From positions 1,680,001 through 1,712,000 of the forward strand of contig NZ_CP011041.1 in assembly GCF_002310835.1 (NCBI RefSeq): 32,000 bases of DNA, given 5' to 3'. Below, piece after piece: positions 1 to 32,000 of the stretch (positions within the stretch are counted from its first letter, which is position 1; the number at the start of each line of letters is the position of its first letter). The stretch is from Pseudoalteromonas tetraodonis. Its GTDB lineage: Bacteria > Pseudomonadota > Gammaproteobacteria > Enterobacterales > Alteromonadaceae. The notes beneath the pieces were generated by a model. That model made no database searches, was not told the DNA's origin, and worked only from the letters and a program-made list of their open reading frames with translations. Made by a program: the position numbers and the translations under genes.

Positions 1-669
1 TGCAACGCCAAACATACTATCTATTTGAATAATTTGTGCAGGGGAAAAGTCATCAATACCGACTTTTTCAGCCCATTGATGCCATGCCCAAGGCCGTGCT
101 TTATGCACAATAAGCGGCACTTGATTGAGCGCCTGGCAGTGATCGTTTTGCCACTGATCGAGCAGCTTTTTATTACACGCTGGAATATATTCTAAATTAA
201 ATAACTCAGTAGCCAGCCCATCAAGCGGTTTACTTGAAGATAAAATGATTGATAAATCACTTTGGCGAGTCAGCTCTTTGCGCGTTTTAAGGGTGTCCAT
301 GTGTAAATTAATATTAGGATGCTCACTCGTCCACTCACTCAGTTTTGGCATTAGCAATTCACTGGCAAAAAACTCGGGCAGGGTAATGGTTAAATTTACA
401 TTTTGTTGTAACTGACTAAATTCGGTAATGGTGCTTTCCAGCATATTTATAATGGGGTAAATCGCTTCAAAAAAGTTTTTTCCAGCTGGCGTTAAGCTTA
501 TGGAACGGGTTTGCCTTTGAAATAAATCAATGCCCAGCTGCTCTTCTAGCTGCTTTATTTGATGGCTGACCGCCGATGGCGTTAAATACAGCTCTTTGGC
601 GGCATGTTTAAAACTTAAGCTTTTTGCGGCAAAACAAAAAGAGCGAAGGCCGCGAATAGGTGTTTGCAT
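1..669 (-). CDS. LysR-family transcriptional regulator. Partial: the N-terminal 223 codons are in the window and the C-terminus runs off the left edge.
   Basis: This ORF is not in the ORF track because it is open to the window edge. I checked manually that the minus frame from the ATG (complement of 667-669) has no stop down to position 1. It translates MQTPIRGLRSFCFAAKSLSFKHAAKELYLTPSAVSHQIKQLEEQLGIDLFQRQTRSISLTPAGKNFFE, a typical LysR winged-HTH N-terminus. Confidence 0.85.
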   Translation of the reverse strand, partial: MQTPIRGLRSFCFAAKSLSFKHAAKELYLTPSAVSHQIKQLEEQLGIDLFQRQTRSISLTPAGKNFFEAIYPIINMLESTITEFSQLQQNVNLTITLPEFFASELLMPKLSEWTSEHPNINLHMDTLKTRKELTRQSDLSIILSSSKPLDGLATELFNLEYIPACNKKLLDQWQNDHCQALNQVPLIVHKARPWAWHQWAEKVGIDDFSPAQIIQIDSMFGVA

Positions 670-825
670 GGTATCCAATATAAAGTTATTTCAATCACCT
701 TATTACAGGCAATTATTAAACCAAAAATAAAAGTTAACTATATCAGTTATTTAATTTTTTTATTAGGGCGAATTCACCTAAGTGGTGCGTTAAATTCTCA
801 CTATAGTGCAAAAGCTAAAATAAAG

Positions 826-856
826 GCAAAAAAAATCCCTCTTGCGAGGGATTTTG
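826..856 (-). terminator. Rho-independent terminator downstream of scoB
   Basis: The stem AAAATCCCTC (832-841) pairs with GAGGGATTTT (846-855) around a TTGC loop. On the minus strand the hairpin is followed by a run of 8 T. It lies 60 bp after the scoB stop. Confidence 0.6.
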
Positions 857-916
857 GGTAACTCAGCGCCATTGGCACTGGGAATGAGGTCGGTACAGGG
901 TGAAATTGTGAGTAGT

Positions 917-1573
917 TTAAAACACCATCTCAGGAATATCACCGTCAACAAGCAATTTACCTGCCGTTTTACTAATAATTTCATCAACTGATACGCCTGG
1001 TGCGCGTTCTAGCAAATGAAATGCGCCGTCTTTAACTTCTAATACGGCTAAATCGGTTACTATTTTTTTAACACAGTTAACGCCCGTCAGCGGTAACGTA
1101 CAGCTTTCTAATAATTTAGAATCGCCGTGTTTACTGGCATGGGTCATAGTAACAATAATGTTTTTTGCACCAGCAACTAAATCCATTGCTCCGCCCATGC
1201 CTTTTATTAATTTTTTAGGGATCATCCATGAGGCTATAGACCCGTTTTGGTCTACCTCAAATGCGCCCAGAACCGTTAAGTCTACATGACCACCCCGTAT
1301 CATGGCAAAACTATCTGCACTATTAAATATAGCTGCACCGGTAGCTGCCGTCACGGTTTCTTTACCCGCGTTGATCATATCGGCATCTACAGTGTCTTTA
1401 GTTGGGTATTCACCCATACCTAATAGGCCATTTTCGGACTGTAGCATAACTTCTATGCCATCGGGTACATAGTTTGCGACGAGTGTCGGAATACCTATGC
1501 CTAAATTAACATAGTACCCATCTTGTAGCTCTTGAGCGACGCGCATTGCGACTTGTTCACGTGATAATGCCAT
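917..1573 (-). CDS. scoB: Succinyl-CoA:3-ketoacid CoA-transferase subunit B (acetoacetate activation; liuG in Shewanella nomenclature)
   Basis: 218 aa. The sequence MALSREQVAMRVAQELQDGYYVNLGIGIPTLVANYVP...SENGLLG...GGAMDLV is typical of the class I CoA-transferase beta subunit. It sits directly downstream of subunit A. Confidence 0.92.
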   Translation of the reverse strand: MALSREQVAMRVAQELQDGYYVNLGIGIPTLVANYVPDGIEVMLQSENGLLGMGEYPTKDTVDADMINAGKETVTAATGAAIFNSADSFAMIRGGHVDLTVLGAFEVDQNGSIASWMIPKKLIKGMGGAMDLVAGAKNIIVTMTHASKHGDSKLLESCTLPLTGVNCVKKIVTDLAVLEVKDGAFHLLERAPGVSVDEIISKTAGKLLVDGDIPEMVF

Positions 1574-1588
1574 TTTAAGTGCTCCTGC

Positions 1589-2287
1589 TTAATCTCGTGT
1601 GGTAACACGTTCAATGCGTTTTTCAAAGTTGCCCTTGATCACGCGATTTACAAAAATGCCAGGGGTATGAATTTGACTTGGCTCTAGCTCACCGGGTTCA
1701 ACAATCTCTTCCACTTCGGCAACGGTAATTTTACCTGCGGTTGCGGCCATTGGATTAAAGTTCATTGCGGTATGGCGAAATACTAAATTACCGTAACGGT
1801 CTGCTTTCCATGCTTTTACAATGGCAAATTCGCCCGTGATTGACTCTTCTAAAATATAAGGGCGACCATTAAATTCTTTTACTTCTTTACCCTCAGCTAC
1901 TGGCGTACCGTAACCCGTGGCGGTATAAAAAGCAGGAATACCGGCACCACCAGCACGCATTTTTTCTGCTAGAGTCCCTTGCGGTGTTAGCTCTACATCA
2001 ATTTCGCCATTAAGTAGTTGTTGTTCAAAAAGAGCATTTTCGCCCACATAAGAGGCAACCACTTTTTTAATTTGTTTGTCTTGTAATAAAAGCCCTAAAC
2101 CAAAGTCATCAACGCCGCAATTGTTCGATACGACCGTTAACTCTTTGGTTTGCATTTTTTTAATTTGTGCTATTAATCCCTCGGGAATACCGCATAAACC
2201 AAAACCACCAGCGATGATAGTATCGCCGTCTTTTAAACCTTCCATTGCAGCTTCGTAACTCGAAACTACTTTATCAAAACCGGCCAT
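1589..2287 (-). CDS. scoA: Succinyl-CoA:3-ketoacid CoA-transferase subunit A (liuF)
   Basis: 232 aa. The motifs [17 protein letters not shown] and [23 protein letters not shown] are typical of the CoA-transferase alpha subunit. Confidence 0.92.
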
Positions 2288-2316
2288 GAGTGACTCCTCA
2301 TTCTATGCTATTGCAA

Positions 2317-3213
2317 TTATTGTGTGTGTAATGCCACTGAAACTTTACTAACAGGCTGTTTATTAAGCGCATTAGTAATTTGCCAACCTGCTTGTGCGAG
2401 CCTTTTTAAATCAATTCCATGTTCAATGCCAAGCCCTTGCAGTAAGTAAACAACATCTTCGGTGGCAACATTTCCTGACGCACCCTTAGCGTAAGGGCAG
2501 CCACCAAGGCCAGCAACGGCAGCGTCAACCGTTGAAATACCTAGGCTTAAGGCAGCGTAAATATTTGTGAGCGCCTGTCCATAGGTATCATGAAAGTGTA
2601 CTGCAAGCTTACTTTTATCAATATGCTTGAGCAGCAATGTAAGCAGCTCAGTCACTTTACCTGCGGTGCCGACACCAATAGTATCGCCAAGGCTCACTTC
2701 ATAGCAGCCAAGCGCTAATAACTTTTGTGCCACGTTTAAAACAACCTGAGGGTCAACGTCTCCCTCATAAGGGCAGCCTAAAACACAGCTTACATAACCA
2801 CGAACGCGTATATTATTGGCTTTAGCAAAAGTCATTACCTCGCTAAAACGATCAATACTTTGCGCTATTGAACAATTTATATTTTTTTGACAAAACGCTT
2901 CGCTGGCCGCCGTAAATATAGCAAATTCTTTAATACCAACAGCATGCGCAGCTTGTGCGCCTTTTAAATTTGGCGTTAAGGCACTTAAATTAATCTCTGG
3001 AAGGTCAAGCGCACTGATCACCTCGCTTGAGTCTGCCATTTGTGGCACCCATTTGGGAGATACAAATGCACCAGCTTCTATGTCTTTTAATCCCGCGGCG
3101 GCGAGGGCATTAATAAGTGTTACTTTATCTTCAGTGCTGACGGTTTTTTCATTTTGTAAACCATCACGTGCGCCCACTTCAACAATACGAACTTTGTTTG
3201 CAAAGGCACTCAT
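2317..3213 (-). CDS. liuE: Hydroxymethylglutaryl-CoA lyase
   Basis: 298 aa. It has VEVGARDGLQNE near the N-terminus and GGCPYA...GNVATED near the C-terminus, the HMGL-like TIM barrel signature. Its start overlaps the liuD stop by 1 nt (TAATG on the minus strand). Confidence 0.93.
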   Translation of the reverse strand: MSAFANKVRIVEVGARDGLQNEKTVSTEDKVTLINALAAAGLKDIEAGAFVSPKWVPQMADSSEVISALDLPEINLSALTPNLKGAQAAHAVGIKEFAIFTAASEAFCQKNINCSIAQSIDRFSEVMTFAKANNIRVRGYVSCVLGCPYEGDVDPQVVLNVAQKLLALGCYEVSLGDTIGVGTAGKVTELLTLLLKHIDKSKLAVHFHDTYGQALTNIYAALSLGISTVDAAVAGLGGCPYAKGASGNVATEDVVYLLQGLGIEHGIDLKRLAQAGWQITNALNKQPVSKVSVALHTQ

Positions 3214-5204
3214 TAAGCACCTTCCTGAACAGTCGTATCTTCAACAATGGCTAACAGTGCGCCGTGTGAAACTAGTTCACCTTCACCAAAGCAGTAACTC
3301 TGTAATATGCCGTCATGCGGTGCATTAAGTGTATATTCCATTTTCATGGCTTCGATAATAACAACGGCATCACCTTTAGTGATAGTGCTACCTACTTCAA
3401 TTAAATGTTTTACTACCGTGCCATTGAGTGGCGCAGCGAGCGGCAGCGCGTCATTTTCGTGTGAACTAATATAATGTTTATCAACATATTCAAACTTAGT
3501 TTGCAGTGCTTTATTCATTACAGTAATTGCATTGTCAGTTATGCTGACATGTGCGCTGTGCTTTTCACCGTTAATAAATACGTTGCACACACCATTATTT
3601 AACGTCCCTTGAACACTGTATACGCCCGTACTGTGTGTCACATTGTAACCCTGCGCAGTTTTGATAGCGCTTAGCGGTAAATCTACAAATGGGATTTTAA
3701 TTGCCTGCGGTGCATTTAAAGTAAACCCACTCAGTTGTTGCCAAGGGCTGGCACTATTGTTTTGTGCTTGGTGCGTGTTTAACGACTCTAAATAGGCAAA
3801 AGCGGCAATAAGCTGGCTTGATAGCAATAATGACTCATCAACTGCAGCGAGTGAATCACCTTGCTCAGCAATAAAGTGTGTACTTGGCGCGCCTTGTTTA
3901 AAACTTGCGTGGCAAGCTAAGTTATGTAAAAAGCCAATATTGGTACTAAAGCCTGCTAAATGAAATTGCTCAAGCGCCTGTTGCAAACGAGAAAGCGCTT
4001 GTTCGCGATTATCATCATGAACAATTAACTTTGCAATCATTGGGTCGTAGTAGGGGCTTATTTCATCACCTTGGGCAATCCCGGTATCTATGCGTACAAA
4101 TTCACTATTAACGGGGACATGTAGCGCTTCAATGGTGCCTGAGCACGGAATAAAGTCATTTGCAGGGTCTTCGGCGTAAATACGCGCTTCAAAGCTATGG
4201 CCTTGCAGTTGAATATCAGATTGCTTTAACGGCAGTGTTTGCCCGCCCGCAATATTAATTTGCCAGTTCACTAAATCAACACCGGTCACCATTTCGGTCA
4301 CTGGGTGCTCTACTTGCAGGCGAGTGTTCATTTCCATAAAGAAAAATTCATTACCGCAAAGTAAAAACTCAACAGTACCCGCACCACGGTAATTAATGGC
4401 TAATGCACAGCGTACAGCCGCTTCGCCCATTTCTTTACGCAGCGCGTCAGATAAACCTGGAGCAGGGGCTTCTTCAATCACTTTTTGGTGTCGGCGTTGC
4501 AACGAACAGTCACGATCACCCAAATAAACACAATTACCGTGATTATCTGCAAATACTTGTACTTCAACATGGCGAGGTTGATTAACGTAGCGCTCTAATA
4601 GCACTAAATCGTTACCAAAACCGGCAATGGCTTCACGTTGGGCGCCTTCAAGTGCAGCTATAAAGTCTTTCGGCTTTTCTACCACTCGCATCCCTTTACC
4701 GCCACCGCCAAAGGCCGCTTTGATAAGAACAGGGTAACCAATTTTTTCAGCCTCAGATTGCAAAAAAACAGGGTCTTGTTTATCACCATAGTAACCAGGT
4801 ACCAAAGGAACGTTTGCCGCGGCCATTATTTCTTTAGCACGGGTTTTTGAGCCCATTGCTTCAATACTCGTTGCTGGTGGGCCAATAAAAGCAATGTTAT
4901 TTGCTTCACAGGCTTTAGCAAATTCACTGTTTTCTGATAAAAAGCCGTAGCCTGGATGAATGCAATCAGCGCCACTGGCTTTAGCAACCTGCAAAATTTT
5001 ATCTGCGACTAGGTATGAATCTTTACTTGGCGCAGCACCAATATGGTAGGCTTCGTCGGCCATTTTTACATGTTGCGCGTTTTTATCTGCATCTGAATAC
5101 ACCGCAACCGTGGTTAAGCCCATTTGCTTTGCGGTGCGCATAATACGACAGGCAATTTCGCCACGGTTAGCAATCAGAATTTTTTGTAATTGTACTGTGT
5201 TCAT
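3213..5204 (-). CDS. liuD: 3-Methylcrotonyl-CoA carboxylase alpha subunit (biotin carboxylase plus BCCP domain)
   Basis: It contains KILIANRGEIACR, an ATP-grasp core and a C-terminal biotinylation motif EAMKME. The track ORF extends to 5225, but the ATG at 5204 (MNTVQLQKILIANRGE) has an AGGA Shine-Dalgarno 5 nt upstream and avoids overlapping liuC. Confidence 0.93.
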   Translation of the reverse strand: MNTVQLQKILIANRGEIACRIMRTAKQMGLTTVAVYSDADKNAQHVKMADEAYHIGAAPSKDSYLVADKILQVAKASGADCIHPGYGFLSENSEFAKACEANNIAFIGPPATSIEAMGSKTRAKEIMAAANVPLVPGYYGDKQDPVFLQSEAEKIGYPVLIKAAFGGGGKGMRVVEKPKDFIAALEGAQREAIAGFGNDLVLLERYVNQPRHVEVQVFADNHGNCVYLGDRDCSLQRRHQKVIEEAPAPGLSDALRKEMGEAAVRCALAINYRGAGTVEFLLCGNEFFFMEMNTRLQVEHPVTEMVTGVDLVNWQINIAGGQTLPLKQSDIQLQGHSFEARIYAEDPANDFIPCSGTIEALHVPVNSEFVRIDTGIAQGDEISPYYDPMIAKLIVHDDNREQALSRLQQALEQFHLAGFSTNIGFLHNLACHASFKQGAPSTHFIAEQGDSLAAVDESLLLSSQLIAAFAYLESLNTHQAQNNSASPWQQLSGFTLNAPQAIKIPFVDLPLSAIKTAQGYNVTHSTGVYSVQGTLNNGVCNVFINGEKHSAHVSITDNAITVMNKALQTKFEYVDKHYISSHENDALPLAAPLNGTVVKHLIEVGSTITKGDAVVIIEAMKMEYTLNAPHDGILQSYCFGEGELVSHGALLAIVEDTTVQEGA

Positions 5205-5212
5205 AATGCGTC

Positions 5213-5983
5213 CTAGAGTTGCCATTGGGGAGGGCGTTTATCAAAAAAGGCGCTCAGTCCTTCTTGGCCTTCAGTTGATACACGAATTTTAGCTATACGC
5301 TCTGCAGTCAGTGCAATTAGCTCCTCGTTTATCTCTTTATTGGCAACATCGTTAATAAGTGCTTTTGCGGCTTTAACGGCAATAGGGCCGTTATCAATCA
5401 AGGTTTGCAGCAAATTATCGAGGGCTGTCTCTAAGTTCCCAGTAATTTGATGCACTAAACCCAGTTGCTTTGCTGTGTGGGCATCAAACACTTCTGCAGT
5501 TAAAAAATATCTGCGTGCAGAACGCTCACCAATGGCCTTAATCACATAAGGGCTGATCACGGCAGGTATTAGCCCAAGTTTAACTTCACTTAAACAAAAT
5601 TGTGCATCGTCTTTACTAAGCGCAATATCACAGCAGGCAATTAAGCCTAATGCCCCACCAAAGGCGGCACCTTGTACCGCACAAATTGTAGGATGCGGGC
5701 TCTGTGCTAATACTTGCATAAGTTTAGCCAGTTGCATTGAATCAGCTAAGTTATCGTTATAGTTATTATCTGCCATCGATTTCATCCAGGCTAAGTCGGC
5801 ACCGGCTGAAAAATGTTTACCTTCGGTTTTGAGTACTAAGGCACGAATATCGAGTGTATTAGCATGTTCAATACATTGAATAAGCTCATGGATAACGTCG
5901 CTATTAAACGCATTACGTTTTTCTGGGCGGCTTAAAACGAGTACAGCCACATTAGATTTTGTTATTTGTAGTGTTACTGACAT
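5213..5983 (-). CDS. liuC: Methylglutaconyl-CoA hydratase (crotonase family)
   Basis: 256 aa in the enoyl-CoA hydratase fold (FSAGADL, GAAFGGALGLIACCDI). Its position between the two MCCase subunits is the canonical liu operon order. Confidence 0.85.
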   Translation of the reverse strand: MSVTLQITKSNVAVLVLSRPEKRNAFNSDVIHELIQCIEHANTLDIRALVLKTEGKHFSAGADLAWMKSMADNNYNDNLADSMQLAKLMQVLAQSPHPTICAVQGAAFGGALGLIACCDIALSKDDAQFCLSEVKLGLIPAVISPYVIKAIGERSARRYFLTAEVFDAHTAKQLGLVHQITGNLETALDNLLQTLIDNGPIAVKAAKALINDVANKEINEELIALTAERIAKIRVSTEGQEGLSAFFDKRPPQWQL

Positions 5984-5995
5984 TGTGCGCTCCGG

Positions 5996-7603
5996 TTACA
6001 TTCTAAATACGCCAAACTTAGACTCACGCTGTGGTGCATTTTTAGCTGCTGTTAATGCAAGCCCTAACACATTACGTGTATCGACAGGGTCTATAATGCC
6101 ATCGTCCCATAAGCGGGCACTGGCATAATAAGGATGACCTTGTTGTTCGTATTGACTAATAATTGGCTTTTTAAAATCGCTAACTTCTTGCTCGCTCATG
6201 CTTTCGCCTTTACGGGCTAATCCATCTTGTTTAACTTGTGCCATAACACCGGCAGCTTGCTCACCACCCATGACTGAAATACGGGCATTTGGCCACATCC
6301 ACATCATGGTCGGTTCAAATGCACGGCCACACATTCCATAATTGCCGGCGCCATAAGAGCCACCAATAAGCACGGTGAATTTTGGTACATCAGCACACGA
6401 CACCGCCATCACCATTTTAGCGCCATGTTTAGCAATGCCTTCGGCTTCGTATTTTTTACCGACCATAAAGCCAGTAATATTTTGTAAAAATACCAATGGA
6501 ATGTTGCGCTGAGCACACAGCTGAATAAAGTGCGCGCCTTTTTGCGCCGACTCACTAAATAAAATACCGTTATTAGCCACTATGCCCACAGGGTTGCCAT
6601 AAATGCTGGCAAAGCCTGTCACCAATGTTTCGCCAAAGTAACGTTTAAATTCATCAAAAGACGAGTCATCGACAGTGCGGGCTATTACTTCACGCACATC
6701 AAATGGCTTTTTAAGATCAGTACCAACAATGCCGTAAAGCTCGTTAATATCGTAACGGGGAGCTTTTACGTCATCTAATAATGGGGCGGTAGGGCGTGTG
6801 TAATTAATTCGCTCTATGCATTGGCGTGCAATTGATAATGCATGCGCATCATTTTCAGCGTAATGATCGGCCACACCCGATGTTTTACAATGAACATCGG
6901 CGCCGCCAAGCTCTTCTGCGGTAACTTCTTCACCGGTTGCCGCTTTTACCAGTGGTGGGCCTGCTAAAAATATAGTGCCTTGCTCTTTAACAATAATACT
7001 TTCATCGGCCATAGCAGGAACATACGCACCACCTGCGGTACATAAGCCCATAACCACTGCAATTTGTGGAATGCCTTTACCCGACATACGTGCTTGATTG
7101 TAAAAAATACGCCCAAAATGCAGTTTATCTGGAAATACATCGTCTTGCTCTGGCAAATTAGCACCGCCAGAATCAACTAAGTAAATACACGGTAAGTGGC
7201 AACGCTCAGCAATATCTTGTGCGCGTAAATGCTTTTTAACAGTAAGGGGGAAATAGGTGCCACCTTTAACTGTCGCGTCGTTTGCAATCACCATACATTC
7301 AACGCCTTTCACGCGACCAATACCTGCAACCACACCGGCACAAGGTATCTCTTGTTCATACACACCAAATGCAGCAAATTGCGATATTTCTAAAAAGGGT
7401 GAGCCTTCATCTAATAAAGTACTGATACGGTCACGAACAAACAGCTTTCCTCTGCTTTCATGGCGCTCTTTAAGTGCAGCGCCACCACCTAAGCTAATAT
7501 TGGCAACTTTATCGCGTAAATCATCCACCAGCGCCGACATATTTTTGTGGTTTTGCACAAAACTAGGATCGTGGGGATTAACGCTCGATTTTAAAATCGT
7601 CAT
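5996..7603 (-). CDS. liuB: 3-Methylcrotonyl-CoA carboxylase beta subunit (carboxyltransferase)
   Basis: 535 aa in the carboxyl-transferase family, with length and sequence typical of MccB ([43 protein letters not shown]). Confidence 0.95.
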
Positions 7604-7613
7604 AAATTAATCC

Positions 7614-8789
7614 TTAACGGCTTTCAGTAAATAATTCACGACCAATTAACATACGGCGTATTTCTGAGGTGCCTGCACCAATCTCGTATAATTTCGCATC
7701 ACGCAGTAAGCGACCTGTTGCGTATTCGTTTATGTAGCCATTGCCGCCTAAAATTTGGATTGCATCAAGGGCCATTTTAGTTGCAAGCTCTGCAGCGTAT
7801 AAAATTGCGCCAGCTGCGTCTTTACGGGTGGTTTCGCCGCGATCACAGGCTTTTGCTACTGTGTACACATAAGAGCGGGCTGCATTCATTTGTGTATACA
7901 TATCGGCAATTTTGCCTTGAATTAACTGAAATTGACCAATAGGACTGTCAAACTGCTTACGCTCATGAATGTAAGGCACCACAATGTCCATACATGCTTG
8001 CATAATTCCTAACGGGCCTGCAGCTAAAACAACTCGCTCGTAATCAAGGCCGCTCATAAGTACCTTAACGCCTTCGTTTAAGTTACCTAAAATGTTTTCT
8101 TCGGGTACTTCGCAGTTATCAAATACCAGTTCACAGGTGTTTGATCCGCGCATACCGAGTTTGTCGAGTTTTTGTGCGGTAGAAAACCCCGGGAATGTTT
8201 TCTCAACAATAAAGGCGGTAATACCTTTCGCACCGGCGTTTAAATCTGTTTTTGCGTAAATAACCAGAGTATCGGCGTCAGGGCCATTGGTGATCCACAT
8301 TTTATTGCCGTTTAAAATGTACTTATCGCCTTTTTTCTCGGCTTTAAGTTTCATTGATACAACATCAGAGCCTGCGTTAGGCTCACTCATGGCCAAGGCA
8401 CCAATGTGTTCACCGCTAATTAGTTTAGGTAAGTATTTTTCTTTTTGTGCTTGTGATCCATTACGGTTTATTTGATTAACACACAGGTTTGAATGCGCAC
8501 CGTAACTTAAACCAATAGAGGCACTTGCACGGCTAATTTCTTCCATGGCAATAACGTGCTCTAAATAACCTAAGCCAGCACCACCAAATTCTTCATCCAC
8601 GGTCATGCCAAGCACGCCCATTTCACCCATTTGCGGCCAAAGTTCATTGGGGAACGCATTATCAAGGTCAGTTTTTTCAGCTAGTGGGGCAATTTCTTGA
8701 CTGGCAAAGCTGTTTACGTGACTGCGGATCATATCTGCAGTTTCGCCAAGGCCAAAGTTCATTTCTTTATATAGTGAAATAGTGCTCAT
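7614..8789 (-). CDS. liuA: Isovaleryl-CoA dehydrogenase
   Basis: 391 aa acyl-CoA dehydrogenase. The N-terminus [17 protein letters not shown] and the C-terminus [32 protein letters not shown] are typical of IVD. It is the first structural gene after liuR. Confidence 0.92.
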
Positions 8790-8824
8790 GATTAATTCCT
8801 GTGTGTTGATGACGTTGTTATATT

Positions 8825-9259
8825 TTATTCATCTATTTTGCTAAGCGTGTCGCGACAGCGACGTTCAGCGGTGACCAGTTCCATAAGAACCACTTTAATG
8901 TCATCCATCTGTTGTGAAAGATCGGCTTTTTTCTCACTGATAAGGTCAAGCATAGTAACTAACTGTTTTGCACTTGATTTATCAGCATCATACAGTTCAA
9001 ACAAACGACCTGTTTCAGCTAAGGTGAAACCTAAACGTTTACCGCGCAGTATTAGCTTAAGGCGTACCTTGTCGCGCTTTGAGTAAATACGTGTTTGGCC
9101 ATTGCGCTCTGGCGATATTAACCCTTGGTCTTCGTAAAAACGGATAGAGCGGGTAGTAATATCAAATTCTTTCGCTAATTCGCTGATACTAAAAGTTTGT
9201 TCGTTTTTAGCCGGCTCATTGGCTGAATTTGCAAAGTTTGTTTGATTATCTGATTTCAT
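8825..9259 (-). CDS. liuR: MerR-family transcriptional regulator of the leucine catabolic operon (LiuR type)
   Basis: 144 aa. It has the Mer[30 protein letters not shown] followed by a coiled-coil dimerisation helix. It is the first gene of the liu operon, as described for gammaproteobacterial LiuR. Confidence 0.85.
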
Positions 9260-9301
9260 TGTAATGTTTACCTCATTCGAATATCACCAATATAAGTGAA
9301 G

Positions 9302-9317
9302 TTTACGTAAAGGTAAA
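9302..9317. promoter_or_regulatory. Candidate LiuR (MerR-type) operator A, proximal to liuR
   Basis: TTTACGTAAAGGTAAA fits TTTACG-N4-SGTAAA, and its first 10 nt (TTTACGTAAA) are a perfect palindrome. It lies 43 bp upstream of the liuR ATG. On the minus strand it overlaps a TTTACC -35-like hexamer, followed by TATATT. Confidence 0.45.
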
Positions 9318-9476
9318 GTGCGATCTGGTTGTTATACTTTAGACGTACAAAATAAATGCGGATTTACAGTAGAAGTTGAGTGTTTATAAACGTTATAAGC
9401 CATTTGTGGAGGTTGTCATACATTTTTAGCAAGCTTGCTTTACAGTTTTCACACTAATTAGAAAGTTGATTTTAGA

Positions 9477-9498
9477 TTTACGTTGGCGTAAACGTAAA
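9477..9498. promoter_or_regulatory. Candidate LiuR operator B, proximal to the valine/isoleucine operon
   Basis: TTTACGTTGGCGTAAA is a 6+4+6 inverted repeat, followed by a third half-site CGTAAA. It has the same TTTACG-N4-SGTAAA architecture as box A. A TATGTA -10-like hexamer lies 19 nt after the TTTACG, which is MerR-like long spacing. Confidence 0.45.
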
Positions 9499-9588
9499 TT
9501 TTATGTATGCTCGTATTTATCAGATTAGTTTAAACATTAAGCTAAACATAATAAAACATGTTTGCGTTAATAGAAAATGGAGCCTTTT

Positions 9589-10770
9589 ATGTCTTTCGAA
9601 AGCGTTGTAATTGTAGCAGCAAAACGCACCCCAATGGGTGGATTTATGGGCGCACTAAGTGATGCGCAGTCTACTGAACTAGGTGCTACAGCTATTGCAG
9701 GTGCACTTGCTCAAACGGGTTTAAGCAATGATGCAATTGATGAAGTGATTATGGGCTGTGTATTACCAGCTGGCTTAGGCCAAGCGCCTGCACGTCAAGC
9801 AATGCTTAAAGCGGGGCTTGCACTTAGCACCGGTGCTACCACTATTAATAAAGTATGTGGCTCGGGTTTAAAAGCAGCGATGTTAGCGAATGATTTAATT
9901 AAGGCGGGTTCTATTGAATCAGCAATCGCTGGTGGTATGGAAAGCATGACCAATGCGCCTTACTTTATTCCTAAAGCCCGTGGCGGTATGCGTATGGGAC
10001 ATGGTGAAATAAAAGATCATATGATGAGCGATGGCCTTGAAGATGCTTACGACAATAAAGCAATGGGTTGTTTTGCTCAAGACACAGCCGATGAATACGG
10101 TATTGGTCGTGAGCAAATGGATAATTTTGCATTAAGCTCACTGACTAAAGCAAAAGCTGCAATTGAAAATGGTAGCTTTGAGAACGAGATTACTCCGCAC
10201 ACTATAAAAACGCGTAAGGGTGACATCACCGTTTCAATCGATGAGCAACCTGGCAACGCACGACCTGAAAAAATTCCAAGCTTAAGAGCTGCATTTAAAA
10301 AAGACGGCACCATTACTGCCGCTAACTCATCGTCTATTTCAGATGGTGGCGCAGCACTGATTTTAATGAGCGAATCAAAAGCAAAAGCAGAGGGTTTAAC
10401 GCCACTGTGCAAAATTGTGGCTCACAGCACGCATTCTCAAAAACCCAGTGAATTTACCGTAGCGCCTGTTGGTGCAATGAACAGCGTACTTGAAAAAGCA
10501 GGGTGGACAACCGCCGATGTTGACCTATGGGAAATTAACGAAGCGTTTGCCATGGTTACCATGCTAGCTATTAACGAGTTAAAGCTTGATGAGAACAAAG
10601 TTAATGTTAACGGTGGAGCCTGTGCATTGGGTCATCCTATTGGTGCCAGCGGTGCGCGTATTTTAGTAACACTTATCCATGCACTTAAAAACCGGGGTCT
10701 TAAAAAGGGCGTAGCCTCTTTATGTATTGGTGGCGGTGAAGCCGTTGCCATGGCCGTAGAAGCACTTTAA
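9589..10770 (+). CDS. Acetyl-CoA C-acyltransferase / acetoacetyl-CoA thiolase (ivdA in Shewanella nomenclature)
   Basis: Thiolase motifs are present: NKVCGSGLKA (active-site Cys) and NVNGGACALGHPIGASGARI. The track start at 9577 contains the GGAG that serves as Shine-Dalgarno for the ATG at 9589 (MSFESVVIVAAKRTP). Confidence 0.9.
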   Translation: MSFESVVIVAAKRTPMGGFMGALSDAQSTELGATAIAGALAQTGLSNDAIDEVIMGCVLPAGLGQAPARQAMLKAGLALSTGATTINKVCGSGLKAAMLANDLIKAGSIESAIAGGMESMTNAPYFIPKARGGMRMGHGEIKDHMMSDGLEDAYDNKAMGCFAQDTADEYGIGREQMDNFALSSLTKAKAAIENGSFENEITPHTIKTRKGDITVSIDEQPGNARPEKIPSLRAAFKKDGTITAANSSSISDGGAALILMSESKAKAEGLTPLCKIVAHSTHSQKPSEFTVAPVGAMNSVLEKAGWTTADVDLWEINEAFAMVTMLAINELKLDENKVNVNGGACALGHPIGASGARILVTLIHALKNRGLKKGVASLCIGGGEAVAMAVEAL

Positions 10771-10840
10771 CTAATAATAAAGCCGCAGCAACTATAACAA
10801 AAACGCTGCGGTACCCAATTTAATCAATAGGATTTTAATT

Positions 10841-12331
10841 ATGCACCAAGTACCCTTACTCATTAACGGCGAATTTATTCAATCAACTTCAAATGAATTA
10901 ATTGATGTTGTAAATCCTGCTAATCAAGAAGTGTTAGCGCAAGTACCTTGTGCTACAGACGCTGAAATGGACGCGGCTATTGCCTCTGCCAGCGAAACGT
11001 TTAAAACGTGGAAAGACGTACCAATTACAGAACGTGCGCGCATTATGATGAAATACGCGGCGCTGTTAAAAGAAAACCATGACGAACTAGCCACTATTAT
11101 TTGTCATGAATTAGGTAAAACATTTGAAGATGCAAAAGGCGATGTGTGGCGTGGTATTGAAGTAGTCGAGCAAGCTGCTAATGCACCATCATTAATGATG
11201 GGCGAGACGATGGAAAACGTAGCGCGTAAAATCGATACCTATTCATATATGCAGCCACTAGGTGTATGTGCAGGTATTACCCCATTTAATTTTCCGGCCA
11301 TGATCCCACTTTGGATGTTCCCACTGGCAATTGTGTGTGGTAACACCTTTATTTTAAAACCGTCTGAGCAAGACCCACTTACGCCAATGCGTTTAGCTGA
11401 GCTATTTATTGAAGCGGGTGCACCAAAGGGTGTTTTACAAGTTGTGCACGGTACAAAACCACAAGTAGACCGTTTATTAGAAGACAAAGCGGTTCGCGCT
11501 ATTTCATTTGTAGGTTCATGTGGCGTAGGTGCATACATTTATTCTAAAGGCACACAACATCTAAAACGTGTGCAAGCCTGTGTGGGCGCTAAAAACCACA
11601 TGGTAATTATGCCTGATGCAAGCAAGTCTCACGTAGTTAATAACTTAGTAGGCGCATCGGTTGGTGCGGCAGGCCAGCGTTGTATGGGTATTTCAGTGGC
11701 GGTATTTGTTGGCCAAGCAAAAGACTGGGTTGATGAAATTAAAGCTGGCTTTGAAGGTGTACGCCCAGGTGTATGGGATGATGCAGACGCTGCATATGGT
11801 CCGCAAACATCACCAGCTGCAAAAGCGCGTATTTTATCATTGATTGCCGATGGTAAAGCGCAAGGCGCAACCTGTTTAATTGATGGCTCTGACTTTACTG
11901 TTGAAGGGTTTGAGCAAGGTAACTGGATAGGCCCAACGTTATTTACTGATGTAACCAAAGAGATGAACTTGTACAAAGAAGAGATTTTTGGCCCAGTACT
12001 GGCGTGTATGTTTGTAGATACGCTTGAAGAAGCCATCGCCCTTATTAACGAAAGCCCTTACGGTAACGGTACCTCATTATTTACATCAAGTGGTGCAGCT
12101 GCACGTAAGTTCCAACACGAAATTGAAGTGGGTCAAGTGGGTATTAATGTGCCTATTCCTGTGCCACTGCCATTTTTCTCGTTCACGGGTTGGAAAGGCT
12201 CATTCTACGGCGATACTCACACCTATGGTAAACAAGGTATTCGTTTTTACACAGAAACTAAAACTATTACCTCTCGTTGGTTTGAGGATGACATTGCCTC
12301 AGGTCCAAACATGAGTATTAATCTTAAATAA
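10841..12331 (+). CDS. mmsA: Methylmalonate-semialdehyde dehydrogenase (CoA-acylating)
   Basis: 496 aa in the ALDH family, with the MmsA-typical N-terminus [10 protein letters not shown] and the catalytic region GQRCMGISV. Confidence 0.94.
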
Positions 12332-12357
12332 TATTGCACTGAATAATTAATAAAAAA

Positions 12358-12389
12358 GAGGGGCACAACACACAGTGTTGTCGCTCCTC
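12358..12389 (+). other. Strong intra-operon hairpin between mmsA and the acyl-CoA dehydrogenase gene (no U-tract)
   Basis: GAGGGGCACAACAC-aca-GTGTTGTCGCTCCTC forms a 7+7 bp stem with one bulged C. It lies 27 nt after the mmsA stop and is followed by ACTAATTAC rather than a T run. Confidence 0.35.
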
Positions 12390-12451
12390 ACTAATTACTC
12401 CCGTTATGGGATGCTTTGACAACAAACAAAACACACTTAAAGAGGTCTACC

Positions 12452-13609
12452 ATGGACTTTAACTTATCTGAAGATCAACAAGCCTTTGCGCAAACCGCTC
12501 GCCAATTCGCAGAGTCTGAACTAGCACCACACGCTGCCAAGTGGGATCGCGAACATATTTTTCCTAAAGACACAATAAAAGCCGCTGGTGAGCTAGGTTT
12601 TTGTGGTTTATACACCCCAGAAGAAGCCGGTGGCTTAGGTTTATCTCGCTTAGATTCAAGCATTATTTTTGAACAGCTGGCGATGGGCTGTACCGCAACA
12701 ACGGCTATGTTAACTATTCATAATATGGCAACCTGGATGATAGCCAGTTTTGCGACCGATATCGTAAAAGAGCAATACGTTGAACAATTAGTAATGGGTG
12801 AATTACTTGCATCGTACTGTTTAACTGAGCCAGGCTCGGGTTCTGATGCTGCGTCATTAAAAACTAAAGCAGTGCGTGACGGTGATGAGTATGTTATTAA
12901 CGGCTCAAAAATGTTTATTTCAGGCGCCGGTGAAACAGAAATTCTAGTGGTCATGGCGCGTACGGGAGCCGATGGCCCTGGTGGTATTTCGGCTTTTGTT
13001 GTACCTGCAGATGCATCAGGTGTTGAATACGGTAAAGCAGAAGAAAAAATGGGGTGGAATGCACAGCCCACACGTTTAATTAGCTTTGAAGATGTGCGTA
13101 TTCCAGCCGCAAACTTATTAGGCCAAGAAGGTGAAGGCTTTAAATTCGCCATGCAAGGTTTAGACGGCGGCCGTATTAATATTGCCACTTGCTCTATTGG
13201 TACAGCCCAAGCGGCACTTAATACGGCCCGTGAGTATTTAAAAGAGCGTACCCAATTTGGTAAGCCATTGGCTGCGTTTCAAGCGCTACAGTTTAAAATT
13301 GCCGATATGAATACCGAGCTTGTAGCAGCACGCCAAATGGTGCGCTTAGCGGCGTTTAAACTCGATACTAACGACAGTGAAAAAACCACTTATTGCGCCA
13401 TGGCTAAACGTTTTGCCACCGATGTTGGTTTTACCGTGTGTAATGACGCGCTGCAAATTCACGGTGGCTACGGTTACATAAAAGAATACCCGCTTGAGCG
13501 CCATGTTAGAGATGTACGTGTTCATCAAATTCTTGAGGGCACTAACGAAATTATGCGTGTGATTATTGCGCGTCGTATTTTAGCCGAATCAGCCAGCGAA
13601 GTTTTATAA
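12452..13609 (+). CDS. Short/branched-chain acyl-CoA dehydrogenase (isobutyryl-/2-methylbutyryl-CoA dehydrogenase; ivdC)
   Basis: It has the ACAD fold (CLTEPGSGSDAASLKT, QIHGGYGYIKEYPLERHVRDVRVHQILEGTNEIMR). The ATG at 12452 (MDFNLSEDQQ) follows an AGAGG Shine-Dalgarno. The track's upstream TTG start at 12416 is unlikely. Confidence 0.9.
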   Translation: MDFNLSEDQQAFAQTARQFAESELAPHAAKWDREHIFPKDTIKAAGELGFCGLYTPEEAGGLGLSRLDSSIIFEQLAMGCTATTAMLTIHNMATWMIASFATDIVKEQYVEQLVMGELLASYCLTEPGSGSDAASLKTKAVRDGDEYVINGSKMFISGAGETEILVVMARTGADGPGGISAFVVPADASGVEYGKAEEKMGWNAQPTRLISFEDVRIPAANLLGQEGEGFKFAMQGLDGGRINIATCSIGTAQAALNTAREYLKERTQFGKPLAAFQALQFKIADMNTELVAARQMVRLAAFKLDTNDSEKTTYCAMAKRFATDVGFTVCNDALQIHGGYGYIKEYPLERHVRDVRVHQILEGTNEIMRVIIARRILAESASEVL

Positions 13610-13619
13610 GGAGATTAGT

Positions 13620-14399
13620 ATGTCAAATCCTAGCATTGAGTTAACTATTGAAGGCCATGTAGCTATTTTAACCATGTCGAATCCGCCAGCGAATACCTGG
13701 ACGAAAGACACCTTAGTGGCGCTTAAAGACACGGTTAACCAATTAAATACCAATAAAAATATTTATGCGTTAGTACTGACTGGTGAAGGCGAGAAGTTCT
13801 TTAGCGCCGGTGCCGACCTAAATGTATTTGCCAGTGGCGATAAAGGTGTAGCTGCAGATATGTCACGTGTATTTGGTGAAGCGTTTGAAGCGCTAACTAA
13901 TTTTAGAGGTGTGTCGGTTGCAGCCATTAATGGCTATGCAATGGGTGGCGGCCTTGAAGTAGCGCTTGCTTGTGATATTCGTATTGCAGAAGAGCAAGCA
14001 CAAATGGCGTTACCTGAAGCAAAAGTGGGTTTATTACCGTGTGCTGGTGGAACGCAAAACTTAGCATGGCTTGTTGGCGAGGGCTGGGCAAAACGCATGA
14101 TTTTATGCGGTGAGCGCTTAAAAGCCGATAAAGCCCTACAAATTGGCTTAGTGGAAGAAGTGGTTGCACAAGGTGAAAGCTTTGCCGCAGCATTAAAACT
14201 GGCAAACCAAGTAGCAGAGCAAAGTCCATCGTCGGTTGCTGCATGTAAAACCTTGATTCAAAAAGGGCGTCATCAACCAATGGCGAATACATTGCCACTG
14301 GAGCGTGAACTGTTTGTTGGTTTATTTGATACCGAAGATCAGCAAGAGGGCGTGAACGCCTTTTTAGAAAAACGTAAAGCTATTTGGGTGAATGGCTAA
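13620..14399 (+). CDS. Enoyl-CoA hydratase (methacrylyl-CoA hydratase; ivdD)
   Basis: 259 aa crotonase with FFSAGADLNVF and GYAMGGGLEVALACDIRIA. The stop overlaps the next start (TAATG). Confidence 0.9.
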   Translation: MSNPSIELTIEGHVAILTMSNPPANTWTKDTLVALKDTVNQLNTNKNIYALVLTGEGEKFFSAGADLNVFASGDKGVAADMSRVFGEAFEALTNFRGVSVAAINGYAMGGGLEVALACDIRIAEEQAQMALPEAKVGLLPCAGGTQNLAWLVGEGWAKRMILCGERLKADKALQIGLVEEVVAQGESFAAALKLANQVAEQSPSSVAACKTLIQKGRHQPMANTLPLERELFVGLFDTEDQQEGVNAFLEKRKAIWVNG

Positions 14400-15556
14400 T
14401 GACAGAACTTACTCGTTTAAATTCAGCTGATGCTGCCGTGGTATTTGAAACAGCAACCACAGACAATGGCCGACTCATTGGTTTTGCAACCTTAAATGCG
14501 CCTAAATCGTTAAATGCCCTTAATTTTGAAATGATCAGCTTACTCGAGCCGCAACTACAGCAATGGGACAAAGACGATAACATTGCATTAGTGGTTCTTA
14601 AAGGCACTGGTGAAAAAGCATTTTGTGCCGGTGGCGATGTAGTGAGCTTACACAAAGCAATGAGTGAGGGAAAACCGAGCTCACTGGTTGAAGAATTTTT
14701 TACTCAAGAGTATCAGCTCGATTACCTAATTCACTGTTACAACAAACCCATTTTAGTGTGGGGTAACGGGATTGTAATGGGCGGCGGTTTAGGTTTAATG
14801 GCCGGTGCCAGTCATCGCGTAGTGACTGAAACATCACGCATTGCTATGCCAGAGCAAACCATTGGTCTTTACCCTGATGTAGGTGGCAGTTATTTTTTAC
14901 ATAAAATGCCTGCGCATGTTGGTTTGTTTTTAGGGCTGACCTCGGCATCAATAAATTGTGAAGACGCTAAGCTTGTATCGCTTGCCGATCACTTTGTAAA
15001 TGCCGATAAATACCCAGAGCTTGTTGAAGCGTTACTCAATACTAAATGGGGTAAAACAGCAAGTTTAAACCACGACAAGCTAAGTAACTTGCTTATTGAG
15101 TTAGATAACAACTCTAGCCGTATGCCTAAAGGCAATTTAAAAGCCAACTTATCGCTAATTCAAAAGTTAGGCGACTTTGACACCTTACAGCAGCAGGTAG
15201 ATTACATTTTAAACCTAACCACAGATGACAAATGGCTACAACGTGCACAAAAATCGTTGGCGCATGGTTGCCCTTTAAGTTGTGCCTTAGTAAGTGAGCA
15301 GCTCAAACATAGCAAAGGTAAAAACTTAGCTGAGTGTTTTAAAATGGAATTGGGCATGTCGGTTCGTGCCGGTGAAGTGGGCGAGTTTCAAGAAGGTGTA
15401 CGTGCCTTACTAATCGATAAAGATGGTGCGCCACAGTGGCAGTTTAAATCGTTAGCTGATGTACCAAAAGAAGTAGTAGAGAGCTTTTTTGCAAACCGCT
15501 TTGGCGAGCAACATCCGCTAGAGCCGTACTTTTCACAACTAAATTTACAAGGGTAA
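14399..15556 (+). CDS. 3-Hydroxyisobutyryl-CoA hydrolase (ivdE)
   Basis: About 385 aa of the ECH_2-type crotonase family (AFCAGGDV, GIVMGGGLGLMAGASHRVVTE, EGVRALLIDKD). The ATG at 14399 overlaps the upstream stop, which fits translational coupling. The track start at 14384 would overlap more. Confidence 0.85.
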   Translation: MTELTRLNSADAAVVFETATTDNGRLIGFATLNAPKSLNALNFEMISLLEPQLQQWDKDDNIALVVLKGTGEKAFCAGGDVVSLHKAMSEGKPSSLVEEFFTQEYQLDYLIHCYNKPILVWGNGIVMGGGLGLMAGASHRVVTETSRIAMPEQTIGLYPDVGGSYFLHKMPAHVGLFLGLTSASINCEDAKLVSLADHFVNADKYPELVEALLNTKWGKTASLNHDKLSNLLIELDNNSSRMPKGNLKANLSLIQKLGDFDTLQQQVDYILNLTTDDKWLQRAQKSLAHGCPLSCALVSEQLKHSKGKNLAECFKMELGMSVRAGEVGEFQEGVRALLIDKDGAPQWQFKSLADVPKEVVESFFANRFGEQHPLEPYFSQLNLQG

Positions 15557-15560
15557 AGCG

Positions 15561-16460
15561 ATGAGTAAACTTAATATAGGATTTATTGGTTTAGGAAACA
15601 TGGGCGGCCCAATGGCAGCAAACTTAGTTAAAGCAGGCCACAGTGTGCGCGTGTTTGACTTAAGTGCAGAGGCCGTGAAAGAGCTTGTGAATCATGGGGC
15701 TAGTGCGGCGCAAAGCGCCAGTGACTGTGCTCACGAGGCTGATGTGCTAATTAGCATGCTACCGGCAAGCAAACATGTTAAATCACTTTATTTAGGCACA
15801 GACGAGCAATCGGGTTTAATTAAAGTACTGAGTAAAAGTACCTTAGTGATTGATTGTTCAACTATAGATGCACAATCAGCACGTGACGTTGGCCATGCCC
15901 TAAGTGAGCAAGGTATTGCGTTTGTTGATGCACCGGTATCGGGTGGTGTAGCAGGTGCAACAGCAGGAACGCTTACGTTTATCGTTGGTGGTGAGCAAGC
16001 TGCATTCGATAAAGCCAATACTGTATTAGTCGATATGGGTAAAAACATATTCCATGCTGGTGATATTGGTGCTGGGCAAGTTGCCAAAATATGTAACAAT
16101 ATGCTGTTGAGTATTTTAATGGCAGGCACCAGTGAAGCCATTCAAATGGGCATTAATAACGGCCTCGACGCAAAAGTACTCAGCGACATAATGAGCGCAA
16201 GTTCGGGTCGTAACTGGACGTTAGAACTTTATAACCCCTGCCCAGGTGTTATGGAAACCGCACCAGCTAGTAACGACTATAAACCCGGCTTTATGGTTGA
16301 TTTAATGGCTAAAGATTTAGGCCTTGCTATGGAAGCGGCGCAACAAAGTAATTCACTGACGCCAATGGGCTCAATGGCTAAAAATTTATACACTATGATG
16401 CAGCACCAAGGTGCAGGCAGTGATGATTTTAGTGCCATTTTTAAATTGTTTTCGAAGTAG
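15561..16460 (+). CDS. mmsB: 3-Hydroxyisobutyrate dehydrogenase
   Basis: 299 aa. It has the N-terminal Rossmann motif IGFIGLGNMGGPMAANL, then DAPVSGG and GAGQVAKICNN, typical of HIBADH. Confidence 0.92.
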   Translation: MSKLNIGFIGLGNMGGPMAANLVKAGHSVRVFDLSAEAVKELVNHGASAAQSASDCAHEADVLISMLPASKHVKSLYLGTDEQSGLIKVLSKSTLVIDCSTIDAQSARDVGHALSEQGIAFVDAPVSGGVAGATAGTLTFIVGGEQAAFDKANTVLVDMGKNIFHAGDIGAGQVAKICNNMLLSILMAGTSEAIQMGINNGLDAKVLSDIMSASSGRNWTLELYNPCPGVMETAPASNDYKPGFMVDLMAKDLGLAMEAAQQSNSLTPMGSMAKNLYTMMQHQGAGSDDFSAIFKLFSK

Positions 16461-16469
16461 GAAAGTATT

Positions 16470-17240
16470 GTGGAAATAAAAAATAATACCGTAGTTATTA
16501 CCGGTGGCGCACAAGGCTTAGGTTTTGCAATGGCGCAAAAGTTTGCCTTAATGGGCGCTAATATTGCCTTAATTGATATGGCGCAAGCCCAATTAAATGA
16601 AGCAACCGAGCAACTATCTGCATTAGCAGGCGTAACAGGCACTATTAAAGGCTACAGCGCCAATGTAACCGTTGAGAGCGAAGTTGAAGACGTTTTTAAT
16701 ACTATTAACAGTGACTTTGGCCACATTGGGGTATTAATTAATAACGCCGGCATTTTACGCGATGGTATGTTTATAAAAGCCAAAGACGGCAAAGTGGTTA
16801 AAAAAATGTCGCTTGAACAATTTCAATCAGTGATTGACGTTAACCTAACAGGTGTATTTTTAGCAGGGCGCGAAGCTGCAAGCCACATGATTGAATCAGG
16901 CAAAGGTGGCGTAATTGTAAATATGTCGAGCGTAGCGCGTGCGGGTAATATTGGCCAAACTAACTATGCTGCCTCAAAAGCCGGTGTTGTGGCACTAACC
17001 ACTACATGGGCTAAAGAGCTTGGCCGTTTTGGTATTCGCGTTGGCGCCATTGCCCCAGGTGTTATTAGCACCGCAATGACCGATGTAATGAAGCCCGAAG
17101 CAAAACAACGCATGCTTGCTGTAACGCCCGTAGGGCGCTTAGGTGAAACCGCTGAAATAGCCCATACCGCACAGTATATTATCGAAAACGACTTTTTTAC
17201 TGGCCGTGTAGTAGAGATAGACGGCGGTATTCGTTTGTAA
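16470..17240 (+). CDS. SDR-family oxidoreductase (probable 3-hydroxy-2-methylbutyryl-CoA / 3-hydroxyacyl-CoA dehydrogenase; ivdG)
   Basis: 256 aa classical SDR with a GTG start. It carries TGGAQGLG, NNAG and the YAASK catalytic motif. It is the last gene of the operon, followed by a terminator. Confidence 0.85.
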   Translation: MEIKNNTVVITGGAQGLGFAMAQKFALMGANIALIDMAQAQLNEATEQLSALAGVTGTIKGYSANVTVESEVEDVFNTINSDFGHIGVLINNAGILRDGMFIKAKDGKVVKKMSLEQFQSVIDVNLTGVFLAGREAASHMIESGKGGVIVNMSSVARAGNIGQTNYAASKAGVVALTTTWAKELGRFGIRVGAIAPGVISTAMTDVMKPEAKQRMLAVTPVGRLGETAEIAHTAQYIIENDFFTGRVVEIDGGIRL

Positions 17241-17275
17241 ACTAATGTTTATAAACGTATGAGTGTTAGTTGATT

Positions 17276-17310
17276 AAAAAGCACAGCCTTTTGGGTTGTG
17301 CTTTTTTTGT
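17276..17310 (+). terminator. Rho-independent terminator of the valine/isoleucine operon
   Basis: AAAAAGCACAGCC-tttt-GGGTTGTGC is followed by TTTTTTTG. It lies 36 nt after the SDR stop. Confidence 0.75.
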
Positions 17311-17346
17311 TTTAAGTCGGACATTTATAATTTTGAAAAAGGGCTG

Positions 17347-17779
17347 ATGTATCCGTAAACGTAGTACCTCCATTAATCGCATACCACTGCCATAAAGTAA
17401 TCCACAGGGTAAATAATGCTTCGCAGAGCACACTTTAAAAAATTGTTTATTTCTTGTTGCGTTAAAACTACCGGTAGTTTAGTTGCTCGTTTACCCTTAA
17501 TAAAACCTAATGATAATGAGAGTGGCTTTTTAATCACTTCTTTAAATAAAAAGTTAAACGCATTTAAGGCTTGTGATTGAGTATTAGAAGCAACATTTTG
17601 TTGGTTGACTAAATGATTTAAAAAAGTTCGACCTCATTATCTCACATCGTTGTAGGGTGCCTCATAGAGTTAAAACGAATAAACGAAGCTATCCAGTATA
17701 AATAAGCTTTAACGGTACTTTTAGCATAACGCTTTAGATACATTTGTTCGGCTATCATAGTTAAAAAAGGTGATTTCAT
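17347..17779 (-). pseudogene. intI: Integron integrase (IntI) remnant. Only the N-terminal ~145 codons remain, with an in-frame TGA, at least two frameshifts and a 3' truncation.
   Basis: The minus-strand translation from the ATG (complement of 17777-17779) reads as follows.
- First segment: MKSPFLTMIAEQMYLKRYAKSTVKAYLYWIASFIRFNSMRHPTTM*DNEVELF.
- After a -1 shift in a T6 run: LNHLVNQQNVASNTQSQALNAFNFLFKEVIKKPLSLSLGFIKGKRATKLPVVLTQQEINNFLK.
- After a second shift: LPCGLLYGSGMRLMEVLRLRI.
Similarity stops at about 17347. The pattern matches my recollection of VchIntIA (MKSQFL..YAKKTIEAYLHWI..HP..MGDKEVEEFL..VA.KTQS.ALN..FLYKE..K.PLSL...KLPVVLT..LLYGSGLRLME..RLR). No ORF of this locus appears in the track. 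Confidence 0.8.
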
Positions 17780-18006
17780 GACATGAATCTTTAGTAAAAA
17801 AGCAACTGTATATATGGACAGTGTTTATCGTCTTGTCCAATATTACTGATCTCCACCATTTTGGTGTATTTCTAAATTAAAGAAAAAAACTTAAAGTTAA
17901 CTAATTATTTACAGGTGTTTATTAGATGGTTAAGATAAATGTATTGTAATATATGGACATTTGTTGGTTTATAAAGCGACAAATGTCGTAGACAAAATTG
18001 TTAAGT
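17780..18006 (+). other. attI-like region upstream of intI, ending in a GTTRRRY core (GTTAAGT, 18000-18006)
   Basis: This is a non-coding AT-rich stretch between the intI start and the first cassette ORF.
- The 11-mer ATATATGGACA occurs at 17810-17820 and 17949-17959.
- An inverted near-copy TGTCCAATATT lies at 17834-17844.
- A hairpin GACATTTGT / ACAAATGTC spans 17956-17987.
- The core GTTAAGT sits 26 nt before the cassette ORF start. Confidence 0.4.
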
Positions 18007-18031
18007 TGCACACACATATGGAGTAGTAAAA

Positions 18032-18307
18032 TTGGAAGTTTTGAAAGATGTAGTTTTAGAATGGGCACTTTGGATTGACGTAATTGCACTTGTACTAATA
18101 GCATTAACTAGATTTTTCTCAAATACGAAATCTAGTTGGGCGGGTGTTGGCTGTATTTTAATTGTAATAGCACTTGGTAATGCTATTTCGTTAGTTAGCG
18201 TTGGTATTAACCCTACAGAACATATTGCTTCGTTATTTGGTTTAGCAGTGTTGGGATCATTAGGAGTTAGATTATTTAGTAATTGGCTCACTGATGGAGC
18301 AACTTAA
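18032..18307 (+). CDS. Integron cassette ORF: 91-aa small integral membrane protein (three predicted TM helices), function unknown
   Basis: It has a TTG start preceded by GGAG (18020-18023). Three hydrophobic segments are visible: WALWIDVIALVLIALTRFF, GVGCILIVIALGNAISLVSVGI and IASLFGLAVLGSLGVRLF. The stop TAA (18305-18307) lies inside the attC R'' box, a common cassette arrangement. Confidence 0.55.
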   Translation: MEVLKDVVLEWALWIDVIALVLIALTRFFSNTKSSWAGVGCILIVIALGNAISLVSVGINPTEHIASLFGLAVLGSLGVRLFSNWLTDGAT

Positions 18308-18408
18308 CAAGGCAAATCACGCGGAGGGCTAAAGCTGTCGCATTTTTTGCTAAAAACCAAAGGCGCAAAAAATGCGCCAGCACGCCGCCAGTGTTTGCGG
18401 CGTTGAGT
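18302..18408 (+). repeat. attC-like recombination site (107-bp imperfect palindrome)
   Basis: - R'' is ACTTAAC (18302-18308), which fits RYYYAAC.
- R' is GTTGAGT (18402-18408), which fits GTTRRRY.
- The arms CTTAACAAGGCAAATCAC and GTGTTTGCGGCGTTGAG pair imperfectly with extrahelical bases.
- The central stem is GCATTTTTTGC / GCAAAAAATGC.
- The 5' part (TAACAAGGC...GAGGGCT..GCTGTC) resembles Vibrio VCR repeats as I remember them. Confidence 0.6.
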
Positions 18409-18420
18409 AAATAAATAAAC

Positions 18421-18438
18421 TGACACCCACTCTAATTT
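18421..18438. repeat. Left terminal inverted repeat of the Y1-transposase element
   Basis: TGACACCCACTCTAATTT. Its reverse-complement partner is at 19789-19806. Confidence 0.7.
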
Positions 18439-18710
18439 TTGCAGTTTGGCGAACTAAGTACTAGGCTTTAATCAGTGTGAAAAAAGCTGGGTGTCTTATG
18501 GCAATCGCAAGAAAGCGTCAAGTAAGCTTGGTTGATACAAAGTATTATCACTGTATTTCACGTTGCGTTCGTCGTGCTTTCTTGTGCGGTGAAGACCATT
18601 TTATTGGTCAATCGTATGAGCATCGCAGAAGGGTGGGTTGAAGATAAGTTACTCGCACTAACCAAGGTATTTTGTATTGACGTATGTGCTTATGCTGTTA
18701 TGAGTAACCA

Positions 18711-18778
18711 GCAAAATGTCGGAACATTTTACAACAGCGCAGCTGGCCCGGAGGGCGGAAGGCAGGATGCCTGAAGTA
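18711..18778 (-). repeat. ~68-nt structured repeat (MITE/REP-like), copy 1, inserted inside the HUH motif of the transposase
   Basis: Removing it restores AAC CAC ACG CAT TTA GTG (N-H-T-H-L-V). It contains the hairpins AAAATG/CATTTT, GCCC/GGGC and AGGCA/TGCCT. Its reverse complement aligns with copy 2: CATCC(A)TG, CCCTYCGGGC, then a terminal A/T hairpin. Confidence 0.6.
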
Positions 18779-19049
18779 CACGCATTTAGTGTTGTATGTA
18801 GATGATAAGAAAGCTAATAGGTTAAATGATAAAGCGATTGTTATTCGCTGGCACAAGCTGTGCAAAGGCACCGTACTTACGCAAAAGTACATACAAGGCG
18901 AAAAGCTAAGCAAAGCCGAACTTTTCTTTTTTAATCAAACAGTAAAGGAATACCGAGAGCGCTTATCAAGTATTAGCTGGTTTATGCGGTCGTTAAATGA
19001 AGACATTGCGCGCAGAGCAAATAAAGAAGATAACTGCACTGGCAGGTTT

Positions 19050-19121
19050 TATTCGCTGCCATCCATGGCGCTCACCCTTCGGGCTGCCTAACGGCATTCA
19101 AATTTATTCCCTATAAATTTA
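19050..19121 (+). repeat. ~72-nt structured repeat (MITE/REP-like), copy 2, inserted between GRF and WEGRF codons of the transposase
   Basis: Removing it restores GGC AGG TTT TGG GAA GGT. It contains GCCAT-cc-ATGGC, CCC-ttc-GGG and the terminal hairpin AAATTTAT-tccc-ATAAATTT. It carries an in-frame TAA. Its boundaries are ambiguous by a few nt because of flanking T/A runs. Confidence 0.6.
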
Positions 19122-19641
19122 TGGGAAGGTCGCTTTAAATCACAAGCACTCCTTGATGAAGCGGCGCTTGCCGCGTGTATTGCATACGTCGATTTAAACC
19201 CTATTAGGGCTAAGATGGCTATCACTCCAGAAGAGTCTCACCATACCAGTTTACAAAAACGCTTAATATACGCAAAAGAAGGCAAGCAGCCAAAACAACT
19301 ACTTCGCTTTGCAGGTATGCCGAGTCAAATTATGCCAAAAGGGCTGCCGTTTAAGCTTAAGTCGTATCTTGAATTAGTTGAATTAACAGGGAGAATAATG
19401 CGAAAGGATAAACTCGGCCATATTGATAACACTCAACTTCCTTTACTGGAAAGACTCAATATATCTCCTGAAAACTGGTTAAAACTCACTACACAATTTA
19501 CACTCGTATTTCACGGCGCAGTTGGCAGGCCGACCTCACAAGCAAGTTATTGTGAAAATTTGAATCGAAAACGGCGAGCTAATACAAGTAATTGTGAAAG
19601 GCTATTAGCATAAACTATAAATTACTCAGTAGAAAAGTTGA

Positions 19642-19664
19642 AACTGCATCATGCAGTTATTTTT
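19642..19664 (+). terminator. Putative terminator of the transposase gene, inside the element
   Basis: AACTGCA-tca-TGCAGTT is followed by ATTTTT. It lies 29 nt after the transposase stop. Confidence 0.5.
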
Positions 19665-19788
19665 ATGCGTGGAATTTAGATTCAAGTGTAATAATGGCTT
19701 ATTTGCTAGATGAAACGAAAGTAACGTAGTCGTAAAGCATAAATTATTAACCTATAAAATAAATATAAGAACTTAGCTTTTGCTTGTT

Positions 19789-19806
19789 AAATTAAAGTGG
19801 GTGTCA
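19789..19806. repeat. Right terminal inverted repeat of the Y1-transposase element
   Basis: AAATTAAAGTGGGTGTCA, the reverse complement of the left repeat with one mismatch. Confidence 0.7.
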
Positions 19807-19818
19807 TGTTAGTTCATC

Positions 19819-20186
19819 ATGTTAGTTAGAGCGCTGTCAGATGCTAATTTGTTGTTGATAATAAAGTACGTGTTCAATGTCAATTATCAAACCTATGGTA
19901 GCCCGCGCGTATTTCATTCGCTAAAAAAGAAGGTGTGAACATAAGCCAAAAGCGTGTTGCCTGCTTAATGCTAGAAAACGGTTTAAGAGCCAAAGCATTT
20001 AATAATTACAGTAAACCGGCGAAGGTGAAGTTCTTTTATAAAGAGGTGTCAAAATTAAAGGGTTATCTAGACTATTTTTATAATAGACAGCGATTGCATT
20101 CAAGTTTAGGATATAAATTGTCTGCTGAGTTTGAATCGGCAGTTAATTGAAACGTGGACGGTGTCAACTTTATCGGGTGAAGATCA
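19819..20186 (+). pseudogene. IS3-family transposase (OrfB) remnant with a frameshift and an internal deletion of the DDE core, plus the IS right inverted repeat
   Basis: - The N-terminal OrfB-like piece reads RALSDANLLLIIKYVFNVNYQTYGSPRVFHSLKK.
- After a frameshift in an A run it continues GVNISQKRVACLMLENGLRAK.
- It then jumps to the C-terminal signature YLDYFYNRQRLHSSLGYKLSAEFE (track ORF 19935-20150).
- The downstream sequence, read in reverse complement, is TGATCTTCACCCGATAAAGTTGACACCGTCCACG, which is IS3-like (TG...CA ends, GGACAC-type core). It ends at 20186. Confidence 0.7.
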
Positions 20187-20300
20187 CTTGTGAAAGCTAT
20201 CGTCTTTTTTGTTTCAAAAAAACGCTATCTCACCAAATCGGTGTTTAAGGCTTTAAATGGCTTCGTATTTGCCATCATTTTAGTTAAGGAATAATAAAGA

Positions 20301-20816
20301 ATGGATAATAATAAGTGGTATAAAAACCCTGAGATGATAGTTGCTTTATCTGCTCTTCTTATAGGGTTAGTTACTGCTTTTACGTCAATTTATTCAGCCT
20401 ATGTTGATCGTGAATATGCAAGAGCATCAGTTTGGCCAAGGTTGGAAATATTCAGAAGTTTTAGCGAAGATTCATTTGGTTACGGTGTAAGTAATAATGG
20501 AACTGGCCCTGCATTGATAAAATATGCAAAAGTGAAGGATGATTCTAAATACATAAAAAAATGGATTGAAATAGAGGCATTTCAGAATATCAGACAATCA
20601 CACCTTAGCAATCGCACATTGTCACCTCAAAGCAACATTACCCCAGTTTCTTACAAAGGAGAGAATGCAAAAGCTCTTGTCAAAGCCGATGATTTAATAA
20701 GTATAGAACTTTGTTATTGCTCTATTTACAAAGAATGTTGGGTTATTGATAGAGAAAACCGTCCAAAATCAGTGGAAGCTTGTATTGCCGACAATAAGCA
20801 AACATTTCTACAATAA
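20301..20816 (+). CDS. Hypothetical 171-aa protein with an N-terminal transmembrane anchor. No recognisable family.
   Basis: The ATG is preceded by AAGGA. The TM segment is MIVALSALLIGLVTAFTSIYSAY, followed by a soluble ~130-aa region with 4 Cys near the C-terminus. Codon usage is AT-rich, like the surrounding accessory patch. Confidence 0.6.
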   Translation: MDNNKWYKNPEMIVALSALLIGLVTAFTSIYSAYVDREYARASVWPRLEIFRSFSEDSFGYGVSNNGTGPALIKYAKVKDDSKYIKKWIEIEAFQNIRQSHLSNRTLSPQSNITPVSYKGENAKALVKADDLISIELCYCSIYKECWVIDRENRPKSVEACIADNKQTFLQ

Positions 20817-21031
20817 ACGCTAGTAAACAATAATTTAAAGCGGTACTGCTAACAGTTTACTCGGTTTCGTGCGCCGACACAGTTTTAGAAACAATTATCA
20901 CCCCCTCGAAACAAAAGGGGGTAAATCTTGACTTCAGACATCAAAAGAGCCAATGCTGCAAGTGTTGGTTAGTCAAAACCACTCGCACTCAATACTCTGC
21001 GGTTTATTAATGTTTAAACGCGTGATAATTT

Positions 21032-21064
21032 AAAAAACGGTAACTTAAGGTTGCCGTTTTTTTA
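21032..21064. terminator. Hairpin with flanking A and T runs (bidirectional terminator-like) at the right edge of the accessory patch
   Basis: AAAAAACGGTAAC-ttaa-GGTTGCCGTTTTTTT. Confidence 0.55.
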
Positions 21065-21268
21065 TGCCTATTATTTAAGTTTATTTTAAGCTTGCTCAGT
21101 TATTATAACTAATACTTAAATTCCAGAATCATTAAACTATTGAACTGACTTATTAACTCATTCTATGTTTCAGATCATTAAACTGTGAGTGATTAAAGGT
21201 TAGCCTGTATACATGTACTCATATGCATAAGTGAGCTTTTAACTTTAATGCGTTTATTAGGAGGTATT

Positions 21269-21820
21269 ATGAATTTTAAAAATACAGATACTCATTACAA
21301 TACACTCTCTGTTGCTTTGCATTGGTTGATGTTTATTTTAATTGTGACTGTGTACGGTAGTATTGAACTTCGCGAATTATTTGATAAAGGCACTGAAACC
21401 CGTGATGCCTTTAAAATGTGGCACTTTATGTTGGGTTTATCGGTTTTAGCTTTAGTAAGCGTGAGGGTAGTTGCGCGTGTAGTGGGTGGTGCAGCACCTG
21501 CTATACAACCTGAGCCTGTAAAATGGCAAGATAAGTTAGCTAAATTTGTACACCTTGCGCTGTATGTGTTTATGTTTGCTATGCCAATTGCGGGTTGGTT
21601 AATATTAAGTATGGCAGGTAAACCTGTGCCATTTTTTGGTTTAGAGCTGCCTCCATTGGTAAGTGAAAACAAAGAGCTGGGTAAAACCATTAAAGAAATA
21701 CACGAAACAGCGGGCGAAGTTGGTTATTACGTAATAGGCTTACATGCGGCGGCTGCATTATTTCATCATTACATTTTGGCTGATAACACCTTTAAACGTA
21801 TGCTGTTTTCTAAAAAATAA
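21269..21820 (+). CDS. cybB: Cytochrome b561 family protein (CybB-like)
   Basis: 183 aa from the ATG at 21269, which follows an AGGAGG Shine-Dalgarno (the track start at 21248 is less likely). The sequence YNTLSVALHWLMFILIV...H...H is a four-TM di-haem b561 pattern with conserved His residues (HW, HF, HLALY, LHAAAALFHH). Confidence 0.85.
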   Translation: MNFKNTDTHYNTLSVALHWLMFILIVTVYGSIELRELFDKGTETRDAFKMWHFMLGLSVLALVSVRVVARVVGGAAPAIQPEPVKWQDKLAKFVHLALYVFMFAMPIAGWLILSMAGKPVPFFGLELPPLVSENKELGKTIKEIHETAGEVGYYVIGLHAAAALFHHYILADNTFKRMLFSKK

Positions 21821-21833
21821 ACACATCACCTAT

Positions 21834-21862
21834 AAAAAGGGAGACCATGTGTCTCCCTTTTT
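21834..21862. terminator. Bidirectional rho-independent terminator between convergent cybB and the MCP gene
   Basis: AAAAAGGGAGAC-catgt-GTCTCCCTTTTT. Confidence 0.75.
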
Positions 21863-21869
21863 ATATTAA

Positions 21870-23417
21870 TTAATGATGTGTACTCTTAAACCCAATTCTA
21901 AACCCGCCCCAATGTTTACCGTTTACATAAATTGGCACCGAGAGGTCATGCAGTATTTCACCGGTATCACGTTTATAGGTTTGTAATAAAAAGCTTTCGG
22001 TGTGGCTACCACAGCGAATTCCTGTCGGGTCATTAAAAATACGTTTAGTACGGTTGTTTACTAAATCTTTTTCAAAGTTACCGGTTAGGGCTTGGCTATA
22101 GCGTTTGTTATGAGTAGGAAAGTAGCCCTTTGTATCAACGGCACCTGCAAAAATTATGTCTTTATTTTCCAGTATTGGTTCTTGAATAGCCGGCAGTGAT
22201 TGATCTGTAAGTTTATCGTAATCGGTTGTGTACTTGGTTGGATTAGTATTCTCGATGGGTTTATAGTTTTGCGAAAAAAGTTGTTGCTGGGTTATTTTTC
22301 CGCTTTGGATCCAACCCTCAAAACATTCGCCAATTGCTTTACTGGCGTGTTTAGCCGACATCAGGATTGGTTTAAAGAATGCGTCATACTCTATGTTTTC
22401 AAGCTCTCTAAATATTGATTCTGATCCCAGCGATAAAGAAGACGCTTGCTGAGAAATTGTACTGCCTTTTTTAGTAACTTCGCCCAATAAACTACTGATG
22501 CTAGTGACTGAGCTATTTATTTGGGTGGTTGCATGCTGAAATGCCGAAACAGACTGATGCATACTATCAAGCGCGGTAGATGAGGCACCAATATCTTGGT
22601 TAATCGTTAAAAAGGATTGAGTCACGTTTTCTAGCTCTGATTTTACAGAAATACTTTGCTGTGAAACCTGCTTCATATCTTCATTGGTTTTTATACTGTT
22701 GGCGTTAATGTCTGTGAGCATGTCTGCAATTTGTTTGGTTGCTTCATTGGTTTTATTTGCAAGGTTACGCACTTCGTCGGCAACAACCGCAAAACCACGA
22801 CCTTGCTCACCTGCACGAGCGGCCTCTATGGCTGCATTTAAAGCAAGTAGATTGGTTTGCTCTGCAATGTTTTGAATAACTTGGGTAATGCTTTGTATAT
22901 CACTGGCACTTTTTAATAATAAATCTAATTGCTGGGCCACTTTATCTATAGAGCCTGATAACGAATCAATTTGGCTGGTGGCCGTTTGTAAGCGGCTATC
23001 GGCAGAGCTTGAGGCTTGCGCTGTTTGTACCATTGCTTGATTAATAGTGGTCATGCTGTCACTGAGTTCAGTACTATTTTGTGAAAGCTCGTGTGTGGCA
23101 CGCCCGACAGTTTCACTCTCGTTATAACAAGCGTCTATTTCTTTAGATAAGCTATCAACATAAAATGACACTTCAGCTGCGCCTATGGCATTTTTTGAGG
23201 TGGCTTTGGTAATGTTTTGTGCAATTTTGTTATTGAACGACTGCACGGCACCTAGTGACGAATTGTTATTTGCTGATTCAGATTTTGCTGGTTTTATATA
23301 AAAAATTGCAGATAACATCACTATAATTGCTGCAGTAATGGTGGAGAGCTGTTCAAAATAGAAAAGAAAACAAATGCTTAAATAAAAAATGCTGTAGAGC
23401 AGGTAGGTTATTTTCAT
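21870..23417 (-). CDS. Methyl-accepting chemotaxis protein with atypical architecture: two N-terminal TM helices with no periplasmic domain, an MCP signalling domain, and a ~190-aa C-terminal domain of unknown type
   Basis: The conserved hairpin tip [35 protein letters not shown] is present. The N-terminus [41 protein letters not shown] forms a TM hairpin. The C-terminal region reads ...[20 protein letters not shown]...[12 protein letters not shown]...[34 protein letters not shown]. Confidence 0.9.
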
Positions 23418-23544
23418 TCCTTTGACCTCGTTACTAATTGTTCCTTCTATCTTTGACTATAAATCAAACAAAATCAAATAATAAACACACTTTTAAGGAT
23501 TTATTAATAGTGATGTATTGAGCTCTATAAAACTGTTTTCGTAC

Positions 23545-23583
23545 AAAAAGCGCCAAAGTAGTAAACCTACTTTGGCGCTTTTA
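23545..23583 (-). terminator. Rho-independent terminator downstream of the aminopeptidase gene
   Basis: A 13-bp perfect stem AGCGCCAAAGTAG / CTACTTTGGCGCT with a 5-nt loop, flanked by A and T runs. Confidence 0.75.
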
Positions 23584-23600
23584 TTAGTATTAATAAACAA

Positions 23601-25118
23601 TTAGTTAGCTAATAACCATTCGCTTAATAAGCGAACACCAAACCCCGTTCCCCCTGGTGAAAGTTCATCTTTACCTTTTTTCACTAAGGCATTACCTGCA
23701 ATATCGATATGCACCCAACGGGTATCGCCAGCAAAATGCTCTAAGAAAGTGGCAGCAGTGGTTGCACCTGGGCCACCTGAACCCACATTTGTTAAATCAG
23801 CTATGTCAGACTCCAACATATCTTTATACCCTAAAGGTAGGCGCCATAGGTTTTCGTTTACTTGTTTACCGGCTACCGTTAGTTGAGATACTAGCGTATC
23901 GTCATCTGAGAACACTGCCGCGTATTCATTGCCTACAGCACGGATTTTTGAACCGGTGAGTGTTGCAACATCAATCATAATTTCTGGTTTGTAGTGCTCA
24001 CGTGCATACCACATAGCATCACTTAATACTAAGCGTCCTTCGGCGTCGGTATTTAAAATTTCAACACTTAAGCCCTCAGCGGTGCGAACAACATCACCTG
24101 GGGCTACAGCGAACTGCGATACCATATTCGCAGCCATACCCATAACGGCTACCACGTTTTTGTCAGCTTTAGCTAACGCCATTGCTTTAACTGTACCAAG
24201 CACTGCAGCAGCACCGGCCATGTCTGACTTCATACGTGCAATAGATGCACCGGTTTTAATGCTGTAACCACCTGAGTCAAACGTAATGCCTTTACCAACA
24301 AGGGCTATAGGGGCATCGTCAGACCCTTTATAATGGGCAACCACTAAACGGGCACCTTGCTGGCTACCTCGACCAACAGCTTCTAATGCACCCATACCCA
24401 GTTCTTTTATTTCTTTAGGCTCCAATACTTTGATGGTTACGCCCAAAGATGCTAATTCTTTTGCCGCATTAGCAAAGTCAACAGGTGTCATTTCGGTAGC
24501 GACTTCAGATGTTAAATCGCGGGCTAAAAACACACCGGCTTGAATACTTTCTAATTGGGTGTAAAGCTTGCGAGTTTGCTTAGTGTTATCAACATCAAAT
24601 GTATAGCTAACTGTTTCAGTGTTTGGTTCTTTTTTATAGTTTTCAAAACGATGATCGCGTAAGTTTGCACCATGGGCAAAGTTAGCAGCAAGTAATGCAT
24701 TGTCACTTACACCGGTTACATCTTCAAATACAACGCTGGCAGTGCCTACTTTGGCTTTAACTAGTTGAGCGTGAATATTACCGCCTAACTTAGCTGCTTT
24801 TGCTTTATCAAACTCGCTAGTTTTACCAGTACCTACGACTAAAACGCGGCTGTAGTTACTTTTACTTGGCGCAACAAGTTGTGCCACTTTAGCGTAATCG
24901 CCGGTAAAATTTTCTATATCAATAACGCGTTGCAATTGGCCATCGAACTGCTTGTCGAGCGCTTTAAATTGGCTGTTATTTCCATCTTGGCTATAAAATA
25001 CAACCAGCGTATTTGCATCGCTGTTCACTTTTGAAGAAAAATTAAAGTCTGCGGCTTGGGCATTCATGCACATACTCAGAGCAAGCGCGATTGAAGAGGC
25101 TTTTATAATACGTTTCAT
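23601..25118 (-). CDS. M17-family leucyl aminopeptidase with an N-terminal signal peptide
   Basis: 505 aa. The M17 motifs VGKGITFDSGGYSIK and NTDAEGRLVLSDA are present. The N-terminus MKRIIKASSIALALSMCMNAQA|AD looks like a Sec signal with an AQA cleavage site. Confidence 0.9.
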   Translation of the reverse strand: MKRIIKASSIALALSMCMNAQAADFNFSSKVNSDANTLVVFYSQDGNNSQFKALDKQFDGQLQRVIDIENFTGDYAKVAQLVAPSKSNYSRVLVVGTGKTSEFDKAKAAKLGGNIHAQLVKAKVGTASVVFEDVTGVSDNALLAANFAHGANLRDHRFENYKKEPNTETVSYTFDVDNTKQTRKLYTQLESIQAGVFLARDLTSEVATEMTPVDFANAAKELASLGVTIKVLEPKEIKELGMGALEAVGRGSQQGARLVVAHYKGSDDAPIALVGKGITFDSGGYSIKTGASIARMKSDMAGAAAVLGTVKAMALAKADKNVVAVMGMAANMVSQFAVAPGDVVRTAEGLSVEILNTDAEGRLVLSDAMWYAREHYKPEIMIDVATLTGSKIRAVGNEYAAVFSDDDTLVSQLTVAGKQVNENLWRLPLGYKDMLESDIADLTNVGSGGPGATTAATFLEHFAGDTRWVHIDIAGNALVKKGKDELSPGGTGFGVRLLSEWLLAN

Positions 25119-25358
25119 TTTTTTAACCTAAGAATAATATAAAGGTGTGTTTTACCCTATTTACGATGCTGTGGTTAAGTAGGATACGGCGAAATAGCAA
25201 ATAACAGCGATATATGTCTTAACCATTACTAAATATCATGACATAACGGCTTGATAAACATATTGTCATGCTTAAAGGTTTAATTCACACAATGCTCGCG
25301 TTACTATCAAATATAAAGGTAACACTGCGCTTTTAACAACTAACCTAGAGAACCCGCA

Positions 25359-27176
25359 TTGAAAGCTAAAGAAATTCGCAATTTTTATATCAACGAAGAG
25401 CAGTCGGTTTATTTGCTGTCACACCGTGATGCAAAAAAACATCGTCAGTGGCTTAATATTTGTATTAAACAGCTCACTTTGCTTGGGTATAAAAAGGTAG
25501 AAATGATTGGCTCAGGGGCATTTGGGTTTGTATTTGCAGGGGATGATGAACATGGCCTGCCTTGGGTGTTTAAGTTTTCTAGAATTACGCTCGCACAAAG
25601 TGTACGTGATCGCCTTGAAGATGAAGCGTATATGCTTTCGCAAATCAAAAATCCCTTAGTGCCAACATTTTATGGCTTTGAGCGAATAAAAAAACAAGGC
25701 ATTTTGATGATGGCGCGCGCTATTGGTGAAGACCTTGAAAAAGTATCACTAAAGCAAGGGCGCTTACCGGCCGCCAAAATAATGAGCTTAGCGGTTAAAT
25801 TAAGAAATGTGTTGCTTGATTTACGTCGTCATAAAAATGGTTTAATCCCGCAGCCTATTGTACATGGTGATATTAAACCCTCTAACTTGGTGTGGGATGA
25901 AAATGAAAAGCAGCTTTCATTGGTTGACTGGGGAAGCTCTGTTTATGCCCAAGTAGATGAACAAGGAAACCCAATTGCCAGTAATTTTATGGATTTAATG
26001 TCAGGTGACTTAAGTACCACTAACGCACGTATGGGCGATGTGTATTTTATAGGTGATGCGCAAATGTCGGGTGAAAAGTCATCCCCTCGTTTTGATGAGC
26101 AGGGGGTTGCATCAACCCTATATGCACTTGCCTCGGCGCAGTCTTGCCGATTTGGTGCTCAGGCTATACCGGCCAGTAGTTTAATGCTACCTAAAGAGCT
26201 GGCGAATGTAATTGATGGCATGCTTTCAAAAGAGCGTAGTGTAAGGGATAGAGCCGGCGACTATTTTATGCGTAACATAGAAACCATGGCAAAAGCGTAT
26301 TTACCACAACTACCAAAAACAGAAACTAAAGCGGCAATTCCGTTTTGGTTTAGCCAAGACCCCGAACCCGAAACCGTAGTTTATAGCTCTAGAAAACAAT
26401 TTTTACGCCAAGCCGATCATAAACAACAACTTTTAGATGTTAACGATGCTCAGCTTGATAGGTATTATAAAGAGTTTTTATTTGATACTGGGGATACCGA
26501 AAAAGCGTTTTTAGCCTCTATTAGCCGCTTAGCTAAATATCCTGTAGTAGGAGGGCTCAGCTTTCATTGGAAAGATGAATCTTTGTATGTTGAATCGTCA
26601 CTCATTATGCATGACGAGACCCTCGCAACCGCATTCACCGATGCAGTAAACAACACAGTAATGTTAGCCCAGGCTATTAGCCAAAAAGGCTTATTTAAGT
26701 GTTGTTTATTTGATGCCCGCAAAACGATTCAGTTAGAACGTGATGGCACTGGCGCGTTTAAATTTAACCAGTTACCTGAGCTTGATTATGAAGTGGTTAA
26801 TGTAAAAGCCAGCGATGTAACGCGTCCGCATTCATATTTTGAAGATGGTAAAGACCCCGATGAGCAATTGCAACTGCCTAAAAAAGTGATTAAATGTGTA
26901 TTTGAGCTAAACCAGATACATCATACCGGCTGTATTATTTTTGAAGCGCTGCCAGATAGGATGAAAATTCATCATTACTACAGATTACTTGATGCCAGCA
27001 AAGAAGTAGAATTTAAACGTTTACTAAATAAGCTTATGCAATACGCGGTAAATATTACCGACGTGGGGGTGGCTGGGTTTATGAAGTTGCCGTATAAAAA
27101 TACTCGCGAGTTTAGTTTATGCGAGCAGCAACCCAGCAATTACTACCCTAAAAATCCAAAACAACTACTTAATTAA
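25359..27176 (+). CDS. Protein-kinase-like protein (Hanks-type fold, atypical motifs) with a ~300-aa C-terminal region of unknown function
   Basis: 605 aa from a TTG start. The kinase features are:
- Gly-loop IGSGAFGFVF (aa 50-59);
- candidate VAIK-type Lys in WVFKFSR (K72);
- candidate alpha-C Glu in RLEDEAYML;
- catalytic loop VHGDIKPSNLVW (aa 168-179);
- Mg loop LVDWGSS (aa 188-194).
Residues ~300-605 have no motif I recognise. Confidence 0.75.
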   Translation: MKAKEIRNFYINEEQSVYLLSHRDAKKHRQWLNICIKQLTLLGYKKVEMIGSGAFGFVFAGDDEHGLPWVFKFSRITLAQSVRDRLEDEAYMLSQIKNPLVPTFYGFERIKKQGILMMARAIGEDLEKVSLKQGRLPAAKIMSLAVKLRNVLLDLRRHKNGLIPQPIVHGDIKPSNLVWDENEKQLSLVDWGSSVYAQVDEQGNPIASNFMDLMSGDLSTTNARMGDVYFIGDAQMSGEKSSPRFDEQGVASTLYALASAQSCRFGAQAIPASSLMLPKELANVIDGMLSKERSVRDRAGDYFMRNIETMAKAYLPQLPKTETKAAIPFWFSQDPEPETVVYSSRKQFLRQADHKQQLLDVNDAQLDRYYKEFLFDTGDTEKAFLASISRLAKYPVVGGLSFHWKDESLYVESSLIMHDETLATAFTDAVNNTVMLAQAISQKGLFKCCLFDARKTIQLERDGTGAFKFNQLPELDYEVVNVKASDVTRPHSYFEDGKDPDEQLQLPKKVIKCVFELNQIHHTGCIIFEALPDRMKIHHYYRLLDASKEVEFKRLLNKLMQYAVNITDVGVAGFMKLPYKNTREFSLCEQQPSNYYPKNPKQLLN

Positions 27177-27234
27177 TAAACCGCTCGCTTAAGCTGGTGG
27201 TTTTAAAATTGAAAGTACAAAAATAGAAAGTTCA

Positions 27235-27666
27235 ATGGCAAAATCTAAACCACAAATTACATTACAAAGTTTCGGCATATATAGTCACTGGGACAAAGAC
27301 AGTAAATCGCTACCGCAAATTACTCAATTCACTACGCAAGTCAAAGCAGAACTTGATGTAGAATTTGGTCTGATAGTTAATATTAAAAAAGCTAAAGGCG
27401 AAAAACTACATTTTTGTATTTACCACCCAGGTATTATAGATACCAATGGCGAAGTGATGCTGCCTTTTGAGGGGACTGTATATGTTAAAGACAACGACTG
27501 GTCGTTTTATTTAGGCGATACGGTATGGGAGCCTATTGAGGATAAAATAGGTGACTGGCGTATGACCTTATCTTTAGCGGGGAAAGTGATTGCGGATAAA
27601 ACATTTAATCTTATTAATGAAAAAACTAAAACTGAAGACGACTTTTGGAAATACCGCGGTTATTAA
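27235..27666 (+). CDS. DUF3859-like small protein (143 aa), function unknown
   Basis: It starts 58 nt downstream of the kinase gene on the same strand. The sequence SFGIYSHWD...LPQITQFTTQVKAELDVEFGLIVNIKKAKGEKL...IYHPG...WEP...GDWRMTL fits my recollection of the DUF3859 family. That family assignment is unverified. Confidence 0.6.
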   Translation: MAKSKPQITLQSFGIYSHWDKDSKSLPQITQFTTQVKAELDVEFGLIVNIKKAKGEKLHFCIYHPGIIDTNGEVMLPFEGTVYVKDNDWSFYLGDTVWEPIEDKIGDWRMTLSLAGKVIADKTFNLINEKTKTEDDFWKYRGY

Positions 27667-27686
27667 TTACTTCAGTTTGCAGTAAC

Positions 27687-27717
27687 GCAAGAGCTAACGT
27701 TTATTGTTAACTCTTGC
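27687..27717. other. Hairpin between convergent genes (possible weak bidirectional terminator)
   Basis: GCAAGAGCTAAC-gtttatt-GTTAACTCTTGC. There is no clear U-tract on either strand. Confidence 0.35.
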
Positions 27718-27729
27718 CTAAAATACGTA

Positions 27730-28146
27730 TTAGTTACCCCACGGGTTACTTGAATTTGAACGTTGCTTACGGGTACGCGCACGTTGTTTTGCTGCTTTTT
27801 TTTCTTGAATACGTTTTGCATCAGAAAAGCTTAACTCGCAAGGCTCCCCTGGTTTATCGCCTTCAGGAATAATGCGGTCGCGTGGAGGCAGTTCGTATTG
27901 TACGTCATCTGGGCGAGGTAAGTTTTTAAGGCGGTACAAATAGAAATTATCTACTTTTTGTTGTGCCCACTCGGTTTTACGCAAAAATTTAACTGCAGAT
28001 TTAATGTCAGGGTTATTTTTAAAGCAGTTAAGTTGTAAGTAGGCATGCAGGAGTTCCCACCCATATTGCTCAACCAGTTCTTCAACCACTTGCTCTAATT
28101 TAACGCCTTGCAGTGGGTTATTACTGAAAAGTTCTTGGTTGCTCAT
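27730..28146 (-). CDS. VF530/DUF2132-family putative DNA-binding protein with a basic C-terminal tail
   Basis: 138 aa. The N-terminal part LQGVKLEQVVEELVEQYGWELLHAYLQLNCFKNNPDIKSAVKFLRKTEWAQQKVDNFYL matches the VF530-type four-helix domain as I remember it. The C-terminus is Lys/Arg-rich (KKAAKQRARTRKQR). Confidence 0.6.
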   Translation of the reverse strand: MSNQELFSNNPLQGVKLEQVVEELVEQYGWELLHAYLQLNCFKNNPDIKSAVKFLRKTEWAQQKVDNFYLYRLKNLPRPDDVQYELPPRDRIIPEGDKPGEPCELSFSDAKRIQEKKAAKQRARTRKQRSNSSNPWGN

Positions 28147-28218
28147 AGGTGTTCTCTCGTTATTAAAAAATCAGCGAACATTATAAATTTAATAACGAGA
28201 GTTTAGTAGCAAAAATGC

Positions 28219-29211
28219 TTAACTTTGACAATTAACCACTACACGTCCACGAATTTGGCCCTGCATTAGTTGCTCGGCGCTTTCAATGACTTGATCAAGA
28301 TTTATTTCAGTTGAAATTTTATCCAAGTAATCGGCATTAACTAATGAAGCTAAACGTTCCCAAGCTTCAACACGATCCGCTTTAGGGCGCATAACGCTAT
28401 CAATACCCATTAATGAAACCCCACGTAAAATAAATGGTGCAACCGAGGCCGGTAAGTCCATACCTTGAGCAAGCCCGCAAGCAGTAACAACCCCCCCATA
28501 TTTAAGTGATGCACAAATATTTGCAAGTGTATGGCTACCCACAGAATCAATAGCTGCAGCAAAGCGTTCTTTTTGCAGAGGTTTACCAGGGTTAGAAAAC
28601 TCATTTCTATCAATTACATTAGTTGCTCCTAATGATTTTAAATAGTCTGCTTGCTCCATACGACCTGTTGCAGCGGTGACTTGATATCCTAGCTGGCTTA
28701 GTAAATAAATAGCAAAACTGCCTACGCCACCATTAGCACCGGTCACTAAAATTTCACCTGACTCGGGAGTAACGCCTTGCTTTTCTAGTGCAATAACACT
28801 GAGCATTGCCGTATAACCGGCAGTACCAATTTGCATAGCTTGTTTAGGTGATAAGTTAGCGGGTAGGGGAATTAACCAATCACTGCTCAGTGCCGCTTTT
28901 TGAGATAAGCCACCCCAGTGCTTTTCGCCAACACCAAAACCATTTAAAATAACGTGGTCGCCACTTTTAAATTCAGCACTGTCGCTGCTAGTCACTGTAC
29001 CCACTAAATCAATCCCCGGCACCATAGGAAAGCTACGTACAACAGGGCCTTTACCCGTGATGGCTAAGCCATCTTTATAATTTAAGGTACTGTAAAGCAC
29101 ATCAATTAATACATTTTCGTTTGGCAGATCGTCACTGTTTATGGTGCTTAGAGCTGCAGTGTAGTTGTCGTCTTGCTTATCTATAACAATAGCTTTGATA
29201 GAATTGCTCAT
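28219..29211 (-). CDS. acuI: Acrylyl-CoA reductase / YhdH-type NADPH-dependent MDR oxidoreductase
   Basis: 330 aa. The sequence VLIDVLYSTLNYKDGLAITGKGPVVRSFPMVPGIDLVGTV closely parallels E. coli YhdH ([33 protein letters not shown]). The nucleotide-binding motif is VTGANGGVGS. Confidence 0.85.
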   Translation of the reverse strand: MSNSIKAIVIDKQDDNYTAALSTINSDDLPNENVLIDVLYSTLNYKDGLAITGKGPVVRSFPMVPGIDLVGTVTSSDSAEFKSGDHVILNGFGVGEKHWGGLSQKAALSSDWLIPLPANLSPKQAMQIGTAGYTAMLSVIALEKQGVTPESGEILVTGANGGVGSFAIYLLSQLGYQVTAATGRMEQADYLKSLGATNVIDRNEFSNPGKPLQKERFAAAIDSVGSHTLANICASLKYGGVVTACGLAQGMDLPASVAPFILRGVSLMGIDSVMRPKADRVEAWERLASLVNADYLDKISTEINLDQVIESAEQLMQGQIRGRVVVNCQS

Positions 29212-29222
29212 TAGATTTCCTT

Positions 29223-29241
29223 TTAGACCGATCGTCTTTAA
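29223..29241. promoter_or_regulatory. Candidate TetR operator copy 1 (upstream of acuI)
   Basis: TTAGACCGATCGTCTTTAA lies 12 nt upstream of the acuI start. It shares TTAGACCGATCG..TTTAA with the copy upstream of the TetR gene and has a near-palindromic AGACCGATCG(G)TCT core. Confidence 0.45.
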
Positions 29242-29260
29242 ATTAGTAATAAAAAATGCA

Positions 29261-29896
29261 TTAACTGAGTAATGCGCGTAAAAACATTTCTGTGTATAAA
29301 GTAAGTGGCTTACTTGATTGGGTTAGTTTAGCTCGCATTACTGCGCCTTCCCAACCCACCCAAAAATATTCACTCATTTGTTCGGTATTAATGTGTGGAT
29401 TAATAGTTTGTTGCTGCTGGGCTAAATCTAAACATCGTTTTAATTGTTGTTGCCAAGCGATGTAGCTTTGCATTAAACGAGTTTTAAAGTCGTCACTTAA
29501 ATGATTAAGCTCTTGATTTAAGTTACCCACCAAGCACCCGCGTTTGTAATCATACTTTTGCATTCCAGCAATTGCGCTTTGTGTGAAATTAACAATGCGC
29601 TCAAGTGCGGGGACTTCAGATTGCTCTAGGTAAAATTTAAGTTTATTTATAAAAAAATCGTCGTAGGCATCAACAAGAGCCAAACCATAGGCTTCTTTAC
29701 TTTTAAAGTAATGATAAAAAGAGCCTTTTGGTACTTTTGCTTTTTTTAATATGGTATCGAGCCCGGTGGCACTAAAGCCAAACTCAGTTAAGGTTTCTAA
29801 GCCCACACGAATGAGCAGCGCTTTTGTATCTGCGCTGTCTCTGGCTATTTTGGGTGGGCGGCCACGCCTAGTTGCAACTGCTGGTGTTTTGTTCAT
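29261..29896 (-). CDS. TetR/AcrR-family transcriptional regulator
   Basis: 211 aa with the N-terminal TetR HTH (LIRVGLETLTEFGFSATGLDTILKKAKVPKGSFYHYFKSKEA). Confidence 0.85.
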   Translation of the reverse strand: MNKTPAVATRRGRPPKIARDSADTKALLIRVGLETLTEFGFSATGLDTILKKAKVPKGSFYHYFKSKEAYGLALVDAYDDFFINKLKFYLEQSEVPALERIVNFTQSAIAGMQKYDYKRGCLVGNLNQELNHLSDDFKTRLMQSYIAWQQQLKRCLDLAQQQQTINPHINTEQMSEYFWVGWEGAVMRAKLTQSSKPLTLYTEMFLRALLS

Positions 29897-29904
29897 GCTT
29901 CATA

Positions 29905-29923
29905 TTAGACCGATCGGTTTTAA
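29905..29923. promoter_or_regulatory. Candidate TetR operator copy 2 (upstream of the TetR gene)
   Basis: TTAGACCGATCGGTTTTAA lies 9 nt upstream of the TetR start and matches 17/19 with the copy at 29223-29241. Confidence 0.45.
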
Positions 29924-30258
29924 TTAATCAAGCTTTTATTTGGGATGTTTTTAAAACAGCTCTGACGTTCATTTTTTGATTACAAATTAATTGGGAACTT
30001 AAGGGTATATTGTTAGTCACAAATATGACACTTATGTGTTTTAAACGATGTATCGGAACATTTTAATAAAGTTAAATTGGTTAAAGTTGAGCAATAAAAT
30101 TATTTTTAAATTAATTTATCATTGCATCAGCAGCTTAGTTAAAGTCAAACAAATTAATTGTATTTTGTGTTTGAATTAAACATTTTTGTTGGCTATTTAT
30201 TAAATGTAGATGAACTTAATGCTACAAAAATATAAATATAAAGGTGAGGATTTTACCG

Positions 30259-30429
30259 ATGAAGAGACAGAAAAGAGATCGTTTAGAAAGAGCTCATTCT
30301 CAAGGTTTTAAAGCTGGTTTAGCTGGTCGCTCAAAAGAGCACTGCCCTTATCAACAAGTTGATCCTAAGTCTGAGTGGCTTGGTGGTTGGCGCGAGGCAA
30401 TAGAAAATCGCAATATGTATAAAACATAA
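30259..30429 (+). CDS. rmf: Ribosome modulation factor
   Basis: MKRQKRDRLERAHSQGFKAGLAGRSKEHCPYQQVDPKSEWLGGWREAIENR is near-identical in pattern to E. coli Rmf (MKRQKRDRLERAHQRGYQAGIAGRSKEMCPYQ...WLGGWREA). The ATG at 30259 follows GGTGAGGA. The track's GTG at 30244 is unlikely. Confidence 0.9.
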   Translation: MKRQKRDRLERAHSQGFKAGLAGRSKEHCPYQQVDPKSEWLGGWREAIENRNMYKT

Positions 30430-30447
30430 ACTCACAACGAATTTAAG

Positions 30448-30477
30448 CAAAAAAGCCTCTAGTTAGAGGCTTTTTTG
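30448..30477. terminator. Bidirectional rho-independent terminator between convergent rmf and fabA
   Basis: AAAAAAGCCTCT-agtt-AGAGGCTTTTTT. Confidence 0.75.
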
Positions 30478-30492
30478 TTGCGTGCGTTAAAA

Positions 30493-31008
30493 TTAAAACG
30501 CGCTAGTGTCTTGGAATAAGCCCACTTTTAAATCTTTTGCTTCGTATATAACGCGGCCGTCTACTTCAACAGTGCCATCAGCCATGCCCATAAACAACTT
30601 ACGTTTAATAACGCGTTTCATATCTAAACGGTAAGTTACTTTTTTAGCCGTTGGTAGAATTTGGCCAGTAAATTTAACTTCACCTACACCTAATGCGCGG
30701 CCAAGACCTGGGCCACCAGACCAGCCTAAGAAAAACCCAACCAGTTGCCACATTGCATCTAAGCCTAAACAACCCGGCATTACAGGGTCGCCTTTAAAGT
30801 GGCAGTCAAAAAACCAAAGGCTAGGGTCAATATCTAGCTCAGCAATAATTTGGCCTTTACCGTGCTCACCACCATCATCGGTGATAGAGATGATACGATC
30901 CATCATTAACATGTTGTCACTTGGTAAACGACAATTTCCTTCACCAAACATTTCACCTTGACCACAAAGGATCAAATCTTCTTTTGTATAGCTATTTTTA
31001 GGTTCCAT
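30493..31008 (-). CDS. fabA: 3-Hydroxydecanoyl-ACP dehydratase / trans-2-decenoyl-ACP isomerase
   Basis: 171 aa with the FabA hot-dog signature [31 protein letters not shown]. The rmf-fabA convergent adjacency is the same as in E. coli. Confidence 0.95.
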
Positions 31009-31045
31009 AACACTTTATCTTTGCTTAGAAATTGCCCCGTACTTT

Positions 31046-31063
31046 AGCGTACACTTGTACGCT
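31046..31063 (-). promoter_or_regulatory. FabR operator in the fabA promoter
   Basis: AGCGTACACTTGTACGCT is a perfect 8+2+8 palindrome, flanked by TTT/AAA, 38 nt upstream of the fabA ATG. It matches the E. coli FabR palindrome type (AGCGTACA-N2-TGT.AGCT) at fabA/fabB. Confidence 0.7.
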
Positions 31064-31064
31064 A

Positions 31065-31081
31065 AACAACTCGGAGCAGTT
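31065..31081 (-). promoter_or_regulatory. FadR-like box immediately upstream of the FabR operator
   Basis: The minus strand reads AACTGCTCCGAGTTGTT and then, after one T, the FabR box. It matches 14/17 to the E. coli fabA FadR site AACTGATCGGACTTGTT, with the same abutting arrangement as in E. coli. Confidence 0.55.
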
Positions 31082-31203
31082 AAAAAATGGTTTAAATATA
31101 GCCAATCAGTCAATGCAACTGATTTTAGTATGATTAAACCGCGCAATTACTAACAGAAATCATTATAATTAGGGCTGACTTTTAATCAGTTTAAAGGAAA
31201 TTT

Positions 31204-32000
31204 ATGACCCTTTTTGTTAACTCACTCACTGTGATTGATTTTTCTTACTTATGCAATAAACGCGGTGCAGTTGGCGAAAGTTGGATTGTTGATTTGACTT
31301 TACATGGCAAACTAAATGAAGAGTCTATGGTTTTAGACTTTGGCTTAGTTAAAAAGCAAATAAAAGGCATTATTGATGAGTGTATTGATCACCGTTTAGC
31401 TGTTCCAAATAACATAAACGGTAGCATTAATGAATTTGCTGATCATAAAACATTAGATTGTACATTTGGTGAGAATAAGCACCTTGCAATGAGTGCGCCT
31501 CATCAAGCTTTTTGCCTGATAGATACCGATAAGATAACCATTGAGTCGGTCACAGAGTATTTAATTGCCACAATACTGCCACAGCTTCCTGATAATATTG
31601 AAAAAATTGAACTGGTATTAAAGCCTGAGCACAACCAAAGTTTTTACTACCACTACAGCCATGGCCTTAAAAAGCATGATGGTAATTGCCAGCGCATTAT
31701 TCATGGCCATCGTTCACAAATAGGGATCAGCTTAGGTGGTATCTCTATGCCTCGTTTACAAAAACAGTGGGCTGATAAATGGCAAGATATTTACTTAGCT
31801 ACCAGCGAAGATCAAATCAGCGCCTCTGAATTAAAACACATTATCGCCAAAGAGGATGACGTGTGTTTTGCATATACAGCCGCGCAAGGTTATTTTGAAA
31901 TGGCTATTAGCGAATCGCGTTGCGACATTTTACCCATAGATACCACAGTAGAATGTATTGCTGAGTATATTGCCGGCCAAGTAAAACTGCAGCATCCAGA
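31204..32000 (+). CDS. 6-Pyruvoyl-tetrahydropterin synthase / QueD-like family protein (partial; continues beyond the window)
   Basis: This ORF is not in the track because it runs off the edge. The ATG at 31204 follows AGGA, and I checked that 265 codons are open. The sequence is MTLFVNSLTVIDFSYLCNKRGAVGESWIVDLTLHGKLNEESMVLDFGLVKKQIK...CQRIIHGHRS, a PTPS-type C-x-HGH motif. Confidence 0.7.
   Translation, partial: MTLFVNSLTVIDFSYLCNKRGAVGESWIVDLTLHGKLNEESMVLDFGLVKKQIKGIIDECIDHRLAVPNNINGSINEFADHKTLDCTFGENKHLAMSAPHQAFCLIDTDKITIESVTEYLIATILPQLPDNIEKIELVLKPEHNQSFYYHYSHGLKKHDGNCQRIIHGHRSQIGISLGGISMPRLQKQWADKWQDIYLATSEDQISASELKHIIAKEDDVCFAYTAAQGYFEMAISESRCDILPIDTTVECIAEYIAGQVKLQHP

Follow-up and report, generated by a model that had tools for sequence, protein, structure and literature searches.

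Remnant of a probable sedentary chromosomal integron beside the ivd operon in a Pseudoalteromonas lineage

Between the ivd (valine catabolism) operon and cybB, the Pseudoalteromonas chromosome under study holds approximately 4 kb of apparently junk DNA, which raises the question of what this stretch once was. A previous sequence-only reading had proposed an integron caught in decay, and integrase profile scores, an attC model and the intact intI genes of relatives all favor that proposal. It is very likely that the locus is a sedentary chromosomal integron of one Pseudoalteromonas lineage, located downstream of the ivd operon and inactivated and partly eroded in the sampled SM9913-like species; the seemingly empty DNA would then be an integron remnant. 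Our literature searches turned up no account of an integron in Pseudoalteromonas sp. SM9913. The features recognized within the window, which is the whole 32-kb stretch of DNA that was analyzed, are the following:

17276-17306, plus strand: intrinsic terminator of the ivd (valine catabolism) operon, found by scanning (14-bp stem followed by a T run)
17325-17779, minus strand: intI pseudogene, from the TIGR02249 profile, frame joining and alignments with relatives
17780-18000, plus strand: intI-to-cassette region (attI, putative promoters), from alignment with relatives
17806-17821, no strand assigned: LexA-box-like palindrome CTGTATATATGGACAG, from the CTGT-N8-ACAG motif
18000-18006, plus strand: attI core GTTAAGT, recombination point between G and TT, from homology breakpoints
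18001-18402, plus strand: gene cassette 1, from 88-93% nucleotide identity to Vibrio and Shewanella cassettes
18302-18408, minus strand: attC of cassette 1 (bottom strand on minus), from covariance model R2 and the hairpin fold
18413-19814, plus strand: degenerate IS-like element whose 26-nt ends (18413-18438 and 19789-19814) are inverted repeats
19890-20190, plus strand: IS3-family transposase remnant with an internal deletion, NF033516 matching the C-terminal 28 residues
20195-20257, plus strand: degenerate 3' portion of a former attC ahead of the ORF171 cassette, from alignment with L097 and L100
20258-20925 (end approximate), plus strand: second cassette, from homology to L097 and L100
21248-21820, plus strand: cybB (cytochrome b561, Pfam PF01292), the chromosomal gene that borders the array at its distal end

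The joining of three minus-strand frames yields about 145 residues of an IntI-type protein (MKSPFL...LLYGSGMRLMEVLRLRI) interrupted by a TGA codon and two frameshifts, just as had been read from the letters. The repaired remnant scored 177.4 bits against the integron integrase profile TIGR02249, over profile positions 1-140 of 315, while XerD reached 36.7 bits and XerC 29.3 bits, so that the profile comparison suggested with the earlier reading came out on the side of IntI. The score lies below the full-length cut-off of 265 bits because half of intI is gone. The class 1 IntI equivalog profile gave 93.7 bits (cut-off 435), and Pfam returned Phage_int_SAM_4 with 96.7 bits and Phage_integrase with 14.8 bits. 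The assignment of the recombinase remnant, in its N-terminal part, to the IntI clade and not to XerC/XerD or phage integrases is supported by the TIGR02249, XerD and XerC scores. With regard to the catalytic residues R-K-H-R-H-Y, the box I arginine region (GSGMRLMEVLRLR) alone is left, and the remnant does not qualify as an intact IntI.

The in-frame TGA occupies positions 17642-17644, where relatives have GGA, and two 1-bp deletions are found in homopolymer runs at ~17626 and ~17443, as defined against L001, a Tara scaffold that is 99.8% identical. All three lesions are identical in at least seven independent assemblies, including CP001796.1 (L089). Codons 1 to ~146 of intI correspond to 17354-17779, and the last nine codons (GYISPFSKL) plus the stop codon are kept out of frame at 17325-17353; therefore the remnant, which had been delimited at 17347, is real but has a true span of 17325-17779. 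Window positions 16401-17348 align with 2710-1765 of L006 and positions 17354-17842 with 1268-777 of the same locus, and from the gap between these two blocks we deduce that about 496 bp (~0.5 kb, ~165 codons) are missing from intI, with the junction at 17353-17356. It had been claimed that everything after the ...LRLRI box was lost: ~0.5 kb is indeed gone, but the loss is an internal deletion and not a terminal one, since the last nine codons and the stop are retained. The deletion junction is shared by L001, which encodes an unbroken IntI fragment of 171 aa from which the catalytic domain is likewise deleted, and in L096 a longer stretch of the gene is missing. As the TGA and the frameshifts are absent from these two near-identical copies, and L001 shares the junction, the point lesions are later than the deletion.

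The comparison of the same junction in related genomes, also suggested beforehand, showed a full-length intI (450-454 bits) beside ivdG in both Pseudoalteromonas sp. Z1A8 and TB64, with attC sites upstream. The intI products of L011 and L006 have 309 and 305 aa, respectively, and 450-454 bits on TIGR02249 (cut-off 265), and both loci share the ivdG/mmsB neighbors, with 93% and 86% amino acid identity. The IntI-specific C-terminal domain (...LGWQYLFSSHKLSxDPESKQLRRHH...) is present in L011, L006 and L004, which score 450-488 bits on TIGR02249, and corresponds to the region deleted in the window. Moreover, all close relatives are complete IntI proteins that have attC arrays upstream. The ivd terminator is located 18 bp from the intI stop codon, and its sequence is conserved beside the intact intI of L006 and L004. 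The integron had been described as wedged against the terminator of a catabolic operon; it does adjoin this terminator, but that is the native position of the intact gene and not a product of decay. More speculatively, the ivdG-linked integron might have been passed down vertically as the ancestral platform of a Pseudoalteromonas clade and so be the marine equivalent of the integron at ilvD in Xanthomonas.

In the window, intI and the cassettes are divergently oriented. The region upstream of intI is 84% identical to L003, with identity ending at 18003, and, including the LexA box, it is common to seven Pseudoalteromonas intI loci up to ...TGTTA (18000-18003), after which the sequences diverge. 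From the other side, homology to cassette 1 begins at 18000 for V. fluvialis and S. baltica and at 18005 for V. neonatus, that is, at or within five bases of GTTAAGT. To our knowledge no general attI model exists, and attI was tested through these homology breakpoints (seven-locus alignment, L003 and cassette homologues). A match to GTTRRRY alone is at chance level; the GTTAAGT core at 18000-18006, already picked out from the letters, is judged real because the breakpoints coincide there. The LexA-like palindrome lies 27 bp upstream of the intI start codon, is the sole CTGT-N8-ACAG match within the 32-kb window and is kept at the same position in all seven aligned loci. SOS control of intI has been published, and by analogy this box may have a regulatory role. 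A predicted Pc-like promoter faces the cassettes, with TTTACA at 17908-17913 and TAAGAT at 17931-17936 (spacing 17), and matches the consensus in 9 of 12 positions. TTTACA-17-TAAGAT is conserved, and in the seven-locus alignment TTTACA is shared, with an invariant TTACA. The promoter may be active, judging from its sequence, and orf91, the gene of cassette 1, is probably still expressed from it.

The 107-bp imperfect palindrome with RYYYAAC and GTTRRRY ends noticed in the sequence-only reading is found at 18302-18408, with R'' ACTTAAC at 18302-18308, R' GTTGAGT at 18402-18408 and the TAA stop codon of orf91 (18305-18307) inside R'', as described. A covariance model (R2) was built in this analysis from 146 array sites of 80 other integrons, without the 18302-18408 site itself. 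These sites had been harvested with a precursor model (R1) made from 15 Pseudoalteromonas sites and used just for this end; all of the 146 R1 hits were on the array side and the array strand of intI. At 18302-18408, R1 gave 12.9 bits (E = 2.6, rank 3), with no separation from chance. The best R2 match in the window, in answer to the covariance check that had been called for, was exactly 18302-18408 on the minus strand, with 23.9 bits (E ~0.005) and the runner-up at 11.5 bits. This is the strand expected from intI and the ORF, and the plus strand stayed below 9 bits. In 19 loci, none of the 183 R2 hits fell in non-array DNA, and not a single match with at least 16.5 bits turned up in ~200 kb of non-array DNA; the value of 23.9 bits is at the bottom of the range of array sites, which mostly have 25-100 bits. 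R2 found no further attC in 18409-21250. No Rfam family matched anywhere in the window at gathering thresholds, and a permissive Rfam scan of 17200-21300 returned a single sub-threshold hit, on the operon terminator, and no attC family. When folded without constraints, both strands of the palindrome form two local hairpins, and the bottom-strand MFE structure (-27.9 kcal/mol) leaves the R and L boxes unpaired; the attC-type hairpin (-24.7 kcal/mol) costs 3.2 kcal/mol and was seen just when R-box pairing was enforced. Both R boxes, the L-box pairing and the bulged base on the expected arm are all present in this attC, as is a C-A mismatch in the R box.

Cassette 1 carries the ORF that had been reported as divergent from the intI remnant, orf91 (18032-18307), which encodes a predicted membrane protein of 91 aa and starts with TTG, with GGAG 7 nt upstream. 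No Pfam or NCBIfam family was found for orf91 or for ORF171 of the second cassette. The DNA of cassette 1 is 88-93% identical to cassettes of V. fluvialis, S. baltica and V. neonatus, an attC site directly precedes the homologue in the first two, and such identity among Pseudoalteromonas, Vibrio and Shewanella directly attests to cassette exchange from one genus to another. The dN/dS of orf91 is 0.13-0.22. The gene is joined to two unrelated attC types, one in Pseudoalteromonas and V. fluvialis, whose copy lacks the R' end, and the other in S. baltica and V. neonatus, where the site has 68-77 bits; the switch point is directly after R'' plus 3 nt (ACTTAACAAG). These two types might reflect recombination at the R'' box or the independent attachment of attC to one gene, which we consider, jointly with an ancestral ivdG-linked platform, a speculative and rather unlikely proposal. 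If true, orf91 would offer a case from nature with which to approach an unsolved problem, namely the way in which cassettes gain or exchange their attC.

Beyond cassette 1 and its attC, which had been correctly recognized, the array is longer than was thought, since it reaches ~20925 and includes a second cassette. The IS-like element starts 5 bp past the attC, contains a broken HUH/Y1 (RAYT-related) transposase gene and has 80% nucleotide identity to a copy in the L017 array. The NCBIfam model REP_Tyr_transpos gave 37.9 bits for this transposase, under the family cut-off, Pfam gave nothing for it, and the fold of a 72-nt intervening stretch in the gene was unremarkable (z = -1.3). In the IS3 remnant, an N-terminal OrfB-like motif (YGSPRV...) was read from the sequence. 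These two elements separate cassette 1 from the ORF171 cassette, in which ORF171 (20301-20816) is followed by an eroded attC from 20817 to ~20925. The second cassette was recognized by homology alone and not by the attC model: positions 20245-20897 have 83-85% nucleotide homology with L097 and L100, where the ORF171 homologues have attC sites on both sides (44-89 bits), and the erosion is visible in the alignment. The degenerate attC at 20195-20257, with GGCTTTAAA where relatives have GGCGTTAAC, is not detected by R2. ORF171 has a dN/dS of 0.12-0.17. The cassette content is identical in at least eight assemblies and metagenome contigs of the lineage, which indicates that there has been no recent cassette turnover.

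Could the remnant instead come from a XerC/XerD-type or prophage tyrosine recombinase, the palindrome being an unrelated hairpin (terminator or REP) and GTTRRRY a chance match? The Pfam hits on the remnant are generic, the MFE fold of the palindrome is a terminator-like hairpin pair, and GTTRRRY is short and degenerate. However, the integron-integrase profile is ahead of XerD and XerC by ~140 bits, the close relatives are without exception full IntI proteins with attC arrays, the homology breakpoints fall on the predicted core (18000-18005), and the attC model match is unique in the window and strand-specific. The chance of this explanation is very slim, and a prophage or XerCD origin of the remnant was rejected on the basis of profile scores and context. 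It is almost inconceivable that the stop codon and the frameshifts are sequencing or assembly errors and that the N-terminal IntI fragment is an intact ORF. Both frameshifts do lie in A/T homopolymer runs and the L001 fragment is uninterrupted; nevertheless, the recurrence of the same three lesions in at least seven independent assemblies means that they are not sequencing errors, the TGA is a substitution and not a homopolymer length error, and the catalytic domain is deleted even in L001.

Two further alternatives concern what the sites can still do. IntI enzymes can act on many different attC sites, attI and the attC of cassette 1 are intact, and the intI evidence covers the 32-kb window only, so the platform might be alive if an intact IntI elsewhere in the genome or on a mobile element recombined these sites in trans. 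We consider this improbable, given that cassette content is the same in all those assemblies and contigs, that an attI is usually recognized specifically by its own IntI and that the distal attC sites are eroded. Some weight, although well short of an even chance, must be given to the idea that 18302-18408 is a former attC that has lost recombination and now serves only as a terminator or stabilizer for cassette 1. Its score is far below that of the attC that S. baltica and V. neonatus have with the same ORF, its attC-type fold lies above the MFE, its R box has a mismatch, and in V. fluvialis the R' end of this attC type is gone. On the other hand, the R boxes, the L-box pairing and the bulged base are all in place, and the strand asymmetry of the score is as in a real attC.

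We therefore favor a sedentary integron that has decayed in steps. An internal deletion of ~0.5 kb came first, with the loss of the IntI catalytic domain, and the nonsense codon and two frameshifts arose in intI afterwards. IS insertion and attC erosion accompanied this decay, the IS-like element and the IS3 remnant now filling what was the middle of the array. By contrast, attI, cassette 1 and its attC remain intact, and the distal ORF171 cassette survives with degenerate attC sites. Without a recombinase in cis, the array would no longer excise, capture or shuffle cassettes, and both cassette genes would be kept by purifying selection as ordinary chromosomal genes. Since intact and decayed versions occupy one conserved site, the locus offers a small model of the death of sedentary integrons and of cassette genes becoming fixed.

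The IntI N-terminal domain is 54-65% identical to those of marine sedentary integrons (the V. cholerae superintegron with VchIntIA, Shewanella, Alteromonas), with which the locus shares the divergent arrangement of intI and cassettes, the LexA box upstream of intI, attC sites of ~100-130 nt with one architecture and cassettes found across genera. In those integrons the integrase is intact and the cassettes number from tens to hundreds, whereas here the catalytic domain is deleted and there is one recognizable attC. Mobile class 1 integrons are laid out in the same way (intI, attI, Pc, cassette, attC; the Pc of this locus being a predicted one), but the locus has neither transposon or plasmid carriage nor resistance genes. 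By default, IntegronFinder reports a CALIN when there are two or more attC. The locus fits none of the categories of this program (complete, In0, CALIN; PMC4889954): it is neither complete nor In0, since the intI pseudogene lacks the C-terminal region used for detection, and it differs from a CALIN (at least two attC and no nearby intI) in having one significant attC in the window and an adjoining intI pseudogene. Cury et al. (2016, PMC4889954) proposed that CALINs can originate when intI is lost, and 15 of their 279 CALINs had an intI pseudogene nearby. The present locus would probably escape default integron finders, as the intI C-terminal region is gone and one attC is detectable.

The closest precedent is found in Xanthomonas, where chromosomal integrons lie downstream of ilvD and intI is inactivated in most of them (Gillings et al. 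2005, as summarized in bioRxiv 10.1101/2025.06.18.660453). Both systems are sedentary, occupy a constant position immediately downstream of a gene of core metabolism, have lineage-frozen cassette content and contain some cassette genes without a recognizable attC. The present locus differs from the Xanthomonas integrons in its host order (Alteromonadales), in its anchor ivdG (an SDR gene of the valine catabolism operon), in an IntI lineage of the marine Vibrio/Shewanella/Alteromonas type and in having just two cassettes with IS debris between them. The same decay is well documented in Xanthomonas and knowledge of integrons is unchanged by this locus, which is a further case of an ordinary, already known kind of decay.

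The analysis began with a direct reading of 16800-19000 and a translation of 17300-17800 in all three minus-strand frames. Once joined, these frames give the N-terminal sequence of a tyrosine recombinase of about 145 residues, in agreement with the proposal that an IntI-type N-terminus is encoded there. The in-frame TGA, the two frameshifts and the end point all fall where the sequence-only reading had placed them, and the remnant reads as follows:

First segment, minus strand: MKSPFLTMIAEQMYLKRYAKSTVKAYLYWIASFIRFNSMRHPTTM, then TGA.
Second segment, minus strand: DNEVELF, then a frameshift.
Third segment, minus strand: LNHLVNQQNV...TQQEINNFLK, then the second frameshift.
Fourth segment, minus strand: VCSAKHYLPCGLLYGSGMRLMEVLRLRI.

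The repaired 144-aa sequence matched positions 1-140 of the 315 in the NCBIfam profile TIGR02249 ("integron integrase") with 177.4 bits (E = 4e-52), against 36.7 bits for XerD and 29.3 bits for XerC, so the proposed comparison of profiles favours IntI. Pfam recovered only a generic SAM-like N-terminal domain. A protein search returned 35 relatives, none longer than 251 aa; those with a named source were mostly from Pseudoalteromonas, and one was labelled integron integrase. An alignment of these relatives, used as query against 185,579 species genomes, retrieved 80 loci with full-length IntI, all from hosts in the Alteromonadales, the Vibrionales and neighbouring orders.

Inspection of the same junction in relatives, as had been suggested, revealed a full-length intI converging on ivdG in Pseudoalteromonas sp. 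Z1A8 (L006) and sp. TB64 (L011), both scoring 450-454 bits on TIGR02249 (cut-off 265). The flanks correspond to those of the window (93% aa identity for the SDR gene ivdG and 86% for mmsB), and the ivd operon is kept whole in L006 and up to the contig's edge in L011. Positions 16401-17348 align to L006 2710-1765 and 17354-17842 to L006 1268-777; therefore, about 496 bp of intI are missing from the window. The deletion junction (17353-17356) lies around a short ACG(G) microhomology, and beyond it persist the last nine intI codons and the stop (GYISPFSKL*, 17325-17353), now out of frame. Thus, the earlier claim that everything after the end box had been lost was right about the end point, but the lesion removed the catalytic domain from within the gene and is not a terminal truncation. 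The remnant is 18 bp from the ivd terminator, which is the native position of intI.

The L006 IntI is full length, yet five residues of its box II region (HTLRH) are missing, and the intI of another comparison locus, L003 (674-1683), is split by frameshifts. Considering L006 841-1755, L003 674-1683 and the short protein relatives, intI decay looks common in Pseudoalteromonas. In P. fuliginea (L004 5204-5340), the sequence after intI is homologous (75%) to the final 31 bp of ivdG and its terminator, with neither ivdG nor the ivd operon nearby; this integron seems to have moved, taking a fragment of its former flank along. In the window, a complete valine catabolism (ivd/mms) operon lies upstream (9577-17240), with genes for a thiolase, methylmalonate-semialdehyde dehydrogenase, acyl-CoA dehydrogenase, enoyl-CoA hydratase, 3-hydroxyisobutyrate dehydrogenase and an SDR; its second ECH-family protein is probably 3-hydroxyisobutyryl-CoA hydrolase. 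It is preceded by an opposite-strand ORF cluster (917-9259), taken by size and position to be the leucine catabolism (liu) cluster, in which the sole ORF compared (7614-8789) resembles acyl-CoA dehydrogenase.

The TGA and both 1-bp deletions were found in at least seven assemblies, and these point lesions are not sequencing errors. Positions 17201-21300 are identical to comparison locus L092 and differ by two bases from CP001796.1, which we take to be chromosome I of Pseudoalteromonas sp. SM9913; our literature search found no mention of an integron in SM9913. The Tara scaffold L001 shares the 0.5-kb deletion but has none of the three point lesions and encodes an uninterrupted 171-aa fragment; in this comparison, therefore, the deletion is the older change and the point lesions arose afterwards. 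Contig L096 lacks the TGA and the deletion at 17626, and a longer stretch of intI is missing from it. The window and L001 are 99.8% identical and show 25 differences, of which 23 are concentrated in 850 bp (17096-17942) covering the 3' end of ivdG and what is left of intI. For L096 (268-403), identity is 99.3% over the integron remnant but only 76.5% in the ivdG flank. Both patterns suggest that homologous recombination has made this locus a mosaic, or else that the metagenome assemblies are chimeric.

Seven Pseudoalteromonas loci were compared in an alignment of the sequence upstream of intI. Two elements were invariant: a LexA-box-like palindrome (17806-17821), which is the sole CTGT-N8-ACAG match within the 32 kb window, and TTACA, inside a promoter-like site facing the cassettes (17908-17936). 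All seven loci share ...TGTTA and diverge after it. The 84% identity to L003 stops at 18003, inside GTTAAGT, and DNA homology of the first cassette starts at window position 18000 for Vibrio fluvialis and Shewanella baltica (92-93%) and at 18005 for Vibrio neonatus (88%), which bears out the GTTAAGT core at 18000 and fixes the predicted left cassette boundary between its G and TTAAGT. An attC ending ...GCGTTAAGT precedes the cassette in V. fluvialis and S. baltica; none was detected directly upstream of it in V. neonatus, where a 77.5-bit attC lies at its end. The 91-aa product of its ORF, orf91, has homologues with 88-95% aa identity in these three species, and its dN/dS of 0.13-0.22 indicates a real gene.

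Because Rfam scans returned no attC match, we built our own model. The seed alignment comprised 15 attC sites from three Pseudoalteromonas arrays; its consensus folds into the canonical hairpin, in which 12 of the 24 pairs covary. The resulting model, R1, matched 146 sites distributed over 81 loci, each of them upstream of intI on the array strand; it gave the window candidate only 12.9 bits. A broader model (R2) was built from these 146 sites, leaving the window site out. Its best window match was exactly the 18302-18408 minus-strand site proposed as attC (23.9 bits, E ~0.005), the runner-up having 11.5 bits and the plus strand less than 9 bits. As an empirical control, about 10 kb on either side of intI were scanned with R2 in 19 loci: all 183 matches of at least 16.5 bits were on the array side, and the non-array DNA, about 200 kb in total, yielded no match at this level. 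The bottom strand can form an attC-type hairpin of -24.7 kcal/mol, versus -27.9 for the unconstrained fold. Judged by its sequence, 18302-18408 is recognisable as attC, though with a score near the bottom of the attC range. The same orf91 carries two unrelated attC sequences (window 18302-18408; comparison loci L086 4271-4367 and L088 4271-4368), which diverge immediately past ACTTAACAAG (R'' plus 3 nt). The type common to the window and V. fluvialis, whose copy has lost the R' end, scores 24 bits; those of S. baltica and V. neonatus are of the canonical Alteromonadales type (68-77 bits).

Two mobile-element features follow:

18413-19814: IS-like element of 1.4 kb with 26-nt inverted ends, beginning 5 bp past the attC R' box.
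About 19890-20190: IS3 remnant, after the IS-like element.

The transposase gene of the IS-like element is Y1/RAYT-related and broken. The copy most similar to this element (80% nucleotide identity) is in the array of Pseudoalteromonas integron L017 (3-1118), about 175 bp inside a cassette, and there is a shorter protein-level match in the L007 array (~2537-2761); the element may have a preference for arrays, or it may lie in them by chance. The window and L017 copies of the Y1-like gene are interrupted at one and the same point by 71-72 nt (window ~19047-19118, L017 ~485-555), which split ...NCTGRF from WEGRFKSQ... and bring in a stop; once this stretch is taken out, the match of the protein to the REP_Tyr_transpos profile runs through the join. 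The fold of the stretch is unremarkable (z = -1.3). A second insertion of about 72 bp in the same gene (18711-18782, between ...AVMSN and VDDKK...) is absent from L017 and present in all SM9913-like assemblies.

Further on, ORF171 (20301-20816) has 239 homologues in many Alteromonadales genera, with 56-86% identity among the matches listed. It is a cassette with attC on both sides (44-89 bits) in a Colwellia genome (L100) and in metagenome contig L097, whose protein is named by NCBI for a Paraglaciecola MAG, and the window is homologous to these cassettes over 20245-20897. Here the upstream attC is mutated beyond recognition (GGCGTTAAC to GGCTTTAAA), and in the downstream one the pairing and the R' end are gone. 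The decayed array therefore begins at 18000 and stops at about 20925, shortly before cybB. Other genes noted at these two comparison loci are a retron-like pair of reverse transcriptase and Retron_Ec48-type effector just past the last detected attC of the Colwellia array (L100 6777-8516) and a VapBC toxin-antitoxin pair between two array attC sites (L097 1689-2281).

The features noted from sequence alone are confirmed with small corrections, and the IntI profile, the intI genes of relatives, the breakpoints and the attC match support the view of an integron caught in decay. The data show a dead integron recombinase and cassette genes under purifying selection, along with an attI and one attC that are intact as far as sequence can tell. 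Cassette content is the same in every examined assembly of the lineage, and the array would be frozen. The conserved Pc-like promoter probably continues to drive transcription of cassette 1, and the LexA box may be a leftover of SOS control of intI.

Among known systems, the nearest parallel is the integron that lies downstream of ilvD in Xanthomonas; there, frameshifts, stops or large deletions have reportedly inactivated most of the integrases, and attC sites are missing from some cassette genes (bioRxiv 10.1101/2025.06.18.660453). Moreover, intI pseudogenes have been described near CALINs, and intI loss was proposed as one origin of CALINs (Cury et al. 2016, PMC4889954). The locus described here belongs to the integron family as a decayed-state member, outside the definitions of complete integron, In0 and CALIN.

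Follow-up and report, generated by a model that had tools for sequence, protein, structure and literature searches.

Small hairpin-forming repeats such as REPs and BIMEs are abundant and poorly understood in bacteria, and their mode of movement is still debated. The locus studied here raises this question in a particular form. In a stretch of 32,000 nucleotides from Pseudoalteromonas tetraodonis, the whole of which is called the window below, two segments of about 70 nt lie inside the gene of a transposase, and a previous reading of the window, made from its sequence alone, took them for two related, oppositely oriented copies of a miniature repeat that had colonised and killed a gene of the very superfamily thought to mobilise REPs. 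Are these segments true insertions and members of one mobile family, by what route did they enter the gene, and is it a matter of chance that a gene of this kind was hit?

Two insertions in a RAYT-like transposase gene

The gene and the repeats that surround it are placed as follows.

18498..19613, plus strand: pseudogene of a RAYT-like Y1 (HUH) transposase, 324 codons after removal of two inserts and one base
18629..18630, plus strand: +1 frameshift, an extra A in AGA-A-GGG, where orthologues read HRRGWVE
18413..18438, plus strand: left arm (ACTGACACCCACT..) of a 26-nt inverted repeat around the transposase unit, the pair being 85% complementary
19789..19814, plus strand: right arm (..TAATTT) of the same 26-nt inverted repeat, 85% complementary to the left arm

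When 18711-18778 (68 nt) and 19050-19121 (72 nt) are excised, three ORF fragments become one frame with its stop at 19613, just as the sequence-only reading had claimed for each deletion; the repaired protein reads ...CAYAVMSN-HTH-LVLYVDD... at the first site and ...NCTGRF-WEGRFKSQALLDE... (CTGRF-WEGRFKSQ) at the second. A third disabling change was overlooked in that reading, namely the +1 frameshift at 18629/18630, whose extra A leaves the first 45 codons at the N-terminus out of frame. The repaired transposase has 324 aa, and more than 100 intact Pseudoalteromonas orthologues of equal length cover it at 100%, the best with 93% identity. All of them are gap-free at both insert sites, so that neither segment is a natural in-frame part of the protein, and H71-T72-H73, W162-E-G-R-F166 and Y183, the last in the motif AYVDLNPIRA, are invariant. 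Among intact genes P0001 is the nearest to the window gene; its locus (L001) is syntenic, having genes for a peptidase M17 and a protein kinase downstream as the window does, and the blastn alignment of the window gene to this locus breaks precisely at both inserts, where L001 is contiguous (1412/1412 and 1682/1681). Since both segments are absent from the intact orthologues and from the syntenic locus, they are true insertions into a once-intact gene.

The host protein is probably, to judge from its sequence, a distant Y1 HUH (IS200/RAYT-like) transposase with profile matches below the cut-offs: Pfam Y1_Tnp matches residues 16-82 (5e-4, 20.6 bits against a cut-off of 23) and NCBIfam REP_Tyr_transpos residues 131-199 (5.6e-10, 39 bits against a cut-off of 80), in the expected order. 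With the HUH motif and the Tyr invariant, the earlier placement in the superfamily presumed to mobilise REPs is probably right, at this distance. The names given to homologues in their sources include 'REP element-mobilizing transposase RayT' and 'Transposase IS200-like'; a PDB sequence search with the protein gave no match, and its AlphaFold model (pLDDT 41.7) was unusable.

The disrupted allele is present in all 10 contigs retrieved of the window's species, at 99.93-100% identity, among them the NCBI genome GCA_007991235.1 and marine metagenome contigs (one from TARA), and no empty/filled polymorphism at the transposase inserts occurs among these 10. The window transposase is a dead pseudogene common to several related Pseudoalteromonas lineages.

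Homology of the transposase unit with other loci begins and stops at the arms of the 26-nt inverted repeat, which are probably the transposase's own ends and unrelated to the inserted element; an extra GGGTGTC copy at about 18490 is able to pair with the left arm. Other members of the same transposase family (L002-L005 and L006) are interrupted by IS66 and IS5-like insertions, so that mobile elements of various kinds often land in this gene family. Two truncated homologues, P0056 and P0100, were considered as further hosts of the element found in the window and rejected, as they are broken by IS66 and IS5-like elements. Just downstream of the transposase, a 71-aa ORF (19935-20150, plus strand) with weak integrase-core (rve) and HTH_21 matches is probably the remnant of an IS3-family transposase. 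On the other side, integron-integrase-like gene fragments lie at 17373-17779 (minus strand), where a 45-aa ORF (17642-17779) has a PF13495 match of 2.7e-9; intI-like ORFs were also seen near two homologous transposase loci of Pseudoalteromonas sp. ZZD1 (L146 and L149) and in L135. The RAYT-like gene may thus sit in a decayed integron or cassette region.

Structure of the element

The two inserts and their hairpins (hp1 to hp4, each on the element's own strand) are:

18711..18778, minus strand: copy 1 of the four-hairpin element, 68 nt, antisense to the transposase; 58.0 bits, E 3.5e-9
Copy 1 hairpins: hp1 18772-18760, hp2 18756-18746, hp3 18745-18735, hp4 18732-18711
19050..19121, plus strand: copy 2 of the four-hairpin element, 72 nt, sense to the transposase; 79.3 bits, E 3.5e-13
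Copy 2 hairpins: hp1 19055-19071, hp2 19075-19083, hp3 19085-19096, hp4 19100-19120

Copy 1 lies in codon H71, with which the HUH motif (H71-T-H73) begins, and separates its second base from the third, which bears out the earlier statement that the motif is split, and copy 2 lies between F161 and W162 (CTGRF|WEGRF), where it adds an in-frame TAA; premature stops are introduced by each copy. The boundaries are ambiguous by a single base: on the plus strand this is an A at copy 1 and a T at copy 2, so that each element, read along its own strand, has a T there.

Folded as single-stranded DNA, both inserts give the same succession of four hairpins (z-scores -3.0 to -3.6), three short GC stems being followed by a terminal AT-rich stem with a TCC-type loop. 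The terminal hairpin noticed at first is therefore found in both folds, while the 'two or three short GC hairpins' of the sequence-only reading holds for the three GC stems and falls short of the total of four. An HMM built from 87 copies in other genomes, from which the window and homologous transposase genes were left out, gives two matches only in the 32-kb window, copy 2 at E 3.5e-13 and copy 1 at E 3.5e-9, on opposite strands, and covariance model R1 with filters off scores them at 79.3 and 58.0 bits and finds nothing more at E<1. The relatedness proposed from the sequence is thus not a chance similarity.

In general the element is 68-78 nt long, with a peak at 72-76 nt. Its 5' part consists of a short AYTC-like leader, hp1 with the loop (C)ATCC(N)T and hp2 of the form CCC-UUCG/UCCG-GGG, and its 3' part of a variable hp3, the linker TYCAAA, hp4 with a TCC-type loop and the end TTT(G/T)T; hp4 is often an A-tract/stem/T-tract module. 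In an alignment of 93 sequences, 93.0% of the cells are paired, compared with 71.3% in column shuffles and 32-48% when the partners are slid, and double-sided changes occupy 418 cells where 123 are expected. Such changes occur in all nine pairs of hp4, all four of hp3 and three of five in hp1, and hp2 (CCC/GGG with the loop UUCG or UCCG) does not vary, a constancy due in part to the search pattern, which demanded it. The four serial hairpins are strongly supported by this covariation, which fits a single-stranded DNA fold and an RNA fold equally. No GTAG head appears anywhere in the alignment, nor any conserved RYYYAAC/GTTRRRY pair, GCCTAAC being limited to the variable hp3 of one subfamily.

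Distribution of the family

Plain similarity searches found nothing of the four-hairpin family, and it was recovered only by a structure-aware degenerate pattern. A degenerate pattern across hairpins 1-2 matched 73 places in viral contigs, 16 of them with the full architecture, and a stricter one yielded at least 120 loci in species-representative genomes, nearly all of them full four-hairpin elements. Among the matches listed, most hosts belong to the Gammaproteobacteria (Pseudomonas, Rhodanobacter, Dyella, Lysobacter, Stenotrophomonas, Pseudoxanthomonas, Halomonas, Methylophaga, Microbulbifer, Cellvibrionaceae, Rheinheimera, Shewanella, Paraglaciecola and Pseudoalteromonas), and a few are MAGs of Zetaproteobacteria, Desulfuromonadales, Myxococcota or Bdellovibrio. 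The covariance model has 127 matches at E<1e-3 in 686 kb, tandem and inverted dimers among them, and 641 of 5,426 complete E. coli genomes carry one to three copies. The four-hairpin family is widespread across Gammaproteobacteria and not specific to this genome, in line with the earlier proposal of a miniature non-autonomous repeat family with further copies.

In the window's own genome the situation is different in number. A blastn search of both copies against the window, L001 and Pseudoalteromonas plasmid/chromid records returned nothing besides themselves, and with only two copies in 32 kb and none in the plasmid/chromid records, the family appears to be low-copy in this genome and may no longer be active there.

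Rfam searches with the window and 13 copy-bearing loci, at gathering and permissive thresholds, gave no family and nothing relevant at E<=10, and literature searches on Pseudoalteromonas MITEs, 70-bp insertions in ERIC, the sequence motif and terminator-associated repeats did not bring up the family. We could find no description, in Rfam or in the literature searched, of a family that is widespread and structurally well-defined.

Junctions and targets

Junction statistics were taken over 109 distinct copies. The base that precedes the element is T in 90%, the final element base is T in 91%, and both are T in 91 of the 109; along the flank the share of T rises from position -5 to -1 as 46, 53, 62, 69 and 90%, and on the 3' side the flank opens with C or G in 79% and with T in 4%. 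Of the 109 copies, 72 finish in TTTGT or TTTTT, and the orientation relative to the T-tract is constant in all of them. Copies thus insert in one orientation and behind a T, as a rule the final one of a T-tract. There are no terminal inverted repeats among these copies, the AYTC-like 5' end and the TTT(G/T)T 3' end being non-complementary, and no target-site duplication, as empty/filled comparisons leave a 1-nt ambiguity only. The flank of a copy resembles the 3' end of that copy a little beyond expectation: the agreement of the flank pentamer with the 3' pentamer of the same copy is 2.85, against 2.67 +/- 0.06 after shuffling, and 2 of 2000 shuffles reach 2.85.

These junctions bear on one possible agent, a site-specific recombinase such as the neighbouring integron integrase, acting at secondary sites on the element as a folded attC-like substrate. 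In its favour, the window has remnants of an integron integrase 0.7 kb upstream, intI-like ORFs occur near the ZZD1 copies, the element is a foldable single strand, and copy 2 contains GCCTAAC. However, insertion at secondary sites predicts G|TT, whereas in 90% of copies the flank ends in T, and its continuation begins with C or G in 79% and hardly ever (4%) with T; the GCCTAAC motif is restricted to hp3 of one subfamily, and most copies lie in genomes and at sites without integrons. We regard this account as most improbable. The related reading of the element as an integron attC site or gene cassette was rejected, since the junctions are not G|TT and a conserved R''/R' core-site pair is lacking.

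The targets fall into sharply different classes. The first is the T-tract tail of intrinsic terminators, and in 24% of copies, as against 7% of controls, the last base of a perfect GC-rich stem is found no more than 9 nt upstream of the junction. The second is the antisense T-loop of tRNA or tmRNA sequences (GGATT|CGAACC), with copies placed as follows.

L098 6270-7435; L158 51-243; L205 6758-6987: antisense, in tRNA/tmRNA T-loops
L193 2311-2552; L161 2586-2797; L198 1552-1751: antisense, in tRNA/tmRNA T-loops
L131 2018-2366; L121 6837-7347; L123 4394-4591: antisense, in tRNA/tmRNA T-loops

The sequence hit is nearly always a partial copy of the 3' half just downstream of an intact gene, which is one for tRNA-Ser, Gln, Glu, Arg or Met, or for tmRNA. 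Because most are partial copies, ARAGORN detected nothing in the repaired tRNA genes around copies; the neighbouring intact tRNAs were confirmed afterwards. In L098 a composite of element, tRNA-like piece and terminator is arrayed with a period of 163-164 on either side of tRNA-Ser, and one possible origin of the partial tRNA copies is flanking DNA transduced by the element.

The third class is a fixed internal position of ERIC, seen in both E. coli loci inspected, and the fourth is the loop of a second palindromic repeat, GGTTACTTCTCTT...AAGAGAAGTGACYC, in Rhodanobacteraceae.

L090 2500-2578: copy nested in ERIC, E. coli UTI89, yehK-yehL
L091 2500-2583 and 4525-4600: copies nested in ERIC, second E. 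coli locus
L111, L164, L172, L179, L195, L207, L213: copies nested in the second palindrome, Rhodanobacteraceae

Among E. coli strains the yehK-yehL region occurs with ERIC and a 78-nt element, with ERIC alone, or with no ERIC. The same Rhodanobacteraceae also hold a composite repeat with several CATCC-loop hairpins (L137, L160, L163, L188 and L213). Tandem arrays are found in L156 (76-nt period, 4.4 copies) and L124 (73-nt period), and they fit the fact that the element's 3' T-tract recreates its own target. As to copies within genes, the spanning-ORF test is unreliable in GC-rich genomes, and the credible cases are those in transposase genes and a single one in L180, a Cellvibrionaceae MAG, where a 72-nt copy at about 5078-5156 lies antisense, in frame and stop-free inside an Rhs/YD-repeat ORF that gains 24 codons through it (377 to 401).

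The preference for terminator tails raises a second alternative, namely that the element acts at the RNA level, as a structured RNA reverse-transcribed into DNA or one kept for a function in the transcript such as termination or mRNA stabilisation. The hp2 loops UUCG, UCCG or UGCG resemble RNA UNCG tetraloops and hint at selection on the transcript, hp4 often has the terminator-like A-tract/stem/T-tract form, many copies lie directly 3' of terminators, as class C group II introns prefer, and the covariation is as compatible with RNA as with single-stranded DNA. That same covariation cannot separate the two, though, and there is neither an Rfam match nor any ribozyme or reverse-transcriptase component; moreover, copies are antisense to tRNA genes and stand in both orientations within the transposase gene, and hp4 of the window copies fails a terminator scan. 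An RNA-level origin or role is quite unlikely in our judgement.

One site filled in homologous transposase genes

A copy-2-type element occupies the identical T-G-R-F|W-E-G-R site in the window and at least five further loci, which among the matches listed are L146, L149, L148, L190 and L201. The hosts are Pseudoalteromonas sp. ZZD1, where L146 and L149 are paralogous transposase loci 140 kb apart, Pseudoalteromonas sp. MSK9-3, Shewanella basaltis and a Paraglaciecola MAG. The DNA at the junction is invariant (G.TT.T|GGGAAGG.CG). Across the six host genes the coding flanks are 61-86% identical and the elements 83-100%; in the ZZD1 paralogues the flanks are 77-86% identical and differ within 5-8 nt of both junctions, and the elements are 100% identical. 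That the elements resemble one another more than the host genes do argues for site-specific homing, and of the coincidence, self-targeting or competition among which the sequence-only reading did not choose, coincidence is unlikely for this insert, given that six homologues, diverged and spread over three genera, are occupied at this one position. Both ZZD1 transposase genes are intact except for the element, and further stops or frameshifts occur in the window, Shewanella and MSK9-3 genes; the loci with such lesions are the window's, L190, L201, L214 and L215. The simplest reading of these sequences would be repeated site-specific insertion that inactivates the transposase, followed by decay. 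Few examples exist of a mobile element that disables another one specifically, and the repeated insertion into the best conserved coding stretch of RAYT-like genes is among them.

The insert at the HUH site behaves otherwise. A metagenome scan for any insert of 60-80 nt at this site gave four contigs, all from window-related lineages with flanks 76-100% identical (identical to the window's in L216), and the RF|WEGR insert is present in all three that reach far enough (L214, L216 and L217). As it is accompanied by the RF|WEGR insert on every contig long enough to show this, the HUH-site insert seems to have been passed on as part of a double-hit pseudogene and not to have arisen repeatedly. Its 3' flank (T|GGTTACT) is similar to sequences beside related copies elsewhere, a likeness that hints, weakly, at sequence-directed target choice.

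Such inheritance could be taken further, to the view that the element is a passenger, and that one or a few ancient insertions in Alteromonadales have since spread by inheritance, horizontal transfer of the transposase gene and short-patch gene conversion between paralogues only, which would mean that in this order the element has ceased to move on its own. The confinement of the HUH-site insert to related lineages in the company of the RF|WEGR insert (L214, L216, L217 and the window), the one allele shared at 99.93-100% identity by the 10 contigs of the window's species, and the lack of an additional copy in the window or the plasmid collection all agree with this. Against it, the ZZD1 paralogues differ so near to the junctions (within 5-8 nt) that a conversion tract would need to match the element, the elements are more similar than the coding flanks across three genera, and the family occupies many unrelated sites elsewhere. 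We consider pure inheritance and conversion unlikely, while giving it serious weight.

One may also ask whether the element is a reversible switch, precisely excised either as DNA by an HUH enzyme or from mRNA and so regulating the transposase. Excision by HUH enzymes is seamless by mechanism, the two ZZD1 genes are otherwise intact, and the RF|WEGR site lies in the most conserved coding stretch, as do the sites of homing introns and inteins. But the extra stops and frameshifts in the window gene, L190, L201, L214 and L215 indicate decay after insertion, the element places a TAA in frame, and no empty/filled polymorphism exists among the 10 contigs of the window's species, all of which makes a switch very unlikely.

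Proposed mechanism

The reading that we prefer, and hold to be somewhat probable, is that of a mobile non-autonomous element with homing of its copy-2 subfamily, presumably moved in trans by HUH single-stranded DNA 'peel-and-paste'. Elements of the IS200/IS605 family have subterminal hairpins, no inverted terminal repeats and no duplication; they insert orientation-specifically 3' of a short T-rich motif and leave seamless empty sites, and for IS608 and ISDra2 HUH single-strand 'peel-and-paste' transposition is established. In the family studied here, precise insertion free of duplication, the fixed orientation, the hairpins near both ends and the likeness of the 3' end to the target are hallmarks of such transposition, and of the REP/RAYT relationship as well, and they point to a Y1 HUH enzyme of the IS200/IS605 or RAYT type, acting in trans, as the most likely mobiliser. 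The terminal hairpins would serve such an enzyme as recognition sites, and its cuts would fall at the left just 3' of the flank T-tract and at the right just 3' of the TTT(G/T)T that closes the element; in copy 2 these points would be after GGTTTT and after AAATTTAT. Copy 2 entered the RF|WEGRF-coding site and copy 1 the HUH-coding site of the RAYT-like gene; on the preferred reading the frameshift came after the insertions, and the copy-2 subfamily homes to G.TT.T|GGGAAGG.CG in Pseudoalteromonas, Shewanella and Paraglaciecola.

The unrelated 26-nt inverted repeats around the RAYT-like gene suggest that this transposase is the victim and not the mobiliser. Clustering of ORFs in about 0.8 Mb of genome loci, a small sample, revealed no transposase recurring beside copies, and we found no autonomous element with the same ends as the four-hairpin element. 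Complementarity of the leader to the target, in the manner of the IS608 guide, or of hp2 to GGGAAGG was judged by eye and was unconvincing, and the opposite orientations of the two window copies do not easily fit a strict lagging-strand bias.

A bolder extension, which we put forward tentatively and think doubtful, is that the family belongs to an unrecognised class of self-guided homing single-stranded DNA elements whose subfamilies have been retargeted to different precise sites. Target choice would then be encoded within the element of about 75 nt itself, the sites being terminator tails, tRNA/tmRNA T-loops, ERIC and the catalytic-motif coding DNA of RAYT-like transposases, and the Alteromonadales subfamily would be a hyperparasite or a host-favoured 'silencer' that inactivates HUH transposase genes, perhaps reversibly. 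In any case the four-hairpin family is clean material, with one-base boundaries, covarying structure, a simple junction rule and sharply distinct targets of its subfamilies, and it makes the mobilisation mechanism and the target choice directly testable with oligonucleotides and a candidate HUH enzyme.

Comparison with known systems

The label 'REP/MITE-like' given at first is right in part: the family shows REP/IS200-type miniature behaviour and yet fails the defining tests for REP, classical MITE and attC. Like the REP/BIME repeats (REPINs), it consists of short hairpin-forming non-coding repeats of Gammaproteobacteria, often downstream of genes or terminators, with tandem and inverted clusters and with presumed Y1 HUH mobilisation of single strands; such tandem or inverted dimers are seen in other genomes, and the window's only two copies are both intragenic. 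A REP, however, is a single palindrome of 20-40 nt with a GTAG/CGTC head, whereas this element has four hairpins with conserved linkers in 68-78 nt and enters genes, tRNA T-loops and other repeats at defined positions. Unlike the arrangement of REP and RAYT (REPtron), it stands inside a RAYT-like gene and not on its flanks, and the gene has inverted repeats of its own that are unrelated.

It agrees with IS200/IS605 elements and PATEs in having subterminal hairpins at both ends, in lacking terminal inverted repeats and duplication, in inserting in a set orientation 3' of a short T-rich motif, and in leaving seamless empty sites. It differs from IS200/IS605 in its two additional internal hairpins and in that no tnpA/tnpB partner with the same ends was found, and from IS608 in its shorter hairpin-to-end distances and in that guide-target pairing is not demonstrable. 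Classical MITEs (Correia, RUP, Nezha) are likewise small, non-autonomous, structured and gene-disrupting, but they have terminal inverted repeats and target-site duplications, and the four-hairpin family has neither. Rickettsia palindromic elements (RPE) are also small palindromic repeats able to sit within coding genes, as the copy in L180 does; in contrast to them, the window copies kill their gene through stops or a frameshift, and the element, which is found in free-living Gammaproteobacteria, is unrelated to them in sequence and architecture.

Class C (IIC) group II introns are said, in work of Robart et al. from 2007, to target DNA just after the terminator T-tract. The four-hairpin element resembles them in inserting right after the T-tract of intrinsic terminators in one orientation, and is unlike them in having about 75 nt, no ribozyme domains and no reverse transcriptase. 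As regards ERIC (IRU), it is itself a 127-bp imperfect palindrome and merely the host of a nested four-hairpin element, and the extra segment of about 78 nt in some 'long' ERIC copies of E. coli is a member of the family. Wilson and Sharp reportedly noted insertions of about 70 bp in ERIC in 2006, which we take to match this nested 78-nt segment. The family may possibly explain the 'long' ERIC copies, together with many unannotated structured segments that lie by terminators and tRNA genes.

Follow-up and report, generated by a model that had tools for sequence, protein, structure and literature searches.

A Hanks-Type Kinase Family of Marine Gammaproteobacteria With a Proposed Role in Branched-Chain Amino Acid Catabolism

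The 605-aa protein encoded at positions 25359..27176 (+ strand) of the window (the 32,000-nt stretch of Pseudoalteromonas tetraodonis DNA analyzed here) belongs to an uncharacterized family of Hanks-type kinases from marine Gammaproteobacteria, which most likely controls branched-chain amino acid catabolism post-translationally; we give this reading a probability of about one half. In each member, a brief motif at the N terminus is followed by an entire kinase domain and an alpha/beta domain of ∼270 aa, all equally conserved, and the gene most often comes last in a mitochondrial-type branched-chain alpha-keto acid dehydrogenase (BCKDH) operon (E1alpha-E1beta-E2-kinase). Judged from synteny only, these proteins are best read as putative regulators of branched-chain amino acid catabolism, possibly as a bacterial BCKDH kinase. 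A literature search found no published description of the kinase family, and no experiment, phosphoproteome, or fitness data tying it to BCKDH.

The transcriptional regulators of bacterial BCKDH include BkdR. To our knowledge, the control of 2-oxoacid dehydrogenase complexes by reversible phosphorylation is regarded as mitochondrial and as the work of kinases of the GHKL type, and bacterial BCKDH is regarded as being under transcriptional control, by LiuR and TyrR (PMC3223726). A Hanks-type kinase that is kept last in a mitochondrial-type bkd operon in many marine gammaproteobacterial genera points to an unrecognized post-translational layer on this pathway; a bacterial BCKDH kinase would be, if true, the first case known to us of BCKDH phosphorylation control in bacteria. 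Branched-chain amino acid catabolism also supplies branched-chain fatty acid synthesis in these bacteria, and the hypothesis, which is directly testable, involves a single enzyme and a single candidate substrate.

Results and Discussion

Genomic Position Across Relatives

The conserved partner of this kinase family is the BCKDH operon, an association that the initial annotation of the window, made from a single genome, had overlooked. In tblastn comparisons of 80 species loci, 50 loci from ∼15 genera have the genes for E1alpha, E1beta, and E2 directly upstream of the kinase gene and in the same orientation; the genera include Alteromonas, Marinobacter, Halomonas/Vreelandella, Rheinheimera, Colwellia, Oceanospirillum, Zobellella, Oceanisphaera, Corallincola, and Motiliproteus. 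When Pseudoalteromonas and Shewanella are set aside, 58 loci remain, of which 50 are linked. The gap between E2 and the kinase is 3–244 nt (median 17) in 31 of the 50 linked loci, and ∼15 others have one same-strand gene in between, encoding either RlmJ or an AAA ATPase. Gene calls and Pfam searches, done independently, bear out the arrangement in Parahaliea, and the same approach places the kinase gene 20 nt after E2 in the most divergent family member (P0125, 37% identity). No conserved cognate phosphatase gene was found near the kinase.

Among solved structures, the E1alpha proteins of the linked operons are closest to human BCKDH E1alpha (E = 1e-120, vs. ∼1e-68 for each of the PDH and P. 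putida BCKDH structures) and the E2 proteins are closest to bovine BCKDH E2; the complex encoded by the linked operon is therefore BCKDH. All of the clustered E1alpha sequences (46/46) contain the motif HS[ST]SDD, which we take to be the mammalian phosphorylation loop. Because this loop is conserved in BCKDH E1alpha generally, its presence is not discriminating.

The simplest mechanism would be for the kinase to phosphorylate a component of BCKDH, for example at the HS(S/T)SDD loop of E1alpha, with the C-terminal domain serving as a targeting or metabolite-sensing module. Stated more specifically, and tentatively, an ePK-fold bacterial BCKDH kinase might switch the mitochondrial-type complex on or off via E1alpha, while a C-terminal domain of novel fold senses branched-chain keto acids or acyl-CoAs, or docks onto E2. 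We infer each of the three components of this proposal, namely that the substrate is a protein and not a small molecule, that BCKDH is the target, and that the C-terminal domain serves in sensing or targeting.

In Pseudoalteromonas and Shewanella the gene is separated from the bkd operon (9/9 and 13/13 loci, respectively), and it is also unlinked in Alishewanella, Simiduia, and some Colwelliaceae. The kinase of the window is an ortholog of the bkd-linked genes (50–54% identity, full length) that is itself not bkd-linked: there are no BCKDH genes in the 32,000-nt window, and a 99%-identical strain has none in the next 10 kb downstream. The gene belongs to the chromosomal core, occupies syntenic positions in different genera, and is not mobile, and tblastn finds no copies of the family in plasmid and phage collections.

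A possible alternative is that the protein is a genuine protein kinase with a target other than BCKDH, either a general cytoplasmic signaling kinase or one directed at some other enzyme or at a transcription factor, in which case its position after bkd would reflect only co-expression or historical accident. The unlinked kinases of the five groups named above are equally conserved, which is consistent with such a role, and the tail of the bkd operon evidently tolerates unrelated passengers, given that unrelated genes (RlmJ, AAA ATPase) are housed there, with an unrelated rRNA methyltransferase gene between E2 and the kinase in Alteromonas. Weighing against this alternative is the extent of the linkage outside Pseudoalteromonas and Shewanella, which crosses family and order boundaries while the gaps stay tight; such linkage would be hard to maintain otherwise, and a functional tie between kinase and bkd is thus favored. 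Furthermore, clustering of 1,176 flanking ORFs yields no other conserved neighbor of the kinase.

The Kinase Gene and Its Catalytic Domain

Both ORFs reported in the initial annotation are real: the kinase gene and, 58 nt downstream, a gene for a 143-aa protein (27235..27666, + strand). The kinase ORF, read from the sequence, begins with a TTG codon located 8 codons ahead of the invariant FYIxEEQS motif. This start is backed by homology, since the ATG starts of most homologs have the same spacing to the motif. The 240 nt of intergenic DNA ahead of the kinase gene (25119..25358, + strand) are shared with a divergently oriented M17 aminopeptidase gene, and presumably hold a promoter for the kinase gene itself. 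A sigma-70-like site at 25238-25266 is weak (9/12 matches), and the region is not richer in such sites than shuffled sequence.

Residues 44-310 (25488..26288, + strand) form a complete Hanks-type (eukaryotic-type) Ser/Thr protein kinase domain, as indicated by Pfam, the invariant residues, the AF2 model, and Foldseek. The motifs listed previously are all present: GSGAFG (aa 51-56), K72 within VFKF, the catalytic loop HGDIKPSN (aa 169-176; 25863..25886, + strand, by direct reading of the sequence), and DWG (aa 190-192). The Pkinase profile (PF00069) scores 50.1 bits (gathering cut-off 31.7; E = 3.4e-13), in an alignment spanning only profile positions 1-153 of 263. The kinase fold is also recovered in structure prediction (AF2 pLDDT 82.8, pTM 0.86), and Foldseek aligns 290-310 columns of the model, over both lobes, with the whole kinase domains of MEK1, MST3, CaMKII, and Staphylococcus aureus PknB (4eqm), with E values down to 3e-12 and target TM scores of 0.6-0.73.

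Across 133 family members, the residues G51, G53, K72, E89, H169, G170, D171, I172, K173, N176, and D190-W-G192 are invariant. The departures from HRD and DFG noted earlier are real (Arg to Gly and Phe to Trp, respectively), but their import was overstated: the Asp of each motif is invariant, as are the Lys and Asn of D-x-K-x-x-N, the Ser/Thr protein kinase form of Hanks subdomain VIb, so that no catalytic residue is touched. Consistent with the earlier description, the protein contains no transmembrane segment (maximum 19-aa Kyte-Doolittle hydropathy of 1.03), and no known sensor domain is recognized in it by Pfam or NCBIfam. The protein is apparently a soluble Hanks-type kinase with an intact catalytic skeleton, and is predicted to be active.

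It is improbable that the family instead consists of small-molecule kinases of the APH or choline kinase type, which would act on a metabolite bound by the C-terminal domain. The APH profile (PF01636) is marginally above its cut-off (24.9 vs. 23.2 bits), in a match confined to 47 residues around the catalytic loop (aa 151-197), and the ABC1, choline kinase, and RIO profiles match weakly; in addition, APH-type enzymes usually have HGD in place of HRD, and many sources annotate members of the family as "phosphotransferase." Membership in the APH group is made unlikely by the D-I-K-P-S-N catalytic loop, in which K173, the Lys of Ser/Thr protein kinases, is invariant, and by the presence of the GxGxxG glycine loop. 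Moreover, the Pkinase score is twice the APH score, and in Foldseek the whole C-lobe aligns to protein kinases (∼300 columns).

N-Terminal Motif, Linker, and C-Terminal Domain

The kinase domain is preceded by an N-terminal extension (aa 1-43; 25359..25487, + strand), defined by alignment and the AlphaFold model, in which the family-invariant sequence FYIxEEQSxYLLS (aa 9-21) is followed by a helix (aa 22-41). Of its 43 columns, 20 are at least 90% identical across the 133 members, and the AlphaFold pLDDT is below 50 for residues 1-22; FYIxEEQSxYLLS looks like a conserved linear motif. After the kinase domain, the alignment shows a variable interdomain linker (aa 311-335; 26289..26363, + strand), with a mean identity of 19% to non-Pseudoalteromonas members, vs. 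∼50% for the flanking domains.

The remainder of the protein is a family-specific alpha/beta domain (aa 336-605; 26364..27173, + strand), delineated by conservation and the AF2 model. The initial annotation was right that a large C-terminal part matches nothing, but put its size at ∼300 residues; since the kinase domain extends to approximately residue 310 by structure prediction, the domain comprises ∼270. Its conservation matches that of the kinase domain (87/270 columns at least 90% identical), and it is confidently predicted (AF2 pLDDT 83.2, pTM 0.80). There is no match to Pfam or NCBIfam across residues ∼200-605, and precomputed Pfam assignments for ∼240 listed family members contain kinase-fold families only. 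A phmmer search with residues 200-605 against 1.84e9 representative sequences returned 58 matches, and those inspected are full-length or partial members of this same family. The exceptions are two artefact-like sequences (P0130 and P0157).

Foldseek finds no significant structural match for the C-terminal domain in the PDB (best E = 0.24) or BFVD (best E = 0.028), with TM scores below 0.2, and a sequence search likewise gives no PDB match. The domain is limited to this kinase family and, by its predicted structure, has a fold with no neighbor in these two structure collections. HemS/ChuS, PCNA, chlorite dismutase, and HUH Rep were considered as candidate folds and rejected, as their matches are non-significant and reflect only a generic duplicated alpha+beta likeness. 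A PTP-like C-X5-R signature (C448/C449-R454) was also discarded, since the invariant residue, C449, makes the spacing C-X4-R and is part of a predicted beta-strand. In hhalign, residues 372-465 match residues 500-592 in register with a probability of 15%, which is suggestive of an internal duplication but does not establish it; the fold is possibly a tandem pair of beta-alpha-beta-beta-alpha-beta units.

Comparison With Known Systems

Bacterial Hanks-type Ser/Thr kinases include PknB/Stk1 and E. coli YegI. As in these enzymes, the ePK catalytic domain of the family described here is complete and no catalytic residue is missing, but the family differs in being non-RD (HGD), in having DWG for DFG, and in its lack of a transmembrane helix, PASTA repeats, or any other known sensor. 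Further distinctions are an N-terminal motif specific to the family, a C-terminal domain without relatives, and a gene that closes a catabolic operon instead of being paired with a PP2C phosphatase gene.

Two known systems would offer functional parallels. As a dedicated kinase linked to BCKDH, the protein would be an analog of the mitochondrial BCKDK and PDH kinases. BCKDK and the PDKs have a GHKL, or histidine kinase-like, fold, whereas the kinase of this family has the ePK fold, so any role shared with BCKDK would be convergent. The second parallel is AceK, the soluble isocitrate dehydrogenase kinase/phosphatase encoded by the last gene of aceBAK. Both proteins are soluble, of ∼600 aa, and combine a kinase-like domain with a second large domain, and in both cases the gene closes a metabolic operon and its product would control the flux through that operon's pathway. 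However, the domain order is reversed in the kinase described here, for which phosphatase activity is neither known nor implied; AceK gives no sequence match to it, and is absent from the best 50 Foldseek matches of the C-terminal domain, none of which is significant.

The DUF3859 Gene

The gene that follows the kinase in the window (27235..27666, + strand) encodes a DUF3859 protein of 143 aa with no signal peptide. This earlier assignment is confirmed by PF12975, with 167.6 bits against a cut-off of 24 (E = 1.4e-49) over profile positions 2-122 of 123. The protein also has a distant sequence match to PDB entry 3n6y, described as "immunoglobulin-like protein" (E = 1.5e-3). Among the papers of the library consulted, none mentions DUF3859.

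The initial annotation proposed that the two genes form a dedicated signaling or modification module, which is now very unlikely. They share a strand, and the 58-nt gap between them contains only a weak hairpin followed by UUUU (27178..27203, + strand; dG -12.3 kcal/mol, z -1.2), as had been claimed. The gap is 30–50 nt in three related Pseudoalteromonas loci (L002, L004, and L005), which makes co-transcription plausible in that sub-clade; the hairpin is not kept there, being absent from L002 and L004 (gap of ∼30 nt) and different in L005. The proposal does not withstand comparison with other genomes: by tblastn and jackhmmer on six-frame translations, only 5 of the 80 species loci have a DUF3859 gene no more than 8 kb from the kinase, and jackhmmer detects none in the other 75. 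Co-occurrence in other genomes had been named beforehand as the check on this pair, and the pair proved to be confined to close Pseudoalteromonas. All five loci belong to that genus, with kinases that are 84–88% identical; no DUF3859 gene is found near the kinase in the Pseudoalteromonas clade of 76% identity, nor in any of the 71 loci from other genera (71/71). Even within the five, two opposite-strand genes, one of them encoding a YHYH protein, separate the kinase from DUF3859 in L001 and L003.

The DUF3859 gene is therefore a lineage-specific neighbor and not a conserved partner of the kinase. It abuts a VF530-oxidoreductase block in 3/5 loci, with other genes intervening in L002 and L004. 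In the preferred reading, the kinase gene of Pseudoalteromonas would have parted from the bkd operon, with DUF3859 merely the next gene in the window. Adjacency in a single genome was misleading here, and the informative neighbor is visible only in other genera. Between the convergent DUF3859 (+) and VF530 (-) genes, folding predicts a stem-loop (27687..27717, neither strand assigned), which is likely a bidirectional terminator; the folded stretch 27660-27735 has a dG of -15.7 kcal/mol and a z of -2.1.

A role in anti-phage defense akin to that of PD-T4-6, MADS, or BREX PglW is scarcely credible: the PADLOC PD-T4-6 models (up to 58.6 bits) and the NCBIfam PglW and MAD6 models (E ∼1e-7) match the kinase, but only through the generic kinase core and far below the NCBIfam cut-offs (29.7 vs. 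990 bits and 30.2 vs. 460 bits), and the architecture and genomic context differ, with no defense genes seen in the catabolic and housekeeping neighborhood of a core chromosomal gene that is syntenic beside a catabolic operon and does not occur on mobile elements, plasmids, or phages.

Catabolic Clusters in the Window

Pfam assignments reveal two degradation clusters in the window, for Leu and for Val/Ile, which had not been recognized previously. The leucine catabolic (liu) cluster (917..9259, - strand) encodes a MerR-type LiuR-like regulator, an isovaleryl-CoA dehydrogenase-like protein, a carboxyltransferase, an enoyl-CoA hydratase, a biotin carboxylase, an HMG-CoA lyase-like protein, and CoA transferase subunits A and B. 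The Val/Ile catabolic cluster (9577..17240, + strand) encodes a thiolase, an aldehyde dehydrogenase, an acyl-CoA dehydrogenase, an enoyl-CoA hydratase, an ECH_2 hydrolase, a 3-hydroxyisobutyrate dehydrogenase, and an SDR protein. The kinase gene stands alone in the window, and ∼8 kb separate it from these clusters.

LiuR-like palindromes occur at 9302-9317 and 9477-9492. The palindrome, TTTACG-N4-CGTAAA, was derived here from the intergenic region between liuR and the thiolase gene, and is an inferred rather than a curated motif. LiuR control of the kinase in the window was considered and rejected, as there is no copy of this palindrome in the region upstream of the kinase gene (25119..25358). 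A copy with one mismatch is found inside the kinase coding region, at 25820, probably by chance.

Kinase Gene and Family Range

The Pseudoalteromonas tetraodonis kinase (605 aa) is encoded on the plus strand (25359..27176), from a TTG start eight codons ahead of an invariant FYIxEEQS, a spacing that matches the ATG starts of most homologs. Near-identical proteins are from Pseudoalteromonas (the tetraodonis group and others), and their labels go no further than "protein kinase domain-containing protein," "phosphotransferase," or "serine/threonine protein kinase." A scan with one genome per species gave at least 256 relatives; locus counts rest on the best 80, which hold full-length genes (~600 aa) with 50–88% identity to the window kinase. 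These are from Pseudoalteromonas, Alteromonas, Shewanella, Colwellia, Thalassotalea, Rheinheimera, Alishewanella, Marinobacter, Halomonas/Vreelandella, Oceanospirillum, Motiliproteus, Zobellella, Oceanisphaera, and Corallincola, among others. The most divergent member (37% identity), used as a search seed, adds Simiduia, Parahaliea, Pseudomaricurvus, Aestuariirhabdus, and Paraglaciecola, and the family is thus widespread in marine Gammaproteobacteria. No copies were found in the plasmid and phage collections searched.

Association With Branched-Chain Keto-Acid Dehydrogenase

Clustering of 1,176 flanking ORFs brought out three families that precede the kinase and share its strand: 2-oxoacid dehydrogenase E1alpha (PF00676), E1beta, and lipoyl-E2. 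The solved structure nearest to E1alpha is, by far, human branched-chain keto-acid dehydrogenase (BCKDH) E1alpha (E 1e-120, 406 bits, vs. ~235 bits for both PDH and P. putida BCKDH), and that nearest to E2 is bovine BCKDH E2. By tblastn, E1alpha-E1beta-E2 lie directly upstream of the kinase in 50 of the 80 species loci, or in 50/58 without Pseudoalteromonas and Shewanella; of the remaining eight, two are contig ends. The E2 stop is 3–244 nt from the kinase start in 31 loci (median 17), and in ~15 more a single same-strand gene, for RlmJ (Alteromonas group) or an AAA ATPase (Rheinheimera), sits between the two. The most divergent member has E2, a 20-nt gap, then the kinase; the arrangement is kept in Parahaliea and is not present in Simiduia. 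As judged from sequence, this gene order shows a tight and phylogenetically broad operon linkage of the kinase to mitochondrial-type BCKDH. The HS(S/T)SDD loop, where the mammalian enzyme is regulated, occurs in 46/46 linked E1alpha sequences.

For the E1alpha at L065:4030-5211 and other kinase-linked copies, the human mitochondrial BCKDH E1alpha structure scores 406 bits, vs. 232 bits for that of Pseudomonas putida. The AAA-ATPase gene (492 aa) is directly upstream of the kinase in Rheinheimera and Alkalimonas (L013:6502-7980, L056, L014), and is placed between E2 and the kinase in the Rheinheimera loci L013 and L056. In L013, its stop overlaps the start of the longest kinase ORF (both 7980), with a motif-proximal ATG at 7986; this ATPase may be an additional, lineage-specific partner. 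A contig of "Flavobacterium sp. W21_SRS_FM6" (NZ_JBGQOM010000019.1) has the Alteromonas-type order E1alpha-E1beta-E2-RlmJ-kinase-TesB and is probably a contaminant or mislabeled within that assembly, and a match labeled Ectocarpus (P0245) is likely bacterial contamination.

Protein Architecture

The anatomy of the protein was derived from an alignment of 133 members and a predicted structure (pLDDT 82.8, pTM 0.86). The N-terminal part (aa 1–43) has an invariant, predicted disordered FYIxEEQSxYLLS, followed by a helix. This segment (aa 9–21; window 25383-25421) is family-invariant yet has a pLDDT below 50, and could have a docking, autoinhibitory, or autophosphorylation role. The complete protein-kinase domain (aa 44–310) has invariant residues (G51, G53, K72, E89, H169-G-D171-I-K173, N176, and D190-W-G192), and Foldseek aligns ~300 columns of the predicted model to MEK1, MST3, CaMKII, PAK1, Aurora, and Staphylococcus aureus PknB (target TM 0.6–0.73). 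The motifs listed in the initial annotation, GSGAFG (aa 51–56), K72, HGDIKPSN (aa 169–176), and DWG (aa 190–192), were all found, as were both ORFs; the deviations it noted from HRD (to HGD) and DFG (to DWG) are real but leave the catalytic Asp residues untouched. The catalytic loop D-x-K-x-x-N is the Ser/Thr protein-kinase form (Hanks subdomain VIb). The reported lack of a transmembrane segment also holds, with no hydrophobic stretch (top 19-aa hydropathy, 1.03). The Pfam Pkinase match (50.1 bits; threshold 31.7) aligns only profile positions 1–153 of 263. Alignment and model show an intact, soluble kinase of predicted ePK fold.

A variable linker (aa 311–335; 19% identity, vs. about 50% for the domains) leads to an alpha/beta domain (aa 336–605) with conservation equal to that of the kinase domain. 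Identity is at least 90% in 87/270 columns of the 133-member alignment, and the invariant polar residues include Y342, S344, R345, K447, C449, T456, R461, H491-S-Y-F, D496, D499, E502, H522, E529, H538, and K576. The initial annotation recognized no motif in this region, which has no Pfam or NCBIfam matches, and precomputed Pfam assignments for the ~240 members listed are to kinase-fold families only. A phmmer search with aa 200–605 against 1.84 billion representatives returned only 58 matches; the ones inspected belong to the family, at full length or in part, except for the artifact-like P0130 and P0157. Modeled alone, the domain is confidently predicted (pLDDT 83.2, pTM 0.80), and Foldseek searches of PDB and BFVD found no match (best E 0.24 and 0.028, respectively; TM below 0.2). 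The secondary-structure order is that of two beta-alpha-beta-beta-alpha-beta units, and one half matches the other in register, but weakly (hhalign E 0.0018, probability 15%); given this weakness, a ferredoxin-like or ACT-like tandem is a topological guess from the model. At the sequence level, the domain is shown to be private to the family and under strong constraint. The family is uncharacterized and widespread, with a domain of unmatched fold.

Possible Role of the Kinase

We propose, with a probability of about 0.3, that this is a bacterial ePK-type BCKDH kinase. It would act on a protein substrate, the BCKDH complex, for which the E1alpha HS(S/T)SDD loop is the simplest candidate site, and the C-terminal domain may dock onto the complex or sense a pathway metabolite. 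Mitochondrial BCKDK has a GHKL fold, whereas the kinase here, with an ePK fold, would be a convergent analog; AceK in aceBAK is a parallel in operon logic. In the work found, control of bacterial bkd, liu, and ivd operons is by transcriptional regulators only (LiuR, TyrR; PMC3223726). Nothing on a Hanks-type kinase linked to bacterial BCKDH appeared in the literature searched, which is no proof of novelty, as subscription journals and fitness databases were beyond reach. The association evident from gene order is strong and, as far as could be searched, previously unremarked.

There are no BCKDH genes within the window, and a 99%-identical strain lacks them over the next 10 kb downstream; pigmented Pseudoalteromonas have E1alpha ~6.6 kb downstream of the kinase. 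A protein kinase with a target other than BCKDH is a comparably tentative reading. A small-molecule kinase, to which a marginal APH match and the HGD motif would point, is unlikely given the invariant K173 and a C-lobe of protein-kinase type.

The initial annotation had paired the kinase with a DUF3859 gene (27235..27666, plus strand; 143 aa), 58 nt from the kinase ORF, as a suggested two-gene module. The DUF3859 assignment is clear (Pfam, 167.6 bits), and the hairpin in the gap is weak, as described (dG -12.3, z -1.2), with no conservation among relatives. By tblastn, only loci L001-L005 of the 80, all Pseudoalteromonas with kinases 84–88% identical to that of the window, have DUF3859 at a distance of 8 kb or less from the kinase, and jackhmmer on six-frame translations agrees; none is near the kinase in L006-L009 (the 76%-identity Pseudoalteromonas clade) or in the 71 loci of other genera. 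Two opposite-strand genes, one for a YHYH protein, separate the pair in L001 and L003, and DUF3859 directly adjoins a VF530-oxidoreductase block in 3/5 loci, with other genes in between in L002 and L004. This distribution is the lack of co-occurrence that the initial annotation had named as refuting its proposal; the DUF3859 interpretation is wrong, and a dedicated module is highly improbable. The literature searched, which excluded subscription journals, has no mention of DUF3859. NCBIfam and PADLOC searches of the kinase gave only sub-threshold matches to the generic kinase core, and a defense kinase is highly improbable.

The inserted pair (L001:9924-11472 and the L003 equivalent; P. distincta and a related strain) encodes a YHYH-domain lipoprotein-like protein and a 176-aa exported protein.

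Window Neighborhood

Transcription of the window kinase gene, alone or jointly with DUF3859, probably begins in the 240 nt that precede it, where the only promoter match is at chance level. Full clusters for Leu degradation (917-9259, minus strand) and Val/Ile degradation (9577-17240, plus strand) occur about 8 kb upstream. TTTACG-N4-CGTAAA palindromes at 9302-9317 and 9477-9498, in the divergent region of MerR-type (LiuR-like) regulator and thiolase genes, are putative operators for LiuR; nine matches with two or fewer mismatches occur in the window (2.8 expected), and none is ahead of the kinase gene.

A methyl-accepting chemotaxis protein (21870-23417, minus strand) has MCPsignal at aa 145–309, then a ~186-aa C-terminal region without a significant Pfam match (especially 21873-22430); a domain after the MCP signaling module is unusual. 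The M17 (PepA-like) leucyl aminopeptidase (23601-25118, minus strand) has a signal-peptide-like N-terminus, MKRIIKASSIALALSMCMNAQA, and PepA-type enzymes are normally cytosolic. GC content is low at 17300-21200 (0.355–0.40, vs. about 0.43 for the first 16 kb), where ORFs 19215-19613 and 20301-20816 have no Pfam matches; because the counterpart in the 99%-related strain (L084) is shorter and different, this stretch is suggested to be a variable islet.
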